Shown here: positions 1 through 64,000 of the stretch, in pieces | Layout: each line of letters begins with the position of its first letter | How positions within the stretch are numbered: position 1 is the first letter of the stretch | Assembly (NCBI GenBank): GCA_018303655.1 | Contig: JAGVXT010000022.1 | Location: forward strand, 2,633-66,632 | Length of the DNA: 64,000 bases | Source of the DNA: Candidatus Woesearchaeota archaeon | Lineage (GTDB): Archaea; Nanobdellota; Nanobdellia; Woesearchaeales; GW2011-AR4 | Direction: 5' to 3' | Notes under the pieces: generated by a model | What the model was told of the DNA's origin: nothing | What the model saw: only the letters and a program-made list of their open reading frames with translations | Database searches by the model: none | Program-made: the position numbers and the translations under genes

Positions 1-666
1 ATTCTTCCGGATTATGCAATTGTAGACCCACAGTTTACAATGAGTTTGCCAAAAAGTCTTACTGCTTCAAGTGGTATAGACGCTTTTTCACAAGCAATAG
101 AGTCTTGTTGGAGCATTAACTCAACTAAGGAATCAAAAAAACATGCAAAAGAAGCAATTAAACTAACAATCAAATATCTTCCTAAGGATGTTGGCAATAC
201 TTCTGAGGAATCAAGAGAAGCAATGGCAAAAGCGGCACATTTGGCCGGAAAAGCAATAAATATCTCTAAAACAACCGCATGCCATGCTATATCTTACCCA
301 ATAACCTCTTATTTCAGTGTCCCTCATGGACACGCAGTAGCGTTAACACTTGCCAAAATGTTAGAATACAATTCAAAAGTCACAGAAAAAGACTTATTGG
401 ACAAAAGAGGGATTGATTACGTTAGAGATATCATTAAAGAAATTTCCAATTTAATTGGCGCTAAGAATACTGAAGAAGCAAGCAAAAAAATAACAAATTT
501 AATGAAAGAAATAGGATTGAAAACGAAATTAAGCAAATTAGGAATCAAAACAGATGAAGATATAGAGATAATAATAAAAAATGGATTTAATCCAGACAGG
601 GTTAAGAATAACCCAAGAAAATTGACTAAAAAAGCATTAAGGAAAATATTAAACAGCATAAGATGA
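1..666 (+). CDS. Iron-containing (group III) alcohol dehydrogenase family protein, C-terminal part; 5' end lies outside the window
   Basis: The frame is open from base 1 (ILPDYAIVDPQFT precedes Met at 40). Motifs SGIDAFSQAIES, TTACHAISYP and VPHGHAVAL match the metal/substrate-binding half of Fe-ADHs. Confidence 0.75.
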   Translation: MLPDYAIVDPQFTMSLPKSLTASSGIDAFSQAIESCWSINSTKESKKHAKEAIKLTIKYLPKDVGNTSEESREAMAKAAHLAGKAINISKTTACHAISYPITSYFSVPHGHAVALTLAKMLEYNSKVTEKDLLDKRGIDYVRDIIKEISNLIGAKNTEEASKKITNLMKEIGLKTKLSKLGIKTDEDIEIIIKNGFNPDRVKNNPRKLTKKALRKILNSIR

Positions 667-752
667 AAGCAATGACTCTAAATTCTGGAATTGGAAAGAG
701 ACTGCGTCCATTTACAAGTAAGAATCCAAAATGTTTAGGGCTCGCCTGTTAA
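663..752 (+). pseudogene. Stub of a sugar-1-phosphate nucleotidyltransferase (29 codons only)
   Basis: The ATG overlaps the ADH stop (ATGA). MKAMTLNSGIGKRLRPFTSKNPKCLGLAC is followed by TAA. GxGxRLxPxTxxxPK is the N-terminal signature of RmlA/GlmU-type nucleotidyltransferases, which are normally over 220 aa. No continuation is possible before the next gene. Confidence 0.45.
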
Positions 753-953
753 AGAAACCTCACTGACTTTAGTCCGCAGTATTTGCTCCACCACTAACAA
801 ACCTTATATTCTTTTTTCTTTCCAAGAACTGTGCATAGCATCGCTCCTTTATCTGCTTAAACAGAGGATAAGCCCAATTTTCACTGAAGCCAGCTTAAAC
901 GAAAAGTTTAAAAACAGCGTATATTTCACTATTTGGATGTAAGGATGGAAAAA

Positions 954-1172
954 ATGAAAAAAAAGCATTTGATTTTCTTTATGAACCTTATGATGGCTAT
1001 TTTGCTGGGAAGCAATGCATTAGCTTATTTAGATCCCAACACGGGTGGAGTAATTTTGAATACAATCTGGCCGTTTATTGTCGCTTTTTTTTCAGCAGTT
1101 GGAGCTTTTACCATAAAATATTTTTGGAAGCCTATTAAAAAAGCATTTTCAAAACTTATTACTAAGAATTAA
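954..1172 (+). CDS. Small membrane/secreted protein (two hydrophobic segments, LDPNTGG motif)
   Basis: The ORF track starts at TTG 933. ATG 954 has AGGATGG 6-13 nt upstream and gives MKKKHLIFFMNLMMAILLGSNALA, which is signal-like, followed by a second TM. Confidence 0.5.
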   Translation: MKKKHLIFFMNLMMAILLGSNALAYLDPNTGGVILNTIWPFIVAFFSAVGAFTIKYFWKPIKKAFSKLITKN

Positions 1173-1326
1173 TCAATAATCCCCAATTAGGAAACATCTC
1201 GGTGCTATTAAAATGCAATTTAGTCACGATCAAAAGCTAAATTCTTCAAATTTAAATCTTTTTATAGATTGCCAACATTTTTTTACTTCTCAATATGATG
1301 ACAAATTTATGCGGTGTTATTAAATA

Positions 1327-3195
1327 ATGAAAATACTAAATCACTTGAAGTTGGTCATTATTACAGGATTTTTGCTTGGATTATTGATGGGGACAGTGGA
1401 TGTCATAGCAAAGATATCAGTATGGAGTTTTCAATGGTTTGAATTTTACCAGACATTATCCTCATCTATAATTATCGTTACTATACTCTTCTTTTTGTTG
1501 TTAATATTTTTGCAACTTTTTATGAAAATCACAAAAATAAAATTTTCATTTGAAACACTCTATACTTTCTATTTTTCTGGCGCAGTATCATTTGCCTTAT
1601 TCTTTTATTTATTAGTCTTGATAAATAGGATATTCTTGATAAACCATACTTTTAGTGATTTCTTATCTATTAAATTTAATTTAGGAGCTTTAGCGTTATC
1701 TATTGGAATATTTGTTTTAACCCTATTTAAAGGCAAAAAACTTGTGCTTAAGACTATCGATTTTCTCAATAAAAAAACAACAAAAAAACTTTTAGAGAAT
1801 TACATTTTTATAGTGCTTGTATTTATCTTATCTTCATTTCTTTTAGATATCTATATTATTAATAAGACTCCGGTATTAAAATCAGACGAATCTGTTAGGG
1901 GATCCCCTAACATCTTGTTAATAGTGTTAGATACAGTCAGGGCAGATCACCTCACTACTTATGGATATGACCTAAATACCACTCCAAATCTTAATGAATT
2001 AGCAAAAAAATCTGTAGTCTTTGAAAATGCTGTTGTACCTTCTACATGGTCTTTACCTTCTCATACATCACTTTTTACTGGCAGATACCTTTTCAATCAT
2101 GGGACATCAAAAAAAAACCAATTTGTTGGAGAAGAAGAAACTTTATTACCAGAAATTCTAAAGGATGAAGGGTTTATAACATCGGGAATAACTGCGAATA
2201 CATACATAAAGTCGAGGTACGGAATAGCACAAGGAATGATGAGTTATGATGAAAGAGTGGATTTTTTTGAGTACGAGAATCAATATACTAAATTTGATAT
2301 AAGGAGCATTTTTATTGCCTTATTTTCGGACATAATAGAAAGATCAACCTCTTTTGGAGACAGAACAGCAAAGGAGATAAATGGAAAAATTTTTAAATGG
2401 CTGGATAAAAATAAAGATCAAACTTTCTATTTGTTTGTAAATTACGTAGATTTGCATCACCCTTATTATTTTCCGGAAGAGTTTATGTATAAGTTCACAG
2501 ATAAAGATTATGATTACGATTTAGTAGATAATGCTGTTGAAGTTACTGCTGAAAGAAGGTACGAATATGTGCCTGATGAAATTGTTGATTACACAACTAA
2601 TCTTTATGATGGAGGTCTAGCTTATTTGGACTACAATCTTGGAAAATTGTTTGAAAGGCTGGGTGAATTAGGGCTAATGAATAATACTATAGTAATTATA
2701 ACAGCAGACCATGGAGAGGAATTCTACGAGCATGGAGGATTTCTGCATGCAAGCACAATGTTTGAAGAACTTTTACATGTCCCTCTGATTATTTATTATC
2801 CAGAATTCTCCCCAAAACGAGTGGAAGAACGGGTAAGCCTTGTGGATATCTTTCCAACAGTATTAGACTTTCTTGATATAGAATATGCAAAAGATGAAAT
2901 TGACGGTATAAGTCTTCTTCCTCTACTAAGGGGAAACGGGAATTTTAAGAGGGATAATTTTGTGATCTCTGAAGACTATGGAAGGCCCGAGATAGGAGAG
3001 GCTACTTTAAGGGCATTATATGATGGTGATTGGAAAGTTATAGTGGTTAATCTAAGTGATCCTGATTACAAGCTTAACTCATCTTTGTTTAATTTGAAGA
3101 ATGATCCTAACGAGTCAAAAAATCTTTATAATTCTGACATTAAAAAAAGGGACATGCTTTTAGGTTACTTGGAAAGTATGAAAAAAGAGAGATAA
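1327..3195 (+). CDS. Membrane-anchored sulfatase / alkaline-phosphatase-superfamily enzyme (LtaS/EptA-like architecture)
   Basis: About 180 aa of N-terminal TM segments, then NILLIVLDTVRADHL, PSTWSLPSHTSLFTGRY, ITADHGEEF and a NDPNE tail. These are the sulfatase-fold metal site and nucleophile segment. Confidence 0.75.
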   Translation: MKILNHLKLVIITGFLLGLLMGTVDVIAKISVWSFQWFEFYQTLSSSIIIVTILFFLLLIFLQLFMKITKIKFSFETLYTFYFSGAVSFALFFYLLVLINRIFLINHTFSDFLSIKFNLGALALSIGIFVLTLFKGKKLVLKTIDFLNKKTTKKLLENYIFIVLVFILSSFLLDIYIINKTPVLKSDESVRGSPNILLIVLDTVRADHLTTYGYDLNTTPNLNELAKKSVVFENAVVPSTWSLPSHTSLFTGRYLFNHGTSKKNQFVGEEETLLPEILKDEGFITSGITANTYIKSRYGIAQGMMSYDERVDFFEYENQYTKFDIRSIFIALFSDIIERSTSFGDRTAKEINGKIFKWLDKNKDQTFYLFVNYVDLHHPYYFPEEFMYKFTDKDYDYDLVDNAVEVTAERRYEYVPDEIVDYTTNLYDGGLAYLDYNLGKLFERLGELGLMNNTIVIITADHGEEFYEHGGFLHASTMFEELLHVPLIIYYPEFSPKRVEERVSLVDIFPTVLDFLDIEYAKDEIDGISLLPLLRGNGNFKRDNFVISEDYGRPEIGEATLRALYDGDWKVIVVNLSDPDYKLNSSLFNLKNDPNESKNLYNSDIKKRDMLLGYLESMKKER

Positions 3196-3521
3196 TAAGA
3201 CTCGTTATCTTATAGGGCACCACATTACTTGAGTGTGGGGATTACTCAATAGTTTAAAGAAAAATCAAAATATAATATCTTTCTTAGTACATAAAATATA
3301 GTGTGGGGTAGGGGTACCTTGTTGGAGAAAACTTTAAAGATTTTATCATATCTTTGCCAGTAGGTAGGTTTAGTTGTCATTTGATATCACCAAAATATAC
3401 CTTCTGGCAACTACATACTTATTAATTAATCAACAAACTACGTTTTTCCACTTGACTTAAAGATACCGTTTGAGAAGAGGTTTTTTAAATGAACGGCATA
3501 ATCAAGCATTAAAAAGAGAAT

Positions 3522-3971
3522 ATGAAAAAAACTTTGAAAATCTTTAATTGTATTTGGTATTTTCTGTTGCTTATTCTATTGGTAAGTATTTTGCTGTTTG
3601 AGAATGTGAGAAACACTTACGAAAGTGAGGAAGGATTTACCGTAAAGAATTATATAGAAGACCCAGAAAAACATGGCAATTTCATATCAGAAAGGATGGT
3701 AAAGATTTACAATGTGAGCCAAGATCATTTTTATTTTGATACTGGCAACTTAAGTCTTAAAGTCATTGGTTCTAATGTTCAAAAGCCTGTTTTAGGAGAA
3801 ACAGTCGTTTATCTTAATTTTAGGAAAGACGGAGTTATAGAATTAATTGACTACCATAATTATGACTATAATTATTTCTTGTATGGTATTTCAGTAATTG
3901 CTCTGTTAATTTTTCTGATTTTATTCTTTAAAGAATGGAAACTTACATTGAGGGGATTTGAAGATGCCTGA
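3522..3971 (+). CDS. Hypothetical membrane protein (N- and C-terminal TM segments)
   Basis: The ORF has hydrophobic N-terminal (IFNCIWYFLLLILLVSILLF) and C-terminal (FLYGISVIALLIFLILFF) segments. No recognisable family. Confidence 0.45.
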   Translation: MKKTLKIFNCIWYFLLLILLVSILLFENVRNTYESEEGFTVKNYIEDPEKHGNFISERMVKIYNVSQDHFYFDTGNLSLKVIGSNVQKPVLGETVVYLNFRKDGVIELIDYHNYDYNYFLYGISVIALLIFLILFFKEWKLTLRGFEDA

Positions 3972-4464
3972 CTTAATGAGCCATCTTGTTATAGGGCTAA
4001 TATTAGCTGAATTGTTTAATATAAAGAAAAAGAGCCTAGTAGTGTTAGGGGCTTTAACACCGGACCTTTTGTCAAAAACAAATTTAATTACTCTTCATTT
4101 TGGAATGCCGTTACAGATTTCAACCACCCCATTCCATACTCCAATAGTGCTACTCTTAGCAAGCATACTTATAGCTCCTTTATTTAGGTATAGCAAAATC
4201 AAGACTATCATATTTTTCAACACAGGTGCATTAAGCCATTTTTTATCTGATATTACTATGAAACATTTTACCATAATTGGAACTCGCTTATTATATCCAT
4301 TTTCAAGGACAAATTACACTCTTAATTTGATATGGCCAGAACAATCAGTATATATTTTAGTTGTGAGTTTATTTATATACATAGCCATCAGGATTTACAA
4401 AAAAAATAAATTGAGATTGCGTTTTATTTTTCAAAAATTCTTTAAAAAATTCTCTAAATCTTGA
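3964..4464 (+). CDS. Membrane-bound metal-dependent hydrolase, YdjM/DUF457-like
   Basis: MPDLMSHLVIGLILAE at the N-terminus plus HTP and SHFLSD histidines in a 4-5 TM protein. The ATG at 3964 overlaps the upstream stop by 8 nt. Confidence 0.5.
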   Translation: MPDLMSHLVIGLILAELFNIKKKSLVVLGALTPDLLSKTNLITLHFGMPLQISTTPFHTPIVLLLASILIAPLFRYSKIKTIIFFNTGALSHFLSDITMKHFTIIGTRLLYPFSRTNYTLNLIWPEQSVYILVVSLFIYIAIRIYKKNKLRLRFIFQKFFKKFSKS

Positions 4465-4668
4465 TGTATGTGAAGCGGTTTATAGCCAAAGAGGCATTGT
4501 TTAATCTTCGGGATATGCTTTTTATAAGATTTAGAAGTTAATACGCTCCGCATCCTGCTGCGCTCTCACTCCACTTCGCTAATTATAGGACTCTTGTTCG
4601 ATTTTTTTAAAAGACGGATTAATTCTCTTATAGCAAGTTTTATATACGCCTCTGCAAAACAAAGGACC

Positions 4669-5391
4669 ATGAAAGTATTGATTACTGGAGGAACAGGTGC
4701 CTTGGGCAAATCCTTAAAAAAGGTTTTTGAAGGTGCTTTCTTCCCAACCCATTCAGAGATGGACATAACTAATGCTAATTCGGTCAATAAAATAATTTTG
4801 AGCTATAAACCAGATGCTTTAATTCATACGGCAGCATTGGTTGGTATAAGGGAATGCGAGGAAAATAAGAAAAAGGCATGGCTTACTAATGTCGAAGGCA
4901 CGCAAAATATAGTAAATGCTCTAAAAGAATTGAATAATAATTGTTATCTAATCTATACGTCTACAGCATGTGTTTTTGCCGGAGAGAAAGAGAAATACTA
5001 TGCCGAAGATGACATCCCATCTCCAAAAAATTATTATTCACTTACAAAATTATGTGGGGAGTTAGTAGTGAGGCAGTACAAAAATACATGTATTATCAGG
5101 ACTAATTTTGTGACAAAAGAGCAATGGAAATATCCAAAGGCATTTGTAGATAGATTTGGAACATATTTGCTCAGTGATAAAGTAGCCAAGGGCATATTCG
5201 ATATTTACAAAAAGAAGGAAACGGGAATAATACATATCGTTGGTAAAAAAAGAATTAGTATGTATGAACTGGCCTTATTAGCTGGTTCAAAAAATATTGA
5301 TAAAATGACATTAGATGAATATCAAGGTCCGCCTTTGACTGTCGATATGAGTCTTTCAACTAAAAGATGGAAAAAATATAAAATAAAATGA
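4669..5391 (+). CDS. SDR-family NAD(P)-dependent sugar reductase, RmlD (dTDP-4-dehydrorhamnose reductase)-like
   Basis: MKVLITGGTGALGKSL Rossmann start and YSLTK (YxxxK). Short (about 240 aa) RmlD-like format. The ORF-track start at 4594 adds 25 non-conserved residues. Confidence 0.65.
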   Translation: MKVLITGGTGALGKSLKKVFEGAFFPTHSEMDITNANSVNKIILSYKPDALIHTAALVGIRECEENKKKAWLTNVEGTQNIVNALKELNNNCYLIYTSTACVFAGEKEKYYAEDDIPSPKNYYSLTKLCGELVVRQYKNTCIIRTNFVTKEQWKYPKAFVDRFGTYLLSDKVAKGIFDIYKKKETGIIHIVGKKRISMYELALLAGSKNIDKMTLDEYQGPPLTVDMSLSTKRWKKYKIK

Positions 5392-5408
5392 AAAATTAAA
5401 GAGACTAA

Positions 5409-6140
5409 ATGCCAAAAATTGAATTGTCAGTTATCATCCCCGGGTACAATGAAGAAAAGATAATTGTAAATACAATAAATTCTGTTGAAAAAATTATTCG
5501 TTCGTTCAAGAAATCATTTGAGATACTAATAGTAGATGATGGATCAAATGATACAACATCTAAGATATTACAAAGATTAGTTAAAAGCAAAAAGCATCCT
5601 AATCTAAGGTTTGTTTCTTATAAAGATGGTCCATCTCGGCGTGAAAATCTAGCAAAATCTTTTAAGTTATTAAATGGCCGATATGTTATTCTTCTTGATA
5701 TGGACCTTTCTATGGATTTGAAACATTTAAGTAAGATGATATTTTGGCTTGAGCATGGGTATGGAATGGTGATTCCAAATAGGTACCATAAAAAATCAAA
5801 TATAAAAAGAGATCCAGGTAGGTATATAATAAGTAAAATGTATAATGCATTTATTAGGATGCTTTTTCGAACTGGGTTTAAAGATAATATATGTGGATTT
5901 AAGGCTTTTAAAAGGGAAGTAATCTTGCAAATCATCAGAGAAGCTGGGATAGATGAATCAAGAAGAAGAAGTGTATTTTGGGATACTGAAATTATTATTC
6001 ATGCCTTGCGTAAAGGAATTCGTATAAAAGAAATACCCATTCATTGGAAAGAGGGAAAAAGCTCCGCTCTTACTTTTAAGAAAGAAATAAAAATGATTCC
6101 TTATATAATCAAATTCTGGATGAAATCATCAAAAACTTAG
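5409..6140 (+). CDS. Family 2 glycosyltransferase (polyprenol-phosphate sugar synthase-like)
   Basis: LSVIIPGYNEEKII, ILIVDDGSNDTT and LDMDLS (DxD) give the GT2 signature. Confidence 0.8.
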   Translation: MPKIELSVIIPGYNEEKIIVNTINSVEKIIRSFKKSFEILIVDDGSNDTTSKILQRLVKSKKHPNLRFVSYKDGPSRRENLAKSFKLLNGRYVILLDMDLSMDLKHLSKMIFWLEHGYGMVIPNRYHKKSNIKRDPGRYIISKMYNAFIRMLFRTGFKDNICGFKAFKREVILQIIREAGIDESRRRSVFWDTEIIIHALRKGIRIKEIPIHWKEGKSSALTFKKEIKMIPYIIKFWMKSSKT

Positions 6141-6160
6141 TTTGGTATAGATTTTCATAG

Positions 6161-7195
6161 TTACGGAATTTTAACCTTAATTCTTGCTCCGTTGCTCCTT
6201 AAAGACTTTTGAACTGCTTCCAAAACACTTACTACTTTTAATCCCTCAACCCCATTTGTGATAGGTTCTTTATTGAAATTTATACAATCTAAAAAGTGCT
6301 GTAGTTGCCTGGTTAATGGTTTTCCGTCTTTAAATCTAGGAAAATAATATCCTGATTTTTTCATTGTAGTATCTTTTTCAGCAAGCGGTGGCTTATTTTT
6401 ATAATATTTCAACTTCCCATTTTTTCCATAATCATCAAAAGTCGCATAGAGGTTTTCACCTATAATAGTCATATCCATTTTCTTTATGGGATAAAGCCAA
6501 CTGACCATGGTTGTCGAAAAAACTTTGTTAGGGAATACCATATCTATAGTAACTACATCTTCAATATCTTTATTTAAAAAGCACTTACCATTTGAGCTGA
6601 CTTCTATAGGCAGTTCTTCAAGAAGATTCAAAAGGATAGATACGGTGTGGGGAAAAAAATCCCACATTGCATTCATATCACTACGTACTGGACCATTCCC
6701 AGCATGTACAGAATGAATATAATTTATTCTTCCAAAAATTCCTCGTTTGATATCCTCTTTCAGCTTATTAAAACAAGGATTAAATCGGTGAAGATGGCCA
6801 ACCATCAATTTTTTTCTTTTTTTATTTGAAATCTTAATCAATTCTTTAACCTGATAAGAAGAAAAAGCTAAAGGTTTTTCCACGATAACGTGCTTATTAG
6901 ACATTAGTGCTTCCTTGGCTAGTTTATAATGTGTACTACCCGGTGTGACTATTGCTACTGCATCAACTTTTTTATCGCCCAGTATATCTTTATCATTTGT
7001 TGTGGTTTTGATTGAAGATGGCAAATTTAGTTGATGGCTTACTCTATTAAGTGTGGTATTATTTGCTGCGCAGATCCATCTTACAACGGCGTTATCTAGC
7101 TGATTAAAAGTTTTTAGATAATTAATACCAAAGTGCCCAACCCCGATAATTCCAATATTTATCATTTTTTTCATTTTTCCTCTCATTTTTTTCAC
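6161..7195 (-). CDS. Gfo/Idh/MocA family NAD-dependent sugar oxidoreductase
   Basis: INIGIIGVGHFGINYL Rossmann motif and the EKPLA motif (VIVEKPLAFS). Several in-frame Met codons at the start, so the exact start is uncertain. Confidence 0.8.
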   Translation of the reverse strand: MKKMRGKMKKMINIGIIGVGHFGINYLKTFNQLDNAVVRWICAANNTTLNRVSHQLNLPSSIKTTTNDKDILGDKKVDAVAIVTPGSTHYKLAKEALMSNKHVIVEKPLAFSSYQVKELIKISNKKRKKLMVGHLHRFNPCFNKLKEDIKRGIFGRINYIHSVHAGNGPVRSDMNAMWDFFPHTVSILLNLLEELPIEVSSNGKCFLNKDIEDVVTIDMVFPNKVFSTTMVSWLYPIKKMDMTIIGENLYATFDDYGKNGKLKYYKNKPPLAEKDTTMKKSGYYFPRFKDGKPLTRQLQHFLDCINFNKEPITNGVEGLKVVSVLEAVQKSLRSNGARIKVKIP

Positions 7196-7295
7196 TTAAT
7201 AATATTTGCATGAAATGGACGAATATTTTTTGTTTAGGCAATTAATGATAAGTTATATGCAAAGAATTTATAAATTATGCGTTTATTCTTGTATT

Positions 7296-8516
7296 ATGAA
7301 ATGTAGAATCTGTAATCATAGTGATTTAAAGGAATTCCTTTCACTTGGAAAGTCTCCATTAGCAAACAGTTTCTTATCAAAAGAGAATTTAGAAAAAGAA
7401 GAGCCTGAGTATCCACTAGAACTGACTTTCTGCACTGACTGCAAGCTTGTACAATTAACTTATGTCGTTTCTCCAGAACTTATGTTTAGAAACTACCTAT
7501 ATGTTAGTTCGACTTCCGATACATTTAAAATTCATTTTACTAACATGGCAGAGAAAATCTCAAAAGATTTTAATCTCAATGAAAAATCCCTGGCGGTAGA
7601 TATAGGGAGCAATGATGGTCTTTTACTCAATGGATTTAAAAAATGTGGTTTGAAAACAATAGGTGTTGAACCTGCCACTAATCTAGCTAAACTAGCTGAA
7701 CAGAACGGCGTTGAAACAATAAATGACTTCTTTAATGGCTCTACTGTAAAAAATATAATAGAGAATAAGGGACATGCAGATGTAGTCACAGCAAATAATG
7801 TTTTTGCCCATGTAGATAACATTTTAGAATTTACAAAAAATGTAGGATCCCTGCTTAAAAGAGATGGAATTTTTGTTGTTGAAGTTCAATATCTGGTAGA
7901 TATGATCAATAAGATGACTTTTGATAATATCTATCATGAACATCTTTCTTATTTTACCTTAACTTCACTGTCAACCTTTTTTAAAAGACATGACATGGAA
8001 GTGTTCGATGCACAAAGAGTTGATTCGCATGGTGGATCTTTGAGAGTTTTTATCAAAAAATCCGAAGGTAAATTTGATGTCAACCCAGCAGTAAATCAAA
8101 TCCTGATGCATGAGAAAAAAATAGGCGTTGAGGATTTCAAATTGTACCAAAAATTTGCAGATAAAGTTTATGGGGTCAAACAAAAATTAACAGATAAAAT
8201 CGGAGCTATTAAAATTGAAGGAAAAAAAATTGCAGGATATGGTGCTCCTGCAAAATCAACAACTTTGCTTAATTTTTGCAGAATTGGTAAAGACCATCTT
8301 GATTATATAATAGACGAAAATAAACTAAAGCAGGGATTGTTTTCGCCTGGAACCCATATCCAAATTGTAGGTCCAAAGATCCTGGATATAAAGAAACCAG
8401 ATTATATCTTAATTCTTGCCTGGAACTTTGCTGAAGAAATATTGAAGAAAACAAAAAAATATGCAGATTCCAATGTAAAGTTCATAATACCATTGCCTGA
8501 GCCATTAATTATTTAA
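7296..8516 (+). CDS. SAM-dependent NDP-hexose C-methyltransferase-like protein
   Basis: MKCRICNH...CTDCKLVQL Zn-ribbon, VDIGSNDG SAM motif, and a long C-terminal domain as in TylC3-type sugar C-methyltransferases. ATG 7296 is chosen over 7206 because it leaves a 100-bp divergent promoter region. Confidence 0.65.
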   Translation: MKCRICNHSDLKEFLSLGKSPLANSFLSKENLEKEEPEYPLELTFCTDCKLVQLTYVVSPELMFRNYLYVSSTSDTFKIHFTNMAEKISKDFNLNEKSLAVDIGSNDGLLLNGFKKCGLKTIGVEPATNLAKLAEQNGVETINDFFNGSTVKNIIENKGHADVVTANNVFAHVDNILEFTKNVGSLLKRDGIFVVEVQYLVDMINKMTFDNIYHEHLSYFTLTSLSTFFKRHDMEVFDAQRVDSHGGSLRVFIKKSEGKFDVNPAVNQILMHEKKIGVEDFKLYQKFADKVYGVKQKLTDKIGAIKIEGKKIAGYGAPAKSTTLLNFCRIGKDHLDYIIDENKLKQGLFSPGTHIQIVGPKILDIKKPDYILILAWNFAEEILKKTKKYADSNVKFIIPLPEPLII

Positions 8517-8561
8517 GCAATAATAAAAGAGGCTAATTAAATATTATTCAATTCATTTATA

Positions 8562-9665
8562 CTAGTTAGTTTCAATTTCCTTATCCTTTATAACTGAGGC
8601 AAGAGGGGATTTGATGTTGAATTCTTCAATAGCCCATCTGATAAATCTTATTATTCCTGTAGTAATATCTACTTTAGGTTTGTAACCAAGCATTGTCTTA
8701 ATTTTTGATAAGTCAGGGCACCTCCTCTTTGGGTCAGCTTCTGCATAAGCATCTATAGGCCCACTCACATATCCTATCTTTACATTATTATCAAAAATAT
8801 CAGCTACTGTTTTTGCCAAAGCTAACATGCTAATCTCGTTATTATCATTTCCGACATTAAAAACTTCTCCATTATAATCTGAAAGCAAAACCTTAAAAAA
8901 TCCAGTTAAAGCATCTGTTGCATAACAAAAAGTTCTTGTATTATTCCCTGTTCCATAGACCGGGATAGAATTTCCTTTAAATACATTTGAGATAAAATTA
9001 GGAATAACACGATAATCATCAAGTCTCATTCCAGGACCATAGACATTAAATGGCCTAACTATTTTGACAGGAACTTTATGGGTTTGGCGGTAACTAATAC
9101 ATAGTGTCTCTCCAAGTCTTTTTGATTCATCATAATTAGCCCTTGGTCCTATACATGAAACATTACCAAAATAAGTCTCTGGAGTAGGAATAAATTGAGG
9201 ATCTGGGTCTCCATAAACTTCACTTGAACTAAAAAATATGAAGCTTTCAACTTTTTTTCTTTTTGCAAGTTCTAGCATATTTTTAGTTCCAAGAACAGCA
9301 ACATCAATTGTTTCTATAACAAATTTTCTATAGAATTCTGGCGAGGCTATACCAGCAGCACTTATTATAAAGTCTATATCATCATCTATTTTTATAGGTT
9401 TTGAAACATCATGTTTTATTGTTTTAAAATTAGAATTCTCCCCAATAGGATAATTTAAACCAGTTATAAAATTATCAATAGAAATTATTTTACATGGTTT
9501 TTCAAGAACATTTTTATTAAGATAATCTAAAGTTAGAATAAAATATTTGCCTAAAAAACCTGCGCCTCCGGTAATTAGCACAGTTTTACCATTTAATTTT
9601 CTTGACTCAGACGATATGCTTTCTGCAATTGCCCTAATATCTTCAATTAGAATTTTATTTTTCAT
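8562..9665 (-). CDS. NAD-dependent epimerase/dehydratase, UDP-glucuronate decarboxylase (UXS)-like
   Basis: VLITGGAGFLGKYF, SSSEVYG and YDESKRLGE (YxxxK). Extended SDR of about 367 aa. Confidence 0.75.
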   Translation of the reverse strand: MKNKILIEDIRAIAESISSESRKLNGKTVLITGGAGFLGKYFILTLDYLNKNVLEKPCKIISIDNFITGLNYPIGENSNFKTIKHDVSKPIKIDDDIDFIISAAGIASPEFYRKFVIETIDVAVLGTKNMLELAKRKKVESFIFFSSSEVYGDPDPQFIPTPETYFGNVSCIGPRANYDESKRLGETLCISYRQTHKVPVKIVRPFNVYGPGMRLDDYRVIPNFISNVFKGNSIPVYGTGNNTRTFCYATDALTGFFKVLLSDYNGEVFNVGNDNNEISMLALAKTVADIFDNNVKIGYVSGPIDAYAEADPKRRCPDLSKIKTMLGYKPKVDITTGIIRFIRWAIEEFNIKSPLASVIKDKEIETN

Positions 9666-9675
9666 AATATTAAAT

Positions 9676-10059
9676 TCAAATCAATTTGTATTTTTTTGTA
9701 TGCTCCGAATACTTATTAGGTTCCCTGTGACCAGTTGTTAAATTAAGCATGACAGAGTCCTCAAGGAATCTCATTGCATGCGCAACCATTGGAGGAGTTA
9801 TAACCAAATTTCTCGGTTTAATAATTTGTGATTCTATCTTAGAACTTTTTACTTTAAGATTTTTTGATACACTTTCATATTTTCCACTTATGAGATACAC
9901 ATGCTGAATCTGGTTTGGATGGTAATGATTAGCCCTGATAGAACCTGCTTTTGAGGTTATAATTGCAACGTGAACTATAGACTCTTTAAGGATATTTATA
10001 ATTTCCCCCCTTTCATCAACAAATTCAGGTTTAATCTCTATTACTTTTTCATTTGTCAA
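9676..10059 (-). CDS. Cupin-fold sugar epimerase/ketoisomerase-like protein
   Basis: 127 aa with DERGEIINIL and RANHYHPNQIQHVYLISG, a cupin motif as in RmlC/FdtA-like enzymes. Lies directly downstream of the UXS-like gene. Confidence 0.5.
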   Translation of the reverse strand: MTNEKVIEIKPEFVDERGEIINILKESIVHVAIITSKAGSIRANHYHPNQIQHVYLISGKYESVSKNLKVKSSKIESQIIKPRNLVITPPMVAHAMRFLEDSVMLNLTTGHREPNKYSEHTKKYKLI

Positions 10060-10157
10060 AATTTATCCTCCAGCATCTTTTTTAAATTTCTTTAATCAAA
10101 CGTGGAAAATAGATTAATTTTTAAAACTTTCTGTTTAATAAAGACTGCCAAGAGTTC

Positions 10158-10189
10158 GTCAGGTCTGGAGAGTAAGCGTAAGACCTGAC
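10158..10189. other. Perfect 9-bp inverted repeat (GTCAGGTCT / AGACCTGAC, 14-nt loop) in a 278-bp intergenic region
   Basis: Read directly from the sequence. A second 7-bp inverted repeat, ATGCAGG(10272-10278)/CCTGCAT(10309-10315), is followed by a T-run. Confidence 0.4.
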
Positions 10190-10337
10190 TGGTGAAGCAT
10201 TTTGAAGTGATTCTTATGACAAGACGATTAGATACAAGAAATAGCTGGATTACTCTGCAAACTTTGCCTAAATGCAGGTACAAGTGCTTCAGAAGGCAGA
10301 GATAGGCTCCTGCATTTTTCATTTTTATTAGTTACTT

Positions 10338-12050
10338 TTAATTTTTCTTAAATTTGTATATTTCAAAGACTTCTAATGGCAACTTCGAGAATGAATATGG
10401 AAGAAGACCATTAACATACACATAAAAACCTGCATGAGACTGCGGGTTATTTGTTCTGAATGGAAAATATGTATTGTACTCTATTTTATCTAATAAAATG
10501 AGATTATCTTTCAAGTGATCTAAGTTTCTAGGTACAGGAATTTTAGGTACAATGATTATGTCACCGTTTTTCAATTCCTGAGTATATGGATCATAGAAAA
10601 TATACCCTTTTTTCTCCATATAATATTTGAATCCTTCATGCCCTGTAAAAAATATCCTAGATTCAGCGTATTGGTATGGCATCTTCTGAGCAAAGTCCCT
10701 GTATACTTCAGCATATTGGTAGTCTGCAATGCTTACTGTTAGACTTACTAAAACATTCAATGCTACAGCAGCAATGAGCATAAAAGATATGCTGCGCGTT
10801 TTTATCTTATATATCTTAGCATGTTCTTCAATAATCATTAAAAATAATAAAATCGAAGGCGGCAGAATTATAATCAAGTATCTTGCATTTCCTCCGGCAA
10901 TGAATGTGTGAAAAATCAATCCCAAGAAAAACCAGCACCCAAGAAATATTTTATCTACTGAATTTTTTTCATACTTTCTTTTTTTTATCAGGTCGTAAAT
11001 CGATAGTGAAATGAACTGAATCATCTTTACAATAAAAAAAGATGAAGAAGTCATGAATAGGACAAGAAGGCTGAGCTGGAAGATACTATACTGGCCAGAT
11101 ATAAATTCTGCGGACTTAAAAAACAAAAAAATTGCAAATAAAGAATTAATTAGAATTAATGAGAGTAATAATACTTTATCCTTTCTTTGCTTGATGAAAG
11201 GATGTACTAAAAAAATAAAAAGTACAGTAGCTCCGCCAATGTAACTAAGATTTGCAATGGCATAAGGTATTATAAGATTAAAAATAATTGCGAGTATGCT
11301 CGAAGAAAAGATATCTGTAGTATGCCAATTAAAAAAGAAGTTGATACTATGAACCTTCCCATATTGGTGCCATTCAAACACAGACCATGCTAGTATTAGT
11401 AACAATGGAATAAATAAAAATAAGCTATATTTTGCTTTTTTTTTCATAAGAGCATAGACAATCAATAACGGAAATAAAATGATGGCATTATATTTGGTCA
11501 AAAAGGCTAGACTAATGAGCAATCCTGACAAAATCAAAAGGGATTTCTTGTCATTGTCAACACCTTTAACAAAGGTAAGAATTGAAAGAAGAAAAAATGC
11601 AAGCACCGGAAGATCATGCATAAAATTATGAGAGGTTACTGCGAATATTGGAGTTGTTATTAGCAAAAATACAGCAGCTATATACCAAATTGTGAATTTT
11701 TTGGATAGGTAAAACATACTTACTGCTGCAGTAATAGTAAATGCCATGAAAAATGAATGTATTATAAACTCATTTTTGCCGAAAAAATACTGTATCAGAG
11801 CATAGTAATAGGAAACAAGAGGCGGATTTGTATAATCAAAGGCACTGCCTAGTTTTCTATTTTGTATGTACATATCAAAGCCGTAAGGATCTAATGGCTC
11901 TTGCACCAGTTGATTGGCAATAGATGCAATATAGATATCATCAATGGCAAGAGCCCGATTTAAAAAAGGAAACGTTATAATAATTAAAACCAGAATTATA
12001 AACCCTATCATAGCAAATTCAGGTTTTTTCTTTGAAATCTTTATTGTCAT
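10338..12050 (-). CDS. GT-C fold membrane glycosyltransferase (GT39/GT83, ArnT/PMT-like)
   Basis: Polytopic membrane protein with an acidic first-loop motif (ALAIDDIYIAS) and an ArnT-like N-terminal third. ATG at 12050 is preferred to GTG at 12065. Confidence 0.65.
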   Translation of the reverse strand: MTIKISKKKPEFAMIGFIILVLIIITFPFLNRALAIDDIYIASIANQLVQEPLDPYGFDMYIQNRKLGSAFDYTNPPLVSYYYALIQYFFGKNEFIIHSFFMAFTITAAVSMFYLSKKFTIWYIAAVFLLITTPIFAVTSHNFMHDLPVLAFFLLSILTFVKGVDNDKKSLLILSGLLISLAFLTKYNAIILFPLLIVYALMKKKAKYSLFLFIPLLLILAWSVFEWHQYGKVHSINFFFNWHTTDIFSSSILAIIFNLIIPYAIANLSYIGGATVLFIFLVHPFIKQRKDKVLLLSLILINSLFAIFLFFKSAEFISGQYSIFQLSLLVLFMTSSSFFIVKMIQFISLSIYDLIKKRKYEKNSVDKIFLGCWFFLGLIFHTFIAGGNARYLIIILPPSILLFLMIIEEHAKIYKIKTRSISFMLIAAVALNVLVSLTVSIADYQYAEVYRDFAQKMPYQYAESRIFFTGHEGFKYYMEKKGYIFYDPYTQELKNGDIIIVPKIPVPRNLDHLKDNLILLDKIEYNTYFPFRTNNPQSHAGFYVYVNGLLPYSFSKLPLEVFEIYKFKKN

Positions 12051-12195
12051 AATGTCCCCGCCCACAATAAAATCTTATCATGGGTAACTCGGGAATTTAT
12101 AAAACTATCTTTGTGCTATTTATTCCTCTTAGACAAAATTTAAATAGTTGCCACTTTTTTAGCCTGTTAGTGCAGTTATGAAAATACATTGAAAA

Positions 12196-13149
12196 ATGAA
12201 AGTTTCAATCATTATTGTAAATTATAATGGAAAAGATCTGCTTGAAAAAGTTATAGCTTCAATACATAATTCAAAATTTAGAGATTATGAGGTAATAGTC
12301 CTGGACAATGCTTCCACTGATGGAAGCCAAGATTTCATTAAAAAAAATTACAAAAATGTTAATTTAGTGACCAATAAAACAAATTTAGGCTATTCTGGAA
12401 TAAACTCTGCTTTAAAATACTGCAAAGGGGAATATATCCTATTTTTAAATAATGATATGGAGATTGAAAAAGATTGCATAAGGAATCTTATTAAGGTTAT
12501 TGATTCAGACAAGGGTATTGCAATGGTTGCCCCGAAACTAGTAAATTTTTTTGAAAGAGAATGCAAATCTGGAGGAACATGGGTTTCCAGAGCCTTTTAT
12601 AATGGCCATATAAAAGATGATGGAAAGAATATAACTAAGGAAATACCTTATCTTGGCGTTGGCTTAATCAAAAAAGATTTTGTTGGTTTGTTTGGCTATT
12701 TATTTGATGATGATTATTTTATATACGCTGAAGATCTTGACTTAGGACTTAGGATAAGGCTTACTGGAAAAAAAGTCATGTTTGAGCCAGATGCCATTGC
12801 ATACCATATGCACTCCGTTACAACCTGGAAAACAGGCAAACATTTTAGCACATTTTTGATGGAGAGAAACCTGCTTACGACTTTTTTCAAGATATTTTCT
12901 GTAAAAAATATTGTTCTGTATCTGCCTTATGTGTTGTTTGGAAGGCTTGCTGCAATTATCAAAGACACTTTAAATTTTCAGTTTACAACTGCATTTTCTA
13001 GGATAAAAGCATTATTTTGGATTTTGTTTAATTTCAGTTCCATATCAAAAAAAAGGATGGAAACCCAGAAATTCAGAAAAGTAAACGATTCCTATATTTT
13101 TCAAGTTTTTAATGAGAAATACCTCTTCATGCCAAAATTCATTGTTTAG
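12196..13149 (+). CDS. Family 2 glycosyltransferase
   Basis: VSIIIVNYNGKDLL, VLDNASTDGS and YAEDLDLGLR give the GT2 rhamnosyltransferase-like pattern. Confidence 0.8.
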   Translation: MKVSIIIVNYNGKDLLEKVIASIHNSKFRDYEVIVLDNASTDGSQDFIKKNYKNVNLVTNKTNLGYSGINSALKYCKGEYILFLNNDMEIEKDCIRNLIKVIDSDKGIAMVAPKLVNFFERECKSGGTWVSRAFYNGHIKDDGKNITKEIPYLGVGLIKKDFVGLFGYLFDDDYFIYAEDLDLGLRIRLTGKKVMFEPDAIAYHMHSVTTWKTGKHFSTFLMERNLLTTFFKIFSVKNIVLYLPYVLFGRLAAIIKDTLNFQFTTAFSRIKALFWILFNFSSISKKRMETQKFRKVNDSYIFQVFNEKYLFMPKFIV

Positions 13150-14629
13150 TGCTGTAGATTATTGTTCCAGTTTTTTTATTGCTGTAAATAACGTTGTAAT
13201 TTTTAGCCTGCACATCCTTTAATAACTGCTCCTCAAAAATCGATCTTTTATCAAGCGCGAAGTTTTGATTTACCCAAATAAAACCCGCTTTTCCCAGGCT
13301 TTCATCATTTGCATATAATGCTGTCCTTTCTATATTGTAAGGGATGCACTGCCCATTTGCAACAAAGATAGCATCTGATTTTGTATTTGTTTTAACCCAA
13401 TCAAAGTCCCTGCTGTAAAATTCCCATGCATCTGCCGCAAGCCCCATCTTTGCAAACTCTGTGAATACAAAACCAATAACGACAAGAATAAAAACAACAT
13501 TCACCAGTTTACTGAAATTCTTGCTCTGCAGCTTCTCGAAGCCAAAAGCCCACAGGATAGCTATGGCGGGAAATGCAGGTAGCATCATTCTTGAGACAGC
13601 CCAACCTACATTAACTACATAGAGAAAAAACAAAATCAGGTAAGACAAAACCCATACAATGAGATAGCCTGTTTCTTTTTTTGTTTTAAACCCAATGAAC
13701 AGGGGCATCACAAAAATCAGTGTACCTATCAACCATATTGGTAGCAGAAGATTAAAATAATGTATGTCAAAAAAAGATAGCAGGCTGTAGTTGCCATCAG
13801 GAATGCCAAAAAATCCGAAATAGGCAAATAAAACCAAATTGTAATGAACCATCCTTGAAAAGTCCAGCGAAGAATAGGATTTTGCCTCAATGCCACTAAA
13901 GATCAAATTAAGAAATGGCCATATTGGATTGCCCAGCAGGATAAAGTTCCTTATGAGCCATGGCGACGCAATCAGCAGGGAAATTGCAACAACAGCAAAT
14001 GCATTTTTGTAAAATAATTTTTTATTGCCGTATTTTTTGTGCAGGATGTAAACCAGCACAGGCAATATGAATACACCATTATATTTTGCAAGGACGGAAA
14101 GGCCCGCAGCTATCCCTGATAAAACTGGCTTGTCATTAATCAGATAATAAACGCTCAATATCACAAAAAATGAAAGAGTGCTTTCTGTATAACTGATAAC
14201 GCTGTAGTCTATGAATATGGGGATGAATGCCAGGAATAAAACCGAATAAAATGCTATTTTGGAATTGACAAGCTTCCTTATGACCAAAAAGGAGAATATG
14301 ATGGACAAAATTCCGAATGCCGGAGAGACAAATTTAACTGCAGAATTTGCAATATTGTTGTTGAAAGCGTTGAAAACATAGTAAACAACTGCGACAAATA
14401 TATGATACAAGGGCGGGCTCCAGAAAGGCTCATCCCTTCCAAGCGGCTCGAATAACGGAAACCTAATATTGCTTGCAATGAATTTTCCCACAGGAATATG
14501 CCAGCAGCCGTCCCCTGAAACATGGTATATTGACGCCAATGACAAAATAATCATCGAGAAAATAAATATGGTATAGATCGAGTATTTTGTGTATTTCTCC
14601 AACTTGTTGAATTTTTTGATGAGGTTCAT
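13139..14629 (-). CDS. GT-C fold membrane glycosyltransferase (ArnT/PMT_2-like)
   Basis: 496 aa with more than 10 TM segments, an early loop with GDGCWH, and LAKYNG. Same layout as 10338-12050. Confidence 0.6.
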   Translation of the reverse strand: MNLIKKFNKLEKYTKYSIYTIFIFSMIILSLASIYHVSGDGCWHIPVGKFIASNIRFPLFEPLGRDEPFWSPPLYHIFVAVVYYVFNAFNNNIANSAVKFVSPAFGILSIIFSFLVIRKLVNSKIAFYSVLFLAFIPIFIDYSVISYTESTLSFFVILSVYYLINDKPVLSGIAAGLSVLAKYNGVFILPVLVYILHKKYGNKKLFYKNAFAVVAISLLIASPWLIRNFILLGNPIWPFLNLIFSGIEAKSYSSLDFSRMVHYNLVLFAYFGFFGIPDGNYSLLSFFDIHYFNLLLPIWLIGTLIFVMPLFIGFKTKKETGYLIVWVLSYLILFFLYVVNVGWAVSRMMLPAFPAIAILWAFGFEKLQSKNFSKLVNVVFILVVIGFVFTEFAKMGLAADAWEFYSRDFDWVKTNTKSDAIFVANGQCIPYNIERTALYANDESLGKAGFIWVNQNFALDKRSIFEEQLLKDVQAKNYNVIYSNKKTGTIIYSTKQ

Positions 14630-15636
14630 TTTAATAGTCTTATAACGACATTTGCAAATCCTTTAATATCATCCTTTTTTACCAATATCCCCTTTTTCAC
14701 AACTTCCGGATGCGAGCCTATGTCAAAAGCAACAACTTTTTTGCCGCAAGCCTGGGCTTCTGCAGCCGGCAGGTTAAACCCTTCCCACAAGGACGCAGTA
14801 ACATACAAGTCGCTGGCAGCATAATAATAAGGAAGCTCTTTGTCATCAACAAATCCCCTGAAAATGACTTTCTTGTTTGCCATTTTTTTTAATTTTTTAA
14901 TATAACCTGGAAATGTTTGCCTTCCTATAATCAGTAATTTCACATTTTGGGATTTTTCATTTACTAAGTCAAAAATCTTCAATAAAGTATGCACATTCTT
15001 ATGGGGCGATAATCTTCCGACGAATAATAATAATTTTTCATTCTCCTTAATATTCAATTTTTTTCTTATTTTATCCCCATTAATCCATTTTCTGAACCTT
15101 TTCCTGTCAATTTTATTGTAAACAACTTTGCTGTCCAAGCCAGTCTCTTTTTTTAATTCCTTTTGCATGAATTTGCTGATGGAAACTGCTGAATCCACAT
15201 TTTTTAATGATAATTTATTGAAAAAAGCGAACAACCTCATATACATTTTTTCAAAAATATTGGAGAATAATTCACTATACCCTATTCCGTGGTTATAATA
15301 GACATATTCCACATTATGCCTCTTCTTTGCATAATGCGCAATCCAGTTCATCGGATAAAAATGGCTTATTACAATGTCATAATTTTTTAATTTTTCAGCT
15401 GCATTCCTTATTTTGCTGAAGTCAAGAAAAAATAGCAATCTGTATAGCCTCTGCATAAACAATCCTTTTGGCATGCTCAGGATTTCCAAACTGAAATCTT
15501 TCGGCTTAATTTCCGCTTCAAGCGCAAAAACAGTAACTTTATTGCCTTTTTTTGCATATTCTGCTGCCTGGGATTCAACAACCCTGTCTATTCCGCTGAA
15601 ATGCGAGAATGTGGGTGTTAAAATTGCAATTTTCAT
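14626..15636 (-). CDS. Family 4 (GT-B) glycosyltransferase
   Basis: C-terminal EGFNLPAAEAQACGKKVVAFDIGSHPEVV (E-x7-E region). Overlaps both neighbours by 1-4 nt, consistent with an operon. Confidence 0.8.
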   Translation of the reverse strand: MKIAILTPTFSHFSGIDRVVESQAAEYAKKGNKVTVFALEAEIKPKDFSLEILSMPKGLFMQRLYRLLFFLDFSKIRNAAEKLKNYDIVISHFYPMNWIAHYAKKRHNVEYVYYNHGIGYSELFSNIFEKMYMRLFAFFNKLSLKNVDSAVSISKFMQKELKKETGLDSKVVYNKIDRKRFRKWINGDKIRKKLNIKENEKLLLFVGRLSPHKNVHTLLKIFDLVNEKSQNVKLLIIGRQTFPGYIKKLKKMANKKVIFRGFVDDKELPYYYAASDLYVTASLWEGFNLPAAEAQACGKKVVAFDIGSHPEVVKKGILVKKDDIKGFANVVIRLLK

Positions 15637-16352
15637 TAAATTCCACCAATCAATTTTAAAAATTTCAGTCTCAAAACCATGAAATAGCCTGCTGCCAGCT
15701 GCGGAATGCCGAGCTTTGAACGCCCTTTTGTCCTGTCCACAAATGTTATGGGGATTTCCTTTATTTTAAAGCCCTTAAGATGGGCCTTGAACAAAACTTC
15801 CTGCACGATTGCAGGCCCTTTTGACTCAAGCTTTTCCAGGTTTATTTTTTCCAGCACTTCCCTCCTGAAGCACCTGAAGCCGGAGTTGCAGTCCCTTACC
15901 TTTAATCCAAGCATCAGCCTTATGTAAAGGTTTGCGCCAAATGTCACAAATTTTCTTAACCAGATTCTTCCGATTTCTTTGCTGCCCTCAACCCTTCTTG
16001 AGCCAAGCACCAAGTCAGCAGTTTTAAGCTCCTTAAGCATCAAAGGTATGTATTTTGGGTCGTGGGAAAAGTCAGCATCCATTTCAACAACAACATCAGC
16101 ATCGTGATTTAAGCAATAGATAAACCCGTCCCTTCCTGCAGAGCCCCTTCCCCTGTCTTTTTTCCTCAATAAAAGGCGGACATTCTTGTTTTTTTTGGAA
16201 ATATCCCGCACAATTCTCCATGTCCCATCAGGGCTGTTGTCGTCTGCAACAACAATGCGCAGGTTTTTGATCCTTAACTTTAGTATTTTATCTATAAGAT
16301 TACCGATGTTTTCTCTTTCATTGTAGGTTGGGATCATGACGAAGGGTTTCAT
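15636..16352 (-). CDS. Polyprenol/dolichol-phosphate hexose (mannose) synthase-like GT2
   Basis: VMIPTYNERENI, VVADDNSPDGT and EMDADFSHDP give the DPM1/Ppm1-like signature. Confidence 0.8.
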   Translation of the reverse strand: MKPFVMIPTYNERENIGNLIDKILKLRIKNLRIVVADDNSPDGTWRIVRDISKKNKNVRLLLRKKDRGRGSAGRDGFIYCLNHDADVVVEMDADFSHDPKYIPLMLKELKTADLVLGSRRVEGSKEIGRIWLRKFVTFGANLYIRLMLGLKVRDCNSGFRCFRREVLEKINLEKLESKGPAIVQEVLFKAHLKGFKIKEIPITFVDRTKGRSKLGIPQLAAGYFMVLRLKFLKLIGGI

Positions 16353-16413
16353 ACTTTACAATGTCATATAGGGGCATTTATAAATTTAGTTGTCTTCTAT
16401 ATCAAAGGTAAAG

Positions 16414-16425
16414 ATTTAAATAAAT
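16414..16425 (+). promoter_or_regulatory. Candidate archaeal TATA box for the large surface-protein gene
   Basis: ATTTAAATAAAT lies 23-34 nt upstream of the GTG start at 16448, after a purine-rich stretch. This would imply a (near-)leaderless transcript. Confidence 0.3.
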
Positions 16426-16447
16426 ACGGGGCTTTGTATACTATAAA

Positions 16448-18811
16448 GTGGTAATAAGAAAGACTTTACTTATATGTCTGTTTTTGTTAGTTTTACCTAT
16501 AGTTAATAGTCAAGTACCAGAAATTGAATTTAACAAAACAATAGACGCAGGTAATACGGGAGGTATAGTCAGGCAGACTTCTGACAATGGGTATATTATC
16601 ATTGCTTCAAAAAATATTGGTAATGATAAGGATATACTTCTTATTAAAACAGATTTTAACGGAAATCCCCAATGGAACAAAACTTTTGGTGGTTCTGATT
16701 CGGATATTGCTTATTCAATTCAACAAACCTCAGATAGTGGTTACATTATGGCTGGACATAGATTTTCAGAAGGTGTAGGTGGTTTTAGACTTATTAAAAC
16801 AGACTCTGCTGGAAATCTTGAATGGGATAAATCCTATGGTTACTTAGGTAATGATTTTGCATTTTCAGTTTATCAAACATCCGATGGAGGTTACATTTCA
16901 ACAGGCTTAACACACTCATTAGATTCTGATGGAGATTTTTGGTTGATAAAAACTGGCAATAATGGAAATGAACTTTGGAACAAAACTTTTGGTGGTTCTG
17001 ATTCAGATTCAGCTAATTCAGCACAACAAACATCCGATGGAGGTTCCATTTTAGCTGGTTCTACATACTCATTTGGAGGAGGCTTAAGAGACGCTTGGAT
17101 TATAAAAACTGACAATAATGGAAATGAACTTTGGAATAAAACATTTCATGATTCTGGATTTGAATCTGCTGTATCAGCACAACAAACATCCGATGGAGGA
17201 TACATCTTTGTTGGTGACAAATATTCATCTGGAAATGATGGAATTTGGCTTGTGAAAATAGATACCAATGGAAATCAACAATGGAATAGAACATTTGGCA
17301 ATTCTCAGGATGACATTCCTTCTTCAGTACAGCAAACATCTGATGACGGATACCTAATTGGTGGGACTACTTCATTAGGTGCACCAAATTATAACGATTT
17401 CTGGCTTATTAAAACAGATTCTAATGGCAATGAAGAATGGAATAAAAAATTTGACAGTTCTGGTTCGGACATAGCAACTTCAGCACAACAAACATCCGAT
17501 GATGGTTATTTTATTGGAGGTGGTAGTATGTCTGTAACAACAGGTAAGCTCAATATTTGGCTTATAAAACTAAAACCTGAGAATTCTACTGGAAGTGGCA
17601 GTGGTGGCGTGAATGATACAGCACCATCAAATATAACAATTGCCAACCCATTAAATGGTTCAACAATAACAACAACTTCAACATGGTTGAATGTAACAAC
17701 TGATGAAGTAGCATCTTGCACATACAGTCAACATAAATGTCCAACAAGTAAGCCAATGCTTGCTTGTGAAATAGATCCTGTAACAAACATTTCCACAAAC
17801 AATGAAACTTTTCATTTTAAGGAAATAAGCTTACAAAGCGGTTATACTTACACTATCGATGTGAATTGTGCCGATAATTTTAGTAATGTTAATACAAAAT
17901 CAGTAACATTTTATGTTGCTTTTCCTCAGCCTGGTGGAGGTGGAGGGGGCGGAGGTGGACCAACTAATGTGTCAAATATCACAGTATCTAAAGGTTTTAT
18001 AAATCTAATTTTTCCTGAAAATAATTCTGTTGTTTCTGATAATTCAGTTTGGTTGTCTATTTTCACAAATAAGTATGGAAATTGTAATTATAGCTTAGAT
18101 TCAAGCGTTTTTACAGGTCTTCAAGAAGCAGAAGAAACCACAATCACATTACCACCGGGAATTGTAGTCGAAGGAGACGCTTGGCAGGTGCAGACATCAA
18201 ATCATTTGGAATTAAGCGAGGATGATTCATCAAGCGACACTATAGAAACATTAAGAAATATTACAACATATATCGGCAAAAACGAATTAAAGGCATTAGC
18301 ATCTGGAAGTGTAACAAATAGTAAGACGACATCACCTTACAATCAATATATATACTTGCTAGGTCCTGGAACAAACACCGCACTAGACGCAGGTTATGTA
18401 ATTTACACAGAAGCTGACGATGACGTTACAGCAGATTTCCTTTACTTTAAGTCAGGAAAGGAAATTGCCAGATATTTGCTTGAATTTACAACAGCATTGG
18501 AAAGCGATGTTGACGATTCAAGTGGTTCAGCATCCACAACTGGTTTATTTTTAACAGATTATCAAGATGTTGATATAAATTTATTTGGTAAGAGATATAC
18601 AATAGTTTCTGCAAAACGAGCAACAACTAACGGCAATAGTGTAGTACTAACTTTACTGGGAGGAGCAGCTAAGGATACTCTTTTAGAAAAACAGACAAAA
18701 ACATATACTATAAATGGAGTAGATTATGAAGTAACATTAAACTTCGTTGATGCAGATGAAGCGCAATTTGTCATAAACGGGCCAAACAACAAGAAAAATG
18801 AAGGATGGTGA
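16448..18811 (+). CDS. Secreted surface (S-layer-like) protein, N-terminal portion of a gene interrupted by a frameshift
   Basis: Signal peptide MVIRKTLLICLFLLVLPIVNSQ, seven propeller-type repeats, a G8 linker and many N-x-S/T sequons. The homology module continues in the +1 frame (see 18798-22967). Confidence 0.7.
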   Translation: MVIRKTLLICLFLLVLPIVNSQVPEIEFNKTIDAGNTGGIVRQTSDNGYIIIASKNIGNDKDILLIKTDFNGNPQWNKTFGGSDSDIAYSIQQTSDSGYIMAGHRFSEGVGGFRLIKTDSAGNLEWDKSYGYLGNDFAFSVYQTSDGGYISTGLTHSLDSDGDFWLIKTGNNGNELWNKTFGGSDSDSANSAQQTSDGGSILAGSTYSFGGGLRDAWIIKTDNNGNELWNKTFHDSGFESAVSAQQTSDGGYIFVGDKYSSGNDGIWLVKIDTNGNQQWNRTFGNSQDDIPSSVQQTSDDGYLIGGTTSLGAPNYNDFWLIKTDSNGNEEWNKKFDSSGSDIATSAQQTSDDGYFIGGGSMSVTTGKLNIWLIKLKPENSTGSGSGGVNDTAPSNITIANPLNGSTITTTSTWLNVTTDEVASCTYSQHKCPTSKPMLACEIDPVTNISTNNETFHFKEISLQSGYTYTIDVNCADNFSNVNTKSVTFYVAFPQPGGGGGGGGGPTNVSNITVSKGFINLIFPENNSVVSDNSVWLSIFTNKYGNCNYSLDSSVFTGLQEAEETTITLPPGIVVEGDAWQVQTSNHLELSEDDSSSDTIETLRNITTYIGKNELKALASGSVTNSKTTSPYNQYIYLLGPGTNTALDAGYVIYTEADDDVTADFLYFKSGKEIARYLLEFTTALESDVDDSSGSASTTGLFLTDYQDVDINLFGKRYTIVSAKRATTNGNSVVLTLLGGAAKDTLLEKQTKTYTINGVDYEVTLNFVDADEAQFVINGPNNKKNEGW
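16559..17575 (+). repeat. Seven tandem repeats of about 50 aa (beta-propeller-blade type) in coding sequence
   Basis: The consensus S.QQTSDGGYI..G......D.WLIKTD.NGNE.WNKTFGG is repeated seven times, the last copy truncated. Confidence 0.65.
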
Positions 18812-21774
18812 CACAGACAAGCTGGCAGATGGCACAACTGTTGGGGTAACAGATGTGTTGTACCAAGACTATGCTGGAGGTATTCACAGCGCAACATTCT
18901 TCTTGGGTGCAAATAAGCTGGAATTAAAAGACACAGATGTAACCGATGCTGGCTCAACTACTGCCCTAAAAGTAGATGATAATACAATTGACGATGCGCT
19001 TGTTACAATAGAAGGTTCTGACACCAACTCAACCTTTAAGATTACAAGAATTCATGTAAACATGACTGCTGATGACAACTATTTTGTGCCTGCAGGAGGA
19101 AAACTTAGCGATGCAATCAAGCAAGAAGGAGGAACATCTGCAGAACCAGAAGTGTTGTTCACACAAAACTGGAATATTGAATATAGAGGCTTAAAGAATG
19201 TAAACAGTGAAAAAATCAAGTTAAAGACAAGCGGCTCAAACCAATATAACTTAAAATTCATTGATGGTGACGGCAATAATGTAGATGTGCCAATTGCAAA
19301 AGCGCTAGCAGCCAATCAAACATTATTTGGAGAAATAGGTAAGGATTTCATTAATGTTGAGAACAGAGTTATTACAAAAGATGATTATTTTGTAGTGACT
19401 GATGGCTCTAGAAAGAGAGGAGAAAGAAAAACATATGTCTTGCAATACAAGGGTGCTGACAAAGTCACTGCTGACAACCCTGTACTTAAATTTAAGAACG
19501 TAGGAAGTGGCAATACTATAGAACAAACTTATTCCCAAGGCTCACCGCTTGCAACATTAAAGATAGGCGGTGCGGACTTTAGAGTTTATTCTGAGAGTGA
19601 TATATTTCAAAATGACTTTGACATTAAAGTTGATTTGGATGCAGATGGCGCAATCAATAATATAAATGACTCATTTGTCAACATAACAACAAGATACGGT
19701 GCAGAGATAGGATTGATTAATTTAAGCCTAGGTCAAAACATCCCTCCAAATATCATTCTGAGCATAAAGACACCAGACGAGAATAGAGATGGAAATGCAA
19801 AAGACAATACAGAAAACTTAATTGCTATAGACTTTGTGGTGAACATAACAAGCGATTCAAATGCCAAAGTTTCACACACAAAATTATCAGGATTTACATC
19901 AGGCCAAAAAGGGCAACAGCTAAGTTTAAGGACACCGGATGGGAAAACTAATGTTGAGTATGGCTACACAAGCTATGGTGCTTTCATAACAAGAGAAACA
20001 CCAACAAATGACCCAACAACGTTTGAGGTAGATTATCCAGAAAGCCAGAGATATTCATTGGTTTACATTACCACTGGAAACTCTAATGTTATAGAGGAAC
20101 CAGGCTCAAATATAACTATTAGTAACAGTAAACGTAAATGGAAAGTAGAAACATCAAACCACTTAGAATTAGGCGAAGAATTTAGAAATGGCAATAAACA
20201 AGTGGAAACATTAAGAAATATTACAACCTATATTGATAAAAGCAATTTAGACATATTAGCTTCTGGCAGTGTTACGAATAATAAATCAACATATCCTTAC
20301 AATCAGTACATGTATTTCCTAGGTCCAGGAACAGAGAGTGCATTAGACGCAGGTTATGTAATTTATACTGAAAATGATAATGATATTGTAGCAGATTTCT
20401 TGCATTATAAATCAGGAAAAGAGATAGGCAGATGGTTGCTTGAATTTACGACCGCATTTGAATCAGGTATTTATGATGATTCTGGCAATCCTTCACTGAC
20501 TGGTTTATCTTTAAAAGATTTTGAAGGCTCTATATTAAAAATATTAGGAAAGAATTATACAATCTCGACTGCTAAAAGAACATCAACAGACGGAAATGGT
20601 GTAGAATTGACACTAATCAATGGTGCAGATAAATTAGAATTAAATGATACTGACATAAAAGACGTTGCTTCCACAGATACATTAAAGGTGAATGATAACA
20701 ATATAGATGACGCATTCGTAATAATAGAAGGCTCTGATGACAATTCAACATTCAAGATTACCAGATTACATGTAAACATGACTGCTGATGACAACTTCTT
20801 TATCCCGGCAGGCGGCAGGCTTGGTGATATAATCACCGAGGAAGGAGGCTCAGGTGCTGAACCAGGGGTACTATTCACACAAAATTGGGATATTGCATAT
20901 CTCGGATTAAATAATCCAGATACTCAAAAAATAAAACTTAGCAATAGCGATTCGAATCAATATAATTTAAAATTTGTAGATGGTAATGGGAATTTAGTAA
21001 CTGTTCCAATAGCAAAAAGTTCAGGTGGCAATGAAATTTCAATGGGAGGTGCAAATGGATTATCTAATGGGCAATTCATTAATAGTGAAAGCTTGAGTAT
21101 TCCAAAAGACGCATACTTTATAATTACAGATGCAAGCAGAAAGAGAGGAGAAAGGCCAACATTGGTATTGCAATATAAAGGTGCAGACAAAATAACTGCT
21201 GACAATCCATTACTTAAATTTAAAGAATTAGGAAGCGGGAACACAATAGAGCAAATTTACACTAATTCATCCCCTTTGGCAACACTGAATATTGAAGGTG
21301 CTAACTACGATGTATATGCAATAGATGATCCGATGAGGGCTGTTTTATCTTCTGATGACTTTAGTATAAGAGTTGACATGGATAGCAACAACATACTAAA
21401 TAATGACTCAAAATCAAATATAGTAATAACATCATTATTTGGCGCTGAAATAAACATAACAAATCAGACAAATCGTTCTATATTATTAAGAATTAGAACT
21501 CCGGACGAGAATATTGATGGGTTTGCTAAAAATTCTATAGAAAATCTTTACCCTTCTGTTTTGATGTTCAACATAACAGCGGAATCTGGCATGATTAATC
21601 ACGTAAAATATGGAAATTTAAATTTTAGAACTCCGGATGGGCAACCTAATGTTGAGCAAACTTATACAAGCTATGGGACCTTTGTAAAAAGAGAATTTCC
21701 AGACGGTCAGCCAGCAACACTTGATATTGATTATCCATCTGCTCAAAGAGAACCTTTAGTTTATTACGAAAGTG
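18176..21774 (+). repeat. Tandem duplication of a 550-630-aa protein module (A: 18176-20075, B: 20139-21774)
   Basis: WQVQTSNHLEL..ETLRNITTYI..ASGSVTN..LDAGYVIYTE..FKITRIHVNMTADDN..RKRGER..LQYKGADK..RTPD..SYG appears twice in the same order. Confidence 0.7.
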
Positions 21775-22967
21775 GCAGTTCCCAATCAAAACTTTTAGAA
21801 AATCTTCCACAAGGAAATCATAGTATCTCGATCATTTGTAGTGACATATTTGATAACATTTTTGATGATTATATAGCATTTACTGTTAATTTTACTGACA
21901 AAGATAATGATGGAATTCCTGACGCAGAAGATACACTCTTAGGGAATTCTAGCAGCATAAATACTTCCACAATAAATCCAATTATTGAGGTTGACAGTTC
22001 AACTAATCTGAGTAAAGAACTTAGTGAAACTAAACTGGTTAAGATCAAGAATAACAACCAAACAATAGCAGAATTTGAATTTAATTTCAGTAATGGCACA
22101 CTTGATCTAAGTAATATTAACATTGACATTCAAATAAACTCGACAAATGGCATGACAATCATAAGCTTAAAAGGATTGTCAATAATCGGCACAAAAACCG
22201 TTTATGTAGGTAATGTGAATAATCTAACAACATTATGCATAAAGGACGCTGAAGTAACTTCAATAACCCAGATTTCTTCTTTATGCAACGGAGCAAATGA
22301 ATTTGGAATCAACTGCCCTGGAACTGCTAATAACAACCAATATAATTGTACCTTTGCAGATGAAACTAATTCAACTTTCAAAATAACTGGATTAATCCAT
22401 TCTGGTATACAGCAGCAATCTTATTGCGGAGATGGGATAGTTAATAGTGGTGAAGATTGTTCAAACTGTCCCTCTGATGCTGGTAGTTGTCCATCTGGTG
22501 GAGGCGGTGGAAGCTCTGGCGGAGGCTCTTCAGGAGGCGGTGGTGGTGGAGGCGGAGGTCTAGCCTTCGTCTGCAACATGGATTGGCAATGTGGAGAATG
22601 GTCGGAGTGCATCAACAGCGTACAAGCAAGGCAATGTGAATTTGCAAAAGTGCCGCAGCACGTATCTGGTACAGAATGCCCGTCACAGGAAAAGTCGCCT
22701 GCAGCAAGCCAAAGCTGTGAAGTAAAGGCTCAAGAGCTAGTCACAGGACAAGCAATTTCAACACCAGAATCAAAATCAACGACAGAAACTGCTGCTCAGC
22801 AGATTTCAAGTGAAGAGCAAGAATTTACTTCTGGTTTAAGCGCTATTTCAGGAGCTGTGACAAAAGTGTTTTCCAATCCAAAAGCTGTAAAGGAGCTTGC
22901 TATTGGTGGATTAATATTGGCTATAGCTGGAGTTCTTGGCTATCACTTTTTATATAAAAGAAAATAA
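18798..22967 (+). CDS. Surface (S-layer-like) protein, C-terminal portion; Cys-rich region, poly-Gly, C-terminal TM anchor
   Basis: Continues module A begun in the upstream ORF. Contains DKDNDGIPDAED (Ca-binding-like), CGDGIVNSGEDCSNCPSD, a G/S run, and the terminal LAIGGLILAIAGVLGYHFLYKRK. Confidence 0.7.
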   Translation: MKDGDTDKLADGTTVGVTDVLYQDYAGGIHSATFFLGANKLELKDTDVTDAGSTTALKVDDNTIDDALVTIEGSDTNSTFKITRIHVNMTADDNYFVPAGGKLSDAIKQEGGTSAEPEVLFTQNWNIEYRGLKNVNSEKIKLKTSGSNQYNLKFIDGDGNNVDVPIAKALAANQTLFGEIGKDFINVENRVITKDDYFVVTDGSRKRGERKTYVLQYKGADKVTADNPVLKFKNVGSGNTIEQTYSQGSPLATLKIGGADFRVYSESDIFQNDFDIKVDLDADGAINNINDSFVNITTRYGAEIGLINLSLGQNIPPNIILSIKTPDENRDGNAKDNTENLIAIDFVVNITSDSNAKVSHTKLSGFTSGQKGQQLSLRTPDGKTNVEYGYTSYGAFITRETPTNDPTTFEVDYPESQRYSLVYITTGNSNVIEEPGSNITISNSKRKWKVETSNHLELGEEFRNGNKQVETLRNITTYIDKSNLDILASGSVTNNKSTYPYNQYMYFLGPGTESALDAGYVIYTENDNDIVADFLHYKSGKEIGRWLLEFTTAFESGIYDDSGNPSLTGLSLKDFEGSILKILGKNYTISTAKRTSTDGNGVELTLINGADKLELNDTDIKDVASTDTLKVNDNNIDDAFVIIEGSDDNSTFKITRLHVNMTADDNFFIPAGGRLGDIITEEGGSGAEPGVLFTQNWDIAYLGLNNPDTQKIKLSNSDSNQYNLKFVDGNGNLVTVPIAKSSGGNEISMGGANGLSNGQFINSESLSIPKDAYFIITDASRKRGERPTLVLQYKGADKITADNPLLKFKELGSGNTIEQIYTNSSPLATLNIEGANYDVYAIDDPMRAVLSSDDFSIRVDMDSNNILNNDSKSNIVITSLFGAEINITNQTNRSILLRIRTPDENIDGFAKNSIENLYPSVLMFNITAESGMINHVKYGNLNFRTPDGQPNVEQTYTSYGTFVKREFPDGQPATLDIDYPSAQREPLVYYESGSSQSKLLENLPQGNHSISIICSDIFDNIFDDYIAFTVNFTDKDNDGIPDAEDTLLGNSSSINTSTINPIIEVDSSTNLSKELSETKLVKIKNNNQTIAEFEFNFSNGTLDLSNINIDIQINSTNGMTIISLKGLSIIGTKTVYVGNVNNLTTLCIKDAEVTSITQISSLCNGANEFGINCPGTANNNQYNCTFADETNSTFKITGLIHSGIQQQSYCGDGIVNSGEDCSNCPSDAGSCPSGGGGGSSGGGSSGGGGGGGGGLAFVCNMDWQCGEWSECINSVQARQCEFAKVPQHVSGTECPSQEKSPAASQSCEVKAQELVTGQAISTPESKSTTETAAQQISSEEQEFTSGLSAISGAVTKVFSNPKAVKELAIGGLILAIAGVLGYHFLYKRK

Positions 22968-22968
22968 A

Positions 22969-23979
22969 TTAAATTAATTTTTTAACAGCGTCAACAATCT
23001 CCCCAATATCCCATTTTGGAGTATAGTAGCATCTAGGCTTGTACGAGCAACAGTCTTTTCCTTTCCCAATAATCTTTATCCCCCTGCCATATAGCTCAAT
23101 CTCATTTGCGCTAGTGACATAAAAAAACACAACAATCTTCTTCTTCAAGGCAACCCCGATGTGCAAAGCCAAGCTGTCGCTTGTCACAAGCACTTTGCAC
23201 AAATTAACCAATGAGGCAAACTCCATCAGGGAATTGCCGCATCCGGCATCTATAACATTTGTTTTGGCTATTTTTTTTATTTCTTTGTTTCTTTCTGCCT
23301 CTTCCGGACCGCCGAAAAGTATTATTTTTATATTTTTTATTTGTTTATTTAATGAGTCTATTAATTTTGCAGTTTTCTCTTCACTTAATTTCTTATCCTG
23401 CCATCTCCCCCCAGCTCCTGTATTGATTCCGATAACCAAATCACTGTTTTTTATCCCGTGTTTTTTCGCAAACCTTTTTCCAAAATCCAATTCTTTTTTA
23501 TTCAAACTTAATATCGGCTCCTGCTTTTTATAATTTAAATCAATAATTCCGTATATGATTGACTGGTAAGTTTTCCTGTTTTTTGCCTTTAAAATATCAG
23601 CTTTCTGCTTTCCAAATTTTGAAATAAGCCCCATGTCAAACCATAAGGATGAATTATTAGTGTATGTTTTCTGGTTCTTTTTTAAATAGGAGCCAATGAT
23701 TTCTTTAGAACTAATTTTTGATGCCAATTCACACGCTTCCTGATCATCATCCAAGCAAATTACCAGATCATATCTTTTATTTTTTAGTTGGTTTTTTGCA
23801 TTGTTGTTTATTATGAATGTTTTGCTTATTAAGTCATTACCTTTCAAGACATCAAAAGACCCTTTCTTTGTAATCCAGTCTATTTTGCAGTTCATGAATT
23901 TGGATTTTAATCCGGGAAGAATAGAAGTTGTCCTAATCACATCCCCAACCGCTCCAAGCTTGATTACCAGCACCCTCAT
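22969..23979 (-). CDS. Family 9 glycosyltransferase (heptosyltransferase-like)
   Basis: MRVLVIKLGAVGDVIRTTSILPGLK start and C-terminal LVTSDSLALHIGVAL give the RfaF/RfaC-type GT9 pattern. Confidence 0.75.
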   Translation of the reverse strand: MRVLVIKLGAVGDVIRTTSILPGLKSKFMNCKIDWITKKGSFDVLKGNDLISKTFIINNNAKNQLKNKRYDLVICLDDDQEACELASKISSKEIIGSYLKKNQKTYTNNSSLWFDMGLISKFGKQKADILKAKNRKTYQSIIYGIIDLNYKKQEPILSLNKKELDFGKRFAKKHGIKNSDLVIGINTGAGGRWQDKKLSEEKTAKLIDSLNKQIKNIKIILFGGPEEAERNKEIKKIAKTNVIDAGCGNSLMEFASLVNLCKVLVTSDSLALHIGVALKKKIVVFFYVTSANEIELYGRGIKIIGKGKDCCSYKPRCYYTPKWDIGEIVDAVKKLI

Positions 23980-24025
23980 TATAGAGAATAATCTATAGCC
24001 TGTTTTAAAGCTTTTTCTTTCAACT

Positions 24026-25666
24026 ATGGAAATTCTACCAAATATTTATAAAGCCAAAAACTTGACCAATGGCATGAAACTAAGTGTTAAAAAAATTGAA
24101 TTTATCCTGATAGTCATCCTATATTTGTCAGCGCTTTACATCTGGACGCTGCCTATTCAAAAAAATAAGCTGCCGTTTGGCGATGTGGACGCAAGCTCAC
24201 ATTTCACCATTGGAGATTATATGGTGGCTTATGACAAGTCCATAGCTAAGATACCCTATCCTATAACTTTTCGGTACAATGGCCAAAATGCCATGTTTCC
24301 GGATTACTTGTGGTATCCGCCGCAGTACTGGACTAATCTAGGAATTGCGCAGGTGCTTGGCGGGGACAGGATATTGCCTCCTTTCATTATAGTTGCAATC
24401 TTTAGCTCTTTGATAATACTTTCATCTTATTTTTTAATAAGAAGCCTTTTTGGCTTCTGGCCGGCTTTTTTATCAAGCTTTTTATTGATAGTTTCCACAA
24501 GAGATTACATGATTTATCTCTGGGGGCAATGGCCTCAATCGCTGTCTTTTGCGTTTACTCCCATGATTCTGTACTGTTTTTACCGCTATTGCAAAAATTA
24601 TAAAGAAAGCCAAAATAAGCCAATCTATCTTTATGTCATGGCTATATTCCTGTCAGGCCAATTTTTCTTTCATCCGCAGGGAATGATAGCTTCGGTTGCA
24701 GCCTTAATCATATTTGTTGCGATATTGATCTTCAAGGACAAAAAAATTCCATTTAGCATCAAACACCTAATTATATCTGTTATTTTGTTTGCATTTGTTT
24801 CTGCTGCATTTGCGCCTTTGAATATTGGGGAATTCTTCTCTTCCTTAGGAGAAAAGCAGTCAAATGCGCAATCTTTTCAATTTGATAAGTTGTTTAAGTG
24901 GTACCAGGGAATAAAGAATGACCCGGGACTGCCGGATTTTTATTTTGAATACAATAAAGCCCATGGATCATTACAAGGCGGCTTGTTGTCGTGGTGGACT
25001 TTGCCGTTTTTGCTTATTGGGCTGTTTGCCCTGGCTTACAGAAGGAAGGAAGAGGATTTGCTGCTGCTGGGCTGGTTTGCGTCATTTTACTTCCTTACAA
25101 GGCTAGTGGTTTTTGGATTTGGCAGCAGGGACATAAGGATGTTTGCGTATGAAGCGCATGTGTTTTATCCCATCATTGCAGTTGGTTTGCTTTCAATAAG
25201 CTCTTTTTCCAGACGGAACATCCTCAGGAAATACTTAAAATACGGATTAATTGCACTGTTCTTAATTTTGGCAGTTTCTGTAAACGGCAAATCGACTTAT
25301 GGCGTTTTAAAAGGGCAGCAGTATTCTATAGGAAGAATAAATCCTGCACAATACGAAGCAGCAGAATGGCTGAGGAGCAACGTGGAGGAAAAAGCGGACA
25401 TATACAACATTGGGACACTGGGCTACCAATATTATGGGGCAAAGATAAAATGGCTTGGTGTTTTATCCCAGCGCCATTTCATAATTAATGCCGAGGAAAT
25501 CAACTCCACAGATTACATATTTTTGGATTATACAGATGCCCTGCTGTTGAGGGACCAAAATTATGCCAATGCACTGCAAAACGTTGAAAAAAATTTCCAG
25601 AATGCATCAGCCATCTACAATAAAAACAGCATAAAGGTGTACAAAGTTGCCGGAATTAAAATCTGA
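24026..25666 (+). CDS. Polytopic membrane protein, putative GT-C-type glycosyltransferase
   Basis: 546 aa. First external loop has GDVDASSHF, then about 12 TM segments and a C-terminal soluble tail. Paralog-like to 26320-27957. The start could be 24074. Confidence 0.5.
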   Translation: MEILPNIYKAKNLTNGMKLSVKKIEFILIVILYLSALYIWTLPIQKNKLPFGDVDASSHFTIGDYMVAYDKSIAKIPYPITFRYNGQNAMFPDYLWYPPQYWTNLGIAQVLGGDRILPPFIIVAIFSSLIILSSYFLIRSLFGFWPAFLSSFLLIVSTRDYMIYLWGQWPQSLSFAFTPMILYCFYRYCKNYKESQNKPIYLYVMAIFLSGQFFFHPQGMIASVAALIIFVAILIFKDKKIPFSIKHLIISVILFAFVSAAFAPLNIGEFFSSLGEKQSNAQSFQFDKLFKWYQGIKNDPGLPDFYFEYNKAHGSLQGGLLSWWTLPFLLIGLFALAYRRKEEDLLLLGWFASFYFLTRLVVFGFGSRDIRMFAYEAHVFYPIIAVGLLSISSFSRRNILRKYLKYGLIALFLILAVSVNGKSTYGVLKGQQYSIGRINPAQYEAAEWLRSNVEEKADIYNIGTLGYQYYGAKIKWLGVLSQRHFIINAEEINSTDYIFLDYTDALLLRDQNYANALQNVEKNFQNASAIYNKNSIKVYKVAGIKI

Positions 25667-25994
25667 AAACAACATTTTATTTGGAATTGCGCTGCTTTTG
25701 GTAATTTTAGTATCATTTGCAATGCTTGGACTTGCAGGGCTAAGAACCATGCTTGGAATCATTATTGTAATGTTCCTGCCTTTCTACCTTATTCTTGATA
25801 ATCTTGGCATGGAGCAAAGAGAAAAGATTTTCTTTTCTTTTTTTATCAGCATTATATTGTTCCCGTCTCTAGTTTATTGGCTTGGTTTTGTTGCGCCATT
25901 CAAGATATCCATTTTTGTGATTTTTGCAGCGCTACTTATTGCAGCCTATACAATAAAAAAATTTTCAAAGAGAGAAAGGCAGCTATTTTTTTAA
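25647..25994 (+). CDS. Small 4-TM membrane protein coupled to the upstream GT-C-like gene
   Basis: TTG start overlaps the upstream gene by 20 nt. FLPFYL...EKIFF..ISIILFPSLVYWLG resembles the convergent 123-aa neighbour. Confidence 0.45.
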   Translation: MPELKSENNILFGIALLLVILVSFAMLGLAGLRTMLGIIIVMFLPFYLILDNLGMEQREKIFFSFFISIILFPSLVYWLGFVAPFKISIFVIFAALLIAAYTIKKFSKRERQLFF

Positions 25995-26354
25995 ATTGAT
26001 TACTATGCCAGCCAAGATCAAAACTAATGGCAGTATAGCAGCATGGTATTTAAGATTTAATCCAGCCAATCCCAAATAATAGCTAACTATCCCAATTAAG
26101 CCTGCTGCTAGGACTATTCCAATAATAAATCTCTCTGTGAAATCAATCTTTTCCATCCAATAAAGCATCATAAAATAGCCAGGCAATGCAAACAGCCAAA
26201 ACAATGATAAAACAAGCCTAAATAATACAACCAGATTTTCCTTAAAAAACACAACCCTGAATATCACTAAGAATACTAAGAACAGCAACCCAATATATTT
26301 CAACTCTTTTTTCATTATGTCAAAAGCTTCTTTCCTCAATGCAATCTCCTCCAA
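25983..26354 (-). CDS. Small 4-TM membrane protein coupled to the upstream GT-C-like gene
   Basis: Overlaps 26320-27957 by 35 nt. FALPGYF...EKIDFTERFIIGIVLAAGLIGIVSYYLG resembles 25647-25994. Confidence 0.5.
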   Translation of the reverse strand: MEEIALRKEAFDIMKKELKYIGLLFLVFLVIFRVVFFKENLVVLFRLVLSLFWLFALPGYFMMLYWMEKIDFTERFIIGIVLAAGLIGIVSYYLGLAGLNLKYHAAILPLVLILAGIVINLKK

Positions 26355-27957
26355 CCTTATTATTTTTCAGTATGATCACAACATCGTTCTCAAAAACCTT
26401 TTGAGAGCCTCTTTTCAGCATATCATTTGCTATTAATAAGTTATAATCCGCCAAAATCTTTTGCCTGCTGGCCTTGTCAAATATAAAATAATCAAAAATA
26501 CATACATCAAATGAATCACCCCACATTATGTAAGTTTTGGCGTTATCCTCTACTTGATGCAGGCCGATATTTAAAAATGATTTTTTATAAGGCATTCCTG
26601 CTCCATGGTCAGCAGGCACCTCGCTTGTGTATACCCTTTTAACTGATCTGTTTTGCAGAGCCGCGAAAAAATCCTGCGGAACAACCTGGGCATGCGTCCT
26701 TTTTGAATTCCGCAATATCGCATCCTGGTCATAAACGTCGCCGTAAAAAAAATACAGCCTTGCGCCTTTTGGAGTGTTCTGGCCCAGCCACTGGAAAGCC
26801 TGCCAGTGCCATGGATCCATAAGCCCTGAAGAGGAAATTTTGTAATAAGTGGGAATATTTGGCACCGGAATGATATTTGACAATAAAAGCATAATAGCAA
26901 TGCCTGTTCCAAAAACAGAAATTGACCTGAATGCCGAAGGAATAAGCTTGATTAATGCATACAGCCCCATCCCAAAGAAGAAAGAAAAGTAAACCGGCCA
27001 AAGCAGCCTTGGCTGGAATGCCCTTATTCCAAACCCTATATAATTAGTGTAGCCAATGCCCAGCATGTACAACCCAGCTATGACTGGCACATCAAACTTC
27101 TTTAACAGCATAAAGCCTGAAACAACTCCTATCATCATGAAAATAAGCAGCAGTTTGAAGTCTGTCAAATAGAAAATTGGAGTTCCGCCCCAGTCATTTG
27201 AAATTTCAAAATGGTAAGGGTTTATGATGGCAAAGCTTTTGGTAAAGATGAATATAGTGTAAAATGACACTACTCCAGATATAATGCCCGCAATTGAGAC
27301 CTTCTTCACGAATTTTAAGTCAAATTTCCTGAAAAACAGCAGAAATATAGCATAAACAAAAATGAATCCAACGCCATATACCAATTCTGATGTATGCGAT
27401 AATGCAAGAGCGCCTATGAATATCCCAAGCAAAATCTCGGATTTGGATAATTCTATCCTGCTTACGGACCAAAATATGCAAATAAGGAACAATTGCCCGG
27501 TTATTGATGCCCAGTGCCCAAATAAAAAGCCTATGTAAGATTTGCTTGAAAACAGCAGGATGGACAATGGCAAAGACAACATTGCTATTTGTTTGTTGAA
27601 TGTGCGAATCAAAATATACATGACAAATGATGATAATATTGCGCTTAAAAAAGCCATAAAGTATATTGTGTCATAGAGGGGAATGCCTGACGAGAAATGA
27701 AGAATAATCCCCAAATGATGAATAACAGAAGGATAGTAGCCTATTACATCCTGGTAGCCTTTTACTATGTAAAAAGGCTCAAGCCTGTAATTTCCAGCGT
27801 CCTTAATTCCTTCTGCCCTGGTTTGCTGCTGGAAGGTGTCAGAAGCCATGTATCCATATGGGAATTCATGCTGCAGCCTGTGGTCCCAAAGTGTTGAAAC
27901 ACCTAAAAATAGCAATGCGCCGAAAACAACTGCCAAATATGGTTTTTCCAGATTCAT
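26320..27957 (-). CDS. Polytopic membrane protein, putative GT-C-type glycosyltransferase
   Basis: 545 aa. First loop has YMASDTFQQ, then about 12 TM segments and a soluble C-terminal domain. Same length and layout as 24026-25666. Confidence 0.5.
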   Translation of the reverse strand: MNLEKPYLAVVFGALLFLGVSTLWDHRLQHEFPYGYMASDTFQQQTRAEGIKDAGNYRLEPFYIVKGYQDVIGYYPSVIHHLGIILHFSSGIPLYDTIYFMAFLSAILSSFVMYILIRTFNKQIAMLSLPLSILLFSSKSYIGFLFGHWASITGQLFLICIFWSVSRIELSKSEILLGIFIGALALSHTSELVYGVGFIFVYAIFLLFFRKFDLKFVKKVSIAGIISGVVSFYTIFIFTKSFAIINPYHFEISNDWGGTPIFYLTDFKLLLIFMMIGVVSGFMLLKKFDVPVIAGLYMLGIGYTNYIGFGIRAFQPRLLWPVYFSFFFGMGLYALIKLIPSAFRSISVFGTGIAIMLLLSNIIPVPNIPTYYKISSSGLMDPWHWQAFQWLGQNTPKGARLYFFYGDVYDQDAILRNSKRTHAQVVPQDFFAALQNRSVKRVYTSEVPADHGAGMPYKKSFLNIGLHQVEDNAKTYIMWGDSFDVCIFDYFIFDKASRQKILADYNLLIANDMLKRGSQKVFENDVVIILKNNKVGGDCIEERSF

Positions 27958-27999
27958 TTCTTTTAATTGAATGCAATTAACAGCTTGTGAATATGGGAA

Positions 28000-28980
28000 T
28001 TATTTAATCTTCCTTGCGTACATGGTCATCTTATAGCGAGGGTCAACATAAATCCTCTTGTCGCTTAATCCAAGAGAATCCGAAATCTTCCCAACCAGAA
28101 TAAATATAGCCTTGTTATAAAGCTTTCCTCTTTCCACAGCCATTTTGACCGAGAAGTATCTGCCTGCGCTTTCTGTCCTCAGCACTTCAAAGCCGAGAGA
28201 TTCCAGGATTTTTTTTAAGGTGCTTTTGGAAAAGAAATATATGTGTTCCCTGACCCTTCTAACCTCTTCCCAATTTTTCCATAGAATCTTTGCTGTCATG
28301 CTTCCGATATTAGGCGTTGTTATGACAACAAACCCATTTGGCTTTAGCACTCTTCTTATCTCTTTCAGCGTGGCCTTTGGATCCGGCAGGTGCTCAATCA
28401 CATCAAATATTGTTACAACATCAAAGCTATCGCTCTTGAGCTTTGCTTTTTCAAGCGTTTTATTCATCACGGGCAGCTTTAAAACATTTTTTGCGTAGCT
28501 GTACGCATATTCTGATATTTCAAGCCCCTGAACATCCCATCCATCATCTCTTGCCAGCTCGAGAAAAAAACCAAAAGCGCATCCTATGTCCAATAAGCGC
28601 CCTTTTCCTGAAAGCTTGTTTATTATTTTCAGGCGCCTCCTGAAAGTGTCTTTTATGCAGTCTTCCTCCTCCAGATATTTGCCGTAGCCGTAAAAAGATG
28701 TTTTAGCACCGTTAAATGCCTTATTGCTAAAATATTTTTTATCATATATCTCATGCAGCTTTCTCTCTTTCAGCCTTGGGTTGACATACGCCAAGCCGCA
28801 ATTTTTGCATTTCACAATATTGAAGCCTCCGATTGCCATTAATTTCCTTGTGGAACTGGAATTGCACAGATTGCAGTTTACAAATTCTGTAACTTCGCTT
28901 TTTGAATTGGTTTTCATTTTCAGAAAGAAAAACAGTCCATATATAAAGATTATTGATGGTACATAAATTCTTCTTACCAA
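28000..28980 (-). CDS. Class I SAM-dependent methyltransferase with N-terminal Zn-ribbon
   Basis: CNLCNS...CKNCGLAYVNP and LLDIGCAFGFF (motif I). The start may be Met22 (28917). Confidence 0.7.
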   Translation of the reverse strand: MVRRIYVPSIIFIYGLFFFLKMKTNSKSEVTEFVNCNLCNSSSTRKLMAIGGFNIVKCKNCGLAYVNPRLKERKLHEIYDKKYFSNKAFNGAKTSFYGYGKYLEEEDCIKDTFRRRLKIINKLSGKGRLLDIGCAFGFFLELARDDGWDVQGLEISEYAYSYAKNVLKLPVMNKTLEKAKLKSDSFDVVTIFDVIEHLPDPKATLKEIRRVLKPNGFVVITTPNIGSMTAKILWKNWEEVRRVREHIYFFSKSTLKKILESLGFEVLRTESAGRYFSVKMAVERGKLYNKAIFILVGKISDSLGLSDKRIYVDPRYKMTMYARKIK

Positions 28981-29241
28981 TATCCAGCCTAAACCGTCCC
29001 ATACATATTATAAATTCTTAAATTTGCATCATAAGGCACAACAGTTAGGTTTTTTGTATCTACAAAAACAACACAAACCTTTTATGGTACGTAAAGTTCT
29101 TTTTGCTAATATCCTATTATACGTCAGAAAAGCCTTTATACTTCTAAAATTTAAGGTGATTTAATGTATTCTGTAAGACAAATCCTAAAAGAAAACTGGA
29201 AACCTTATCTTAAGGTACATAATCCAACAGAATACATAAAA

Positions 29242-29694
29242 TCAACACTCATCGCTATTGCCACCAGCCTCGTTAAGTTTTCTGCATAACTCGTTAACCC
29301 TTGCTGTCAGCCTGCTGATCTGCTCATTGGCTGCAATCAGGCTGTTTTGCACTTGCTGAAATTGCTCTTGCAGTTTGTTAAAGCTTGTTTTTGCGCTTTC
29401 AAGCTCTGATTTTAATGAATTTAACTCAGCCTGCAGATTGTCTTTGTCTGCTTTAAGCTCCTCATTCTCGGTTTTTAAGTCAAAATACCCTTTTTCCAAA
29501 GCTTCTTTGCCTTTCTGAAAGCTTTCTTTTAATTGGACAGTTTCGTTAAATTTTTCCAAAACCACTTTTCCCGTTGAGTCCTGAAACTTTTCCAAATTTT
29601 TATTGTACTGCATTGAGACATTTTTCAAAGCATTATCGTAATAAGCGGTGCTCCATGCAAATACCAGCAATAGAACTATTATAAGCAACAGCAA
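29242..29694 (-). CDS. Membrane-anchored coiled-coil protein
   Basis: N-terminal TM LLLIIVLLLVFAW, then heptad-rich NEELKADKDNLQAELNSLKSELESAKTSFNKLQEQFQQVQ. Non-ATG start, so the exact start is uncertain. Confidence 0.5.
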   Translation of the reverse strand: MLLLIIVLLLVFAWSTAYYDNALKNVSMQYNKNLEKFQDSTGKVVLEKFNETVQLKESFQKGKEALEKGYFDLKTENEELKADKDNLQAELNSLKSELESAKTSFNKLQEQFQQVQNSLIAANEQISRLTARVNELCRKLNEAGGNSDEC

Positions 29695-29866
29695 AAACCT
29701 GTTAACATCTTTTTTGATGATAATCAGCCACCCTTACAGCAACTATAGAAGAGCAAATATAAATATTTGCCCATCAGGGCATCATTCACCTATCAACAAG
29801 TGCCGCGGAACAAGCAGCGTATCGTAAAAGAAATGTTTTTATAGAATCTCGTTGGGCAGATTCATA

Positions 29867-30205
29867 ATGAATACTACCAAGATTATAAAAGAAGTGAGTT
29901 TAGAAGAATTTAAGGGTATAATATCTAAATATAAAGCTAATATTTTCACTAATCCTCATTCTCTCGACCATTTGAGTGATGCTTAAAGAAAAGTATTTAA
30001 AGAACAGAGCTTAATTGATACTTTATTAAAAGAAAATCCCAGAGGAGTTGGCTTGCAGCGAAATGGCAGGTATGCAGCCTTTTACAGAAGAAATTGGGGC
30101 TTCCTTAGAATAATACTGGAAATAAAAGACCCTAAACTTGAGATAATAACTTTTATAAACACAGAAACTATGCCTAATCTAAAGAGACTCGAAAATGGAA
30201 AGTAA
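29867..30205 (+). pseudogene. DUF4258-like toxin gene interrupted by an in-frame TAA (29984-29986)
   Basis: MNTTKIIKEVSLEEFKGIISKYKANIFTNPHSLDHLSDA*RKVFKEQSLIDTLLKENPRGVGLQRNGRYAAFYRRNWGFLRIILEIKDPKLEIITFINTE... The same frame runs on both sides of the stop. The 3' end overlaps the next ATG by 11 nt. Confidence 0.5.
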
Positions 30206-30596
30206 ACATCTTGATGCAAGAGGAAAGGGAGAATATACATACGATTTTAGAAATGATATACTACTTTTTAAGATTAAAAATAGAGAATATAATATGTCTA
30301 TTGAATTTGAAAATTTGGTTGTAGATATTGATAAAGAAGGGTTCATTACAGGATTAAGGATATTTGATGCTTCTCAATTATTTAAGTTGTCCAAGATTGC
30401 TTTAAATAAAGTTAGAAGTTTTGAATTTAATACAAAAGTAGAAACTGGAGATAAAAAAGAAAAGGTTATTACAATACAATTAAGATTTGTTCCGATGTTA
30501 AGAAATAAGCCTATGATAAAGCAAGGGCAAGATATAGTTAGAGAAGCATTTAGCTCACAGATTAAGAATTCTGAAGTTCTTTGCACAGTTGCTTAA
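30195..30596 (+). CDS. DUF2283 (YuzE-like) protein, putative antitoxin partner
   Basis: YTYDFRNDILLFKIKN...ENLVVDIDKEGFITGLRIFDASQLF matches the YDxxxDxLYI...vDxDxxGxixGiEIlxAS pattern. Confidence 0.55.
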   Translation: MESKHLDARGKGEYTYDFRNDILLFKIKNREYNMSIEFENLVVDIDKEGFITGLRIFDASQLFKLSKIALNKVRSFEFNTKVETGDKKEKVITIQLRFVPMLRNKPMIKQGQDIVREAFSSQIKNSEVLCTVA

Positions 30597-30726
30597 AGCT
30601 GGATATATTATTTCTATGATGGTTTTGCTAATAGTGCAGATTAAAAGCCCAGCAGATACAGAGCAAGCAGCACAATATAATAAACTATTTAAATGGTGGC
30701 TTTGAGCTAAAATAAGCTGTTTTGCT

Positions 30727-31284
30727 ATGATTGGCTTTATAGACTTTATCAGAAAAAAGCACCATTATGGAAGGTACAAGATAGTTAAAAGCCTGATAAA
30801 AAACAAGAGCAAAAACCTGCTGGACATAGGATGCGGGGCGCCTGCAAAATGCATGAAGGACGGAAGCTTTTTAAGATACCTTGGGTACGGGCAGGGGATA
30901 GACATCGAGCCAAGAAAAATAGAATTCAAGTTCAAATTGGGGAGCATAACAGACATACCTCATAAAGACAGGCAATTTAATGTTGTTACTGCAATAGAGG
31001 TTATAGAGCATATTGATAATCCAATGCCTGCGCTAAAGGAGATTCACAGGGTTTTAAAGGACAAGGGAACTTTTGTAATGACTACCCCGAACAACAACTT
31101 ATTTTTCAAAACATTTTGGTGGCTTTGGGAAAAAACATTCGGGCAGGAATGGCACTCCACGCACCTGACAACATACAAGAAAAATGAATGGCTCTCTCTT
31201 ATTAAAAAGAGCGGCTGCTTCAATATAAAAAAAGTAATAGATTACTGGCACATAAACACAATTATTGAGATGGAAAAAGCCTAA
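30727..31284 (+). CDS. Class I SAM-dependent methyltransferase
   Basis: LLDIGCGAP (motif I), VVTAIEVIEHI and GTFVMTTPN. Confidence 0.7.
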   Translation: MIGFIDFIRKKHHYGRYKIVKSLIKNKSKNLLDIGCGAPAKCMKDGSFLRYLGYGQGIDIEPRKIEFKFKLGSITDIPHKDRQFNVVTAIEVIEHIDNPMPALKEIHRVLKDKGTFVMTTPNNNLFFKTFWWLWEKTFGQEWHSTHLTTYKKNEWLSLIKKSGCFNIKKVIDYWHINTIIEMEKA

Positions 31285-31292
31285 GGCATTTT

Positions 31293-33602
31293 ATGCAAAT
31301 GATTTCTAAAATAATAAAAAACAACAAGGGGCACACCATATCCATAGCATTGTTGTTTCTGCTGAGCGTATTTTTATTGCGCGATTACGCATTCGGCCCT
31401 TACTGGATACCAATGAGAGGAGATCCTGATCTGCCGGGTACAGGCACTGATTTTGTGTACCATGCGTCAAATTCCTACGTACTCAAAAAAGGAATGTCAA
31501 ATTTTGACATTCCCTTATGGAGCCCTTATACATTAGGCGGAATGCCTTTCTTTGCAAAGCCGCAGGTGCAGGTGTTTGATTTAACTTGGCTATTGCTGCT
31601 TATAGCTCCTAATGCATGGCTTGGCTTAAAATGGAGCTATCTTTTTCATTTTTTCCTGGCAGGAGTCGGCATGTATTTGTTTATGTATATTTACATGAAG
31701 CAGGATCCAAAAATCTCTTTTTTGACTGCATTGATATACATGTTCAATGGAAATATTCTTGCTGAAATTGCATCTGGGCATATGAATGTGCTTAATGTCT
31801 ACACATGGCTGCCTTTTATTCTGTTGTTTGCGTTATTGGCATTAAGCAGCAGGGAATGGGTGTTATTTTCAATTCTGGCCGGATTTACATTTTCATTTTT
31901 GATACTTGGAGGCAGCCCGCAGGAAGCGCTGTTCGCATCTTTTTTGTTTGCATTCATTTTACTAATCCACATAATCGGAAAAAACTTCTTCAAAAGGCTT
32001 GTTAAGGCATTTTTGATTGGAATTATTGTGCTTACGATCTTTTTGGGCATATCTGCAATAAAAATACTGCCTACACTGGAGATGCTGAAAATCACAGGCA
32101 CCAGAGAACAAGGCCTATCTTTTGACAGCCTTGTAGGTGATGGCATCTTCAATATCAAGAATTTTGCAACCACCTACATATCATTTTTCGGGATTATCGG
32201 AATCCTTTTGCTGCCATTCGCATTCTTAAGCATCAGGAAAAGGAAAACTGTTTTGTTTGCTGCTTTGCTCCTGTTTTCAATTGCAGTCCTGTCAAGGTCG
32301 CCTTTAATATACCTTATTTGGAAATATGTGCCTTTTGTCAGCAAAATCAGGGGCATTTTCAAAGTAATCTTTTTATTCACATTTCCTGCTTCTGTGTTGC
32401 TTGGAATAGGAGTTTCCAATGCCCTATCCAGCCTGCAAAATAAATTCAGGATAAACGGCAAACATTACCTGAATGCCATTTACTTGCTTGTTCTGATAGC
32501 AATAACAGTAAATTTAGCCGTTTTTGGGCCAAAGCAAATGCTATTTGACAACATAAATTCCCAGCTTGAGAAAAACCAGGTTATGAAGTACATGAGCGAA
32601 GATAAAGACCTCTTTAGGTTCAAGTCTTATGAAACAAACGGCATAGACTGGGGAACCGATTTTTATTCAATTCCCTTGAGCCTGCAGGATATATACGGCT
32701 ATGACAACATCTGGCTCTATAATTATATGCCTGTATTCTTGAGCGCTGCAAACAGCCAGCCTGCAAAAATGTTTGGAATACTGAACATGAAATACATGAC
32801 TTCCATGCAGCCAATCAACATTTCCGGCTTCGGCTTTGTCAAGAAATTTGAAGAGTGCGGCTTTCATGAGAATGGATATGACATATGCCAGCCAAAAAAA
32901 TCAGACGGCCCATATTTATACAAAAATGAGCTTTTCCTGCCGCGGGCTTATTTTGTAGACAATGCTGTATTGATCTTAGGCAACCCAAGCAATGTCGACA
33001 ATATGGTGTATATTTTGATGCTGAATGATAATTTTGACCCTTCCAATGCAGCAATAGTAATCGAAAACACGCTTGATAAAATGGAACTGGAAATTTTGCA
33101 AAAGTTTAAAGCTGTTATATTGCTAAATAACCCAAATGAGGCGGATGCCTATAAATTAAGGGAATACGCCAACAAAGGAGGAAAATTATTGCCCGATATT
33201 TTTGCCGGAGAAAACCAGCTGTCGGAAGCGAAAATAAACAGCTTATTATCCTCATTAAATGCAAATTACTCAAAAATAAAAAAGATTGATATTGATTACG
33301 ACTCGTATGACAGCTCTTTTGCAAGGCTTGATGGGCAAAGGGGCTTCTTAGTCTTAAGCGAGCAGTATTCCCAGTATCCTGGATGGGAAGCAGCCATCAA
33401 TGGCAAAGAGCTTGAAATTTTAAGGGCAAACAATTTGCTGACTGCAGTCTATGTCAACAATGAAAAAGGCACCTTAACCTTCAAATACAGGCCAAAGCCA
33501 TTTATGCATGGGGCATGGATAACTGTTGCTGCACTTTCCATCATGGTTTTATTTCTTTTAATAAAACTTTTTTACAGAAAGAAAAACAGCAGCGCAAAAT
33601 AA
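31293..33602 (+). CDS. YfhO-like GT-C membrane glycosyltransferase
   Basis: N-terminal GTDFVYHASNSYVLKKGMSNFDIPLWSPYTLGGMPFFAKPQ, about 12 TM segments, and a C-terminal YPGWEAAINGKELEILRANNLLTAVYV plus a final TM. This is the YfhO layout. Confidence 0.6.
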   Translation: MQMISKIIKNNKGHTISIALLFLLSVFLLRDYAFGPYWIPMRGDPDLPGTGTDFVYHASNSYVLKKGMSNFDIPLWSPYTLGGMPFFAKPQVQVFDLTWLLLLIAPNAWLGLKWSYLFHFFLAGVGMYLFMYIYMKQDPKISFLTALIYMFNGNILAEIASGHMNVLNVYTWLPFILLFALLALSSREWVLFSILAGFTFSFLILGGSPQEALFASFLFAFILLIHIIGKNFFKRLVKAFLIGIIVLTIFLGISAIKILPTLEMLKITGTREQGLSFDSLVGDGIFNIKNFATTYISFFGIIGILLLPFAFLSIRKRKTVLFAALLLFSIAVLSRSPLIYLIWKYVPFVSKIRGIFKVIFLFTFPASVLLGIGVSNALSSLQNKFRINGKHYLNAIYLLVLIAITVNLAVFGPKQMLFDNINSQLEKNQVMKYMSEDKDLFRFKSYETNGIDWGTDFYSIPLSLQDIYGYDNIWLYNYMPVFLSAANSQPAKMFGILNMKYMTSMQPINISGFGFVKKFEECGFHENGYDICQPKKSDGPYLYKNELFLPRAYFVDNAVLILGNPSNVDNMVYILMLNDNFDPSNAAIVIENTLDKMELEILQKFKAVILLNNPNEADAYKLREYANKGGKLLPDIFAGENQLSEAKINSLLSSLNANYSKIKKIDIDYDSYDSSFARLDGQRGFLVLSEQYSQYPGWEAAINGKELEILRANNLLTAVYVNNEKGTLTFKYRPKPFMHGAWITVAALSIMVLFLLIKLFYRKKNSSAK

Positions 33603-33691
33603 GCTAGCTTGAAATCAATAAATTTTTAAAAGATTTTGATTTTGATGCATAGGAATGGGGGCTCATAAATTATCTTATAACATGAATTAAC

Positions 33692-36235
33692 ATGAAAATA
33701 AAAATTTTGCAGATACTGGCAATAATATATTTTTTATTGATTTTTTTAATACTGAAAGCACACAGCATTTACCCTCTTATTTTTCTTATTGCAGCGTTGC
33801 TCATAGATAACTTCACAAAAATAAGAAACGGGATAAAAAATCTCTTTTATGTGACTGCGGCACTGTCCGTTTTTCCAAGCGTATTGGGCATTTTTTTGCT
33901 TTACCTGCCTTTTTGCGTGTTTGGGGCTTTGCTGTCAAAAAGAAGCTTTCTCAGAAATTATATATTTGCATTTGCCCTTTCATTCATACCGGTAAACATC
34001 ATCTATTTCGTAACAACCTACTTTTCAGTGCCATTAAGCTATCCTGTCATATTCCTTATTTTTTATTCCATTCCAATTGTCGGAATTATTCTGCTGAGAA
34101 CAAAGGCATTTGATTATATTGAGGTAGAAAACAGCGAATGCATCTGCATATTTATAGTGCTTTTTTTCACGGGCATAATAGCTTCGGGCATAATTGACGA
34201 TAAAAGCCTTTTCATGGCCAATGGCGTAAGGATTTTCACAAGAGTCCAGATTGCTGTTGAAGGGCTAAACAACAATGGATTGGTTCCGATATACAACCCA
34301 GGAATTGCAATGGGAGAGGCAACTTACCTGTGGAATGCGCCGTCATTCAAGGTTCATGCAGCCATAAATGATTATCTGCTCCAGCCCAAGTCGCACATAC
34401 ATTTTTTTAACTCATTGTCATTCTTTATTCTGCTTCTTTCCACCCTGTCTTTAAGCATATTATTCCGGTCAATAATAAATCAGGAAGAAACATATTCAAA
34501 TATGCTGATGGTTTCATCAGTTGCAGTCCTGACCGGGCTCAATTTCTATTTTTTGCAGATGCTTGAGAGCTTTAAGGCAAATTATCTTTATCCGATGGCG
34601 TACCTTTTTTTAAGCATAATACTTGACAATCCCAAGAAGTACAATGACTATCTGATCCTGATGTATTTTTCAGCGCTGTTCATCATCATTCACCTTCCCT
34701 ATGGCAGCGGGGTGCTCGTGATTGGGGCATGCCTATTTTTAATTACTAAAATTTATTATTTAAAAGACAAATCAGAGTTGCTTCATTTTTTCAATTGGGC
34801 AGTCAAAAATAAACTTATTATTACGATTACAATTGGCGTCATCTTATTATTTCCGATTTTCTACCTGTCGTCTGGGATTATTTACAAGGAATTTATTTAC
34901 CAGGAATTTGACACTACTTTGGGCCAGAAGATAACTATTGGCTCTGTAATATCTGAAAGCGCTAATTTTTTCAAGGGGTTTTATGGCAGGTCTAAAGAAT
35001 TTTTTTCAATAAAATATCCTGATGTCAACAGGATAGATGACCATAAAATAGGCTTTTTCCTCTCAGTTTTTGGGCTCTTATCCTTTTTTCTGCTGTTTGC
35101 ATTTTATAAGCTGGAACGGGCCGGAAAATTCAGGATATTTGCATTGGCATTTCTGCTGAACTTATTTTTATCCTCCTTGTTTTACAACAGGCTTAGCATA
35201 CTGCTTGGCGGGTTTTTCAGAACAACTCTTCCGTACCTTTTGATATTGATGGGTGCTTCGATCCTGGCATTTACATACCTGTTTAAAAATAAGCACATCA
35301 AGTATTTTTTGATTATTGCAATATTTATTGCCTTTATCCACACAATTCCGTATGCAAAGCAAAACATAAACAATATCCACAAGGAATATTTTGCAGGCGG
35401 GGACGTGTATAGGGAAGAAATTGAATTCATAAAAAAACTGCCTGCGGATGGAAGGATACTGACCTATGGGCTGTTCAACAATGCAGTTGATTTTGGAGGA
35501 AACTATCTCACAAAGGGATATTTTTCAAGGAATGAGCGATACGAGCTTGTTCTCGTCAGGACTCCTTTTGAGAAGGTTCACGGCCAGAATTCATTTGGAG
35601 ACGCGGAAATTATTCTAAACAAATCAGGCACTGAATTATCAAATTACCTGATAATAGGGGGATACAAATACTTATTCATTAATGCCTGCCATCCCATAGG
35701 AAACTACGTTGTTTCAGTACTTTACCCGAATTTTACATACCCAATATACCAAAATGGCTGCCTGCTGTTTTTAATTGTTAACAACACAAATTACATAGAA
35801 AAGGCGGAATTGGCAAAAAATGCTCCTGATGGAATATACAAGCAAAAAGACGGGTACAAATACATCACTCTAAGCACATACTACAATTTTGACAGAAACT
35901 TAAATTTCAGGGAAACTCCAAAAAAGCCGGAGGCGTTAAAGTTCCAGAGGCCATCGCCCACAGAAATCCAGATATCTGGAAATTTCGAAAAAGACGATTT
36001 TGTCGTGTTCAAGGAGCAGTACTTTGCCAGATGGAAGGCTTACATGAACAATAAGGAAGTTCCTGTGATGACAACTGCACAGGAAATGGTATTGATCAAA
36101 ACAGACAAAGGAAATAATATCCTGCTGAAATATATGGTTCTTCCAAAAGAAAAAATATTTGGCGTATTGTCACTTATCGCCCATCTGGGTTTGATTATTC
36201 TTTTTATTTATTTATTAAGGCAATCTATTTTGTGA
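33692..36235 (+). CDS. Large polytopic membrane protein, putative GT-C glycosyltransferase with YfhO-like C-terminus
   Basis: 847 aa with more than 14 TM segments. C-terminal YFARWKAYMNNKEVPVMTTAQEMVLIKTDKG plus a final TM mirrors the tail of 31293-33602. Confidence 0.45.
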   Translation: MKIKILQILAIIYFLLIFLILKAHSIYPLIFLIAALLIDNFTKIRNGIKNLFYVTAALSVFPSVLGIFLLYLPFCVFGALLSKRSFLRNYIFAFALSFIPVNIIYFVTTYFSVPLSYPVIFLIFYSIPIVGIILLRTKAFDYIEVENSECICIFIVLFFTGIIASGIIDDKSLFMANGVRIFTRVQIAVEGLNNNGLVPIYNPGIAMGEATYLWNAPSFKVHAAINDYLLQPKSHIHFFNSLSFFILLLSTLSLSILFRSIINQEETYSNMLMVSSVAVLTGLNFYFLQMLESFKANYLYPMAYLFLSIILDNPKKYNDYLILMYFSALFIIIHLPYGSGVLVIGACLFLITKIYYLKDKSELLHFFNWAVKNKLIITITIGVILLFPIFYLSSGIIYKEFIYQEFDTTLGQKITIGSVISESANFFKGFYGRSKEFFSIKYPDVNRIDDHKIGFFLSVFGLLSFFLLFAFYKLERAGKFRIFALAFLLNLFLSSLFYNRLSILLGGFFRTTLPYLLILMGASILAFTYLFKNKHIKYFLIIAIFIAFIHTIPYAKQNINNIHKEYFAGGDVYREEIEFIKKLPADGRILTYGLFNNAVDFGGNYLTKGYFSRNERYELVLVRTPFEKVHGQNSFGDAEIILNKSGTELSNYLIIGGYKYLFINACHPIGNYVVSVLYPNFTYPIYQNGCLLFLIVNNTNYIEKAELAKNAPDGIYKQKDGYKYITLSTYYNFDRNLNFRETPKKPEALKFQRPSPTEIQISGNFEKDDFVVFKEQYFARWKAYMNNKEVPVMTTAQEMVLIKTDKGNNILLKYMVLPKEKIFGVLSLIAHLGLIILFIYLLRQSIL

Positions 36236-36899
36236 ACCTGTCTCTTATAATCCGCCAGGTTATTATCAAGCCGTCCCTGTAGCGTATCTTTGACCTTCCC
36301 CTTCTTTTATCTCCATGCCGGTCATTATAGGGAATTATCACCTCTTTTATTTTACACCCATTTTTTAGTGCAGCAGTTATTGTCTGCACAGTTGAATCGC
36401 ATCCGGTTGCTGTGATTTTGCCGACAAACCTGCCTATCTTCATGAGCTTCATGCCTGAATTCACATCGGTAATATTGCCTCCGTACAGCAGCCTAACTAA
36501 AAATGTGTGGAACATGTTAGGCAGCCTGTTTAGGCGCCTTATATCTCTCATCATTCTTCCCGCATTTACAAGCTCATAGCCTTGTTTTGCAAATCCTGCC
36601 AGTGTTTTGATATAGCTTATGGGGTATGTCCTGTCGCAGTCAATAACAATAAGATGCGTATGGCCAAGTTTCTTCGCATTGGCTAATGACTCTATTATGC
36701 CGCTTCCATACCCTGGCTTTTTTCTTGAAAAAACCTTTACGCCCATGGATCTTGCAATCTTGCCGGTTCCATCAGTTGAATGCTCGTCGCTTACAATAAT
36801 CCCGTAATTGCAGCGCTTCCTGATGTTCCCAATCATGAACCTTATATTCTCTTTTTCATTTTTGGTTGGCAATTCTATGCAGAAGCTGTATTTCGTCAT
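36225..36899 (-). CDS. Family 2 glycosyltransferase (polyprenol-phosphate sugar synthase-like)
   Basis: FCIELPTKNEKENI, VSDEHSTDGTG and VIDCDRTYP (DxD). Confidence 0.7.
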   Translation of the reverse strand: MTKYSFCIELPTKNEKENIRFMIGNIRKRCNYGIIVSDEHSTDGTGKIARSMGVKVFSRKKPGYGSGIIESLANAKKLGHTHLIVIDCDRTYPISYIKTLAGFAKQGYELVNAGRMMRDIRRLNRLPNMFHTFLVRLLYGGNITDVNSGMKLMKIGRFVGKITATGCDSTVQTITAALKNGCKIKEVIIPYNDRHGDKRRGRSKIRYRDGLIITWRIIRDRFTK

Positions 36900-36956
36900 T
36901 GTAATTTTACTGCAAAAACAAAAAATTATAAAAACCTATCTGTTTGCTGACCAGCA

Positions 36957-37916
36957 ATGAAGAATGCCCTAATCACAGGCGCCACCGGATTTATAGGCGC
37001 GAATCTGGCAAGGGAATTAGCCAGCAGGAAGTTTAATGTTAATGTTTTAACACGGCACACTTCAAATTTATGGAGGCTTTCTGACATTAAGGATAAAATT
37101 AGAGCGCATAATGCTGATATTTTGGATGCTGACAAGCTGTCTGATGTTGTGCACGGCATCAAGCCTGATTATATATTCCACCTTGCCGCATACGGCGCTT
37201 ACCCGCGCATTGAAACTGACAAAAAAGCTATTCTTGAGACTAACATGATTGGCACGTATAACCTGCTTAAAGCTACCCTGGATATTCCGTACAGATGCTT
37301 CATAAATACCGGAAGCTCGTCTGAATACGGCACAAAAAACAAGGCAATGAAAGAGTCCGATGCCCCGGAGCCAAATACATTTTATGGCGCAGCCAAAGCA
37401 GCTGCAACAATGCTCTGCCAGAACTTTGCAAGGCAATACAAAAAGCCAATTATAACATTAAGGCCCTTTTCTGCTTATGGCTATTATGAAGAGCCATTTA
37501 GGTTAATACCTGATGTGATAATCAAATGCATCAACCAAAAAGACGTTCACTTGACAAGCGGCGGGCAGAAGCGGGATTTTGTTTTCATTGAAGACGTGAT
37601 TGATGCATACATGAAAGCGATTGAAAGGCCATCATCCGGGCTTGTGCTGAATGTAGGCTCCGGCTCTGATGTTTCTGTCAAGGAAGTTGCCAGCCTAATT
37701 CATAGGTTAATTAAATCAAAAAATAAGCTGCTCTTTGGCAAAAAGAGAAAAGAGCAATTCGAAACTGACATTTGCTGGAAAGCAGACACAGCAGCGATTA
37801 AAAAAGCGCTCAACTGGAAGGCTGAAACAAGCTTAATTTCAGGCTTAAAGAAGACAATCGAATGGTTCAGTCAGAATATGGAGCTTTATGGGAAAAAAAA
37901 GCAAGGAAATAATTAG
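36957..37916 (+). CDS. NAD-dependent sugar epimerase/reductase (extended SDR)
   Basis: ALITGATGFIGANLAREL, GSSSEYG and YGAAKAAA (YxxxK). Convergent with rfbH. Confidence 0.75.
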   Translation: MKNALITGATGFIGANLARELASRKFNVNVLTRHTSNLWRLSDIKDKIRAHNADILDADKLSDVVHGIKPDYIFHLAAYGAYPRIETDKKAILETNMIGTYNLLKATLDIPYRCFINTGSSSEYGTKNKAMKESDAPEPNTFYGAAKAAATMLCQNFARQYKKPIITLRPFSAYGYYEEPFRLIPDVIIKCINQKDVHLTSGGQKRDFVFIEDVIDAYMKAIERPSSGLVLNVGSGSDVSVKEVASLIHRLIKSKNKLLFGKKRKEQFETDICWKADTAAIKKALNWKAETSLISGLKKTIEWFSQNMELYGKKKQGNN

Positions 37917-39238
37917 CCATATTTCCGGAAAAATTCGTCAAAAGATTCCAGCATGAACTTTAATTTCTCCTGCGTTATTCCAGGATACACGCCGACAAAA
38001 AATGTATCGCGCATGACCTTGTCGGTGTTGGCAAGAGAGCCCCTGATTTCTTTGTCTATGTCGATATAAGCCGGTTGCTTCAGTATATTTCCTGCAAACA
38101 CCATCCTGGTTTCAATTTTCCTTGATTCCAGAAATGAGGTGATGTCCTGCCTGGTAAATCCACAATCATCCTTCAAGGTTATTGTGAACGCAAACCATGA
38201 CGGGTTTGCTTTGTTGTGCCATATGGGAAGAATTATCTTGTCTTCATATTTCTTTAGGTGGCTGTATATTGCTTTGAAATTGTCCCTTCTTTTTTTCACA
38301 AATTCCGGAAGCTTCTTCAGCTGCTCAATGCCTATTGCAGCCTGGAGATCAAGAACTTTTAGATTGTATCCTATCTCAGAATAGATGTATTTGTGGTCAT
38401 AGCCTTCAGGCAAATCTCCCAGATTCCATCCAAACCTTTTGTTGCATGTGTTTGAGAGTCCGGGCAAACACCAGCAATCCCTGCCCCATTCCCTGATTGA
38501 TTTCAAAATCTTGGCAGTCATTCCGTCTTGGGTTAAAACAGCGCCTCCTTCCCCCATTGTAATATGATGCGCAGGGTAAAAGCTTACAGTGCCAACATCT
38601 CCAAAAGTTCCGACATTTTTATTGCCAAAAGTTCCGCCGATTGCATCGCAGGTGTCCTCCATCAGCACAAGGCTATGATCTTCCTTCAAGTCCATCAAAA
38701 GGTCCATGTTGTTTGGGTTGCCTAAAGTATGGGGAATAACCATTGCTTTGATGTCGCTGCTAACAGCCTCTTTCAGAGCCTCTTCGCTTATGTTGCAAGT
38801 TCCTACATCAATGTCCACAAACACGGGCTTTAGGCTGTTCTGTATTATCGGCGCTAATGTTGTAGGGAAGGTAGTTGCTGGTGTTATCACCTTGTCACCG
38901 TTTTTTAATGGGCTGGGCATTCTTTTTGATTTAAGGGCAGTAACCGCAATCAAATTTGCGGATGAGCCTGAATTGGCAAGCACGGAAAACCTTGAGCCAA
39001 GCGCGGCAGCAAACTCCCTTTCAAATTTCACTCCTTTATCGCCATATGTAAGTGTAAAGTCAAGAAGATTGTCCACTGCCTCAATCATCTCATGCTCGTC
39101 AAAAACCCTTCCGGCATAATTTAGCTTGTCAATGCCAGGCTTGAATTCCTTATTTTCAAATTTAACATGATAAAGCTTTTTTACAAGCTCTTTTATCCTG
39201 TCCCTTATGGCATCTTCTGGCTCGTTCAATTTTTGCAC
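37913..39238 (-). CDS. rfbH: CDP-6-deoxy-D-xylo-4-hexulose-3-dehydrase (E1, RfbH/DdhC-like, PMP-dependent)
   Basis: DegT/DnrJ/EryC1 fold of about 440 aa with the long RfbH N-terminus. SFYPAHHITMGEGG carries His in place of the aminotransferase Lys, as in E1/ColD dehydrases. Confidence 0.8.
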   Translation of the reverse strand: MQKLNEPEDAIRDRIKELVKKLYHVKFENKEFKPGIDKLNYAGRVFDEHEMIEAVDNLLDFTLTYGDKGVKFEREFAAALGSRFSVLANSGSSANLIAVTALKSKRMPSPLKNGDKVITPATTFPTTLAPIIQNSLKPVFVDIDVGTCNISEEALKEAVSSDIKAMVIPHTLGNPNNMDLLMDLKEDHSLVLMEDTCDAIGGTFGNKNVGTFGDVGTVSFYPAHHITMGEGGAVLTQDGMTAKILKSIREWGRDCWCLPGLSNTCNKRFGWNLGDLPEGYDHKYIYSEIGYNLKVLDLQAAIGIEQLKKLPEFVKKRRDNFKAIYSHLKKYEDKIILPIWHNKANPSWFAFTITLKDDCGFTRQDITSFLESRKIETRMVFAGNILKQPAYIDIDKEIRGSLANTDKVMRDTFFVGVYPGITQEKLKFMLESFDEFFRKYG

Positions 39239-39311
39239 CCCGCTTTAAATTAATTATGCAACCAAATATTCGCCGAATATATTTAAATGTTTTCACCAAT
39301 AAACACAGCTT

Positions 39312-40298
39312 CTAATTATGCTTAAAGAACTCCTTATACCAGCTGATGGTCTTTTTCAGGCCATCATCAATCTGGGTGCCTGCTTTCCATCCAAGCATTT
39401 TGCTGGCTTTGCCACAATCCAGATACTGCTTCTTTATCTCATTTTTTGCCTCTGCAAGAATCTTCGGCTTCATCTTTGAATCGGAAATTTTAAGTATCTT
39501 ATTGACCAGCTCAATCACGCTCATCGGATTTTCAGGGCCAAAATTAAAGGCATTTCCCTGTATCTCTTTTCTATCCAGCGCTTCTGCCAGCGTCAAAAAT
39601 GCATCAACAGTGTCCTCGACATAAAAATAGTCCCTTATGTAGGTTCCGTCGCTTCTTATTACGGGGTTTTCATTTTGCAGTATGGATTTTATTGTGCCGG
39701 GCACAATCCTGCTGAAATTCAAATCTCCTCCCCCATATATGTTGCCGCATCTTGCTATCCCTATAGGCATTTTATAAGTATGCGCATATGCCTGTGCAAT
39801 CAGATCGCAGCAGCTTTTTGAGACATCATACGGATGCAGCCCTGACAAAGGGGAACAATCTTCCTTGTATGGCAGGTTTTTCTGATCGCCATATGCCTTA
39901 TCGCTTGAAGATATAACAATTCTTTTTGCCAATATATTATTTTGCAATGCCTCCAGTAAATTCCATGTTCCCCTGATGTTAGCCTCAAAAGTTGGCAAAG
40001 GGCTTCTGTTGGCAGCCTGGACTATTGCCTGCGCAGCAAGGTGAAAGCAGGTGTCAATCTCGTACTCATTCAATGCCCTCTCAACTGTCCAATAATCTTC
40101 TAAGCTTCCATGGACAATATTGACTTTTTTGATTAAACCCGAATGCTCCAGCTCTGATTTTGGCACATGGTCTCTTTTTAAAATTGTTACATTGGCATTG
40201 TCTTTAAGCAGCCTCTTCACAAGCCAGCTTCCCAATATGCCGGTTGCTCCTGTTACAAATACATTTTTGCCTTTCCAGTACCCAGAATTTTTTTCCAT
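39312..40298 (-). CDS. rfbG: CDP-glucose 4,6-dehydratase
   Basis: [26 protein letters not shown] and YDVSKSC. ATG 40298 (MEKNSGYW) is chosen. The ORF-track start at 40421 would overlap rfbF by 116 nt. Confidence 0.8.
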
Positions 40299-40305
40299 TG
40301 TAGCG

Positions 40306-41094
40306 CTAGCCTTTCCATACTTTCCATGGCGCTTCATTCTTCTGCCATAATTCATTAAGCATGTCAACCTGCTGCTGGATATCCATGCATTGCCAAAAGC
40401 CATTATGCATGTAGGCAACAAACTGCTTGTCTTTTGCCAGCATTTTCAAAGGCTTATTCTCAAGCATGCAGTCATTGTCCATTGTCAAATAATCAAATAT
40501 GTGCTTTTTGAAGATAAAATAGCCGCCGTCAATCCTGCTGCCATGCACAATGTCCCTTTTTGTAAAATCAACCACCATGCCGTTTTGCAGCTGAAGCACA
40601 CCGAATTTTGCCAATGGCGTAACAGCGGTGACCGTTGCTATTTTGCCATGCTTCTTGTGGAACATGGACAGCTTGCTTATGTCAACATCAGAAACCCCAT
40701 CTCCATAAGTCAAAAAGAAGCTGTCTTCATCAATATATTTCTCTATCTTCTTGACCCTTCCGCCTGTGCCCGTGTCCAGGCCGGTATCGGCAAAAGTGAT
40801 GCTCCACTCGTCAGGCTTTTTATTTGAGTGATATTTCACATTTTTTGTTTTTGTGTTGAATGTGACATCAGTCTGATACATATCCAAATTCAGGAAGAAA
40901 TCCTTTATCATCTGCCCTTTGTAGCCCAGGCACAGGACAAAATCTTTTACCCCGTAATGTGAATATATCTTCATTATATGCCACAAAATTGGCATCCCTC
41001 CAACCTCTATCAATGGCTTTGGCTTAAATTCAGTTTCATCCCTTAATCTGGTACCGCGGCCACCGCATAAAATTACAGCTTTCATAAACTTCAT
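40306..41094 (-). CDS. rfbF: Glucose-1-phosphate cytidylyltransferase
   Basis: [44 protein letters not shown] and GFWQCMD. RfbF/DdhA signature. Confidence 0.85.
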
Positions 41095-41192
41095 GACACC
41101 CCCTCGAACATCTTAATTGGCTGGATAACTTAGGCAATCTATTTAAATTTTTTCTATATGCCGGAACAGAAAATAATTCCAGCCAATCATCA

Positions 41193-42269
41193 TTAGAACG
41201 GCCCGCTAAAGCTTTCATCAGGAACATCCAGATGCTTTGGATCTTTTTTCCGTTCGGATTCAAGCAGCTTCTCAACTTCATTTGAAGGCTTGCCAAGCAT
41301 TTCACATACTTTTTGTATTATGTTTATATGCCTAGGATAATAATATCTTGCCAAAGCAGGCGTGGATGGCGTTGGAATGTCCGGCAAGGTAATTCTTTGC
41401 GGAGCAGCGTTCAAAAATTCAAATGCCTTTTCAGACACCCTTGTTATGATCTCTCCTGCAAAACCATTAGTATAATAGCCTGAGTCTATAGCGAGCAGCT
41501 TTCCTGTTTTTTTAATAGAATTTATAATCAACGTGTCATCAAGCGGCTTTAATGTCCTTAAGTCTATAACCTCGGCTGAAATCCCGTATTTTTCAAGAAC
41601 ATTTATGGCTTTTAGGGTTTCTGCAGTCATATAAGATGTAGAGACAATAGTCAAATCTTTGCCAGAAGAAACCATTTTGGCTTTGCCTATTGGAACAGCA
41701 TACAGCTCTTCCGGCACATGCCCCCAGGTGTTATACAGCCAGCGATGCTCAATAAATACAACAGGATTATTGTCCCTTATGCTGGAAATCAGCAGTCCTT
41801 TGGCATCATAAGGAGTAGCTGGCATCACAACCTTCAATCCCGGAATATGCGCGAAAATTGCCTGAAGATTCTGGGAATGCTGCGCACCCTGGCCCCATCC
41901 CATGCCTATTATAGCCCTGAAAACCAAAGGCACATTTGCTTTGCCCCCAAACATGTAATGCCATTTGGCAGCGTTGTTCACAATCTGGTCAAACGCCAGC
42001 AAAAGAAAATCAAGCCTTAAATGAACCATGATTGGCCGCATCCCCATTAATGCAGCGCCAATGCAAACCCCGCTCATGCCGTTTTCAGACAAAGGCATGT
42101 CCATGACCCTATTCCCGTATTTTTCTGCCAATCCTTTGGTTGTTCCAAAAACGGATTTGATGTCAGGCACCCCTTCTCCAATCACAAACACAGATGGATC
42201 ATCTTCCATACTCTGGTCTATCGCTTCCCTTATCGCTTCACCATACGTAATTTTACGCATATTTGGCAT
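41193..42269 (-). CDS. Thiamine-diphosphate-dependent 2-oxoacid dehydrogenase E1 component, beta subunit-like
   Basis: ITYGEAIREAI, FVIGEGV, DMPLSENGMSGVCIGAALMGMRPI and HSQN. Transketolase pyrimidine-binding plus C-terminal domain. Confidence 0.8.
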   Translation of the reverse strand: MPNMRKITYGEAIREAIDQSMEDDPSVFVIGEGVPDIKSVFGTTKGLAEKYGNRVMDMPLSENGMSGVCIGAALMGMRPIMVHLRLDFLLLAFDQIVNNAAKWHYMFGGKANVPLVFRAIIGMGWGQGAQHSQNLQAIFAHIPGLKVVMPATPYDAKGLLISSIRDNNPVVFIEHRWLYNTWGHVPEELYAVPIGKAKMVSSGKDLTIVSTSYMTAETLKAINVLEKYGISAEVIDLRTLKPLDDTLIINSIKKTGKLLAIDSGYYTNGFAGEIITRVSEKAFEFLNAAPQRITLPDIPTPSTPALARYYYPRHINIIQKVCEMLGKPSNEVEKLLESERKKDPKHLDVPDESFSGPF

Positions 42270-42287
42270 AGTTTTTCACATTAAATT

Positions 42288-43301
42288 TTATTCAGCATAA
42301 ACATGCTTTGAGAGGCTTTCTTTTTCAGGAAAAGGGCTGTTCTTTGCGAATTTCACGGCATTGTTTACCTTATCCAGTATTTCAAGCTCGATTTTTTCAA
42401 GCAAATCATTTCCTATTATTTTTTCTTTAATCATTTTTTCCTTAAGCATTTTTATAGGGTCTTTTTTTTTCCATTCAATGACCTCTTCTTCTGTCCTGTA
42501 ACCCAGATTAACATCATCATTGGGTCCGCAGTGCTCCAGCCACCTGTACGTCATGCATTCTATCAGCACAGGGCCTTTGCCGGATTTGATGTGCCTGAGC
42601 GCTTCTTTAGCTGCTTCGCATACTTTCAGTACATCATTGCCATCTGCTTGGCAAGCAAGAATATCATGCCCCTGGGCTATTTTGAATATTTCCCTTTGCG
42701 GCTGGCGGTCTTTCAAAGGGGTAAGGACAGAATAGAGATTATTCTCGCATATGAAAAGAACATTCAGCTTGTGCAATGAAGAAAAATTTACAGTCTCGCT
42801 GAAAACACCTTCTTCCACAGCAGAGTCGCCAAAGAAAGCAACTGAAACATTATTCTTATTTTGAAATTTGGAAGCCAATGCAGATCCTGCGGTAAGAGGT
42901 ATGGTGCCTCCAACAATAGGGGTGGCTCCTATAAAATTGGCAGAAAGGTCTATGAGGTGCATTGAGCCTCCCCTGCCTTTTGAGCATCCCTCGGCTTTTC
43001 CATAAAGTTCAGCAAGCATGCGGTTTATATCGCCGCCTTTGGCAATATAATGGCTGTGCGCCCGATGATTGGAAAATACAGTATCTTCTTTAGATAAATT
43101 CATGCAAACTCCGACAGCAACAGCTTCCTGGCCAATGGATAAGTGAACAGGGCATCTCATCTCTCTTTCCGAGTATAATTCAGCAATCTTTTCTTCAACA
43201 CGCCTGATCAACAGCATATTTTTATAAGAATCTATAAGAAAACCAGCATTTGCTCCTTTGCCTGAAATGTCCCCATGAACCACTCCCATTCTGGGCTTCA
43301 A
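42288..43301 (-). CDS. Thiamine-diphosphate-dependent 2-oxoacid dehydrogenase E1 component, alpha subunit-like
   Basis: MLLIRRVEEKI, GQEAVAVG, GGSMH and FFGDSAVEEGVFSETVNFSSLHKLNVLFICENNLYS (the GDG-x-N TPP motif). Confidence 0.8.
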   Translation of the reverse strand: MKPRMGVVHGDISGKGANAGFLIDSYKNMLLIRRVEEKIAELYSEREMRCPVHLSIGQEAVAVGVCMNLSKEDTVFSNHRAHSHYIAKGGDINRMLAELYGKAEGCSKGRGGSMHLIDLSANFIGATPIVGGTIPLTAGSALASKFQNKNNVSVAFFGDSAVEEGVFSETVNFSSLHKLNVLFICENNLYSVLTPLKDRQPQREIFKIAQGHDILACQADGNDVLKVCEAAKEALRHIKSGKGPVLIECMTYRWLEHCGPNDDVNLGYRTEEEVIEWKKKDPIKMLKEKMIKEKIIGNDLLEKIELEILDKVNNAVKFAKNSPFPEKESLSKHVYAE

Positions 43302-43325
43302 AAATAACCACGAATTTATAAAACT

Positions 43326-44024
43326 TTAGTCAAAAAGCCTGTATTTCAGCAAATAAAAGGCAGCCTTTATCCCATCAATCCATGTAATTTTTTTGCCTTG
43401 CTCAAACTTTCTTCCAACAAAATTTATGGGAACCTCATGGATTTTGCAGCCTTTCTTAAGTATTTTTGCCGTGATTTCAGGCTCAAAATCAAAGCGGTTA
43501 GCCTTTAAATTTATGCCCTTAATCACTTCTCTTGTGAATACCTTGTAGCAGGTTTCCATGTCAGTTATCTTTGTACCATATAACAGGTTTGTCAGCAATG
43601 TAAGAAACAAATTGCCAATATAGTGCAGCTTGTACATGCTTTTTGCATTTTTTCTTATGGATTCCAGTCTTGAGCCATAAACAACCTTTGCCTTGTTTTC
43701 CATAATCGGCTTTAATAATTTTGAATAGTCATTGGGATCGTACTCCAAGTCAGCATCCTGGATTATTATCAAATCTCCAGTTGAGTTTTTTATGCCTGTT
43801 CTTATAGCGGCGCCTTTCCCCATATTTTTTTTATGATAGAAGACTTTTAGTGATTTATTTTCCAAATTTTTCAGAATATTCCCCGTATTGTCTGTTGAGA
43901 AGTCATCAACTACAATTATTTCTTTCTTAATATTCCATATTCTTGCCCTTTTTACCCTGCCTATGATTTTTTTTATAGTCTTTTCTTCATTGTAAACAGG
44001 GATTATAACCGAAAGCTTTGCCAT
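43326..44024 (-). CDS. Family 2 glycosyltransferase
   Basis: MAKLSVIIPVYNEEKTI, VVDDFSTDNT and IQDADLEYDP. ATG 44024 is chosen because 44078 would overlap hldC. Confidence 0.8.
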   Translation of the reverse strand: MAKLSVIIPVYNEEKTIKKIIGRVKRARIWNIKKEIIVVDDFSTDNTGNILKNLENKSLKVFYHKKNMGKGAAIRTGIKNSTGDLIIIQDADLEYDPNDYSKLLKPIMENKAKVVYGSRLESIRKNAKSMYKLHYIGNLFLTLLTNLLYGTKITDMETCYKVFTREVIKGINLKANRFDFEPEITAKILKKGCKIHEVPINFVGRKFEQGKKITWIDGIKAAFYLLKYRLFD

Positions 44025-44055
44025 AGCGCAGAAAAACTGTAAAATATTTAAAAAA

Positions 44056-44547
44056 CTATTGATTTCTATAAGCGTCAAGAATCCTGCTTATCAGCCCTGT
44101 TGTGGAGTATCCTTTTTCCACTTTGGCGATTGCAATTTTTCCGTTATTTTTCTCTACAACACCTTTCTCAATAATCTGATGGATTTTATAATCCCCGGCT
44201 TTCACATGAAAATCAGGCTTTATCTTTTCCAGCCATTTTACAGGATCATTTTCATCAAAAAGGAAAACAAAATCAACGCTTTCCAATGCAGCCAGCACAA
44301 AAATTCTTGACTTTTCATCATTAATCGGCCTCTTGTCGCCTTTGTTTATCTTTACAGATTTGTCTGTGTTGACCCCAACAATTAAAAAATCCCCAAGCTT
44401 CTTTGCCTCCTCAAGATATTTAACATGCCCAAGATGGAGAATATCAAAAACGCCGTTTGTTGTCACAATTTTTTTATTTTGTTTTTTTAGTTTATTGACT
44501 ATGGGAATTAATTTTTTTAATGTGATGATTTTTTTATTGATTGTCAT
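44056..44547 (-). CDS. hldC: D-glycero-beta-D-manno-heptose 1-phosphate adenylyltransferase (RfaE domain II type)
   Basis: KIVTTNGVFDILHLGHVKYLEEAKKLGDFLIVGVNTD. Cytidylyltransferase-fold HxGH motif at stand-alone size (163 aa). Confidence 0.8.
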   Translation of the reverse strand: MTINKKIITLKKLIPIVNKLKKQNKKIVTTNGVFDILHLGHVKYLEEAKKLGDFLIVGVNTDKSVKINKGDKRPINDEKSRIFVLAALESVDFVFLFDENDPVKWLEKIKPDFHVKAGDYKIHQIIEKGVVEKNNGKIAIAKVEKGYSTTGLISRILDAYRNQ

Positions 44548-45064
44548 TTTTAACTATCCATTTGGCAGCTTCCATCAAGTCCTTAGCTATGAAATCAGGC
44601 TTGGCCTCTTTTATTGTCTTTTTTCCGTCACCAGTCAATACAAGTATGGATTTGCAGTTCGCATTTTTTCCTAATTCAACATCGGCTTTTTTGTCCCCAA
44701 TGACAAAGGATTTCTTCAAATCTATCCTGAATTTTTTCTCTGCAACCTTTAAAAATTTTGTTTTTGGCTTCCTGCAGCTGCAGTTATCTTCCGGCTTGTG
44801 CGGGCAGTAATATGTTTTTTCTATTTTTATGTTGTGTTTTTTCAATTCAGCTAAAACTTCTTTATTATAATTGAAAAACTCCTTTAGTGTAAAAAAGCCC
44901 TTTCCTATGCCAGACTGATTTGTGACTATGAATATTTTAAAATTTCTTAATAGCTTCAGGCCTTTAACCGCATTTGGCAACAGCTTGAAATCCCCTATTT
45001 TGTGGGCATATCCAATGTCATGCGTGATTGTGCCGTCCCTGTCGATAAAAACAGCTGCTGTCAT
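44534..45064 (-). CDS. gmhB: D-glycero-D-manno-heptose 1,7-bisphosphate phosphatase
   Basis: AVFIDRDGTI, VTNQSGIGKG, CPHKPEDNCSCRKP (Zn loop) and GDKKAD. HAD-IIIA GmhB signature. Confidence 0.85.
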   Translation of the reverse strand: MTAAVFIDRDGTITHDIGYAHKIGDFKLLPNAVKGLKLLRNFKIFIVTNQSGIGKGFFTLKEFFNYNKEVLAELKKHNIKIEKTYYCPHKPEDNCSCRKPKTKFLKVAEKKFRIDLKKSFVIGDKKADVELGKNANCKSILVLTGDGKKTIKEAKPDFIAKDLMEAAKWIVKNDNQ

Positions 45065-46035
45065 AATTCCTCAATTCCCCTTTTGATTTCCTCAATGCTG
45101 ACAGAGGCGGTCCCTATTTTCCCGACTTTTATTCCGGCTGCAATGTTTGCTATTACTGCAGCCTCCTCAAGGCTTGCTCCTGATGCAAGCGCAAGCGCTA
45201 TCGCGGCAACAACAGTGTCGCCTGCGCCTATTAAGCTGTAAACTTCCTTGGCTTTTGCAGGAATATGCACAACCTTTCCGTCTTTCTCGAACAAAGACAT
45301 GCCTTTTTCCCCCCTTGTGATCAAAACATTTGAATTAAGGTATTTCATAAGCTTGGGGCCCATCTCCAATACAGCATCGTCGCTGCCATCCTCAATGCCT
45401 GTCATCTCGCTTGCTTCTGCATTATTTGGAGTAATCAAGGTAGCATTTGAGTAAAGATCCCTGTGCTTTGGCTTTGGATCTACTATCACAGGCTTGTTGC
45501 TGCTCCTTGCCATTTCAATAAGCCTGCCGCACACAGCTTGATTTATAACGCCCTTTGCATAGTCGGAAATAACCACAACATCCACATCTTTGATTGCATT
45601 TTCTAGAAATTTTACCATATCTTTTTCTATATTTTGATGGATATTATCTTTCTTTTCATAGTCAACCCTCAGCAGCTGCTGGCTTCTTCCGACAATTCTC
45701 ACTTTTTGAGTTGTTGGCTTGTCGGCGTCGATAATAATTCCATCTGTGTTGACGCCCATGCCCTTCAATTCCCTGATAAGAATATTTTTTGCTTCGTCAT
45801 TTCCCGCAATGCCTGCCATGTAAACTTTTCCGTTTAGAGCAGATGCATTGCTTGCAACATTGGAAGCGCCACCAGGCGCATATGTTTCTTTTGATACATT
45901 TACAACCTGAACAGGGGCTTCAGGGCTTATCCTTGAGACATCCCCCCAGATGTATTTGTCAAGCATGATGTCGCCTATTACGAGGATTTTTTTATTTTTA
46001 AAATTTTCCAGTATTTTTAACAGCCTTTGCTTCAT
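45061..46035 (-). CDS. hldA: D-glycero-D-manno-heptose 7-phosphate kinase (RfaE domain I type, PfkB family)
   Basis: ILVIGDIMLDKYIWGDVSRISPEAPVQVVNV, GGASNVASN and GAGDTVVA. Confidence 0.8.
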   Translation of the reverse strand: MKQRLLKILENFKNKKILVIGDIMLDKYIWGDVSRISPEAPVQVVNVSKETYAPGGASNVASNASALNGKVYMAGIAGNDEAKNILIRELKGMGVNTDGIIIDADKPTTQKVRIVGRSQQLLRVDYEKKDNIHQNIEKDMVKFLENAIKDVDVVVISDYAKGVINQAVCGRLIEMARSSNKPVIVDPKPKHRDLYSNATLITPNNAEASEMTGIEDGSDDAVLEMGPKLMKYLNSNVLITRGEKGMSLFEKDGKVVHIPAKAKEVYSLIGAGDTVVAAIALALASGASLEEAAVIANIAAGIKVGKIGTASVSIEEIKRGIEEL

Positions 46036-46036
46036 T

Positions 46037-46948
46037 TCAAATCCCCTCCATTACCGCCCTGTGCAGTGTTGGAACTGTTTTTTCATGCTTTTCAATGATT
46101 ATAAATCCTTTTCCCCCCAATGAAGTCGGCCTCTGGACAACATTCTCCCTTGGCCTGTAATGGTCTATCATGTCAAAGTTTGCCGCTGTTATGTTTTCAA
46201 CTTTATAGCCAAGATTTCTTGCGATTGTCAAAGCTTTTAGAAAAACTTCCGGCAGTATTACAGCGCAGCCTATGTTTAATATGACACCGCCTTCCATCCT
46301 GCTTACGCTTTCTGCAAAAATTTTAAAATCTTTATATGAAGTCTTTCCGACAGCAGCGCCGTCGCAGCTGGGATGCTGGTGTATAATGTCAGTTCCGATT
46401 GCAACATGCACAGTAACTGGAATATTTAAGTTGTATGCATTATATAAAATGCTGCATTCCTTGTTTGGAAGATTTAAATCGCTTATTTTCTTTCCAATGG
46501 AATAACCCAAGCCATAATTATTTTCAGCGCCTTCCTTGATTGCCTCATTTAGCATTCTGCCGGTTTCCTCTATCATTCCAAATGTGCCGTATTCAATTGT
46601 CTGCTCAACATATTCTGAAGTTTCTCCAATCAAAGCCAATTCAAAATCATGGATTGGGCCTGCGCCGTTCATTGCAATGTGCTTTATAACCCCTTTTTTC
46701 ATCAGGTCAATTATCAAAAGGCTCATGCCTACCTTGATAACATGGGCTCCCATCATCAGGATAATTTGCTTTTTGTTTTTGTAAGCATTGATTATATGAT
46801 TTGACAATTCATTGAACTCTTTTGTATTTATCAAAACTTTAGAATTTTCAGGCTTGATCAAATCATTCAATTTTACCTTATTTTTCCTTTTTTTTATGGA
46901 GATTGTTTTTATCCTGCTGAAGTCAAGCATTTTTATCACTTTTTCCAT
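46037..46948 (-). CDS. Conserved-looking protein of unknown function embedded in the heptose operon
   Basis: 303 aa and soluble, with MMGAHVIKVGMS, NGAGPIHDFELALIG and HVAIGTDIIHQHP. Only a vague resemblance to the deoxyhypusine-synthase-like Rossmann fold by eye. Ends 1 nt before the hldA start. Confidence 0.4.
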   Translation of the reverse strand: MEKVIKMLDFSRIKTISIKKRKNKVKLNDLIKPENSKVLINTKEFNELSNHIINAYKNKKQIILMMGAHVIKVGMSLLIIDLMKKGVIKHIAMNGAGPIHDFELALIGETSEYVEQTIEYGTFGMIEETGRMLNEAIKEGAENNYGLGYSIGKKISDLNLPNKECSILYNAYNLNIPVTVHVAIGTDIIHQHPSCDGAAVGKTSYKDFKIFAESVSRMEGGVILNIGCAVILPEVFLKALTIARNLGYKVENITAANFDMIDHYRPRENVVQRPTSLGGKGFIIIEKHEKTVPTLHRAVMEGI

Positions 46949-47187
46949 TTTTGTAATATAAGCATAAAAATAATTATGGCGATAAATATAATCGCGGTTA
47001 TTATTATCAACAATTTTTTTCTTAATAATAGAGATGTTATCAGCAATAATATATCAATGATTAGAATCAAATCTAGGTAAAAAATAGTTTTACCCTTTTC
47101 GTACGAGTCGACTAAAAATCCAACTTCTTTCCAAACCATTTTATTAAAAAATCTATCTTTTTTATTTTCCAAACAATTCTTTTTCAA
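46936..47187 (-). CDS. Small membrane protein
   Basis: 83 aa with two hydrophobic segments. Overlaps both neighbours in the same-strand gene string. Confidence 0.35.
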   Translation of the reverse strand: MKKNCLENKKDRFFNKMVWKEVGFLVDSYEKGKTIFYLDLILIIDILLLITSLLLRKKLLIIITAIIFIAIIIFMLILQKWKK

Positions 47188-47728
47188 CTAATTCACAAAT
47201 AATATGTCCTGCTAGCATGTAACCCTCCTGAATTCTTGGAGTATCATTGGAGGGTACATTTAAACAAATATCTACTTTATTTTTCAATACTCCCCCACTT
47301 TTGCCTGTAAATGCAACAGTGATTCCTCCTAACTCTTTGGCTTTCTCTATTCCTTTAATTACATTCTTTGAATTACCACTTGTGCTAATTCCTATTACAA
47401 TGTCTCCTTTTTTTACAAATCCCTCAACCTGTTTTGCAAACACATCTTCATAATCATAATCATTTCCTATAGCAGTTAAGCTTACATTATCAGTCAAAGC
47501 TATTGCAGGAAGAGATTTTCTGTTGAAATAATAACGAGATACAAACTCAGTTGCTAGATGCATACTATCAGAACAGCTGCCGCCATTACCAAATAAAATA
47601 ACTTTGCCATCATGTTTATAGCAATGTATAATCGTTTCCGCTATTTTTTGTACCGTTTCTTTGCTCCCTGATAGTCTCTCTATTGCTTCTTTATGTTCAT
47701 TTATTCTTTTTAGTATTAAATCTTCCAT
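47162..47728 (-). CDS. gmhA: Phosphoheptose (sedoheptulose-7-phosphate) isomerase
   Basis: SIS domain with GKVILFGNGGSCSDSMHLATEFVSRY and GISTSGNS. MEDLILKRINEH at 47728 matches the usual GmhA N-terminus. Confidence 0.85.
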   Translation of the reverse strand: MEDLILKRINEHKEAIERLSGSKETVQKIAETIIHCYKHDGKVILFGNGGSCSDSMHLATEFVSRYYFNRKSLPAIALTDNVSLTAIGNDYDYEDVFAKQVEGFVKKGDIVIGISTSGNSKNVIKGIEKAKELGGITVAFTGKSGGVLKNKVDICLNVPSNDTPRIQEGYMLAGHIICELVEKELFGK

Positions 47729-48254
47729 TTTTAATGTCCTCCAATATTTTATCAACATTGGCTTTTGGCTTTATGATTATAAACTTTAAGTTATTCTTCC
47801 TATACACTTCTAATTTTCCTTTCCAATCTTCTTCTGTTTCCTTACGCATGCCATCTACTTCTATAAAAACATCATTAACTAAGAAGTCTGCATATTTTGT
47901 GGAATTTGGTATGTGTGGATGTATGATGTGTCTCAAGTTATGCTCTGTTAATTTCTCGTCAACCCACAATTCCAGAGACGAATAACACAAGTGACCATCT
48001 GAAACGGTAGAATAAGTTCCGAAGCCATAAGTTCCGCTGTTTACCCACGGTTCCATATATTTTCTTGCTAATTCAGGATGATTTTTAATCCACTCTTTCT
48101 TCTTTTGACTTATTCTTTGTCTAATTGTTTTTAGGCTTACCGTAGCCGACCTTTGAGTTTCAAAGGGAAAAACATAATGAGCGAAAAAATCACATTCTAG
48201 GTGATTAGTAAGTTTAAATACTTTGTCCGCAGATGTCCAGTGGTATGCTAACAT
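47697..48254 (-). CDS. PD-(D/E)xK (Vsr/DUF559-like) nuclease-fold protein
   Basis: SSLELWVDEKL...YADFLVNDVFIEVDGM fits the S-x-x-E ... D-F ... (I/V)E(V)DG core of DUF559/Vsr-like endonucleases. Its 3' end overlaps the gmhA start by 32 nt. Confidence 0.4.
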   Translation of the reverse strand: MLAYHWTSADKVFKLTNHLECDFFAHYVFPFETQRSATVSLKTIRQRISQKKKEWIKNHPELARKYMEPWVNSGTYGFGTYSTVSDGHLCYSSLELWVDEKLTEHNLRHIIHPHIPNSTKYADFLVNDVFIEVDGMRKETEEDWKGKLEVYRKNNLKFIIIKPKANVDKILEDIKNGRFNTKKNK

Positions 48255-48297
48255 AGTATGAACTTTTCATACCTTATTTATAAACTTTTCGCTACTC

Positions 48298-49050
48298 ATG
48301 AGCAAGGCAAAAATTGCAATATCCCTGGACAATTCGCTGTTAAAGCTAGTTGATTCCAAAGTAGACGGCTCTGTGATGAGAAGCAGATCGCAGGCAATAG
48401 AATACTTTTTAAAAAAAGGGCTTCAGGAGCAATCAGTCAATACTGCTGTACTGCTGCTTAAGGGCGAGCATCAGGCAGCTGCATTGAAGAAAATCAAGGG
48501 CGTTTCATTAATAAGGCACCAAATTGATTTCTTTTCGAAATACGGCATAAAAACAATATACATCATAACGCAGCACACTAAAAATATGAATTTGCTTCTT
48601 GATGAAGTCTCCAATTCCAAAATTAATGTTGAAATTGCTGAAAAACAGGCAAAGGGGAATGCAGATGCATTGTATGCTGTAAGGGATAAGATAAGCAACA
48701 GCTTTGTTGTGATGTCCGGCGACACTTACAATAATTTTGACCTGCTTAAAATGATAAAAAAGCACATGGAATCAGAAAAGCTGGCAACAATGGGCTTAAT
48801 GACAAGAGAAAAAACAAGCAACTACGGCACGGCAATCCTTGACGGTGACTTAATTGTTGATTTCCAGGAAAAGCCAAAGCACTACTCCACAAATATAGTC
48901 AATGCCGGAATCTATGTCATTAAGCCCGAGGCGTTTGAGCTTTTTGATAATGCAAACAGCCTGGAAAAAGACCTATTCCCGAAATTGGCAAGAATGAAGC
49001 AGCTGATTGGATTTTTTACATATGGGGAATATGTACATGTTGGAATTTGA
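48298..49050 (+). CDS. Ribbon-helix-helix domain fused to a sugar-nucleotidyltransferase-like domain lacking the G-rich loop
   Basis: N-terminus KIAISLDNSLLKLVDSKV...RSRSQAIEYFLKKGL is CopG/NikR-type RHH. The rest (GNADALYAV, VMSGDTYNNFDL, YGTAILDG..VDFQEKP, NAGIYVIKPE) is RmlA-like, but the GxGxR motif is replaced by LLLKGEHQ. Confidence 0.6.
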   Translation: MSKAKIAISLDNSLLKLVDSKVDGSVMRSRSQAIEYFLKKGLQEQSVNTAVLLLKGEHQAAALKKIKGVSLIRHQIDFFSKYGIKTIYIITQHTKNMNLLLDEVSNSKINVEIAEKQAKGNADALYAVRDKISNSFVVMSGDTYNNFDLLKMIKKHMESEKLATMGLMTREKTSNYGTAILDGDLIVDFQEKPKHYSTNIVNAGIYVIKPEAFELFDNANSLEKDLFPKLARMKQLIGFFTYGEYVHVGI

Positions 49051-49177
49051 CATTACAAAAGATTAATTAATGTTTCTCCTTGAGGATAATATTACCTCTT
49101 AAACGATATATTTATAAATTCATTTTTTTCCCTGAGAAAAAAATTAAACGCGAAAATAAGCTTTTTTAACTGCTGAA

Positions 49178-50344
49178 ATGAGATACCTGAAATATATTGT
49201 TAACGGACTTAATCCTAAGAAATTCTATTATATTTCATCTATATCTCTTAGAGACTCCTTAAAAAGAAGGTATCCCGCTTACGATAATGAAAAGCATATC
49301 AAAGGTGCTATGGAGTGGATGAGCTATGCGCAAAAGCAAAATAATGACGGCGGGGTAAGCGCCATGTACTCCTTGCTTGAGGGCTGGCACCCTTCCTATA
49401 TCGAAACAACAGGCTACATAATACCCACATTCCTAAACTATGGGGAAATATCAAAAAATTTTATTTACAAGAAAGAAGCAATAGAGATGGCTGATTTTGA
49501 GCTTAGAAGCCAGCTTGCTTCAGGCGCTTTTCCGGGCGGCGGGAAAAAAGACATGCCCATAGTATTCAACACCGGCCAAGTTCTTTTCGGGCTTTGCAGG
49601 GCATATGAAGAAACCAAAGACGAAAAATACAGGAAAGCAGCTGATAAAGCAGCAGACTGGCTGCTTTCAGTCATGGATGAAGACGGATGCTGGAGAAAAA
49701 ATGATTATCTTAATTACCCGCATTCGTACAATACAAGGAGCTCCCATGCGCTTTTGTATGCCTATAAAATAAGCGGAAATGCAGCATACCAAAAATCTGC
49801 GGAAAAGAACATTGACTGGAGTTTGACGCAACAACTGGAAAACGGGTGGCTGCAGAATAATGGGTTTTATCCCGAGCAGGAGCCTTTGGTTCACACAATC
49901 GCGTACTCCATCATTGGAATATTGGAAGCAGCAATCCATTCAAGAAAAAAGAAATATCTTGATGCTGCTGTCAAAGCTGCAACTGCACTAATGCACGTTC
50001 AAAGAGATGACGGCTCGCTCCAGGGCAGCTTCAACAAAGATTGGAAAAGCAGCGTAAAATGGTCATGTTTGACAGGAAACTCGCAGATGTCAATAATATG
50101 GCAGAAGCTTTTCATGGCAACAAAGCGAAAAGAATTCCTGGACGCTGCAAAAAAAAGCAATGAGTACATGAAGACAGTTCAAAACATGGCTTCTCCAAAC
50201 CCCGGAATCAGAGGCGGGATTCCAGGAGCGTATCCAATATACGGGTGGTATGCACCTTTCTGCTTTCCGAATTGGGCTGCAAAGTTCTTTGTGGATGCTA
50301 TGATGCTTGAGATGCACCCTGAAATGCATGCGAAGATTATGTGA
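49178..50344 (+). CDS. (alpha/alpha)6-toroid protein, prenyltransferase/terpene-cyclase-repeat-like
   Basis: Recurrent DGG/DGC-W/DGS-containing helical repeats: QNNDGGVS, ASGAFPGGG, DEDGCWRK, LENGWLQ, RDDGSLQGSF. Family assignment is tentative. Confidence 0.4.
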   Translation: MRYLKYIVNGLNPKKFYYISSISLRDSLKRRYPAYDNEKHIKGAMEWMSYAQKQNNDGGVSAMYSLLEGWHPSYIETTGYIIPTFLNYGEISKNFIYKKEAIEMADFELRSQLASGAFPGGGKKDMPIVFNTGQVLFGLCRAYEETKDEKYRKAADKAADWLLSVMDEDGCWRKNDYLNYPHSYNTRSSHALLYAYKISGNAAYQKSAEKNIDWSLTQQLENGWLQNNGFYPEQEPLVHTIAYSIIGILEAAIHSRKKKYLDAAVKAATALMHVQRDDGSLQGSFNKDWKSSVKWSCLTGNSQMSIIWQKLFMATKRKEFLDAAKKSNEYMKTVQNMASPNPGIRGGIPGAYPIYGWYAPFCFPNWAAKFFVDAMMLEMHPEMHAKIM

Positions 50345-50379
50345 CAAATACAACAAAATCCTAACAAAATTCCCCCAAA

Positions 50380-51273
50380 CTATTGATTCAGGAAGAACTT
50401 TCTTTCAATAAATTTGTTCAGTTTCTTCAGGATCTTCGGCTCCCTTTTAAGAAAGAAGCAGCTGAATGTGTTGAATATTCTGAAAATCTTCGGTTCGTTT
50501 TTTAGGAAGAAAAAAATGTCCTTGTCCAGCAGCTTTTGCCCTTCCTTAAAAAAAGCGCCAGCCTCCACCATTGATATTCTGCCATGGCCTAATTTGGCCT
50601 CTTTCAGCAGTTTTTTCCCAATAAGATGTTTTTCAAGATTTGACAAGAGGGTAAAAAATACCACATACTTCACATAAAAAGTAATTTCATCTTCGTATTC
50701 TTTATCGCTGTCAACTATTTTGCCCCTGATTTTTTTCATGTACCTGTATGGCACTCCGTGCATCTGCTCAATGTAGTGGACAAAAGTGCAGGACTGGAAT
50801 GGCGCGCCAAAAAATATTATTTTGCCGTTTAGCTTGTGGAGCTTTCCAAAAATGGAGTCATTGCCAAATGTGTCTTTTCCTATTCTTAATAGCTCACTCT
50901 TGTATTTGCCCCACACAGCCACCGAATGATCTGCATGAGTTGTTCTGCCGACATCAGGCAGCTTTCTAAAATATTCAGTAAGAATGCCAACTTTTGATTT
51001 GGAATTTGCCATGTCGTAAGGCTTGTTTTCTGTGAAGCTGTAAGTAAAGGTCGGCATTATTATTGTTCCAGCGCTACCGACGCTTTCTTTGAGAGTGCCT
51101 ATCAGTGTTTTCAGAAGAAATGCCGCATCAAGTGTTGATAGCTTTCCAAATGCAGAAATGTCAGAGTGTACAAAAAGGATATCGCCTTTTTTTATTCCGC
51201 ATCTCCTAAGAGCCTTGGCAATATCGGCTTGATATATACACCTCTCATTGGCTTTGTATAATGGTTTCATCAT
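50380..51273 (-). CDS. AAC(3)-family (Antibiotic_NAT-like) acyltransferase
   Basis: IKKGDILFVHSDISAFGKL, GTIIMPTFTYSF and FVHYIE. Layout of aminoglycoside 3-N-acetyltransferase-like proteins. Confidence 0.55.
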   Translation of the reverse strand: MMKPLYKANERCIYQADIAKALRRCGIKKGDILFVHSDISAFGKLSTLDAAFLLKTLIGTLKESVGSAGTIIMPTFTYSFTENKPYDMANSKSKVGILTEYFRKLPDVGRTTHADHSVAVWGKYKSELLRIGKDTFGNDSIFGKLHKLNGKIIFFGAPFQSCTFVHYIEQMHGVPYRYMKKIRGKIVDSDKEYEDEITFYVKYVVFFTLLSNLEKHLIGKKLLKEAKLGHGRISMVEAGAFFKEGQKLLDKDIFFFLKNEPKIFRIFNTFSCFFLKREPKILKKLNKFIERKFFLNQ

Positions 51274-51276
51274 TTT

Positions 51277-51714
51277 TTAGAATAATACCTGCACAATGCC
51301 CGCTCCTTTAAACACAAGCTCTTTTCCGTTCCTATACATTTCAATATTAATCTCTATTAAATTAGTTGATTTGATATTATTAACAACTTTGCCGACAATC
51401 TTAATTTTGTCGCCGATAAAAAAGGGTTTTATGAACTTGGCGTCCTGCTTGATGCAAATTGAGCTTCCTCCTGGCAGATATTCCCCGTACAGCCTCGAGA
51501 GAAAGCCGGTCAGCATGAACCCGTAGCCAATCTTCCTTTTAAATTTGGTTTTTGAGCAGAATTTGTCATCGCAATGAATCGGGCTGAAATCTCCGAATAA
51601 TTTTGCGAAAGAAGCATGGCTTTCTTCATTGATTTCAACTTCAAACTGGGCTTTATCGCCAATTTTAATATCTGAAAAAGATCTGGCTTGCCTGTGGCTT
51701 GCTGCTCTATCCAT
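51277..51714 (-). CDS. MaoC-like hotdog-fold (de)hydratase
   Basis: FAKLFGDFSPIHCDDKF and IGYGFMLTGFLSRLYG. ATG 51714 lies 1 nt after the ACP stop. Confidence 0.65.
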   Translation of the reverse strand: MDRAASHRQARSFSDIKIGDKAQFEVEINEESHASFAKLFGDFSPIHCDDKFCSKTKFKRKIGYGFMLTGFLSRLYGEYLPGGSSICIKQDAKFIKPFFIGDKIKIVGKVVNNIKSTNLIEINIEMYRNGKELVFKGAGIVQVLF

Positions 51715-51715
51715 T

Positions 51716-51934
51716 TTATTTCCTCTTTTTTGAGACAACTTCCTGCAGTTCCTTAAATGTCTTAATTTGCTCGACTTCAAGCATAGTGAACTTGACTTTC
51801 AGTTCTTTTTCAATTTCGCTGATAAGCAGGAGGTGATTAAATGAATCCCACTCTTCCGTGTTGTTGCGGGATACGTTTTCATTAATACTATCTATATTAA
51901 GCACCCTTGATACAATTTGTTTTAAGCTGTCCAT
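51716..51934 (-). CDS. Acyl carrier protein
   Basis: 72 aa and acidic. EEWDSFNHLLLISEIEKEL contains the DS(L/F) phosphopantetheine-attachment serine followed by an amphipathic helix. Confidence 0.7.
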   Translation of the reverse strand: MDSLKQIVSRVLNIDSINENVSRNNTEEWDSFNHLLLISEIEKELKVKFTMLEVEQIKTFKELQEVVSKKRK

Positions 51935-51938
51935 AATG

Positions 51939-53750
51939 CTACCTTTTTACCACTTTAATGAAATCAGGAGACTTATATTTCTTTGCGAGGTCATATTCCC
52001 AAACCTCAGTACCTGAATCTTTACTTGCTAATTTAAAGCCATTATTTTTGTAGAAATCCAGAGCAGGCGCATTCTTTTTAGTATGGACAAACTCTCCAGC
52101 CAGCACCTTGGCACCCTCATTTCCTGCCTGTTCAATGACATTCGCAAGCAAGACTTCCTCAACCTTTCTGCCAATTACCCTGCAGCTCAGCAAAAAGGTG
52201 TCTATTCTCCAGCCCTCATTTCCCTTTTCTACTATAACTGCCCCGGTTATGCCATTGTCTCCGAATTTATCCTCGATTTTTACCGATAAAACAAGAAAAT
52301 TATCGCTTCTGGAAAATTTATTGATGTCCTCTTCAGCATACCTTCTTGTTGTCATATTAAACTGGTTTGTTTTCTGCGTAAGCTGGGAAATTCTTGGTAT
52401 GCTAAAAGAATTGGCCTTTTTTATTGTAGCAACCATCTTAAGATTTTTGAGGTATCCTGTGATGTCTGATGCAGCATTTTGAAATTTATTTCTTTTTCTT
52501 TGCTCTGCGTACATTCTTCCCCTTTTCCTGTCTTCTTCTGTAAGCTGGTAGGTATCAAATTCATTTAGCTCCATTAATTTTTTAAGATAAAGGGCGGCAT
52601 CTTCAGGCATATCCACAACAAGCACTTCCGGCAAAGCGTTGCTTACAATTTCCCTGTTTAATTTATCATCATCGAAAAAAACCAGGCTGTCCATGCCTAT
52701 GTTTATCTCCTCAGCAATAGCCTTCATGTTTGATATTTTATCGTTCCAGTTTACCTGCATTGCCGCAAAATGCTCCTCCTTTAAAATCATGTACGGATGT
52801 TCCCGAAAAACCTTTAATGCGTCCTCAGGATTATTGCTGCTGTTTATTGCCAATGCAACGCCCCGGTTGAAGAGTGAAAGCAAATATTTTTGGAACTCTA
52901 AAAATGGCTTTCCTTCAGGATCAGGCCCAAGCTTTATGCCTTTGATTCCATCTTCGCCTATAATCCCGCCCCATAATATATTATCAAGATCTAAAACAAT
53001 GCATTTTCTTGTAGCCTGCACTAACGGCTTTATGTATGCAAGGTATTTATCGCATAATTCAGGCATGTATTGCAGATCTATTTTAATGTCGCCCAAAAAG
53101 TACATTTTATAATCCATGATATTCTGCCTGCCAATGCCAGAGCAAAATGAGTCGTAATCCAGGATATGCACTTGAGGATCCCTTTTGAAAGCATCCCTTA
53201 AGCCGGTATTGATTTTTTCTATGGATTCTATAAACCCAAATTCCTGCTTATTTTCAAGAATGCCCAAAGGGGAATGCAGCGGGATTTCAAAATTATGAAG
53301 TAAAATTTTTGCAGAGGAGTTATCATTTATTTTTTTTATCAAGGATACAATCTCCTTTAATTTTTCATCTACCCAAGCCTTTCTTTGTTCATTGGAAATT
53401 TGATAAGGCAAAAGATAATTATTGCCTAACAATGTTATGGTGTCTATAAAAATAATTATTAAATCAGGCTTGAATTCATAAAGCCTGCCCTTAGAGTCCA
53501 GAATCTCCTGCGAATACTGGTTGTAGTCGCCAACATAAATCTCCGGAACAACGCCAATCTCGCAGCATTTTATAAATAGAGTTTCTTTTACGCCTTTAAC
53601 GGTAAAGCTTGACAACAGAGCGATTTTAATGATTTTGCTGTTTTGCAATTGCAGCCTTTTAATTTCCCCTTCCACATCCCTATACAGGCTAAAGTAATCT
53701 GCAATTCCCCTGATTTCTTTTGAAGAAATTATTTCTTTTATGGTCTTCAT
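51939..53750 (-). CDS. FkbH-like HAD-IIIC phosphatase/loader with C-terminal GNAT-like domain
   Basis: CIVLDLDNILWGGIIGEDGIKGIKLG (DxDxT-type HAD motif of FkbH proteins), ALAINSSNN and FFDDDKLN. The C-terminus carries the VIGRKVEE... motif. Confidence 0.7.
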   Translation of the reverse strand: MKTIKEIISSKEIRGIADYFSLYRDVEGEIKRLQLQNSKIIKIALLSSFTVKGVKETLFIKCCEIGVVPEIYVGDYNQYSQEILDSKGRLYEFKPDLIIIFIDTITLLGNNYLLPYQISNEQRKAWVDEKLKEIVSLIKKINDNSSAKILLHNFEIPLHSPLGILENKQEFGFIESIEKINTGLRDAFKRDPQVHILDYDSFCSGIGRQNIMDYKMYFLGDIKIDLQYMPELCDKYLAYIKPLVQATRKCIVLDLDNILWGGIIGEDGIKGIKLGPDPEGKPFLEFQKYLLSLFNRGVALAINSSNNPEDALKVFREHPYMILKEEHFAAMQVNWNDKISNMKAIAEEINIGMDSLVFFDDDKLNREIVSNALPEVLVVDMPEDAALYLKKLMELNEFDTYQLTEEDRKRGRMYAEQRKRNKFQNAASDITGYLKNLKMVATIKKANSFSIPRISQLTQKTNQFNMTTRRYAEEDINKFSRSDNFLVLSVKIEDKFGDNGITGAVIVEKGNEGWRIDTFLLSCRVIGRKVEEVLLANVIEQAGNEGAKVLAGEFVHTKKNAPALDFYKNNGFKLASKDSGTEVWEYDLAKKYKSPDFIKVVKR

Positions 53751-53752
53751 AG

Positions 53753-54148
53753 TCAGTCAACTTCAATCACAACAGCAAATGCTATAGCCTTATCCCCGCA
53801 ATGCGATAAACTGAGGTGTACCTGCAAATTACGAAAATCTATGTCATTAATTGTTGCTATTGGAACTCCCTTTTCATTATTAAATATTTCTAATGCCTTG
53901 TAATCCAGACTTGCTTTGCCCATGCTGCTTAACGCCTTAACAATTGCTTCCTTGCCAGCATATCTTGCAGCCAGACAGGAAGCATGCACTTCCTTTGAAA
54001 AGCAATAGTCCAGCTCATTTTTTGTGAAAACCTTATTCAAAAATATATCATGATCTGTGTGATTAAGCTTTCTGAACCTGCCTATAGATTCAATGTCTGT
54101 GCCAATTGCAAAATTCTTAATCTCCATCATATTAAACCAATTTTTCAA
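53753..54148 (-). CDS. acpS: Holo-[acyl-carrier-protein] synthase (4'-phosphopantetheinyl transferase, AcpS type)
   Basis: FAIGTDIESIGRF, FTKNELDYC, LAARYAGKEAIVKAL and LSLSHCGDKAIAFAV. The start may be Met8 (54127). Confidence 0.75.
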   Translation of the reverse strand: MKNWFNMMEIKNFAIGTDIESIGRFRKLNHTDHDIFLNKVFTKNELDYCFSKEVHASCLAARYAGKEAIVKALSSMGKASLDYKALEIFNNEKGVPIATINDIDFRNLQVHLSLSHCGDKAIAFAVVIEVD

Positions 54149-55286
54149 CTTCTTTCAAAACATCGTCAATGCTGATGTTTTTCATGCATTTCTGGTAGTC
54201 ATTGCTGTTTCTTGGGTATAAACAATCCGGAACCTGGCCTTTGTGCACATTAATGCACGGGCTGAACTCGCAATTGTAGCCTTTGTACAATCCAATGTTT
54301 CCTTTTCCATAGGGTCCAAACCTTACCGGCAGATTAGGCCCAAACAACCCAAGAGTTTTAATTCCCTGGGCAGCTGCAACATGCATAGGCCCTGAATCAT
54401 TGCCGATGAAAAGCTTGCATTTGCTGATCAAATAGAACAGCTGGTTTAATGCCACCTTTCCGGCTGCATTTATTGTCTTGCCTTTTTTGTCCATTTTTTT
54501 TTGTATATTATCTATTGCTTCATTTTCATTTAAAGCGCCGACGAAAATAATTTTTACATCGTGCTTGGCTATTATCTCATCGCAAAGCTCAGCGTACTTG
54601 TCATAAGGCCACATTCTTGCTTTTGCGGACTCGGCAGCGCCAGGGGCAACGCAGGCAACAAAATCATTGCTTTTTATTCCGTTATCCTTTAAAAACTTAT
54701 CAACAAGATTCCTGTCGCTCTTGGAGAAATTTAATCTTGGCAATTTCTCAAAGTTGTAAACTATCCCCAAGGACCTCACTAAATCAAGAAATGTCTGCGC
54801 AGCATGCTGCCGGTCGTTGTATTTAATTTTTGCATCATACAATTTTGCCCTTGAATTGTGGGAATAGCCAATAATTCTTCTTCCTGCAAAAAATGAGATT
54901 ATCGCTGAAATATTCAGGTATTCCTCCATGTCTATGACCAAATCATATTTTTTAACATTCTTTAAGACAAACCCGAGAATTGACAGAGGATTCAATTTTA
55001 TTGTAATTATTCTGCTGATGTTTTTATTGCTGAAATAAACATCCTTGTTCCTTGATGTTGCCAGCACATTTACCTCTGCATTTGGAAAATCCTTTCTCAG
55101 CGCTTCAATAGAAGGCAAGGTCAAAACAGTTTCCCCTATCCCCCAAAGCTGCACAACCAGGATTTTATCAATTTTCAGCTTATTGCCATTTTTTTTTGCC
55201 TTGAATAAGCCAAGAAAATTGCACACAAAATTCCCGATATATCTGTCAATAAATTTGATTATGGCTACCATAGCCCGGAGTAACAA
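54132..55286 (-). CDS. Family 9 glycosyltransferase (heptosyltransferase-like)
   Basis: ILVVQLWGIGETVLTLPSIEALRKDFP, APGAAESAKARMWP and FIGNDSGPMHVAAAQG. Confidence 0.75.
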   Translation of the reverse strand: MLLRAMVAIIKFIDRYIGNFVCNFLGLFKAKKNGNKLKIDKILVVQLWGIGETVLTLPSIEALRKDFPNAEVNVLATSRNKDVYFSNKNISRIITIKLNPLSILGFVLKNVKKYDLVIDMEEYLNISAIISFFAGRRIIGYSHNSRAKLYDAKIKYNDRQHAAQTFLDLVRSLGIVYNFEKLPRLNFSKSDRNLVDKFLKDNGIKSNDFVACVAPGAAESAKARMWPYDKYAELCDEIIAKHDVKIIFVGALNENEAIDNIQKKMDKKGKTINAAGKVALNQLFYLISKCKLFIGNDSGPMHVAAAQGIKTLGLFGPNLPVRFGPYGKGNIGLYKGYNCEFSPCINVHKGQVPDCLYPRNSNDYQKCMKNISIDDVLKEVEKLV

Positions 55287-55317
55287 TGGACATTATTTAA
55301 ATATTATCAGAAAAACC

Positions 55318-55650
55318 TTATTTCCTGTATTTCCTCATTGCAATGTCCCGAACTACGGTCTCGAGCTTTTTCTGCACTTTTCTTGTGACAGTGTATGTAT
55401 AAAAAATGGCCGCAATTAGGAAAAGAAAGCCGCTGATAATGAGCAAATCAAGAGCCCTTAAAAACCCCCCTATTTTGACTATTGGGTCTAAGATATTCGG
55501 GAATAATGATATGGCAATGAACAATATCCATACGACAGACCAAAAGAATATTTCCTTTGATGTGAATTCCCTTCTTTTGTAGTTCAGAAAAGAGTAATAA
55601 ATCATAAACAATCCGAATAAAATGCCAGCTATCTGAATTCCCAGCACCAT
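55318..55650 (-). CDS. DUF2304-family small membrane protein
   Basis: 110 aa with 3 TM segments and a basic C-terminal helix. YKRREFTSKEIFFWSVVWILFIAISLFPNIL. Typical partner of the adjacent GT2. Confidence 0.6.
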   Translation of the reverse strand: MVLGIQIAGILFGLFMIYYSFLNYKRREFTSKEIFFWSVVWILFIAISLFPNILDPIVKIGGFLRALDLLIISGFLFLIAAIFYTYTVTRKVQKKLETVVRDIAMRKYRK

Positions 55651-55651
55651 T

Positions 55652-56320
55652 TTACCTATTGTTGAACAATTTCCACCAAACCATGTTCAGGACTATTTTT
55701 ATGCCGTCTATTATTGTCGTGCCCTTGTACTTGTCGGAGTATATTGTTTGTATGGGAATCTGCACGTATTTTAAACTTTGCTTTCCTGCCCTTGATATCA
55801 TTTCGGACTCCATTGAATAGTCTGGAGCATTCCACCTTATCCTCTTGTATGCCTCTTTTGAAAAAGCGCGGAATCCGCATTGGGTGTCATTCAACCCGAT
55901 TCCATACAAAACTTTCACAACATTGGATATAAACAAGTTTCCCAGGCGAAGCACCAAGGGCATTTTGCTGCTTGCTTTCCTGTAGCTGAAAACTATGTCA
56001 TATTTTTGCAATTTCTCGATAAAGCGCGGTATGTCTTCAGGCCTGTGCTGGGAATCAGCGTCCAGAACAATAGCATATCCTGCGCCGTTTTTGAAGGCAT
56101 AATCGCATCCGGTTTTAAGGGCAGCGCCTTTGCCAAGATTTACTATATGGACAAGCACAACAGCGCCTGATTTTTCAGCAAGCTTCTTTGTATTGTCTGT
56201 GCTGCCGTCATCAACAATCACAACATTGCCTACATATTTCTTAGTCTTCTTTATTACATCTGCAATGTTCTTCTGCTCATTGCGGGCAGGTATCACAGCC
56301 CATACATCGCTTATTTTCAT
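55652..56320 (-). CDS. Family 2 glycosyltransferase (polyprenol-phosphate sugar synthase-like)
   Basis: WAVIPARNEQKNI, VIVDDGSTDNT, VLDADSQHRP and NDTQCGFRAF. Confidence 0.8.
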   Translation of the reverse strand: MKISDVWAVIPARNEQKNIADVIKKTKKYVGNVVIVDDGSTDNTKKLAEKSGAVVLVHIVNLGKGAALKTGCDYAFKNGAGYAIVLDADSQHRPEDIPRFIEKLQKYDIVFSYRKASSKMPLVLRLGNLFISNVVKVLYGIGLNDTQCGFRAFSKEAYKRIRWNAPDYSMESEMISRAGKQSLKYVQIPIQTIYSDKYKGTTIIDGIKIVLNMVWWKLFNNR

Positions 56321-59300
56321 TTAAGAATTATTTGTTTTGTTTTGTGTCAGGTTTATGCTTCCGATCACAGTTTCTTCCTTGACCGGAGCGTTCAGGATAT
56401 TTACATAATCTTCAACAATAGCCGGATTTCTGCCTTCCCAATCCACTTTGTAAATATATATGTTTGTTCCAGTCAATCCGCGCTGGTGATTAAATAACTT
56501 GAAATATCTGAGGCCGTGGCCCTGCATGTAAAACATTCTCGTGAACATTGAGCCTGTTAATTCATTGCTTGATATGACAACATCAAGCTCATTTTCATTT
56601 TTTGGTATTACAGTCATGCCAAAGTCAAGGGTACTGCCGTTGAAACTCTTCTTAATAAAGATGCCACTTTCTGTTGTGAATGCAGCTACTTTAGGCCTTA
56701 TAATGCCTTGCTGGCCTACTCCAAAAATATCATAGTTGCTTAGGTTTACCTGAAGGCCGTTGCCGCAAACATAAACCTCTTGAGTGTTTTTGCTGCAGCT
56801 AGTAGTGCCTCCATAACCAGGCCATGGAGCAACCCATGTATTGGCCTCGCTGTCACTTGATATAGCCTGTATTTCAAAATAAATGTTTTCAGCCCTTTCT
56901 TTTGTGTAATTGAATTTATCCATCATATATCCAACAGCCTTCTCTTGGGACATTTTTTTTGCATTAAACCATATGTCAGCCCTTTCAAAATTCCAGCTGC
57001 CAAAATGGCTCCATACGCCGCTTTTGCCAATCATGTCTTCTGAGGCTATGAAATAAGCTTCCGGCGGCTCACAGTGCGTGAAAGAAAGAATTTTTTCAAT
57101 TTGTTTTTCATTAAATCCGAATGATTTTAGTTTTTTTTCCGCTTCTTTTTTATTCATTAATATGATTTGATTTAATATTTTTAATGATAGATGAGTATCG
57201 TTATTGGCCTCATATAGTGTATTGAAAGCTTTATTGCTTCCGCAGTCAAGCATTCTTAAAATAGCCACAGCTTCTGATTCGTTTTGTGACATTAGCAGCT
57301 TTCCAACCCAGTGCGCAGGAGGGTGGGTTTGGGTAGTCCCGTCAAATGTGACTCTTCTTTCAGCAATAGATTTGAAGTGGTGCCCAAAATCCCACCACGA
57401 TGTTATAATTGCATTTTCGCTTGAGTTTTGTTTTATTGCAATCAAGGCGTTATACCAAGCGTCATTGATGATTGGTATGTCAGCTCCGGCACTGCTGACA
57501 GCGCCCCTAATAGGATTGGCGTACATCAAAAGCAATAATGCAATCAAAATGACACTGCTTATAATTTTATGAATTTTTAGCTCTTTGGTCAGCACGCTTG
57601 ATAGATAAACATAGATTTTTCCAAGAGCAGCCCCAAATGCAACGCTGAAGGCAGGAGCAAGCAATAGGGTAAATCTTATGCCCTTGATGCTTGCAAAAAT
57701 CGTCGAGACTATCCAGAGGGACAACAATAAAGAAAGTTTGAAATCATAGGATGAGTCTTTTTTATAGACTGAAATTCCAATTCTTATAAAAATGGGCAGC
57801 ATTATCCAAACCAACAAACCGAAAACAGATAGGTCAAACCCAATCCTTCTGAGTAAAAAGTACGAGCCATAAAAAATAATTGTGCCGATTATGTAAAAAA
57901 AATCAAACCTTCTTATCCCTCCAGTCATGGATATTGCCAGAATCAAACCAAGCAAGCTTATAAAAAAAAGAAATTGGCCCCCTATTGAATTTATAATCCC
58001 ATCAATTGATCCCTCATTTAATTCCGCAACAGTTGTAAGCACATTTGGCCATAATGAAGAACCGCCAACTGGATCTTTAATTGACGGAAAGCTTAATGGT
58101 CCCAGAAAGCTTTTTCTAAATGTGCGCCATCCTGAAAATAGAACAATAAATGCCAGTGTTGAGAGGAAATAAAGAAAACCCACTATAATTATATTCCTAA
58201 CGGCGGTGTTAGAACTCAATACTCTGGGGTTTCTTTTTATTTCACCAAAGTTTATCAGAACCAAATATAAAAATGTTATTCCAATAGTTGCCAGCAAAAA
58301 GTCAAATATATACCACCATCCGCTCCATGCCAATGTAAACAATCCCGTCATAAACCCGGCAAGCAGGGATATAGCCGCGATTTTTAAAGTGTTTTTGGCG
58401 TCTATTGTTGTTACAAACAGCCAAGTTATCATCAATGGAAAAAATATAACCCATATATCATTGTCAGGATGAAGGGACCTTGACAAGAAAGCGCCATTAA
58501 CAGCCATTATCATTCCAGCAAAAAATCCTCCAATATTGCCGGCGATCTTTTTTGCAATTAAAAATACAAGCAACACGCATAAAGCTGAAAAAAATATTAC
58601 TAGGAAAAAACCAGAGCGGATTAATGACAGGTCAGGCATAAAAAAATGAAGGAATTTGTAAAAATAAGCCCATGAATACGAATGGAACGTGTCGGGATAT
58701 ACAAATCTTCCAAGAGGGGCTAATTGCAGATTGTCAAATGATTTGCCGTCTTTCAGCACATCACCAGGGTGTCCATGCTCAACAATATTTTCTGCATACC
58801 TGAGCCAGTAATATGGATCGATGTCGGGCATGTAGTTCTTTCCGTTTTCATCCTGGAAAAATGCCTTGAAGTATTGAGATGTTGCCTTGACCTGCTGGTC
58901 AATCTGCGCTTTGTTTTGGGTTAAAATCTTCTGCAGCTCCGTATCAACAAGCGCATTTTTGTTTGCATCAGGCAAGTTTGGATATTGCTGGTCGATCGAA
59001 GACATTATTTGGGACTTAATTCCATTTATCACGCTGTTCGCAGCCCAGTCATCGGTTACAGGCAGGAATCCGGCCTGCATCCTGACGTAGATTGAAAGGA
59101 CTATTGGAATAAGCGCGATAAAAATAATGCCGTATTTTTTGAAGAAGTCAATAACTTTGCCCCATTCTATTGCTGTATCATCCTCTTCATTTCCAGCTTC
59201 TTTTTCACCGGATTTAAAAAATTTTTTAACTTTGTCAAAGTCAAAAGACAGCTCCATGTTTTCGTCGTCTTTTGCTGTGTGGCTTGCTTTTGTTTCCTCT

Positions 59301-59479
59301 TTTTTTTCACTCTTAAAGAAACTTTTTACCTTGCCAAAGTCAATGGATATTTCATCATCTTCTTTTTTTTCAGCCACCGAGATTTCTTCTTCTTTCTTCT
59401 CCTCTTTCTTATCGCTCTTAAAGAATTTCTTTATTTTGCCAAAGTCGATAGATATTTCTTCATCTTCTTTTGAATCCAT
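56321..59479 (-). CDS. aglB: Archaeal oligosaccharyltransferase, STT3/AglB family
   Basis: 1052 aa. Repeat-bearing N-terminal extension of about 115 aa, then a 13-TM-like core, the ITSWWDFGHH (WWDxG) catalytic motif, and a large C-terminal soluble domain. Confidence 0.85.
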   Translation of the reverse strand: MDSKEDEEISIDFGKIKKFFKSDKKEEKKEEEISVAEKKEDDEISIDFGKVKSFFKSEKKEETKASHTAKDDENMELSFDFDKVKKFFKSGEKEAGNEEDDTAIEWGKVIDFFKKYGIIFIALIPIVLSIYVRMQAGFLPVTDDWAANSVINGIKSQIMSSIDQQYPNLPDANKNALVDTELQKILTQNKAQIDQQVKATSQYFKAFFQDENGKNYMPDIDPYYWLRYAENIVEHGHPGDVLKDGKSFDNLQLAPLGRFVYPDTFHSYSWAYFYKFLHFFMPDLSLIRSGFFLVIFFSALCVLLVFLIAKKIAGNIGGFFAGMIMAVNGAFLSRSLHPDNDIWVIFFPLMITWLFVTTIDAKNTLKIAAISLLAGFMTGLFTLAWSGWWYIFDFLLATIGITFLYLVLINFGEIKRNPRVLSSNTAVRNIIIVGFLYFLSTLAFIVLFSGWRTFRKSFLGPLSFPSIKDPVGGSSLWPNVLTTVAELNEGSIDGIINSIGGQFLFFISLLGLILAISMTGGIRRFDFFYIIGTIIFYGSYFLLRRIGFDLSVFGLLVWIMLPIFIRIGISVYKKDSSYDFKLSLLLSLWIVSTIFASIKGIRFTLLLAPAFSVAFGAALGKIYVYLSSVLTKELKIHKIISSVILIALLLLMYANPIRGAVSSAGADIPIINDAWYNALIAIKQNSSENAIITSWWDFGHHFKSIAERRVTFDGTTQTHPPAHWVGKLLMSQNESEAVAILRMLDCGSNKAFNTLYEANNDTHLSLKILNQIILMNKKEAEKKLKSFGFNEKQIEKILSFTHCEPPEAYFIASEDMIGKSGVWSHFGSWNFERADIWFNAKKMSQEKAVGYMMDKFNYTKERAENIYFEIQAISSDSEANTWVAPWPGYGGTTSCSKNTQEVYVCGNGLQVNLSNYDIFGVGQQGIIRPKVAAFTTESGIFIKKSFNGSTLDFGMTVIPKNENELDVVISSNELTGSMFTRMFYMQGHGLRYFKLFNHQRGLTGTNIYIYKVDWEGRNPAIVEDYVNILNAPVKEETVIGSINLTQNKTNNS
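59135..59470 (-). repeat. Four degenerate repeats (D/E-rich spacer plus [S/E][IF]DFGK[IV]K.FFKS) in the AglB N-terminal extension
   Basis: EISIDFGKIKKFFKSDKKEE / EISIDFGKVKSFFKSEKKEE / ELSFDFDKVKKFFKSGEKE / AIEWGKVIDFFKKYG. Confidence 0.7.
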
Positions 59480-59489
59480 AAGTTGTGAC

Positions 59490-59496
59490 CACCTCC
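59490..59496 (-). promoter_or_regulatory. Shine-Dalgarno-like GGAGGTG upstream of aglB
   Basis: The reverse strand reads GGAGGTG, then a 10-nt spacer, then ATG (59479). Confidence 0.5.
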
Positions 59497-59544
59497 ATCA
59501 AGGTAAAGAGCGCGTTTTAAAAAGCTTTTGTTAAGCAGTGGCAT

Positions 59545-59597
59545 GCGAGGTTCTAGATGTCCGCGAGCGTGTGCAGACTCACACGCAGGTACCTCGC
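59545..59597. other. GC-rich nested stem-loop between the GGR-like gene and aglB
   Basis: Outer stem GCGAGGT(59545-51)/ACCTCGC(59591-97). Inner stem CGTGTG(59568-73)/CACACG(59580-85). A second GCGAG copy allows an alternative pairing. Confidence 0.45.
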
Positions 59598-59645
59598 TCA
59601 CCATCTCACAATCATTTTTGAAAATATAGCCGAACAACAAAGTAA

Positions 59646-60788
59646 TTAGGCATTATCAATTGTTTGTTGTCGGCTATCTTGCAAACCACAACAATACCTA
59701 ATAATTTTTGCGGTTGGCAATAATAAAAACCTTGGCTCTTTAAGCAATAGGTTGGCAACCAATGGTATTGGCGTGTCCCTGTCATATTTTTTCAGTATTT
59801 TTCTTACTTTTTCCTTGCCCATAAGATGAAGCAATTTGTCATAGTCTTTATCTGAAAATTTGTTTAATATATTCCTTATCCTCAGGTGCAAGAGGAGCTC
59901 CTTTCCGGATTGCTTTTTGAATTCCTTGTTGTAGTCTTTGCTGTTGATGATGCACTCGCACAATGTCTGAGCTGCCTTGAGCGAAGGTATTATTCCCCCT
60001 CCTGTTGTCGCTTTTACCTGGAAAGCAGCATCCCCAATCAAATAGACATTGCCTTTTTGTATGATTTTTTTCGGGTTGTACAATGGAATCAAGCCGGATT
60101 CCCAGCATAAAACATCCTTTTTTCCAGTTTTGCTTTTCAGGAACCTGTAGAAATGCTCCTGGGCATTTTCAAAGCAGCCGATGCCAAGCCTTACAGTATT
60201 ATCAGATTCTGGAACGCACCACCCAAAAAAATCTGGAAAATCATTTCCAAAATGAGTTTCAAATGCTGTTGTGTCCATTGCAAGCCTTACTTTTGCCTGC
60301 ATTCCTATGTAGTTCTTTGAGCCTGAGTCAATGCCGGCGGTATTTGCAACAGCTGAATACGGACCGTCAGCTCCAACAACAACATCTGTTTTTATTTTTT
60401 TTATCTTATTGTTTTTTTTGTCTTTTGCTATTATTGTGCTTTCTCCTTCAAATCCCATAAACTTGTGGTTTAATGATATTTCAGCTCCAGCATCCTGAGC
60501 CATATCAGCGACAAACCTGTCAAATTTATCGCGCCACATAACAATCTCATTGACATTAACCGTAATTCTGTTGTTCTTGCTGACAACAACCACTTTGTCA
60601 AGCTTTTTTGCTATAACCTCATTTTTGAGCCTGAAGAACTTTTCAATGGAATGTGTTACAATGCCAGTGCATTGGACAGGCGCTCCAACTTTGCTGTGCT
60701 CTTCAAGAATTGTCACTTCTTTGCCTTGTTTTGCCAATAAGTACGCCAGATAAGAGCCTGCAGGCCCAGCCCCGACTATGGTTATCAT
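59646..60788 (-). CDS. Geranylgeranyl reductase family flavoprotein
   Basis: MITIVGAGPAGSYLAYLLAKQGKEVTILEE FAD motif and VYLIGDAA. About 380 aa, as in archaeal GGRs. Confidence 0.75.
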   Translation of the reverse strand: MITIVGAGPAGSYLAYLLAKQGKEVTILEEHSKVGAPVQCTGIVTHSIEKFFRLKNEVIAKKLDKVVVVSKNNRITVNVNEIVMWRDKFDRFVADMAQDAGAEISLNHKFMGFEGESTIIAKDKKNNKIKKIKTDVVVGADGPYSAVANTAGIDSGSKNYIGMQAKVRLAMDTTAFETHFGNDFPDFFGWCVPESDNTVRLGIGCFENAQEHFYRFLKSKTGKKDVLCWESGLIPLYNPKKIIQKGNVYLIGDAAFQVKATTGGGIIPSLKAAQTLCECIINSKDYNKEFKKQSGKELLLHLRIRNILNKFSDKDYDKLLHLMGKEKVRKILKKYDRDTPIPLVANLLLKEPRFLLLPTAKIIRYCCGLQDSRQQTIDNA

Positions 60789-60920
60789 GATTTTGGGGAA
60801 TATTTATTGTTTATATAGCTAATGCCAAGCATGTCCAAATTATAGCTGATTTTGTACCTACTATCCAATAACGAAAACTTTAAAAAGGGGTATATACTAC
60901 CAGTAAGCGTTGGGGTCATA

Positions 60921-62609
60921 ATGAATATTAAAACCATTGTTTTGGGAGCATTTTTGCTTGTATTAATAGGATTATTCAGCCCTATTGCCAATGCCGATGT
61001 TTTTGGCGATGCATCTGATGTTTCTATAGACAGAGTAAAGGCAAACGGCAAGTCTCTTGCTGACGGCAGGACAAACTTCCTTGAGGATGAAGATGAGATT
61101 GACATTCAGGCAAGCCTGACTGCTACAGAGGACATAAGCAATATGCATGTTGAGGCTATTCTGACTGATTTAACCACAGGCAACACGGTTGCTGACTCAA
61201 CGGGCACTTTTACATTGAGGACAAACCAGAGCACTCTGGTGGCTTTGAACCTGAAGCTTATTGACTTACTTAAAAGGCAAAAAGACTTCAGGCTTGAGCT
61301 AAGGATTGTTGATGTTGAAGGAGGCATAGAGCAGAAGTCTTATGGAATAAAGTTTACAGGCGCGGGAGGCGCAGGCGCAGGGGCAAGGGGCACAGAGGAG
61401 CTTGATGTTTCAATAGATAGCGTGCAGCTGGAAAACAATGCTCTTGCAGAGAATGAAAACAACTTTGTAATAATTGACAAGGGCAGCAGAGAGCTTGATT
61501 TGAAGGTAAGGCTTACATCGCTTGGAAACATTGAGGATGCCCATGTTGATGCTGTTCTTGCCTTTGAAAACGGCGATGTTGTTGCAGATGCAACTCTCAC
61601 ATTTGACATTGCAGATGGCGAAAACACATTCAAGGACCTTGAGCTGCCTTTAATCGGCAAATTTGAGCAGAACAGCTTTAAACTTAAGGTAAAAGTTACT
61701 GATGCAGAGGGTGATTCAGAAGAAAAGTTATATGGACTGAAAATAAGCCAGAAAAAGTTTCCTTTTGTCATAAGCAGCGTTGAATTAATGCCGGATAATG
61801 CAGAAGCAGGCAAGAATCTTATCGCAAGAGTAATTTTCAAAAACAGCGGGGTTGTTCCGCTTGAGGGAATCAATGCGAAAGTAAGCATTCCCGAGCTTGG
61901 AATTTCATCCACAAAATTTGTTGACCAGATAAAAAATAGCGGGCTTTTTGAAGTAAGTGAAGACTTCATACTAAAAATTTTGGACAGCACGCCAACAGGA
62001 ACATACACTTTAAGGTCTGAAATTGCCTCGCAGTTTGGAGGCGACAGCGAAGTCAAGGAACTGCCTGTTTTTATTGTTGGCAAAGGCGAGCAGGGCATGC
62101 AGATAGTCAATGACAAATTGGTGATTAATATTCCGATAGTAAAGCAGGACATTTATAATGACGGCAGCGAAGTCATCTATCCGATTATATTGACAAATGA
62201 AGGGCATGACTCAAACGCATACACCCTATTGATGGACGGCGCAAGCTGGGCTGATTTGAGGCTAAGCGAGTCAAACACATTCATCTTAAAGCCAAAGGAA
62301 TCAAAGACAATAAACATTTTTGCCTCGACAAATGCAGATGCAACAGGCGAGCAGATATTTTTAACAACAGTCAAAAGCAATGACAATGTTTTGAAGCAGA
62401 TCCCGCTAAAAGGAAATGTTATTGCCGCAAAGGGCCTGTTGGCTGCCAGGCTCAAGGGCGTCTTGGAAACAGCATTAATAGCCATTGTAATTTTCCTTGC
62501 TGCTATAGGCTTGTTTTTCGGAGTTAAAAAATACATGGAGAGCAATGGCAGCGAAGAAGCAAGCGATAAGGAAGTTGCAACCATAGAAAGCGAACCTTAT
62601 TATTACTAA
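60921..62609 (+). CDS. Secreted, C-terminally anchored surface protein with repeated Ig-like modules
   Basis: Signal peptide MNIKTIVLGAFLLVLIGLFSPIANA. Two similar modules of about 115 aa (DVSIDRVKANG.. / DVSIDSVQLEN..). C-terminal TM ALIAIVIFLAAIGLFFGV and an acidic tail. Confidence 0.65.
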   Translation: MNIKTIVLGAFLLVLIGLFSPIANADVFGDASDVSIDRVKANGKSLADGRTNFLEDEDEIDIQASLTATEDISNMHVEAILTDLTTGNTVADSTGTFTLRTNQSTLVALNLKLIDLLKRQKDFRLELRIVDVEGGIEQKSYGIKFTGAGGAGAGARGTEELDVSIDSVQLENNALAENENNFVIIDKGSRELDLKVRLTSLGNIEDAHVDAVLAFENGDVVADATLTFDIADGENTFKDLELPLIGKFEQNSFKLKVKVTDAEGDSEEKLYGLKISQKKFPFVISSVELMPDNAEAGKNLIARVIFKNSGVVPLEGINAKVSIPELGISSTKFVDQIKNSGLFEVSEDFILKILDSTPTGTYTLRSEIASQFGGDSEVKELPVFIVGKGEQGMQIVNDKLVINIPIVKQDIYNDGSEVIYPIILTNEGHDSNAYTLLMDGASWADLRLSESNTFILKPKESKTINIFASTNADATGEQIFLTTVKSNDNVLKQIPLKGNVIAAKGLLAARLKGVLETALIAIVIFLAAIGLFFGVKKYMESNGSEEASDKEVATIESEPYYY

Positions 62610-62677
62610 CTATTTTAATTCTTTTTTATTTTTTTAATTGTTTTTGATTTATCCTAGGGAACCTATTATATAAACCC

Positions 62678-63643
62678 ATGAAAAAAACAAAAAAAATATT
62701 AACGGTTTTTGCCATATTTTTATATTTTATCAGCTTTGCCTATGCCCAAGATTTTGCATTATTCTCCGGCAAATTTTACGGCTTAAAAGACGGGAAGCAA
62801 AAAATAGAATTTGAATTCTACAATGGAACTTATGACATCTGTGAAAATGAGAAAAAAACAATACCAATCCTGATTGTAAATAATGCAAACAGTGACGATA
62901 ACTATTCCTTAAGCGCATCTGGCGTTGGCTGGGCGGTTTTTAATCTTAAGGAATTTTCATTGCCAAAAAAGCAGGATGGAATTATATTTCTTGAATTAAG
63001 GCCAACTGCAAATGCAAAAGGCAATTACTATATTGGTGTAATTGCATTCTCTTCAGAAGGCATCAGGCAAAATTTGCTATTCAATATTAATGTAAACAGA
63101 TGCTATTCTTTGAGCTTGGAGCTTGAAAAAGAAAAAGACAAGGTTTGCGGCGGCATAAAAAAGCAATATAGTGGAGAAATAACAAATGCCGGGGAACAAG
63201 AAATTAGCGTTGAATTAAGTTTAAAGAGCCCGAACTGGATAAGCTTAGACAAAAATATTATTTCTGTTGTTGCAAATAACACGCAATACTTCAGGCTAAA
63301 TGCAGATGTGCCGGCAAACGCAAAAGGCATTTTTGATGTCATTGTAAATGCCGCAATAAAAAATCCGCCGTCAATAAATGAAGAAAAAAGACTAAGCATA
63401 GAGGTTGTGCCTAAATACGACTGCTATAAAGCCGATGCTTTAGCTGAAGATAGCGTTTATTCAAAAAAGATTGATGTAGTTTTAAGCAAAGAAAATAAAT
63501 TTCTGAAAGGAGCGAAATCATTTTTTGTTTTTTATAAATTTTATTTGATAAGCGGAATTTTAATATCATTGTTTGTCATATTTTTAATTGAATTCTACAG
63601 GCCGATGTTTAAATTGCTGAAAAGCATAGGCAAGAAAAAATAA
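62678..63643 (+). CDS. Secreted, C-terminally anchored surface protein
   Basis: Signal peptide MKKTKKILTVFAIFLYFISFAYAQ, a beta-rich middle, and C-terminal TM FYLISGILISLFVIFLIEF plus a basic tail. Confidence 0.6.
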   Translation: MKKTKKILTVFAIFLYFISFAYAQDFALFSGKFYGLKDGKQKIEFEFYNGTYDICENEKKTIPILIVNNANSDDNYSLSASGVGWAVFNLKEFSLPKKQDGIIFLELRPTANAKGNYYIGVIAFSSEGIRQNLLFNINVNRCYSLSLELEKEKDKVCGGIKKQYSGEITNAGEQEISVELSLKSPNWISLDKNIISVVANNTQYFRLNADVPANAKGIFDVIVNAAIKNPPSINEEKRLSIEVVPKYDCYKADALAEDSVYSKKIDVVLSKENKFLKGAKSFFVFYKFYLISGILISLFVIFLIEFYRPMFKLLKSIGKKK

Positions 63644-63644
63644 G

Positions 63645-63821
63645 TGGGGGCGCGGCGACTTGCATGCGCAAGCATGCTCGCTTGCAACAATTTGAACGCC
63701 GATCCGACGGTATAGCCCGTTTTTCCTTTCATTGGGATATTCCTCAAAGCTCCAAACGACTGGAGCCGTCTATACTAGCCAGGATGTACGGATTTTTTAT
63801 AGTCCATTATACTACGCCCCC
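63645..63821 (-). tRNA. tRNA-Trp(CCA): tRNA-Trp (anticodon CCA) interrupted by three putative introns (D-loop, 37/38, T-loop)
   Basis: The reverse strand reads GGGGGCG TA GTAT AATGG[about 24 nt]CTA GTAT A GACGG CTCCAG[48 nt]A CCGTC GGAT CGGCG TTCAAAT[32 nt]CGCCG CGCCCCC A. It has a 7-bp acceptor stem, U8, A14, GG, A21, U33, G53:C61 and discriminator A. No CCA is encoded. Confidence 0.7.
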
Positions 63822-63846
63822 GTCAGAATCAGAATTAATTAGCGTT

Positions 63847-63854
63847 ATTTAAAA
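63847..63854 (-). promoter_or_regulatory. Candidate archaeal TATA box of the tRNA-Trp gene
   Basis: The reverse strand reads TTTTAAAT 26-33 nt upstream of tRNA position 1, which is the canonical archaeal spacing. Confidence 0.45.
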
Positions 63855-63864
63855 GTTGTTGTTT

Positions 63865-64000
63865 TTATTCTAAAATTATGACGTTGTCTAACCCCCTAAA
63901 ATGACTGTCGCCTGATACTAAAACAGCATTATTCAGCAAAGCAGAGCTATATATCAAACTGTCTACTGTATGCAGTTTATGGCGAATAGAAATTGTGGCT
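63865..64000 (-). CDS. PIN-domain (VapC-like) protein, C-terminal 44 codons; the rest lies outside the window
   Basis: The reverse frame gives ATISIRHKLHTVDSLIYSSALLNNAVLVSGDSHFRGLDNVIILE*. The D-S-L-I..A....A.LV(S/T).D..F pattern is the C-terminal acidic motif of PIN toxins. Confidence 0.5.
   Translation of the reverse strand, partial: ATISIRHKLHTVDSLIYSSALLNNAVLVSGDSHFRGLDNVIILE

Follow-up and report, generated by a model that had tools for sequence, protein, structure and literature searches.

What does a two-subunit thiamine-diphosphate (ThDP) enzyme do among genes for a CDP-linked 3,6-dideoxyhexose? The question is posed by a 64-kb stretch of DNA (hereafter the window) in which six minus-strand genes, at 37913-44024, encode a GT2, E1alpha, E1beta, RfbF, a CDP-glucose-4,6-dehydratase-like SDR, and RfbH (Table 1). 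Gene calls for the source contig give identical boundaries for all six, in agreement with a preliminary description of the locus, which had proposed that it specifies a C-branched sugar in an archaeon. The nearest homologues lie in Woesearchaeota and Nanoarchaeota MAGs and the window includes an STT3/AglB gene, making an archaeal origin likely and a DPANN archaeon the probable host. The genes around the E1 pair form a glycan island; an FkbH/ACP/MaoC block elsewhere in the window suggests acyl decoration.

Table 1. Features of the gene string and its surroundings (positions in the window)
Feature	Position	Strand	Basis
Class I methyltransferase, module-conserved	30727..31284	+	Methyltransf_11/23/31 (gene calls)
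YfhO-like membrane protein (GT-C type)	31293..33602	+	Weak PF09586 (YfhO) match, precomputed gene calls
847-aa polytopic membrane protein, module-conserved, candidate transferase	33692..36235	+	
GT2, ~224 aa, similar to dolichyl-phosphate hexose transferases; proposed loader onto lipid phosphate	36225..36899	-	PF00535
Convergent extended SDR, proposed sugar-finishing reductase	36957..37916	+	PF01370
RfbH, E1-type CDP-4-keto-6-deoxyglucose 3-dehydrase (PMP, [2Fe-2S])	37913..39229	-	NF011936, 597 bits (cut-off 423)
RfbG-like CDP-glucose 4,6-dehydratase, divergent	39312..40295	-	Best NCBIfam model CDP_4_6_dhtase, 212.6 bits (below cut-off 278)
RfbF, glucose-1-phosphate cytidylyltransferase	40306..41085	-	TIGR02623, 325.6 bits (cut-off 300)
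E1beta-type subunit, pyrimidine-binding and C-terminal domains	41193..42269	-	PF02779 (Transket_pyr), PF02780 (Transketolase_C)
E1alpha-type ThDP subunit, proposed donor-activating half of a sugar C-branching enzyme	42288..43289	-	PF00676, E 5e-74
Second small GT2, 232 aa, opening the string as originally delimited	43326..44024	-	PF00535, E 1e-37; best NCBIfam model AglJ
ADP-D-glycero-beta-D-manno-heptose genes, upstream continuation	44056..47758	-	
HldE domain II	44056-44547	-	rfaE_dom_II, 188.5 (cut-off 181.5)
GmhB	44534-45064	-	Just under its cut-off
HldE domain I	45061-46035	-	rfaE_dom_I, 378.7 (cut-off 345)
GSU2086-family	46037-46948	-	NF052581, 423 bits
78-aa ORF	Between GSU2086-family gene and GmhA	-	
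GmhA	47162-47758	-	Just under its cut-off

Two of the CDP-sugar enzymes, RfbF and RfbH, are clearly identified by sequence. RfbF shares 46.5% identity with Salmonella RfbF, and RfbH aligns at 441 bits with the Yersinia E1 dehydrase 3BCX versus 231 bits with ColD. As earlier noted, RfbH bears the diagnostic His of an E1-type dehydrase, within the motif SFYPAHHITMGEGG, which is identical in 3BCX; a direct count further shows the [2Fe-2S] cysteine spacing, C-X57-C-X1-C-X7-C, to be intact. Among solved structures, the RfbG-like SDR matches two CDP-glucose 4,6-dehydratases best, 1WVG and 1RKX, and its SDK motif aligns with theirs.

E1alpha carries the motif GDS-X26-NN, and the pair resembles the E1 of catabolic pyruvate, acetoin, or branched-chain 2-oxoacid dehydrogenase complexes, whose E2 and E3 could be encoded elsewhere. 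E1beta passes the subfamily-level model NF006667 (344.6 bits versus 321), human PDH E1alpha is the closest solved structure (213 bits), and identity with acetoin-type E1alpha is 40-41%. However, E1alpha scores 340 bits against the equivalog model PDH_E1_alph_y, under its cut-off of 393.85, and the pair's setting is a glycan island. Seven E2 and six E3 probes found no tblastn match in the window, and neither component was encountered near related E1 pairs (0 of 168 loci), whereas E2 lies within two genes of E1beta in all nine reference operons. In neighbor-joining trees, the orphan E1alpha clade, a large one spanning bacteria and archaea, stood apart in 49 of 50 bootstraps from nine E2-linked E1alpha sequences of PDH, acetoin, and BCKDH type. 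The preliminary description had considered a metabolic PDH unlikely on the lack of E2 and E3, and with these comparisons a catabolic role becomes the least credible reading of the pair.

Also missing, as first reported, is a DdhD/AscD-type reductase: in the window, the Salmonella E3 probe was unmatched, no ferredoxin motif fell within a real ORF, and Pfam scans of the other large ORFs revealed no AscD-type enzyme. Neither an AscD/RfbI-type reductase nor a ferredoxin occurs at any locus pairing RfbH with E1alpha/beta or with a split transketolase. Could the thiamine enzyme replace E3, with oxidation of the ThDP-enamine feeding the RfbH [2Fe-2S] cluster, such that pyruvate drives 3-deoxygenation and no branch is formed? 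The full Fe-S motif is kept in RfbH, the Salmonella locus has E3 without a thiamine enzyme, and an E1-type relative, Ao:DCPIP oxidoreductase, reduces dye (PMC12247030). We find this highly improbable, given that E1alpha/beta and transketolase are without an electron-transfer cofactor and that Yersinia-type clusters contain both ddhD and yerE (PMC4509608). Moreover, rfbH loci of Sulfitobacter and Streptomyces have neither E3 nor a thiamine enzyme within 8 kb, and so a non-dedicated reductase evidently suffices. SpnQ, an E1 homologue, makes do with ferredoxin or flavodoxin reductases of general function.

The strongest indication of the pair's role comes from its closest relatives. A module of RfbF, RfbG, RfbH, SDR, GT2, and membrane protein recurs in eight further DPANN contigs (partly non-independent samples), always accompanied by a two-subunit thiamine enzyme. 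Four of these contigs have E1alpha/beta, arranged in two gene orders; in four sister lineages the enzyme is a split transketolase. The window and L181 share the order E1a-E1b-RfbF-RfbG-RfbH-SDR(-)-GT2, while L196 reads RfbF-RfbG-RfbH-SDR(-)-E1a-E1b and the 11.7-kb P0004 contig continues RfbH-SDR(-)-E1a-E1b-GT2. In the sister lineages (L182/183, L184, L186/187, and L189), whose RfbH is 68-83% identical, a split transketolase next to RfbF replaces the E1 pair. These transketolases score near the threshold of the ordinary transketolase model (281 + 205 bits versus 488) and may serve a housekeeping role. Farther afield, plasmids of Desulfobaculum and Methylovirgula carry rfbH followed by a split transketolase, and a Nanoarchaeia contig encodes a YerE-like single-chain ThDP enzyme one gene away from a more distant RfbH. 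Conserved synteny, substitution by a split transketolase, and the YerE-like neighbor together link the thiamine enzyme to RfbFGH, and the recurrence of this module in the closest relatives supports the originally proposed CDP-linked, C-branched 3,6-dideoxyhexose. We consider the E1 pair a putative stand-alone ThDP carboligase within a CDP-sugar pathway, at a probability of roughly 0.6; its most likely activity, judging from gene content, is addition of a two-carbon branch to the 3,6-dideoxy sugar.

The string does not end where the preliminary description placed it; on the same strand it extends upstream as far as 47758 and takes in a complete set of ADP-heptose genes. Across the wider E1 clade, E1beta adjoins E1alpha in 107 of 111 related loci (each at least 8 kb), and most members adjoin divergent HldE/GmhA-like genes rather than RfbFGH: HldE-like nucleotidyltransferase genes lie near the pair in 77 loci (~69%) and HldE-like kinase genes in 74 (~67%), while RfbF and RfbH orthologues are rare (4/111 and 1/111). 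Together with the reach of the string into an ADP-heptose module, these neighbors meant that the identity of the acceptor sugar needed testing. The E1 pair might branch or extend a heptose-derived nucleotide sugar supplied by GmhA, HldE, and GmhB, leaving RfbFGH and the SDR to make a separate, unbranched 3,6-dideoxyhexose. The window's E1alpha is 83-91% identical to those of L082, L181, and L196, and the nearest relatives beyond this trio (DPANN loci L083-L088, L002, and L004; 60-67% identity) have HldE-like genes as their only sugar-activation set, with RfbFGH absent. However, the clade's usual HldE-like partners are strongly divergent paralogues (104-130 bits versus cut-offs of 181-345), whereas the window's heptose genes are canonical, with both HldE domains over equivalog cut-offs; the string leaves over no heptose-specific oxidoreductase, and two GT9 heptosyltransferase genes elsewhere in the window account for ADP-heptose. 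L196 and the P0004 contig have the E1 pair between the RfbFGH module's SDR and GT2, a stretch free of heptose genes, and in L182 and L184 the thiamine enzyme adjoins RfbF with none within 10 kb. The upstream genes are probably a separate sugar supply, and a heptose-derived acceptor is less likely.

Other roles can be imagined within the CDP-sugar setting itself. The enzyme could build an acyloin or acyl glycan substituent, a notion compatible with the FkbH/ACP/MaoC block; use CDP-4-keto-6-deoxyglucose as its substrate, either ahead of RfbH or in place of it; or attack another carbon, known E1-type enzymes branching at C-3 or C-4 (PMC12247030). Two metagenome contigs, L158 and L175, place E1beta directly before an RfbF homologue (41-42% identity) and an SDR, which speaks for the CDP-sugar link in general, but with no RfbH orthologue in view. 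In contrast, every DPANN module with a thiamine enzyme has an RfbH orthologue, and the RfbH product is the sole acceptor with direct biochemical precedent, rendering these alternatives doubtful.

The remaining module members suggest how a branched sugar could be completed and delivered. The convergent SDR, earlier floated as a finishing enzyme, has no specific match among solved structures; its orthologues (56-89% identity, seven loci) are module members wherever position is readable, which at sequence level favors that role. In L181, L182, L186, L189, and L196 they lie tail-to-tail with RfbH, and in L184 a short way off. The 224-aa GT2 scores highest against the NCBIfam models for AglJ and for dolichyl-phosphate hexose transferase, under cut-off in either case, and has orthologues in all related modules (71-90% identity); those of the second GT2 (59-65%) vary in position among related DPANN loci. 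Orthologues of the 847-aa protein, which matches no Pfam or NCBIfam family, occur in L181, L182, L184, L186, and L189 (47-91%), and those of the YfhO-like protein (43-52%) and the methyltransferase (63-72%) in L182, L184, and L186.

We propose that RfbF would form CDP-glucose, the RfbG-like SDR CDP-4-keto-6-deoxyglucose, and RfbH, with electrons from a non-dedicated reductase, CDP-4-keto-3,6-dideoxyglucose by removal of the 3-hydroxyl. E1alpha/beta would then decarboxylate pyruvate and add the hydroxyethylidene-ThDP carbanion to the C-4 ketone, giving a 4-C-acetyl tertiary alcohol, and the convergent SDR would reduce the branch carbonyl to a yersiniose-like 4-C-(1-hydroxyethyl)-3,6-dideoxyhexose. 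Finally, the 224-aa GT2 would transfer the sugar to dolichyl phosphate, and the 847-aa and YfhO-like membrane proteins from there to a surface acceptor. Donor, acceptor, branch position, SDR role, and lipid-linked delivery are all inferred here from enzyme family and gene context.

Several known systems come close to this scheme. Yersinia pseudotuberculosis O:6 makes yersiniose A by a pathway (DdhA-D, YerE, YerF) in which the same three opening enzymes (cytidylyltransferase, 4,6-dehydratase, E1-type 3-dehydrase) precede YerE, a ThDP-dependent enzyme that adds C2 from pyruvate to CDP-4-keto-3,6-dideoxyglucose at its C-4 ketone (PMC4753412, PMC9306805, PMC12247030). A presumed ketoreduction and incorporation into a surface glycan follow, as proposed here. 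That system differs in that YerE is a single-chain decarboxylase-family flavoprotein, DdhD (E3) is present, the host is not archaeal, and the O-antigen polymerase pathway takes the place of apparent delivery by a small GT2 and GT-C-type membrane proteins. The Salmonella abequose pathway (RfbF, RfbG, RfbH, RfbI, RfbJ) resembles the window in RfbF and RfbH (44.6-46.5% identity) and an RfbG-like SDR, but employs the E3 reductase RfbI and C-4 reductase RfbJ with no thiamine enzyme, where the window has the E1 pair and no RfbI. Two-subunit enzymes lacking E2/E3 are found among the alpha-KADH2 sugar-branching enzymes, which act on dTDP-sugars in Actinomycetota. AviB1/AviB2, Pau11/Pau12, AlmDI/DII, and KbDH-alpha/beta, likened to our pair by architecture rather than clade, share its proposed pyruvate donor, nucleotide keto-sugar acceptor, and later reduction (there, or amination) of the branch ketone; they serve actinomycete antibiotic pathways and secondary metabolites (PMC4753412, PMC9306805, PMC12247030), whereas here the sugar would be CDP-linked and destined for the cell surface of a DPANN-type archaeon. 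The precedents named in the preliminary description, YerE and AviB1/AviB2, are real. Split-gene transketolases have been put forward as the enzymes behind the hydroxyacetyl branches of miharamycin and amipurimycin, all in Streptomycetes and as candidates uncharacterised in vitro (PMC12247030); those beside RfbF/RfbH in the sister DPANN lineages and two bacterial plasmids occupy the place of E1alpha/beta, although the branch left by a transketolase would be glycolyl, not acetyl. Delivery recalls three-component lipid-linked glycosylation (GtrA/GtrB/Gtr; CsbB/YfhO) in its polyprenyl-phosphate-type small GT2 beside YfhO-like or large polytopic membrane proteins, and the Methylovirgula counterpart has a GT2 with GtrA; in the window, by contrast, no flippase was found, the 847-aa protein is without a family, and the carrier would be dolichyl phosphate. 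If this assignment is correct, a known type of sugar-branching chemistry would here belong to another class of enzyme and another domain of life.

The minus-strand run of six genes outlined in the preliminary description, from 44024 to 37913, was recovered as a tightly spaced string with the same boundaries in the gene calls of the source contig, a 90-kb JGI metagenome contig. Upstream of 44024 the string goes on without a change of strand as far as 47758, with genes for HldE domain II, GmhB, HldE domain I, a GSU2086-family protein, and GmhA. RfbF and RfbH, the counterparts of DdhA and DdhC, each exceed their NCBIfam equivalog cut-off. RfbH matches the Yersinia E1 dehydrase over its full length (441 bits, against 231 bits for ColD), and its assignment as an E1 dehydrase with the diagnostic His was borne out, the SFYPAHHITMGEGG segment being identical to that of Yersinia E1; the C-X57-C-X1-C-X7-C spacing is also exact. 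For the RfbG-like short-chain dehydrogenase (SDR), the top solved structures are two CDP-glucose 4,6-dehydratases and the SDK motifs align; its orthologues in DPANN share only about 29-32% identity with Salmonella RfbG. The SDR convergent with RfbH returned generic SDR matches only, with no reductase subtype from family or structure comparison. G+C content reaches its window maximum over the string (0.39-0.42 across 36001-44000, versus 0.31-0.32 in 1-12000), which may reflect foreign origin or merely gene content.

Locations of the features discussed, in the window and in comparison loci
Feature	Sequence	Location	Strand	Basis
GT2, 232 aa	window	43326-44024	-	Pfam/NCBIfam
E1_dh alpha subunit	window	42288-43289	-	Pfam/NCBIfam
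Transket_pyr/Transketolase_C beta subunit	window	41193-42269	-	Pfam/NCBIfam
RfbF	window	40306-41085	-	NCBIfam, 325.6 bits vs cut-off 300
SDR, top family CDP-glucose 4,6-dehydratase	window	39312-40295	-	212.6 bits, under 278 cut-off
RfbH	window	37913-39229	-	NCBIfam, 597 bits vs cut-off 423
Convergent SDR	window	36957-37916	+	
GT2, 224 aa	window	36225-36899	-	
Polytopic membrane protein, 847 aa	window	33692-36235	+	
YfhO-like protein	window	31293-33602	+	
GSU2086-family protein	window	46037-46948	-	423 bits
STT3/AglB, 1052 aa	window	56321-59479		
Two GT9 heptosyltransferase-like genes	window	22969-23979, 54132-55286		
Three PMT_2-type proteins	window	10338-12065, 13139-14629, 24026-25666		
FkbH_N block	window	50380-54148	-	
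Second deoxysugar-type set	window	4594-9665		
Large ORFs (787, 1389, 545, 585, 321 aa)	window	16448-22967, 26320-27957, 60852-63643		no Pfam match
Split transketolase beside RfbF/RfbH	L182, DPANN	6162-7921		
Split transketolase beside RfbF/RfbH	L184, DPANN	6067-7834		
Split transketolase beside RfbF/RfbH	L186, DPANN	15682-17465		
Split transketolase beside RfbF/RfbH	L189, DPANN	22-849		
Split transketolases beside rfbH	L192 and L193, Desulfobaculum and Methylovirgula plasmids	10328-12126 and 9355-11108		
E1alpha/E1beta-HldE-like cassette	L089, Azospirillum oryzae plasmid NZ_CP054615.1	4774-17129		
E1alpha/E1beta pair	L178, Streptomyces griseofuscus pSGRIFU1	9980-12026		
Fer4_15/DUF4346 protein, 200 aa	L186, Woesearchaeota contig	19419-20021		
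YerE-like enzyme, HAD hydrolase, RfbH	L190, Nanoarchaeia contig JAQTST010000001.1	7709-11320		

The thiamine enzyme of the string consists of two separate subunits, an E1_dh alpha chain and a beta chain with Transket_pyr and Transketolase_C domains (Pfam). The ThDP-binding motif is intact: the E1alpha translation shows GDS-X26-NN, and E1beta shows PLSEN, the region of the cofactor-activating Glu. Neither the window nor any of 168 loci holding an E1alpha relative gave a tblastn match to E2 and E3 probes from seven annotated plasmid operons of the acetoin, PDH, and BCKDH types, which confirms the reported lack of E2/E3 beside this enzyme across the 64-kb window and extends it to related loci. 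Among the 111 loci that span 8 kb or more, 107 have E1beta next to E1alpha. In neighbour-joining trees on 311 columns, the pair did not cluster with PDH, BCKDH, or acetoin E1s; the E2-less clade stood apart from nine E2-linked E1alpha references in 49 of 50 bootstrap replicates. With clade members the window E1alpha shares 43-85% identity; the values are 40-41% for acetoin-type sequences, 38% for those of alphaproteobacterial PDH, and 25% for BCKDH. It falls under the curated PDH E1alpha equivalog model (340.1 bits, cut-off 393.85), and E1beta clears a subfamily-level model only. Judging from the sequences, and because of the missing E2/E3, the bootstrap split, and the identity pattern, the pair is a member of a large stand-alone E1 clade spanning bacteria and archaea. 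Among 600 candidate stretches listed in a set holding one genome per species, at least 594 relatives of the query were confirmed. A metagenome scan with E1alpha as the single query and very generic patterns gave relatives at 43-59% identity, none close, which were used for context statistics alone. Plasmid searches for AviB-like references yielded canonical E2-linked operons, used as references, and none from a known branched-sugar cluster, together with one Streptomyces E1 pair in an NRPS region without annotated E2/E3 nearby. The pair on S. griseofuscus pSGRIFU1, which lies beside a condensation-domain protein and gamma-butyrolactone regulators, groups inside the E2-less clade, and the clade therefore extends to actinomycete secondary metabolism.

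Neighbours across the 111 clade loci include SDRs (98), HldE-II-like nucleotidyltransferases (77), HldE-I-like kinases (74), SIS isomerases (45), and DegT aminotransferases (43), with RfbF orthologues at four loci and an RfbH orthologue at one. Given this company, we first suspected that the E1 pair was part of a heptose module, and dropped this as the main reading because of the loci of close RfbH relatives. That the pair acts on a heptose-derived acceptor now seems unlikely: HldE-like genes are indeed the usual company of the clade, but these partners, as well as those of GmhA type, are strongly divergent paralogues (104-130 bits against cut-offs of 181-345), whereas the heptose genes of the window are canonical (rfaE_dom_I, 378.7 versus 345; rfaE_dom_II, 188.5 versus 181.5), with GmhA (182 versus 209) and GmhB (159 versus 178) slightly under their cut-offs. 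ADP-heptose most likely supplies the two GT9 enzymes of the window. DPANN loci with a 60-67% identical E1alpha combine the E1 genes with a GT2 and a cytidylyltransferase-like gene, with a PfkB kinase close by; six of them (L083-L088, 66-67%) hold these four genes in the order E1alpha-E1beta-GT2-cytidylyltransferase-like, and those extending far enough additionally hold a SIS gene. None of the loci in this 60-67% range contains RfbFGH. We found nothing specific in the literature joining heptose to thiamine enzymes.

Two observations touch on these heptose-type genes. A cassette seen on an Azospirillum oryzae plasmid (L089), in L005, L007, L043, and L059, and in about 70% of the 111 related loci is widespread in bacteria; it holds an E1alpha/E1beta pair without E2/E3 nearby, SDRs, a SIS isomerase, and a fused HldE-like protein of about 510-540 aa whose domain order is reversed, the nucleotidyltransferase preceding the PfkB kinase. 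One or two DegT aminotransferases and a radical SAM protein are often present as well, and several loci add a split transketolase. The gene content resembles a pathway whose product would be a branched or extended higher sugar. The GSU2086-family protein of the window, between gmhA and the hldE kinase, has weak deoxyhypusine-synthase-like similarity. In Geobacter sulfurreducens, GSU2086 is equally placed, and a transposon-mutagenesis fitness screen gave it an electrode growth defect resembling those of hldE and gmhA (PMC5585712); a dedicated literature search on GSU2086 returned nothing specific.

Comparison anchored on RfbH gave a different company. Its close relatives (68-94% identity) are all DPANN-type and share an orthologous module of RfbF, RfbG, RfbH, the convergent SDR, the 224-aa GT2, the protein of about 840 aa, the YfhO-like protein, a 185-aa methyltransferase (30727-31284, plus strand, in the window), and a second GT2. 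A two-subunit thiamine enzyme is present in every such contig whose neighbourhood is visible, these DPANN loci being related and hence not independent samples. In the window and L181 it is E1alpha/beta, upstream of RfbF; in L196 and an 11.7-kb related contig (P0004), E1alpha/beta is relocated between the SDR and the GT2; and in L182/183, L184, L186/187, and L189 a split transketolase, scoring close to the ordinary transketolase model, is divergently adjacent to RfbF. Within 10 kb, L182 and L184 contain no heptose genes. Of five bacterial rfbH plasmid loci inspected, those of Desulfobaculum and Methylovirgula have a split transketolase directly after rfbH, the latter further holding an SDR and GT2/GtrA; the Salmonella locus has an E3 and no thiamine enzyme, and two have neither. 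No E3 reductase lies near these DPANN or plasmid split transketolases, and a literature search for transketolase with rfbH/ddhC gave nothing specific. Two metagenome contigs of unknown origin carry an RfbF homologue and an SDR directly after E1beta.

On a Nanoarchaeia contig (L190), the genes for a YerE-like single-chain ThDP enzyme, a HAD hydrolase, and RfbH are consecutive, and before them lie three radical SAM genes and a methyltransferase; in archaea, this arrangement may correspond to the classical YerE one. The YerE-like enzyme (543 aa) scores far under acetolactate synthase cut-offs and is one gene from RfbH.

Three unrelated thiamine enzyme classes thus occur at, or one gene from, RfbF/RfbH, and the same three have been tied to keto-sugar branching (PMC12247030); no other observation argues as strongly for the window E1 pair acting on a CDP-keto-sugar. 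In the window, L181, L196, and P0004 the pair adjoins RfbF/G/H, inside a nucleotide 4-keto-sugar pathway.

Searches of the window and all related loci revealed no AscD/RfbI homologue or ferredoxin, in agreement with the earlier claim that a DdhD/AscD-type E3 reductase is missing. This is not disqualifying, since SpnQ, an RfbH homologue, works with general cellular reductases. It could also be imagined that the thiamine enzyme, whether E1alpha/beta, split transketolase, or YerE-like, performs no branching and is the electron source for the [2Fe-2S]/PMP enzyme RfbH, coupling 2-oxoacid or ketose oxidation directly to sugar 3-deoxygenation. Every RfbH locus with E1alpha/beta or split transketolase is without an AscD-type reductase, and the sole examined locus with an E3 has no thiamine enzyme; we nonetheless consider this reading very improbable. 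Directly after RfbG in L186 lies a protein with Fer4_15 and pterin-binding DUF4346 domains, a candidate electron carrier for RfbH, of which the window contains no homologue.

We favour branching of a CDP-keto-sugar by the E1 pair. The family identities, motifs, absences, and synteny observed most likely reflect a seven-step order from CDP-glucose to extracellular transfer, for which we infer the donor, acceptor, branch position, SDR role, and delivery route. RfbF would form CDP-glucose, the RfbG-like SDR CDP-4-keto-6-deoxyglucose, and RfbH CDP-4-keto-3,6-dideoxyglucose, to which E1alpha/beta would add a pyruvate-derived C2 unit at C-4. The convergent SDR would then reduce the branch carbonyl, the 224-aa GT2 would pass the sugar to dolichyl phosphate, and the 847-aa and YfhO-like proteins would transfer it outside the cell.

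Such a cluster would work like the yersiniose pathway (DdhA-D, YerE, YerF) without being a member of it. That pathway has YerE and DdhD, whereas the window lacks both: a probe with the YerE-like enzyme of L190 found no single-chain decarboxylase-family ThDP flavoprotein of the YerE type in the window, which has E1alpha/beta instead. The convergent SDR is a candidate for the YerF role of branch ketoreductase. In architecture and genomic setting, the pair is similar to the E1-type branching enzymes of avilamycin, paulomycin, aldgamycin, and kibdelomycin. According to a 2025 review, E1-type and transketolase-type branching enzymes serve mainly specialised natural products, and Streptomycetes are the source of all 13 of its transketolase candidates (PMC12247030), whereas the split transketolases described here occur in DPANN, Desulfobaculum, and Methylovirgula. 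Against that background, the kind of branching chemistry is known; what would be new is that an E1-type enzyme serves a CDP-3,6-dideoxy pathway, that it does so within the surface-glycan island of an archaeon, and that a split transketolase can take its place.

The nearest named homologues belong to Woesearchaeota and Nanoarchaeota MAGs. Beyond the string, the window forms a glycan island. It holds several PMT_2-type membrane proteins, further GT2 and GT4 enzymes, a sugar C-methyltransferase, an FkbH/ACP block, and STT3/AglB; its heptosyltransferases, together with the canonical ADP-heptose pathway, are features of the bacterial LPS type, here in what is probably an archaeon. The FkbH block, next to sugar genes, encodes an FkbH_N protein (603 aa), a 72-aa ORF that is possibly a carrier protein, a MaoC dehydratase, an Antibiotic_NAT-family protein, and a 4'-phosphopantetheinyl transferase, and looks like carrier-protein-based acyl chemistry, unexpected for an archaeal glycan island. 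The second deoxysugar-type set comprises a short RmlD-like protein, a GT2, a Gfo/Idh/MocA oxidoreductase (top model archaeal UDP-GlcNAc 3-dehydrogenase, under cut-off), a sugar C-methyltransferase (Methyltransf_13/14), and an SDR; because of this gene set, the island may make a second, C-methyl-branched sugar. An Rfam scan found no rRNA or tRNA in the window.

How branching biocatalysts accept ketones is an open question (PMC12247030), and the three thiamine classes near RfbH offer a natural panel for comparing ketone acceptance by class. The wider clade represents hundreds of uncharacterised candidate carboligases. In our literature searches, neither a C-branched sugar nor a 3,6-dideoxyhexose turned up for archaea; should the model prove correct, the pathway would be the first of its type in that domain, within DPANN cells, whose surface is the presumed mediator of host contact. 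It would also extend E1-type sugar branching from actinomycete antibiotics to cell-surface glycans and CDP-sugars.

Follow-up and report, generated by a model that had tools for sequence, protein, structure and literature searches.

The stretch of DNA analyzed here (64,000 nucleotides, referred to as the window) contains genes for GmhA, HldA, GmhB, and HldC, together with a fifth gene, in a co-directional, overlapping set on the minus strand (44056-47758). The fifth gene, which encodes a protein of the GSU2086 family, lies between gmhA and hldA, in the position held by a gene for an HldD-like epimerase in some related genomes. Based on comparative sequence analysis, we estimate a probability of about 70% that this is a native ADP-heptose operon in which the GSU2086-family protein takes the role of HldD and whose product is incorporated into a surface glycan by GT9 transferases and the oligosaccharyltransferase AglB. 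The operon genes, scored against NCBIfam and Pfam models, and the glycosylation genes of the window are as follows:

22969-23979, minus strand: GT9a, heptosyltransferase-like, the more divergent of two (PF01075, 56.5 bits; TIGR02201, 67.7 bits)
43326-44078, minus strand: GT2, AglJ-like or polyprenyl-phosphate sugar synthase-like (PF00535, 129.7 bits; TIGR04182, 125.7 bits)
44056-44547, minus strand: hldC, heptose-1-phosphate adenylyltransferase (TIGR02199, 188.5 bits versus a cut-off of 181.5)
44534-45064, minus strand: gmhB, heptose-1,7-bisphosphate 7-phosphatase, HAD-IIIA with Zn loop (NF006506, 159 bits versus a cut-off of 178; TIGR01656, 132 bits)
45061-46035, minus strand: hldA, PfkB-type kinase (TIGR02198, 378.7 bits versus a cut-off of 345)
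46037-46948, minus strand: GSU2086-family gene, 303 amino acids, between gmhA and hldA (NF052581, 423 bits versus a cut-off of 250)
47162-47758, minus strand: gmhA, sedoheptulose-7-phosphate isomerase, SIS domain (TIGR00441, 182 bits versus a cut-off of 209; PF13580, 92.9 bits)
48298-49050, plus strand: ribbon-helix-helix plus NTP-transferase-like protein (PF00483, 80 bits over residues 64 to 217)
54132-55286, minus strand: GT9b, heptosyltransferase-like (PF01075, 128.8 bits; TIGR02195, 110.7 bits)
55652-56320, minus strand: GT2, polyprenyl-phosphate sugar synthase-like, PpgS/AglJ-like (NF058614, 134.5 bits; TIGR04182, 97.7 bits)
56321-59479, minus strand: AglB/STT3 oligosaccharyltransferase (PF02516, 117 bits)

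The first-pass annotation had assigned GmhA, HldA, GmhB, and HldC correctly, as judged from HMM scores and intact catalytic motifs, but it had overlooked the fifth gene within the same coordinates. HldA and HldC scored over their equivalog cut-offs, and GmhA and GmhB scored under theirs. The motifs seen were GNGGS, H..E (HLATE), and Q(8)H (Q167..H175) in GmhA; GDIMLDKY and GAGD in HldA; DRDGT, CPHKPEDNCSC, and GDKKAD in GmhB; and HLGH and GYSTT in HldC. The likely start of gmhA is a Met at 47728, internal to the open reading frame. The gene junctions include overlaps of 4, 14, and 23 nt and one 1-nt gap, and all of the heptose genes are single-copy in the genome and confined to this contig. 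In the HldC motif VEKGYSTT, position 5 is Tyr instead of Arg. The arginine (STTR5) is given as the mark of CDP/UDP-heptose producers in a commentary on archaeal heptose enzymes (PMC11573728).

As had been noted earlier, HldD is absent: none was found in the 88%-complete genome, in which the best match to TIGR02197 scored 106.5 bits versus a cut-off of 274.6. The protein giving this match, an SDR, scored higher as a dTDP-glucose dehydratase and was rejected as HldD. Comparison with related loci revealed that the slot between gmhA and hldA is filled by the GSU2086-family gene in the window and in L008, L013, L014, L019, L020, and L022 and by an HldD-like SDR gene in L006, L009, and L016. An SDR gene is also directly upstream of hldA in L007 and L010, where gmhA was not found beside it. 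L006 and L007 are from the same family as the genome that contains the window. Orthologues of GT9b and HldA are common to both types of operon, and the two types interleave in the kinase tree.

The same pattern was apparent across genomes. Among the 107 kinase-positive Woesearchaeales, 47 have only HldD, 15 have only the GSU2086-family gene, one has both, and 44 have neither (p = 4.7e-4, kinship ignored). The tailoring step is not obligatory, because those 44 genomes have neither gene. HldD was detected in just 2 of 50 GSU2086-bearing genomes, most of them bacterial, and in 251 Desulfobacterota it was present in 6.8% of the GSU2086-positive versus 46.7% of the GSU2086-negative genomes (p = 3e-13, kinship ignored). 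Both genes were present in 11 Desulfobacterota genomes and in one archaeal genome. The GSU2086-family gene and the HldD-like gene are largely mutually exclusive in one operon slot, and the earlier proposal that the lack of HldD makes ADP-D,D-heptose the product is therefore unsafe. Because the GSU2086-family gene lies in the exact slot of the relatives' HldD, its product probably replaces this epimerase.

Co-occurrence, linkage, domain fusions, and mutant fitness all suggest that the GSU2086-family gene belongs to the heptose pathway. The gene was found in 16 of 301 Woesearchaeales genomes, all 16 of which have the kinase (p = 3e-8), and 14 of 17 copies are within ca. 1.2 kb of the kinase gene. 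In bacteria, the commonest adjacency is gmhA directly upstream of the GSU2086-family gene (41 of 80 loci). Fusion partners of the GSU2086 domain are GmhA, HldC, an HldA-like kinase, and the pair of a DUF89 phosphatase and HldC. The Tn-seq fitness defects of Geobacter are alike for hldE (-3.1), GSU2086 (-3.2), and gmhA (-3.7) (PMC5585712).

In Foldseek comparisons with solved structures, the AF2 model of the GSU2086-family protein (pLDDT, 95.7) was closest to deoxyhypusine synthase, the ornithine-cyclodeaminase domain of AgrE, and LOR/SDH (E, 6.5e-9 to 1e-7; TM, 0.5 to 0.6; identity, 11 to 18%). The Pfam DS model scored 24.6 bits, under its cut-off of 27. The AgrE domain has been solved in complex with NAD+, and the modeled fold suggests that the GSU2086-family protein may bind NAD. 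HldD (RfaD/GmhD), the ADP-L-glycero-D-manno-heptose 6-epimerase, belongs to the extended SDRs and binds NADP tightly. It works by transient oxidation and reduction with its bound nicotinamide cofactor, a mechanism it shares with known proteins related in fold to the GSU2086 family. The GSU2086-family protein is a candidate for a heptose tailoring enzyme dependent on NAD or for an analogue of the 6-epimerase. The invariant residues of the family are H100, D101, E103, T110, S111, E112, H181, D207, E234, K238, D259, R265, and H288.

In the proposed pathway, which is drawn from homology, motifs, and synteny, sedoheptulose-7-phosphate would be supplied by transketolase, which is encoded in the genome; no transaldolase was found there. 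GmhA would convert this substrate to D-glycero-D-manno-heptose-7-phosphate, HldA would form the beta-1,7-bisphosphate, and GmhB would take off the 7-phosphate. At the HldC step ADP is the expected nucleotide, because HldC lacks the STTR5 arginine. The GSU2086-family protein, with its DHS-like dinucleotide fold, would act on the heptose, most likely through transient NAD-dependent oxidation and reduction, and would do the job of the missing HldD, yielding L-glycero-D-manno-heptose. Cytoplasmic GT9 enzymes would use the heptose to extend a lipid-linked oligosaccharide, from which AglB would transfer the heptose-bearing glycan to surface proteins. With regard to the substrate stage, the bacterial linkage to gmhA, the gene for the first enzyme, and the fusions to GmhA are no less compatible with a heptose phosphate than with ADP-heptose as the substrate of the GSU2086-family protein.

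The surroundings of the operon are consistent with a role in glycosylation. The GT2 gene at 43326-44078 shares 23 nt with hldC, and a homologue follows hldC in L006, L007, and L013. In L018 and L023, the GT2 nearby is more distantly related (30 to 34% identity). Divergent from the operon is the ribbon-helix-helix/NTP-transferase-like gene, a conserved neighbor and candidate regulator, with orthologues (47 to 74% identity) in the same arrangement in 11 of 20 related loci. Orthologues of GT9b (45 to 67% identity) adjoin AglB and GT2 in L006, L009, L010, L013, L018, and L023. AglB, with WWDFG at residue 695, is the sole copy in the genome (a single tblastn match), and the second GT2 gene is immediately downstream of it. 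The block AglB-GT2-GT9b-RHH/NTP-gmhA-X-hldA-gmhB-hldC, where X is the variable slot, is found again in independent genomes. The PF01075 and PF02516 matches bear out the pair of GT9 genes and the AglB setting reported in the first-pass annotation, and the conserved AglB-GT2-GT9-heptose synteny is still best read as use of heptose in a surface glycan. No report of heptose in archaeal glycans was found in the literature searched.

The enzymes are bacterial in type and the genome is a metagenome-type assembly (37 contigs, 88% complete), as would be expected if the heptose genes had come from bacteria through mis-binning or chimeric assembly, or had been gained horizontally by this genome alone in very recent times. 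However, the GC content of the contig (0.366) is inside the genome range (0.365 to 0.407), and the tetranucleotide profile of the operon segment has a correlation of 0.972 with the remaining genome, at the 72nd percentile of other segments. The contig also bears AglB and a geranylgeranyl-reductase-family gene, and a genus mate has the same gene order, as do many other Woesearchaeales genomes. HldA, in the kinase tree, and likewise the GSU2086-family protein cluster with their counterparts from other Woesearchaeales, and an HldA-type kinase is present in 107 of 301 species of the order. A chimeric insertion, which the first-pass annotation had raised as a concern, is at odds with the native composition and shared gene order, and insertion and recent import are both close to refuted. 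The operon is native and lineage-typical, and the earlier suggestion of horizontal acquisition can stand in an ancient sense only. The archaeal host was confirmed: ribosomal protein L21e was found in the genome, and in control searches this family was positive only in four archaeal controls. The host is a tiny, uncultured archaeon, probably of the Woesearchaeota (DPANN).

Other explanations concern what the fifth enzyme does and what the GT9 enzymes act on. The GSU2086-family protein might not be a 6-epimerase and might instead produce a different isomer or derivative of heptose, or serve with GmhA as an auxiliary isomerase, mutase, or proofreader of heptose phosphate. The frequent gmhA adjacency, the GmhA fusions, and the 44 kinase-positive genomes with neither gene would fit such a role. 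It would leave unexplained the exclusion between GSU2086 and HldD in two distant lineages and the use of the same slot in operons with otherwise orthologous GT9b and HldA, and appears unlikely. The fifth enzyme could also use a cofactor other than NAD(P). Ornithine-cyclodeaminase-type domains are among the nearest folds, and an ornithine cyclodeaminase with nickel-pincer adenine dinucleotide is cited in PMC13524815 (Desguin 2025), but the nickel-insertion gene LarC (PF01969) was not found in this genome, and a nickel-pincer cofactor is very improbable. It is also conceivable, though quite unlikely, that the GT9 enzymes heptosylate an acceptor outside the AglB pathway, such as a membrane glycolipid, or act directly on a surface protein, which for GT9a would be the adjacent giant one. 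GT9a, which shares 24 to 26% identity with GT9b, is convergent with the gene for this giant surface protein (16448-22967), and the acceptors of bacterial GT9 enzymes are lipid A-Kdo cores, which are absent from archaea. Bacterial autotransporter heptosyltransferases act directly on a surface protein. In contrast, at least seven independent genomes have GT9b beside AglB and the polyprenyl-phosphate sugar synthase-like GT2, the pattern expected of a lipid-linked N-glycan pathway.

The closest known system is the bacterial route to ADP-L-glycero-beta-D-manno-heptose in which HldA and HldC are distinct proteins, reportedly described by Kneidinger et al. in 2002 as comprising GmhA, HldA, GmhB, HldC, and HldD. 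The four shared families have the same catalytic motifs, with a PfkB-type kinase (beta-anomer route), an RfaE domain II type adenylyltransferase, and GT9 transferases nearby. However, the host here is an archaeon without LPS, the genes are in an AglB N-glycosylation island, and a GSU2086-family protein stands in place of the SDR epimerase HldD. HldD, which has the same operon position in sister genomes, has an SDR fold, whereas the GSU2086 family has an unrelated DHS-like fold and may act at another stage (on heptose phosphate rather than ADP-heptose). In the gmhA-GSU2086-hldE operon of Geobacter sulfurreducens, GSU2086 (NF052581) is of the same family and likewise lies between gmhA and the kinase gene, but that operon serves LPS core synthesis and has a bifunctional HldE rather than separate HldA and HldC. 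Among solved structures, the closest folds are those of deoxyhypusine synthase and of the ornithine cyclodeaminase domain of the LOR/SDH type (AgrE/ArgZ C-terminal domain, 3c2q); in an HMM alignment, a G-rich loop and an "HD.E" segment are common to AgrE/ArgZ and the GSU2086 family. These relatives function in polyamine or amino-acid metabolism, whereas the GSU2086 family has a sugar-nucleotide context and its own set of invariant residues.

According to two commentaries (PMC11461863, PMC11573728), Tang et al. (2024, Science) showed in vitro activity for archaeal NDP-heptose biosynthetic enzymes, which are homologous to the isomerase, kinase, phosphatase, and nucleotidyltransferase considered here and whose physiological role "remains elusive." On that account archaeal ADP-heptose capacity is already established, functional archaeal enzymes are not new, and the earlier statement that the pathway is uncharacterized in archaea is outdated. 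The genes described here differ in being wired to GT9 transferases and AglB and in an HldC without the STTR5 arginine of CDP/UDP-heptose producers, and neither commentary mentions the fifth gene. The new evidence is the operon slot itself, which holds an HldD-like epimerase gene or a GSU2086-family gene and almost never both.

The heptose genes are arranged head to tail on the minus strand from 47758 to 44056 and are followed by a GT2 glycosyltransferase gene:

47162-47758, minus strand: gmhA (198 aa from 47758; 188 aa from the probable start at 47728)
46037-46948, minus strand: GSU2086-family gene (303 aa)
45061-46035, minus strand: hldA (324 aa)
44534-45064, minus strand: gmhB (176 aa)
44056-44547, minus strand: hldC (163 aa)
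43326-44078, minus strand: GT2 gene downstream of hldC (250 aa)

The first-pass annotation had assigned GmhA, HldA, GmhB, and HldC to this cluster, and the cluster proved real: the correct NCBIfam/Pfam families were the best matches and all of the catalytic motifs were found. It had not mentioned the GSU2086-family gene, which lies between gmhA and hldA within the same interval. The GSU2086-family gene and hldA are separated by 1 nt, and the following junctions overlap by 4, 14, and 23 nt, so the genes from the GSU2086-family gene to the GT2 gene appear to form a single transcription unit. Every heptose gene is present as a single copy in the genome, only on this contig; the genome has one gene for the oligosaccharyltransferase AglB and two GT9 genes.

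HldA and HldC scored above the cut-offs of their families (TIGR02198, 378.7 bits versus 345; TIGR02199, 188.5 bits versus 181.5), with GDIMLDKY at residue 21 and GAGD at residue 270 of HldA and HLGH at residue 38 and GYSTT at residue 146 of HldC. GmhA scored below the equivalog cut-off of TIGR00441 (182 bits versus 209.45). Because its four best matches were nevertheless GmhA models, it is a divergent member of the family rather than an outsider; it matched the SIS fold PF13580 (92.9 bits) and has GNGGS at residue 47, HLATE at residue 57, Q167, and H175. GmhB was also under the cut-offs of NF006506 (159 bits versus 178) and TIGR00213 (127.8 versus 149.6), and it passed the HAD-IIIA subfamily model (102 versus 44.6), with the HAD-IIIA motifs (DxDGT and GDxxxD) and the Cx(H)x..CxC zinc loop all present.

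Two further open reading frames lie near gmhA. An 83-aa frame with a predicted membrane segment (46936-47187, minus strand) occupies the 213 nt that separate gmhA from the GSU2086-family gene and runs into both. It was not supported as a conserved operon member and is possibly no real gene, because gmhA and the GSU2086-family gene abut in the genus mate. A 185-aa frame without a Pfam match (47697-48254, minus strand), between gmhA and a gene resembling RHH proteins and NTP-transferases, had no counterpart in any of 20 related loci and thus looks like a genome-specific insertion; by eye, its C-terminal part resembles Vsr/DUF559-type endonucleases.

Arginine as the fifth residue of the motif (F/L)XXGRSTT (STTR5) is reported to mark enzymes that also make CDP- or UDP-heptose, a rule described as not absolute (PMC11573728). 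The corresponding motif of the window HldC is VEKGYSTT, with Tyr rather than Arg at position 5, and ADP-heptose is therefore the expected nucleotide sugar. The PfkB-type kinase defines the beta-anomer, ADP-type route, and ADP-heptose is most likely what the operon makes. Transketolase is encoded elsewhere in the genome (189 bits; N-terminal subunit at 73049-73819 of contig C36), so pentose phosphates could serve as the source of sedoheptulose-7-phosphate. A search for transaldolase (PF00923) was negative in the genome, which is 88% complete, and the supply would rest on transketolase alone.

The fifth protein matched the GSU2086 family (NF052581) with 423.1 bits versus a curated cut-off of 250, over model positions 2-300 of 301, and is the most conserved protein of the operon (80% identity to the genus mate, versus 58-78% for the other four). 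A full-library search returned 508 GSU2086 cluster representatives at E ≤ 1e-30, some of which are fusion proteins: with HldC or GmhA on either side, with an HldA-like kinase, or with a DUF89 phosphatase plus HldC. In 80 loci of other genomes, gmhA was the gene immediately upstream in 41, and hldA was the one immediately downstream in 15. The gene order in Geobacter sulfurreducens is gmhA (GSU2087), GSU2086, and hldE (GSU2085), and transposon mutants of these genes had fitness defects on electrodes of -3.7, -3.2, and -3.1, respectively (PMC5585712). That transposon table was the only mention of the family found in the literature, and searches for "deoxyhypusine synthase-like" with heptose, or Woesearchaeota with heptose, found nothing relevant. 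A role as a replacement for GmhA was rejected, as both genes are present in the operon and GmhA-GSU2086 fusions exist. Bacterial sequences in the family tree largely track phyla, and most Woesearchaeales copies stand apart from the main bacterial clade, which argues for long residence of the gene and not recent spread. The family was found in 161 of 251 Desulfobacterota genomes (64%) in a phylum-level sample around genome G342; it is a mainstream bacterial gene without a described function.

The first-pass annotation had recognized no HldD, the ADP-glyceromanno-heptose 6-epimerase that makes L,D- from D,D-heptose, and this absence held for the whole 88% complete genome. No protein in it exceeded the TIGR02197 cut-off of 274.6 bits; the best match (106.5 bits) fits dTDP-glucose dehydratase better and looks more like a sugar 4,6-dehydratase. 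An orthologue of the HldD-like SDR of other Woesearchaeales was not found in the genome either (best tblastn match, 28% identical). The possibility that an SDR of the window is a hidden HldD was rejected because all were far under the cut-off and scored better as sugar dehydratases.

In the order Woesearchaeales, the GSU2086 family was detected in 16 of 301 genomes, all 16 of them positive for the HldA-type kinase (p = 3e-8), and 14 of 17 copies were within ~1.2 kb of the kinase gene. The HldD-like SDR (E ≤ 1e-55) was detected in 49 genomes, 48 of them kinase-positive. Among the 107 kinase-positive genomes, 1 had both genes, 15 had only GSU2086, 47 had only HldD, and 44 had neither (one-sided Fisher p = 4.7e-4); the corresponding numbers in the 251 Desulfobacterota genomes were 11, 150, 42, and 48 (p = 3e-13), both sets being raw genome counts with statistics that ignore phylogeny. 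HldD was thus present in 6.8% of GSU2086-positive versus 46.7% of GSU2086-negative Desulfobacterota genomes. It was present in only 2 of 50 GSU2086-bearing, mostly bacterial genomes that included Nitrospirota, Verrucomicrobiota (one metagenome-assembled genome [MAG] labelled Akkermansia muciniphila), Desulfobacterota, Poribacteria, and Omnitrophota. The existence of genomes with neither gene shows that a tailoring step is optional.

The exchange was also apparent at the position between gmhA and hldA in related loci fetched from 19 kinase-positive genomes of the order. A GSU2086-family gene fills this position in the window, in the genus mate (L008), and in loci L013, L014, L019, L020, and L022, and an HldD-like SDR gene does so in L006, L009, and L016. 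In L007 and L010 the SDR gene is directly upstream of hldA, and gmhA was not found beside it. L006 and L007 represent two further genera within the family to which the window belongs, and orthologues of HldA and of the second GT9 gene are common to both operon types, which interleave on the kinase tree. The sole archaeal genome with both genes has them at two separate loci.

Variant arrangements were also seen. Genome G038 has two heptose loci (L015 and L016, on contigs C107 and C133), one with the canonical order gmhA-HldD-hldA-gmhB-hldC and the other with a GmhA-like gene beside a kinase and a GSU2086-family gene that are both divergent (26% identity for the kinase; 34% identity and 296 bits for the GSU2086-family gene); as each tailoring enzyme sits in its own heptose locus, the two probably stay in separate pathways. 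Four Woesearchaeales loci (L011, L012, L017, and L021, from G102, G110, G024, and G190) have a pair of kinase genes, of which one encodes ~500 aa and has an additional domain, together with an enlarged GmhB, and no GmhA was detectable nearby. The GSU2086-family gene is between the two kinases in L011, L012, and L021 and downstream of hldC in L017, an organization that suggests a rewired pathway variant. The Akkermansia-labelled MAG has the order GSU2086-hldA-gmhB (L028), and no HldD was found in its genome at E ≤ 1e-45. Descriptions of A. muciniphila LOS in portions of PMC11436972, PMC13135019, and PMC12527988 include one inner-core heptose and do not give its C-6 configuration (D,D or L,D), which makes this species a convenient cultured test organism.

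The AlphaFold2 model of the fifth protein (pLDDT 95.7, pTM 0.92) was most similar in Foldseek to deoxyhypusine synthases, the C-terminal ornithine cyclodeaminase domain of AgrE/ArgZ (including the AgrE-NAD+ complex 6lrg), and the LOR/SDH protein 3c2q (TM 0.5-0.59, identity 11-18%). A family-profile search of PDB sequences gave weak local matches only (E 0.003-0.1), to ArgZ/AgrE, 3c2q, and one deoxyhypusine synthase, and the deoxyhypusine synthase family PF01916 scored 24.6 bits versus a gathering score of 27. The modeled fold is therefore like that of deoxyhypusine synthase, and the protein is not itself one. Deoxyhypusine synthase and ornithine cyclodeaminase employ a bound nicotinamide cofactor for transient oxidation, and HldD follows the same chemical logic at C-6 of heptose. 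By structural analogy, the fifth protein may bind NAD. Thirteen polar residues (H100, D101, E103, T110, S111, E112, H181, D207, E234, K238, D259, R265, and H288) are invariant in alignments of 38-54 diverse members, a set that looks typical of an enzyme. A nickel-pincer dinucleotide cofactor has recently been reported for an ornithine cyclodeaminase, according to a passage in PMC13524815; such a cofactor was not supported for the fifth enzyme, as no LarC gene was found in the genome.

The fifth enzyme most likely tailors ADP-heptose or a phosphate precursor in place of HldD, probably by 6-epimerization. In view of the tight linkage of GSU2086 to gmhA in bacteria, the enzyme may act at the heptose-phosphate stage or may yield a different product altogether. 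We assign a probability of about 0.4 to the reading that the GSU2086 family is an unrecognized non-SDR heptose 6-epimerase, with a dinucleotide fold of the deoxyhypusine synthase/ornithine cyclodeaminase type and ADP-heptose or heptose phosphate as the substrate. On this 6-epimerase reading, HldD-less lineages (most of the Desulfobacterota sampled, and at least some Nitrospirota and some Verrucomicrobiota, including Akkermansia) would obtain L-glycero-D-manno-heptose mainly through this family. In Woesearchaeota it would supply L,D-heptose to a surface glycan that depends on AglB, which would be the first physiological role for heptose in archaea. The interpretation in the first-pass annotation is thus partly supported. 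Its enzymes, GT9 genes, AglB, and lack of HldD stand, and its D,D-heptose product is unsafe because a GSU2086-family enzyme occupies the HldD slot.

Mis-binning, chimerism, and recent transfer of the heptose genes are very unlikely. The assembly (1.26 Mb, 37 contigs, 88% complete, 0.94% contamination) contained no archaeal SSU rRNA; the domain was assigned from ribosomal protein L21e, a family whose control search matched the four archaeal controls and no other genome, and the names given to near-identical proteins provided the lineage. Near-identical copies of the fifth protein (80-91%) are labelled Candidatus Woesearchaeota or Nanoarchaeota at source. The GC content of the contig is the same as that of the rest of the genome, and the 5-kb segment with the operon is typical in tetranucleotide composition, one of the purity checks proposed with the first-pass annotation (correlation with the genome 0.972, 72nd percentile of segments of the other contigs). 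The kinase occurs in 107 of 301 species of the order (60 of the 107 above the cut-off), and a block of AglB, a GT2 gene resembling polyprenyl-phosphate sugar synthases, the second GT9 gene, the divergent RHH/NTP-transferase-like gene, gmhA-X-hldA-gmhB-hldC (X being the variable gene), and a GT2 gene recurs in independent genomes. In the kinase tree, the window HldA and that of the genus mate fall together, surrounded by kinases from elsewhere in the order and separate from a Verrucomicrobiota/Omnitrophota/Planctomycetota clade that has good support. Together with the single-copy state of the genes, these results argue against recent import; of the horizontal acquisition that had been proposed, a bacterial ancestry, if real, would be old.

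Both GT9 genes noted in the first pass match PF01075, with 56.5 bits (22969-23979) and 128.8 bits (54132-55286) versus a gathering score of 22. Both were under the cut-offs of the LPS-specific equivalog models WaaC, WaaF, and WaaQ, which would be expected if the acceptor is not LPS. Their synteny with AglB and the heptose operon suggests that they use ADP-heptose as the donor. The AglB context was likewise confirmed: the sole copy in the genome (56321-59479; 1,052 aa) has an STT3 domain (PF02516, 117 bits) and WWDFG at residue 695, and it scored far below the cut-off of the archaeosortase-linked subfamily TIGR04154 (50 versus 450). The GT9 enzymes would add heptose to a lipid-linked glycan, which AglB would then transfer to surface proteins. 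Elsewhere, the window forms a single large glycan island that comprises six further GT2 genes, four GT-C genes of the PMT_2 type, and one GT4 gene, as well as a C-methyltransferase, a CDP-dideoxyhexose set with a thiamine-dependent E1 pair, and a carrier-protein acylation cassette. No rRNA, tRNA, or Rfam match was found in the window.

The left end of the contig (contig positions 1-3300, reaching into window positions 1-666, and window 1327-3195) encodes a radical-SAM-like protein, a phosphonopyruvate decarboxylase-like protein (by eye), an iron alcohol dehydrogenase (PF25137), and a membrane protein of the sulfatase family; together these may form a module that decorates the same glycan with a phosphonate or phosphoalcohol. 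Within the contig, tetranucleotide composition is least typical (2nd-8th percentile) at 2369-12368, 17369-22368, and 37369-42368 of the window, the first 13 kb of which have a GC content of 0.31-0.32; parts of the island may have been exchanged more recently than the heptose genes.

Gram-negative bacteria use ADP-heptose as a core building block of their envelopes, and it is also a potent agonist of innate immunity. This locus and its many relatives physically tie the heptose pathway to GT9 transferases and a single AglB, which leads to the hypothesis that heptose is part of a surface glycan, N-linked or otherwise, in DPANN archaea. The very large GSU2086 family accompanies heptose enzymes, both as separate genes and as fusions, and rarely shares a genome with HldD. 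Should it prove to be the missing epimerase or a different tailoring enzyme, the present annotation of LPS core biosynthesis would be wrong for several major bacterial phyla (the gut symbiont Akkermansia among them), hldD presence or absence would be an unreliable predictor of D,D- versus L,D-heptose, and the deoxyhypusine synthase fold would support a new enzyme chemistry.

The pathway itself is already known from archaea. The first-pass remark that no characterization there was known to its author is outdated, as sections of PMC11461863 and PMC11573728 describe archaeal NDP-heptose enzymes as functional (Tang et al. 2024); they also call the role of heptose in archaea elusive and suggest neighboring genes as the place to look. 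Compared with that known pathway, the operon has a new form, with a GSU2086-family enzyme where HldD would be encoded, and the quantitative exclusivity of HldD and GSU2086 in two lineages and their in-place swap within one archaeal family are new here.

Follow-up and report, generated by a model that had tools for sequence, protein, structure and literature searches.

What is a set of genes for carrier-protein chemistry doing at the end of an archaeal glycosylation operon? The question is raised by a 64,000-nucleotide stretch of DNA from a very small, groundwater-dwelling Woesearchaeota archaeon (hereafter the window), in which a first-pass annotation had recognised a holo-ACP synthase (AcpS), an FkbH-like loader, an acyl carrier protein (ACP), a MaoC-type hotdog protein and an AAC(3)-like acyltransferase. 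That annotation had interpreted them as a system of bacterial origin for the acyl decoration of a surface-glycan sugar, an interpretation that our analysis supports overall. We think it fairly probable that these five genes, together with a convergent gene encoding a sugar-binding (α/α)6 barrel, make up a self-contained unit that uses a carrier protein to acylate a sugar in the surface glycan of the AglB locus. The acyl group placed onto the surface sugar is most likely a three-carbon unit derived from a glycolysis intermediate. No biochemical study of the cassette was found in the literature.

The gene string and its host

The five-gene cassette is the terminal part of a string of nine co-directional genes, with AglB first and the AAC(3)-like gene last, separated by gaps of 0, 1, 46, 1, 2, 4, 1 and 3 nt. 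The nine genes and the convergent one are the following:

56321..59479, minus strand: AglB/STT3 oligosaccharyltransferase, 1052 aa (PF02516, 1.8e-33), first in the string
55652..56320, minus strand: GT2 polyprenyl-phosphate glycosyltransferase (PpgS/AglJ-like), 222 aa (PF00535, 5.5e-23)
55318..55650, minus strand: DUF2304 small membrane protein, 110 aa (PF10066, 4.3e-19), 1 nt from the upstream gene
54132..55271, minus strand: GT9 (heptosyltransferase-family) glycosyltransferase, 379 aa (PF01075, 2.9e-37), directly upstream of AcpS
53753..54130, minus strand: AcpS-type 4'-phosphopantetheinyl transferase, 125 aa (ATG at 54130; longest ORF 53753-54148)
51939..53750, minus strand: FkbH-like loader, 603 aa (FkbH_N, HAD-IIIC phosphatase and C-terminal GNAT fold)
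51716..51934, minus strand: stand-alone ACP, 72 aa (predicted phosphopantetheine site Ser31, motif W-D-S)
51277..51714, minus strand: MaoC-type hotdog (R)-hydratase/dehydratase, 145 aa (PF01575, 50.7 bits against 27)
50380..51273, minus strand: AAC(3)-fold (Antibiotic_NAT) acyltransferase, 297 aa (PF02522, 138.7 bits against 25)
49178..50344, plus strand: (α/α)6-barrel sugar-binding protein, 388 aa, convergent with the cassette (AlphaFold2 pLDDT 93.9)

The five minus-strand ORFs, and the GT9 gene directly upstream of them, lie where the first-pass annotation had placed them; the barrel gene had been overlooked. AcpS sits 1 nt behind GT9 and 2 nt ahead of FkbH, while AglB abuts the next gene with a gap of 0 nt. 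For MaoC the longest ORF is 51277-51780, and the ATG at 51714 is preferred by gene callers and by the sequence. The GT2 protein scores under the cut-offs of both equivalogs compared (NF058614, 134.5 bits; TIGR04182, 97.7 bits) and the GT9 protein under that of TIGR02195 (110.7 bits, cut-off 134.6). Genes of the ADP-heptose pathway are present in the window at 44056-47758.

The host is archaeal and the segment is not contamination, because every named relative of AglB, which marks the host, belongs to a DPANN lineage and because independent assemblies of several samples yielded the contig. Relatives of AglB share 42-88% identity with it, and the named ones (at most 80%) are all Woesearchaeota, Nanoarchaeota or Aenigmarchaeota; the contig comes up again in one ENA and three JGI data sets and in several from Logan. 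That bacterial DNA was misjoined to, or misbinned with, an archaeal contig might be suspected from the closest relatives of the FkbH-like protein, some of which, at 67-69% identity, are from CPR and Omnitrophota bacteria. Against this, the gene order with AglB 2.2 kb from the cassette is kept in the ENA, JGI and Logan assemblies on contigs of up to 111 kb, the intergenic gaps are 0-46 nt, GC content is even and unremarkable across the region, and further Woesearchaeota MAG contigs of 47-150 kb bear the cassette, so that an artefact of this kind is hardly credible. Acquisition from bacteria, as had been proposed, agrees with a rough neighbour-joining tree, in which the Woesearchaeota clade is nested within bacterial sequences.

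Profiles and conserved residues of the cassette proteins

All five proteins pass curated profile thresholds, and the motifs quoted in the first-pass annotation are present and fall on conserved catalytic positions. AcpS scores 57.4 bits against 25 for PF01648, 61.2 against 59.8 for TIGR00516 and 69.4 against 45.35 for TIGR00556, and all 22 relatives compared keep its D12, K60, E61 and K65. The ACP, the only one in the window, is borderline for PF00550 (21.9 bits, cut-off 20.8); its assignment is backed by a profile built from 21 cassette ACPs, which matches 70 solved ACP sequences (top 1.6e-15), and by W29, S31 and E42, invariant in 65/65.

The FkbH-like loader is well above threshold both for TIGR01686 (306 bits against 146.65) and for FkbH_N (PF21211, 70.7 against 27), and it matches PDB 3SLR (BF1531; E = 9e-51). 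Residues D254, D256, S304, K338, D360, D361 and S522-C523-R524 are invariant in 80/80 relatives, one alignment gap excepted. Its tail (residues ~430-603), described earlier as GNAT-like, is predicted with block pLDDT values mostly of 78-91 and one block at 68-69, and the model matches GNAT structures with target-normalised TM scores of 0.6-0.74. This protein belongs to a clade that stands far from the characterised FkbH enzymes of polyketide pathways.

In the hotdog protein, the hydratase-2 motif contributes D42 and H47, which all 40 relatives share. In the AAC(3)-like protein, whose PDB relatives are YokD, FrbF and the AAC(3) enzymes, R110, H166 and E169 are invariant. It shares with these the Antibiotic_NAT fold and the T-x-x-H-x-x-E motif (H166, E169), but differs in its genomic coupling, which is to an ACP rather than to antibiotic pathways, and in its C-terminus, where it has an amphipathic extension of ~45 aa, an extra tail carried by archaeal members. 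The barrel model resembles, by Foldseek, a GH88 unsaturated glucuronyl hydrolase (TM 0.73), cellobiose 2-epimerases and GH76.

Distribution and neighbourhoods of related loci

The cassette is widespread across archaea and bacteria and far from exceptional in archaea, being common among Woesearchaeota and Nitrososphaeria MAGs. Pairs of FkbH and ACP occur in Woesearchaeota, in about 20 ammonia-oxidising Nitrososphaeria, in CPR bacteria and in many other bacteria. Within 6 kb of each of 80 FkbH relatives we found ACP at 64 loci, MaoC at 39, AcpS at 20, the AAC(3)-like gene at 17 and the barrel at 7. AcpS accompanies the cassette at 13 of 15 archaeal and CPR loci (counted only with at least 3 kb of flank) as against 2 of 38 in other bacteria. 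This near confinement of the linkage to archaea and CPR is as expected if hosts without fatty-acid ACP machinery need a phosphopantetheinyl transferase of their own.

In the reciprocal comparison, restricted to the 44 AAC(3)-like loci that span 5 kb or more, FkbH is present in 28 and ACP in 27; a DUF4910 protein (in 23) or the barrel (in 16) accompanies up to 39 of the 44. As the barrel adjoins AAC(3)-like genes in distant bacteria too, it is a conserved partner of this enzyme. We also considered that the AAC(3)-like protein might be an ordinary acetyl-CoA N-acetyltransferase, or an aminoglycoside-resistance enzyme, lying by chance beside an unrelated FkbH-ACP module. It is a PF02522 member whose kin AAC(3), YokD and FrbF use acetyl-CoA, and one syntenic Woesearchaeota-like locus (L087) still has, flanked by its GT2 and DUF2304 genes, both the AAC(3)-like gene and the barrel gene, with AcpS, FkbH, ACP and MaoC all absent from the ~10 kb fetched. 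Yet the protein reaches 83 bits where the AAC_3 equivalog requires 270, falling well under the cut-offs of all the resistance enzymes, and most relatives with enough flank adjoin FkbH and ACP, some being fused to MaoC; a chance neighbour is thus improbable. Because L087 keeps the transferase and the barrel without the ACP module, dependence on ACP may nevertheless not be strict.

The related loci (80 + 80) are amino-sugar or nonulosonic-acid clusters, with genes for sugar dehydratases, DegT aminotransferases, NeuB/CMP-transferase, UDP-GlcNAc 2-epimerase, deacetylases and glycosyltransferases. The glycan-decoration function suggested by the first-pass annotation fits these neighbourhoods and the operon itself. 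A small diffusible natural product or lipid-like molecule built on the ACP (a tetronate, a methoxymalonyl-ACP polyketide or a product of fatty-acid style), with no glycan decoration, would recall the biochemically characterised FkbH systems, which in the studies cited here all supply polyketide or nonribosomal assembly lines (PMC7489565, PMC8949500). Such a product is improbable: no ketosynthase, FabH-like, condensation, adenylation, acyl-CoA-dehydrogenase or FkbG-type gene was matched among the window genes scanned with Pfam, AglB, GT2 and GT9 share the tight translational packing of the string, and the related loci are amino-sugar or nonulosonic-acid clusters.

A putative route and its known counterparts

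For a module decorating the glycan, the following route can be proposed. AcpS would use CoA to convert apo-ACP into holo-ACP. The FkbH-like enzyme would then take 1,3-bisphosphoglycerate, strip the 3-phosphate at its HAD site, hold the glyceryl unit on Cys523 of the GNAT-fold domain and move it to the pantetheine arm of the ACP, as FkbH enzymes convert 1,3-bisphosphoglycerate into a glyceryl-S-carrier protein (PMC7489565, PMC8949500). The hotdog protein would take glyceryl-ACP, which is a 3-hydroxyacyl thioester, and dehydrate it to pyruvoyl-ACP in its enol form; in relatives bearing an SDR, the ketoreductase would turn this into lactyl-ACP. Finally, the AAC(3)-fold enzyme, working alongside the sugar-binding barrel, would pass the C3 acyl group from the ACP to an amino group on a sugar carried by a nucleotide or a lipid. 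The 64-kb window holds no aminotransferase, its sole DegT-family gene being an RfbH-type 3-dehydrase (597 bits, cut-off 423); the amino-sugar acceptor is therefore putative.

The first-pass annotation had a glyceryl unit among its candidates, but the presence of a hotdog dehydratase makes it probable that something other than plain glyceryl is transferred. The ketoreductase of many relatives is absent from the window, as from three related loci, and the end product would therefore be an unusual 2-oxo-acyl group, or else the hotdog has another role. The latter would hold if plain glyceroyl (2,3-dihydroxypropanoyl) were transferred, perhaps to be O-methylated later, with the hotdog serving for thioesterase proofreading or, as a subunit of the transferase, for docking acyl-ACP. 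Besides the missing ketoreductase, this is favoured by methyltransferase genes near the cassette in nine related loci, by fusions of MaoC to the AAC(3)-like protein (three loci), which suit docking as well as catalysis, and by N-glyceroyl and di-O-methylglyceroyl sugars, which are documented C3 decorations (PMC5378307, PMC7099621). We regard it as unlikely, though less so than the other alternatives: the catalytic Asp and His of hydratase-2 are invariant in the hotdog relatives, and MaoC is repeatedly joined to a ketoreductase, by fusion to an SDR/KR in three loci, or with a stand-alone SDR between MaoC and the AAC(3)-like gene in three others and behind MaoC in two. This is the pairing expected for conversion of glyceryl through pyruvoyl to lactyl.

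The loading step resembles that of FkbH, OzmB and Tmn16 in polyketide and nonribosomal pathways in its three-domain loader (FkbH_N, HAD-IIIC and a GNAT-like domain with an invariant Cys), in the dedicated stand-alone ACP directly downstream and in the expected substrate, 1,3-bisphosphoglycerate (PMC7489565, PMC8949500). Those pathways lead to methoxymalonyl-ACP, tetronates and glycerate caps, and in suomilides an FkbH-loaded glycerate is proposed to become an O-methylated acyl cap (PMC13122637). Unlike them, the cassette has no ketosynthase, FabH-like protein, FkbI/FkbK dehydrogenase, FkbG methyltransferase or assembly line; its acyl-ACP is apparently used by an AAC(3)-fold transferase in a glycosylation operon, and the host is an archaeon.

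Glycan loci offer a second parallel. The flagellin glycosylation locus of C. jejuni has an fkbH-domain gene, cj1302, and the dimethylglyceric-acid pseudaminic acids are missing from a strain that has this gene only as a pseudogene (PMC7099621); Tannerella forsythia makes an N-glyceroyl pseudaminic acid (Pse5Am7Gra) with genes that are unknown (PMC5378307). By its domain description, cj1302 is like our case in being an FkbH-domain gene in a glycan locus, in an organism whose glycan bears a glycerate-derived acyl group. In the papers cited for the two species the link is correlative and, unlike in the cassette, none of the partners (AAC(3)-like protein, hotdog, barrel) is described (PMC7099621, PMC5378307).

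As to the chemistry on the carrier, the loading modules of bryostatin (BryA) and FR901464 combine dehydratase, ketoreductase, FkbH and ACP, a set proposed to yield a lactate starter unit from glycerate. The cassette and many of its relatives likewise join an FkbH loader to a dehydratase and, in those relatives, a ketoreductase acting on a carrier-bound C3 unit; the cassette differs in that its proteins stand alone, with a MaoC hotdog in place of the PKS DH domain, and in that its product would be destined for a sugar; the window variant does without a reductase. On the sugar, bacterial ACP-dependent N-acylation is known from LpxD (LbH fold, acyl-ACP), from NodF/NodA in Nod factors and from V. 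cholerae O1 RfbK-O (tetronate-perosamine). The principle is the same, namely that a dedicated or housekeeping acyl-ACP gives an amino sugar its N-acyl group, whereas the loader here is a HAD/GNAT FkbH protein instead of FAS or an acyl-AMP ligase, the transferase has the Antibiotic_NAT fold and the acyl group would be short and glycolysis-derived. In the Nitrososphaeria version of the cassette, FkbH-ACP is accompanied by an LbH transferase together with a deacetylase, an arrangement that resembles the logic of LpxC/LpxD.

The cassette and its archaeal host

Five closely packed open reading frames occupy 50380-54148 on the minus strand, and the first-pass annotation had read them as genes for a holo-ACP synthase (AcpS), an FkbH-like loader, an acyl carrier protein (ACP), a MaoC-type hotdog protein and an AAC(3)-like acyltransferase. 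All five genes are indeed present, and the five models that had been named for them (PF01648, PF00550, TIGR01686, PF01575 and PF02522) each score above the curated cut-off, PF00550 being borderline. The GT9 gene said to lie directly upstream was also recovered. Gene callers on public contigs place the starts of AcpS and MaoC so that both proteins are shorter than the longest open reading frames.

Genes discussed, with coordinates, strand and profile matches (curated Pfam or TIGR cut-off in brackets)
56321-59479 (-), AglB/STT3, 1052 aa: PF02516, 1.8e-33
54132-55271 (-), GT9, directly upstream of the cassette: PF01075, 2.9e-37
50380-54148 (-), cassette, five genes in the order that follows
AcpS, ATG 54130, 125 aa: PF01648, 57.4 bits (25); TIGR00516, 61.2 bits (59.8); TIGR00556, 69.4 bits (45.35)
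FkbH-like protein: TIGR01686, 306 bits (146.65); PF21211 (FkbH_N), 70.7 bits (27); TIGR01681, 60.3 bits (35.75)
ACP: PF00550, 21.9 bits (20.8), borderline
MaoC, ATG 51714, 145 aa: PF01575, 50.7 bits (27)
AAC(3)-like protein: PF02522, 138.7 bits (25)
49178-50344 (+), (α/α)6-barrel gene, 388 aa, convergent with the cassette

Because the PF00550 score was borderline, a profile was built from 21 cassette ACPs and searched against the sequences of solved structures. It matches 70 distinct solved ACP sequences (best 1.6e-15; E. coli AcpP 6e-7), and the 60 matches listed of these 70 are all ACPs. Profiles and conserved residues together assign the loader, the ACP and the PPTase to their families on sequence grounds. 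The AAC(3)-like protein has its fold (PF02522) in common with AAC(3) resistance enzymes, but it does not reach the resistance equivalog NF033082 of NCBIfam (best 83 bits against 270) and stays far under the cut-off of every AAC(3) resistance subtype model; its sequence therefore places it in superfamily PF02522 only, as a member of the fold family that passes no resistance-enzyme model.

The cassette closes a string of nine co-directional genes (AglB, GT2, DUF2304, GT9, AcpS, FkbH, ACP, MaoC and AAC(3)-like), with intergenic gaps, in this order, of 0, 1, 46, 1, 2, 4, 1 and 3 nt. AglB has relatives of up to 88% identity, and all of the named ones belong to Woesearchaeota, Nanoarchaeota or Aenigmarchaeota (DPANN), while the archaeo_STT3 subfamily model TIGR04154 is not reached (50.1 bits against 450). 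With archaeal relatives of AglB and a contiguous AglB-GT2-DUF2304-GT9 block, the string is an archaeal N-glycosylation (Agl) locus. An identical FkbH protein in the same gene order is found on contigs of one ENA assembly (111 kb), three JGI metagenomes and several Logan assemblies, and the GC content is even over the cassette string. The named AglB relatives, the gene packing, the repeat assemblies and the even GC content make bacterial contamination or chimerism very unlikely as an origin of the segment, and the host is a DPANN archaeon (Woesearchaeota), as had been supposed.

The even GC content also speaks against a recent horizontal transfer marked by anomalous composition. No RNA genes were found in the window by tRNA and Rfam scans, so that no taxonomic marker comes from RNA. 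A scan for sigma-70 promoters and terminators is uninformative for an archaeon, but an element AAGCTTTTTAAAAC was noted some 35 nt upstream of AglB. AglB itself has three tandem copies of a Lys/Glu-rich motif of about 30 aa, e.g. EISIDFGKIKKFFKS, at its N-terminus (residues 1-100; 59180-59479, minus strand), which precede the first membrane span.

Distribution and gene neighbourhoods of related cassettes

Archaea are treated in the literature as nearly devoid of ACP and AcpS (PMC3533463; bioRxiv 10.1101/2024.07.05.601840). Among protein clusters, more than 7,000 match the FkbH-like protein at E < 1e-10; Woesearchaeota, Nanoarchaeota and Omnitrophica are among those that carry a name, at 60-70% identity. 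In species-representative genomes, at least 554 FkbH relatives were recovered, and the neighbourhood counts rest on the best 80 of these, which comprise three Woesearchaeota and about 20 Nitrososphaeria (ammonia-oxidising Thaumarchaeota) together with CPR, Omnitrophota, Gammaproteobacteria, Firmicutes, Acidobacteriota and Planctomycetota. Within 6 kb of FkbH, an ACP is encoded at 64 of the 80 loci, MaoC at 39, AcpS at 20 and an AAC(3)-like protein at 17. The cassette is thus a recurrent exception and not a one-off.

We used only the coarse pattern of a rough neighbour-joining tree of FkbH, midpoint-rooted and built without outgroups or support values, in which two archaeal clades appear, a large one of Nitrososphaeria and one of Woesearchaeota. 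The latter is nested among bacterial sequences and holds the window protein, one CPR sequence (L009, a Nealsonbacteria contig; loci gathered as relatives of the window FkbH-like or AAC(3)-like protein carry L numbers) and one sequence binned as 'Methanosarcinales' (L007). Both L007 and L010 are short contigs binned as 'uncultured Methanosarcinales' and both carry the cassette; their FkbH proteins are 70% and 86% identical to that of the window, the second being too truncated for placement in the tree. Behind these three loci stands either a binning error or a very recent exchange between organisms of the groundwater.

Where the flanking DNA is long enough, AcpS lies beside the cassette at 13 of 15 loci from archaea or CPR and at 2 of 38 from other bacteria; over all loci the figures are 17/26 and 3/54 (Fisher p = 2e-8, for loci that are not phylogenetically independent). 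It seems that the cassette brings its own PPTase where the host is without a fatty-acid ACP system. The Nitrososphaeria loci (L022-L039, L042) carry FkbH, ACP, MaoC and AcpS, with an LbH acyltransferase and a DUF3473 deacetylase on the opposite strand, an arrangement reminiscent of the logic of LpxC/LpxD, in which a deacetylation precedes re-acylation.

Neighbouring open reading frames of the 80 loci were clustered and representatives annotated.

Recurring partners at the 80 FkbH loci (number of loci)
NAD-dependent sugar dehydratases/epimerases: 29
LbH acyltransferases (mostly Nitrososphaeria): 26
GT2: 22
DegT aminotransferases: 21
GT4: 19
NeuB / CMP-transferase: 15
DUF3473 deacetylases: 15
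UDP-GlcNAc 2-epimerases: 14

From these recurring sugar-gene partners, this FkbH family resides in amino-sugar and nonulosonic-acid clusters and not in polyketide clusters. FkbI/FkbK dehydrogenases, FkbG O-methyltransferase, FabH-like tetronate synthase and PKS were absent both from the window genes scanned with Pfam and from the annotated conserved neighbour clusters of the 80 loci, so that the cassette does not fit the definition of a methoxymalonyl-ACP or tetronate 'glycerate utilisation' operon, whose usual partners these are. The role in decorating a surface glycan that had been proposed for the cassette is therefore supported, with caveats, by context, namely the AglB string and the amino-sugar and nonulosonic-acid neighbourhoods of the related loci.

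Gene fusions link the parts of the cassette to one another: L020, L021 and L091 have a fusion of MaoC with the AAC(3)-like protein, and L083, L160 and L166 one of MaoC with an SDR ketoreductase. In L007, L011 and L016 a stand-alone SDR gene separates MaoC from the AAC(3)-like gene; in L014 and L017, neither of which has an adjacent AAC(3)-like gene, it comes after MaoC. MaoC occurs without SDR in the window, in L008, L010 and L012 and in all MaoC-bearing Nitrososphaeria loci.

Reciprocally, metagenomes were scanned for 80 relatives of the AAC(3)-like protein, and counts were made on the 44 loci of at least 5 kb. FkbH is present in 28 of these and ACP in 27, while up to 39 have either a DUF4910/DUF2172/HTH_47 protein (23, sometimes fused) or an (α/α)6 barrel (16). 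The latter is the product of the convergent gene at 49178-50344, which the first-pass annotation had left out; its structural model is confident (pLDDT 93.9), and similar structures, at 10-18% identity among the matches listed, include GH88 unsaturated glucuronyl hydrolases, cellobiose 2-epimerases and GH76 enzymes. Because of this likeness of fold we read it as a predicted sugar-binding barrel. AAC(3)-like genes without the barrel are almost always beside, or fused to, the aminopeptidase-like DUF4910/DUF2172/HTH_47 protein (L009, L011, L013, L015, L016, L020, L021, L047, L095-L118 and others), and the two proteins look like alternative partners.

In one syntenic metagenomic locus (L087:1-9955), AglB, GT2, the pair of barrel and AAC(3)-like genes, DUF2304, GT9 and heptose genes follow one another; the pair stands at a different place in the string than in the window, and the barrel reading frame looks split. 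No AcpS, FkbH, ACP or MaoC gene occurs in the approximately 10 kb obtained, and consequently the transferase either does not depend absolutely on ACP or belongs to a genome that has the module at another site.

Conserved residues and a proposed acylation route

Each window protein was aligned with its counterparts from the 80 related loci, and the catalytic positions proved to be conserved. In the W29-D30-S31 motif of the ACP, S31 is kept in 65 of 65 sequences and D30 in 60 of 65, and this conserved Asp-Ser motif makes S31 the predicted site of phosphopantetheine attachment. Invariant residues were also found in AcpS (D12, K60, E61 and K65, predicted to bind Mg and CoA; 22/22), in MaoC (the predicted catalytic D42 and H47 of the hydratase-2 motif, within G-D-F-S-P-I-H; 40/40) and in the AAC(3)-like protein (R110, H166 and E169; 18/18). 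In the FkbH-like protein, the HAD motifs (D254, D256, S304, K338, D360, D361) and S522-C523-R524 are invariant in the 80 relatives, one alignment gap excepted.

The full-length model of the FkbH-like protein is moderate (pLDDT 69.4, with a poor HAD core), and we used its C-terminal domain alone and the match of the N-terminal two thirds to Bacteroides fragilis BF1531 (PDB 3SLR). Residues ~430-603, modelled with block pLDDT mostly of 78-91 and one block of 68-69, resemble many GNAT structures (target-normalised TM 0.6-0.74), so that model and structure matches bear out the GNAT-like tail noticed at first reading. In this predicted fold Cys523 sits at a strand-helix junction, which we read as the position where GNAT enzymes bind pantetheine, and such a placement would suit a thioester intermediate passed to the ACP arm; by analogy with published FkbH work, Cys523 would be the carrier of the glyceryl thioester.

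The AAC(3)-like protein of the window ends in a Lys/Phe-rich amphipathic extension of about 45 aa (residues ~250-297; 50380-50520, minus strand), which on sequence may be a helix for membrane association. The extension is also present in the L007, L008 and L012 relatives and is missing from the CPR, Omnitrophota and other bacterial relatives aligned and from Woesearchaeota locus L011.

A four-step route can be proposed. AcpS, as a member of its family, would make holo-ACP. The FkbH-like enzyme would then convert 1,3-bisphosphoglycerate to glyceryl-S-ACP, by analogy with established FkbH chemistry, in which a glyceryl-S-carrier protein is formed from this substrate (PMC7489565, PMC8949500). Since the hydratase motif is intact and the pairing of MaoC with SDR recurs, MaoC would dehydrate glyceryl-ACP to the enol of pyruvoyl-ACP, from which SDR, where present, would give lactyl-ACP. 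The same logic of dehydratase and ketoreductase has reportedly been proposed for the lactate starter units of bryostatin and FR901464. Finally, from its fold, the synteny and the fusions, the AAC(3)-fold enzyme would move the acyl group to a sugar amine; the characterised members of this fold are all N-acyltransferases. In the window variant, which has no reductase, the group transferred may be a 2-oxo-acyl one or plain glyceroyl.

ACP-dependent N-acylation of sugars is a known bacterial principle, as in LpxD, NodF/NodA and the V. cholerae O1 tetronate. The underlying chemistry is thus already known, and what is new here is the combination of FkbH loader, hotdog protein, Antibiotic_NAT transferase and barrel or DUF4910 partner, together with the glycan context and the archaeal hosts. 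Full-text literature searches returned no paper that describes FkbH-ACP together with an AAC(3)-like enzyme, either from glycan loci or from archaea, and no biochemical characterisation of the FkbH-ACP-hotdog/AAC(3)-fold module; two papers on nonulosonic acids and flagellin contained nothing on the cassette genes.

Three precedents make a glycan end point plausible. The flagellin glycosylation locus of C. jejuni has an fkbH-domain gene, cj1302, and a strain in which it is a pseudogene is without dimethylglyceric-acid pseudaminic acids (PMC7099621); Tannerella forsythia has N-glyceroyl pseudaminic acid, for which the genes were stated to be unknown (PMC5378307); and in suomilides an O-methylated acyl cap is proposed to derive from glycerate loaded by FkbH (PMC13122637).

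We tentatively propose, giving it slightly less than an even chance, that a bacterial-type holo-ACP system with dedicated AcpS and ACP serves archaeal protein glycosylation, carrying a glycolysis-derived C3 acyl group to an N-acyl position on the AglB-transferred glycan in Woesearchaeota, with a parallel form in Nitrososphaeria; that FkbH-ACP-hotdog with the AAC(3)-fold enzyme and an (α/α)6 barrel or DUF4910 protein is a general bacterial and archaeal system of glycan acylation; and that it might be the missing genetic basis of sugars with N-glyceroyl or N-lactyl groups, like those known from pseudaminic acids. Against the literature view of near-absence, two large archaeal groups possess a recurrent, self-sufficient ACP system, which looks as if it serves surface-glycan tailoring and not lipid synthesis. 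The cassette would connect acyl-ACP donors with a family of AAC(3)-fold enzymes, and it is a candidate route to amide decorations with short hydroxy- or oxo-acyl groups for which the genes were reported unknown, e.g. the N-glyceroyl group of T. forsythia pseudaminic acid. The idea is testable with five small soluble proteins and possibly also in cultivated Nitrososphaeria.

Acceptor sugars and the surrounding glycan island

The window DegT gene (37913-39238) was considered as the source of the amino sugar and ruled out. It is the sole DegT-family gene of the 64-kb window and encodes an RfbH-type 3-dehydrase (597 bits against 423) of a CDP-3,6-dideoxyhexose-type pathway, and therefore supplies no amine. 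A lead comes from Woesearchaeota locus L012, where the cassette is surrounded by genes for a UDP-sugar dehydrogenase, a GFO/IDH/MocA oxidoreductase, a DegT protein and a 2-epimerase, and where no LbH acetyltransferase is present. Apart from a missing WbpD step, these genes look like the WbpA/B/E/I route to 2,3-diamino uronic acids, and we take this as a lead only.

The rest of the window is almost wholly devoted to glycan biosynthesis, with many GT2, GT4 and GT9 genes, PMT_2-type membrane transferases, sugar dehydratases and methyltransferases. Inside this otherwise fully annotated island sit large open reading frames (545-1389 aa) without a Pfam match, at 16448-22967 (+), 26320-27957 (-), 33692-36235 (+) and 60852-62609 (+). 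The CDP-3,6-dideoxyhexose-type pathway at 37913-43301 (-) consists of the RfbH-like PMP-dependent 3-dehydrase, a CDP-glucose 4,6-dehydratase-like gene and a glucose-1-phosphate cytidylyltransferase (325.6 bits against 300). Directly after these genes comes a ThDP pair like pyruvate-dehydrogenase E1 alpha and beta, which may, by analogy with yersiniose, furnish the keto-sugar with a branch of two carbons.

An ADP-heptose pathway, complete and split, is also present at 44056-47758 (-), with GmhA, the HldE kinase domain (378.7 bits against 345), GmhB and the HldE adenylyltransferase domain (188.5 against 181.5), accompanied by two genes of the GT9 heptosyltransferase family at 54132-55271 (-) and 22969-23979 (-). 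This set is bacterial-type heptose chemistry beside AglB in a Woesearchaeon.
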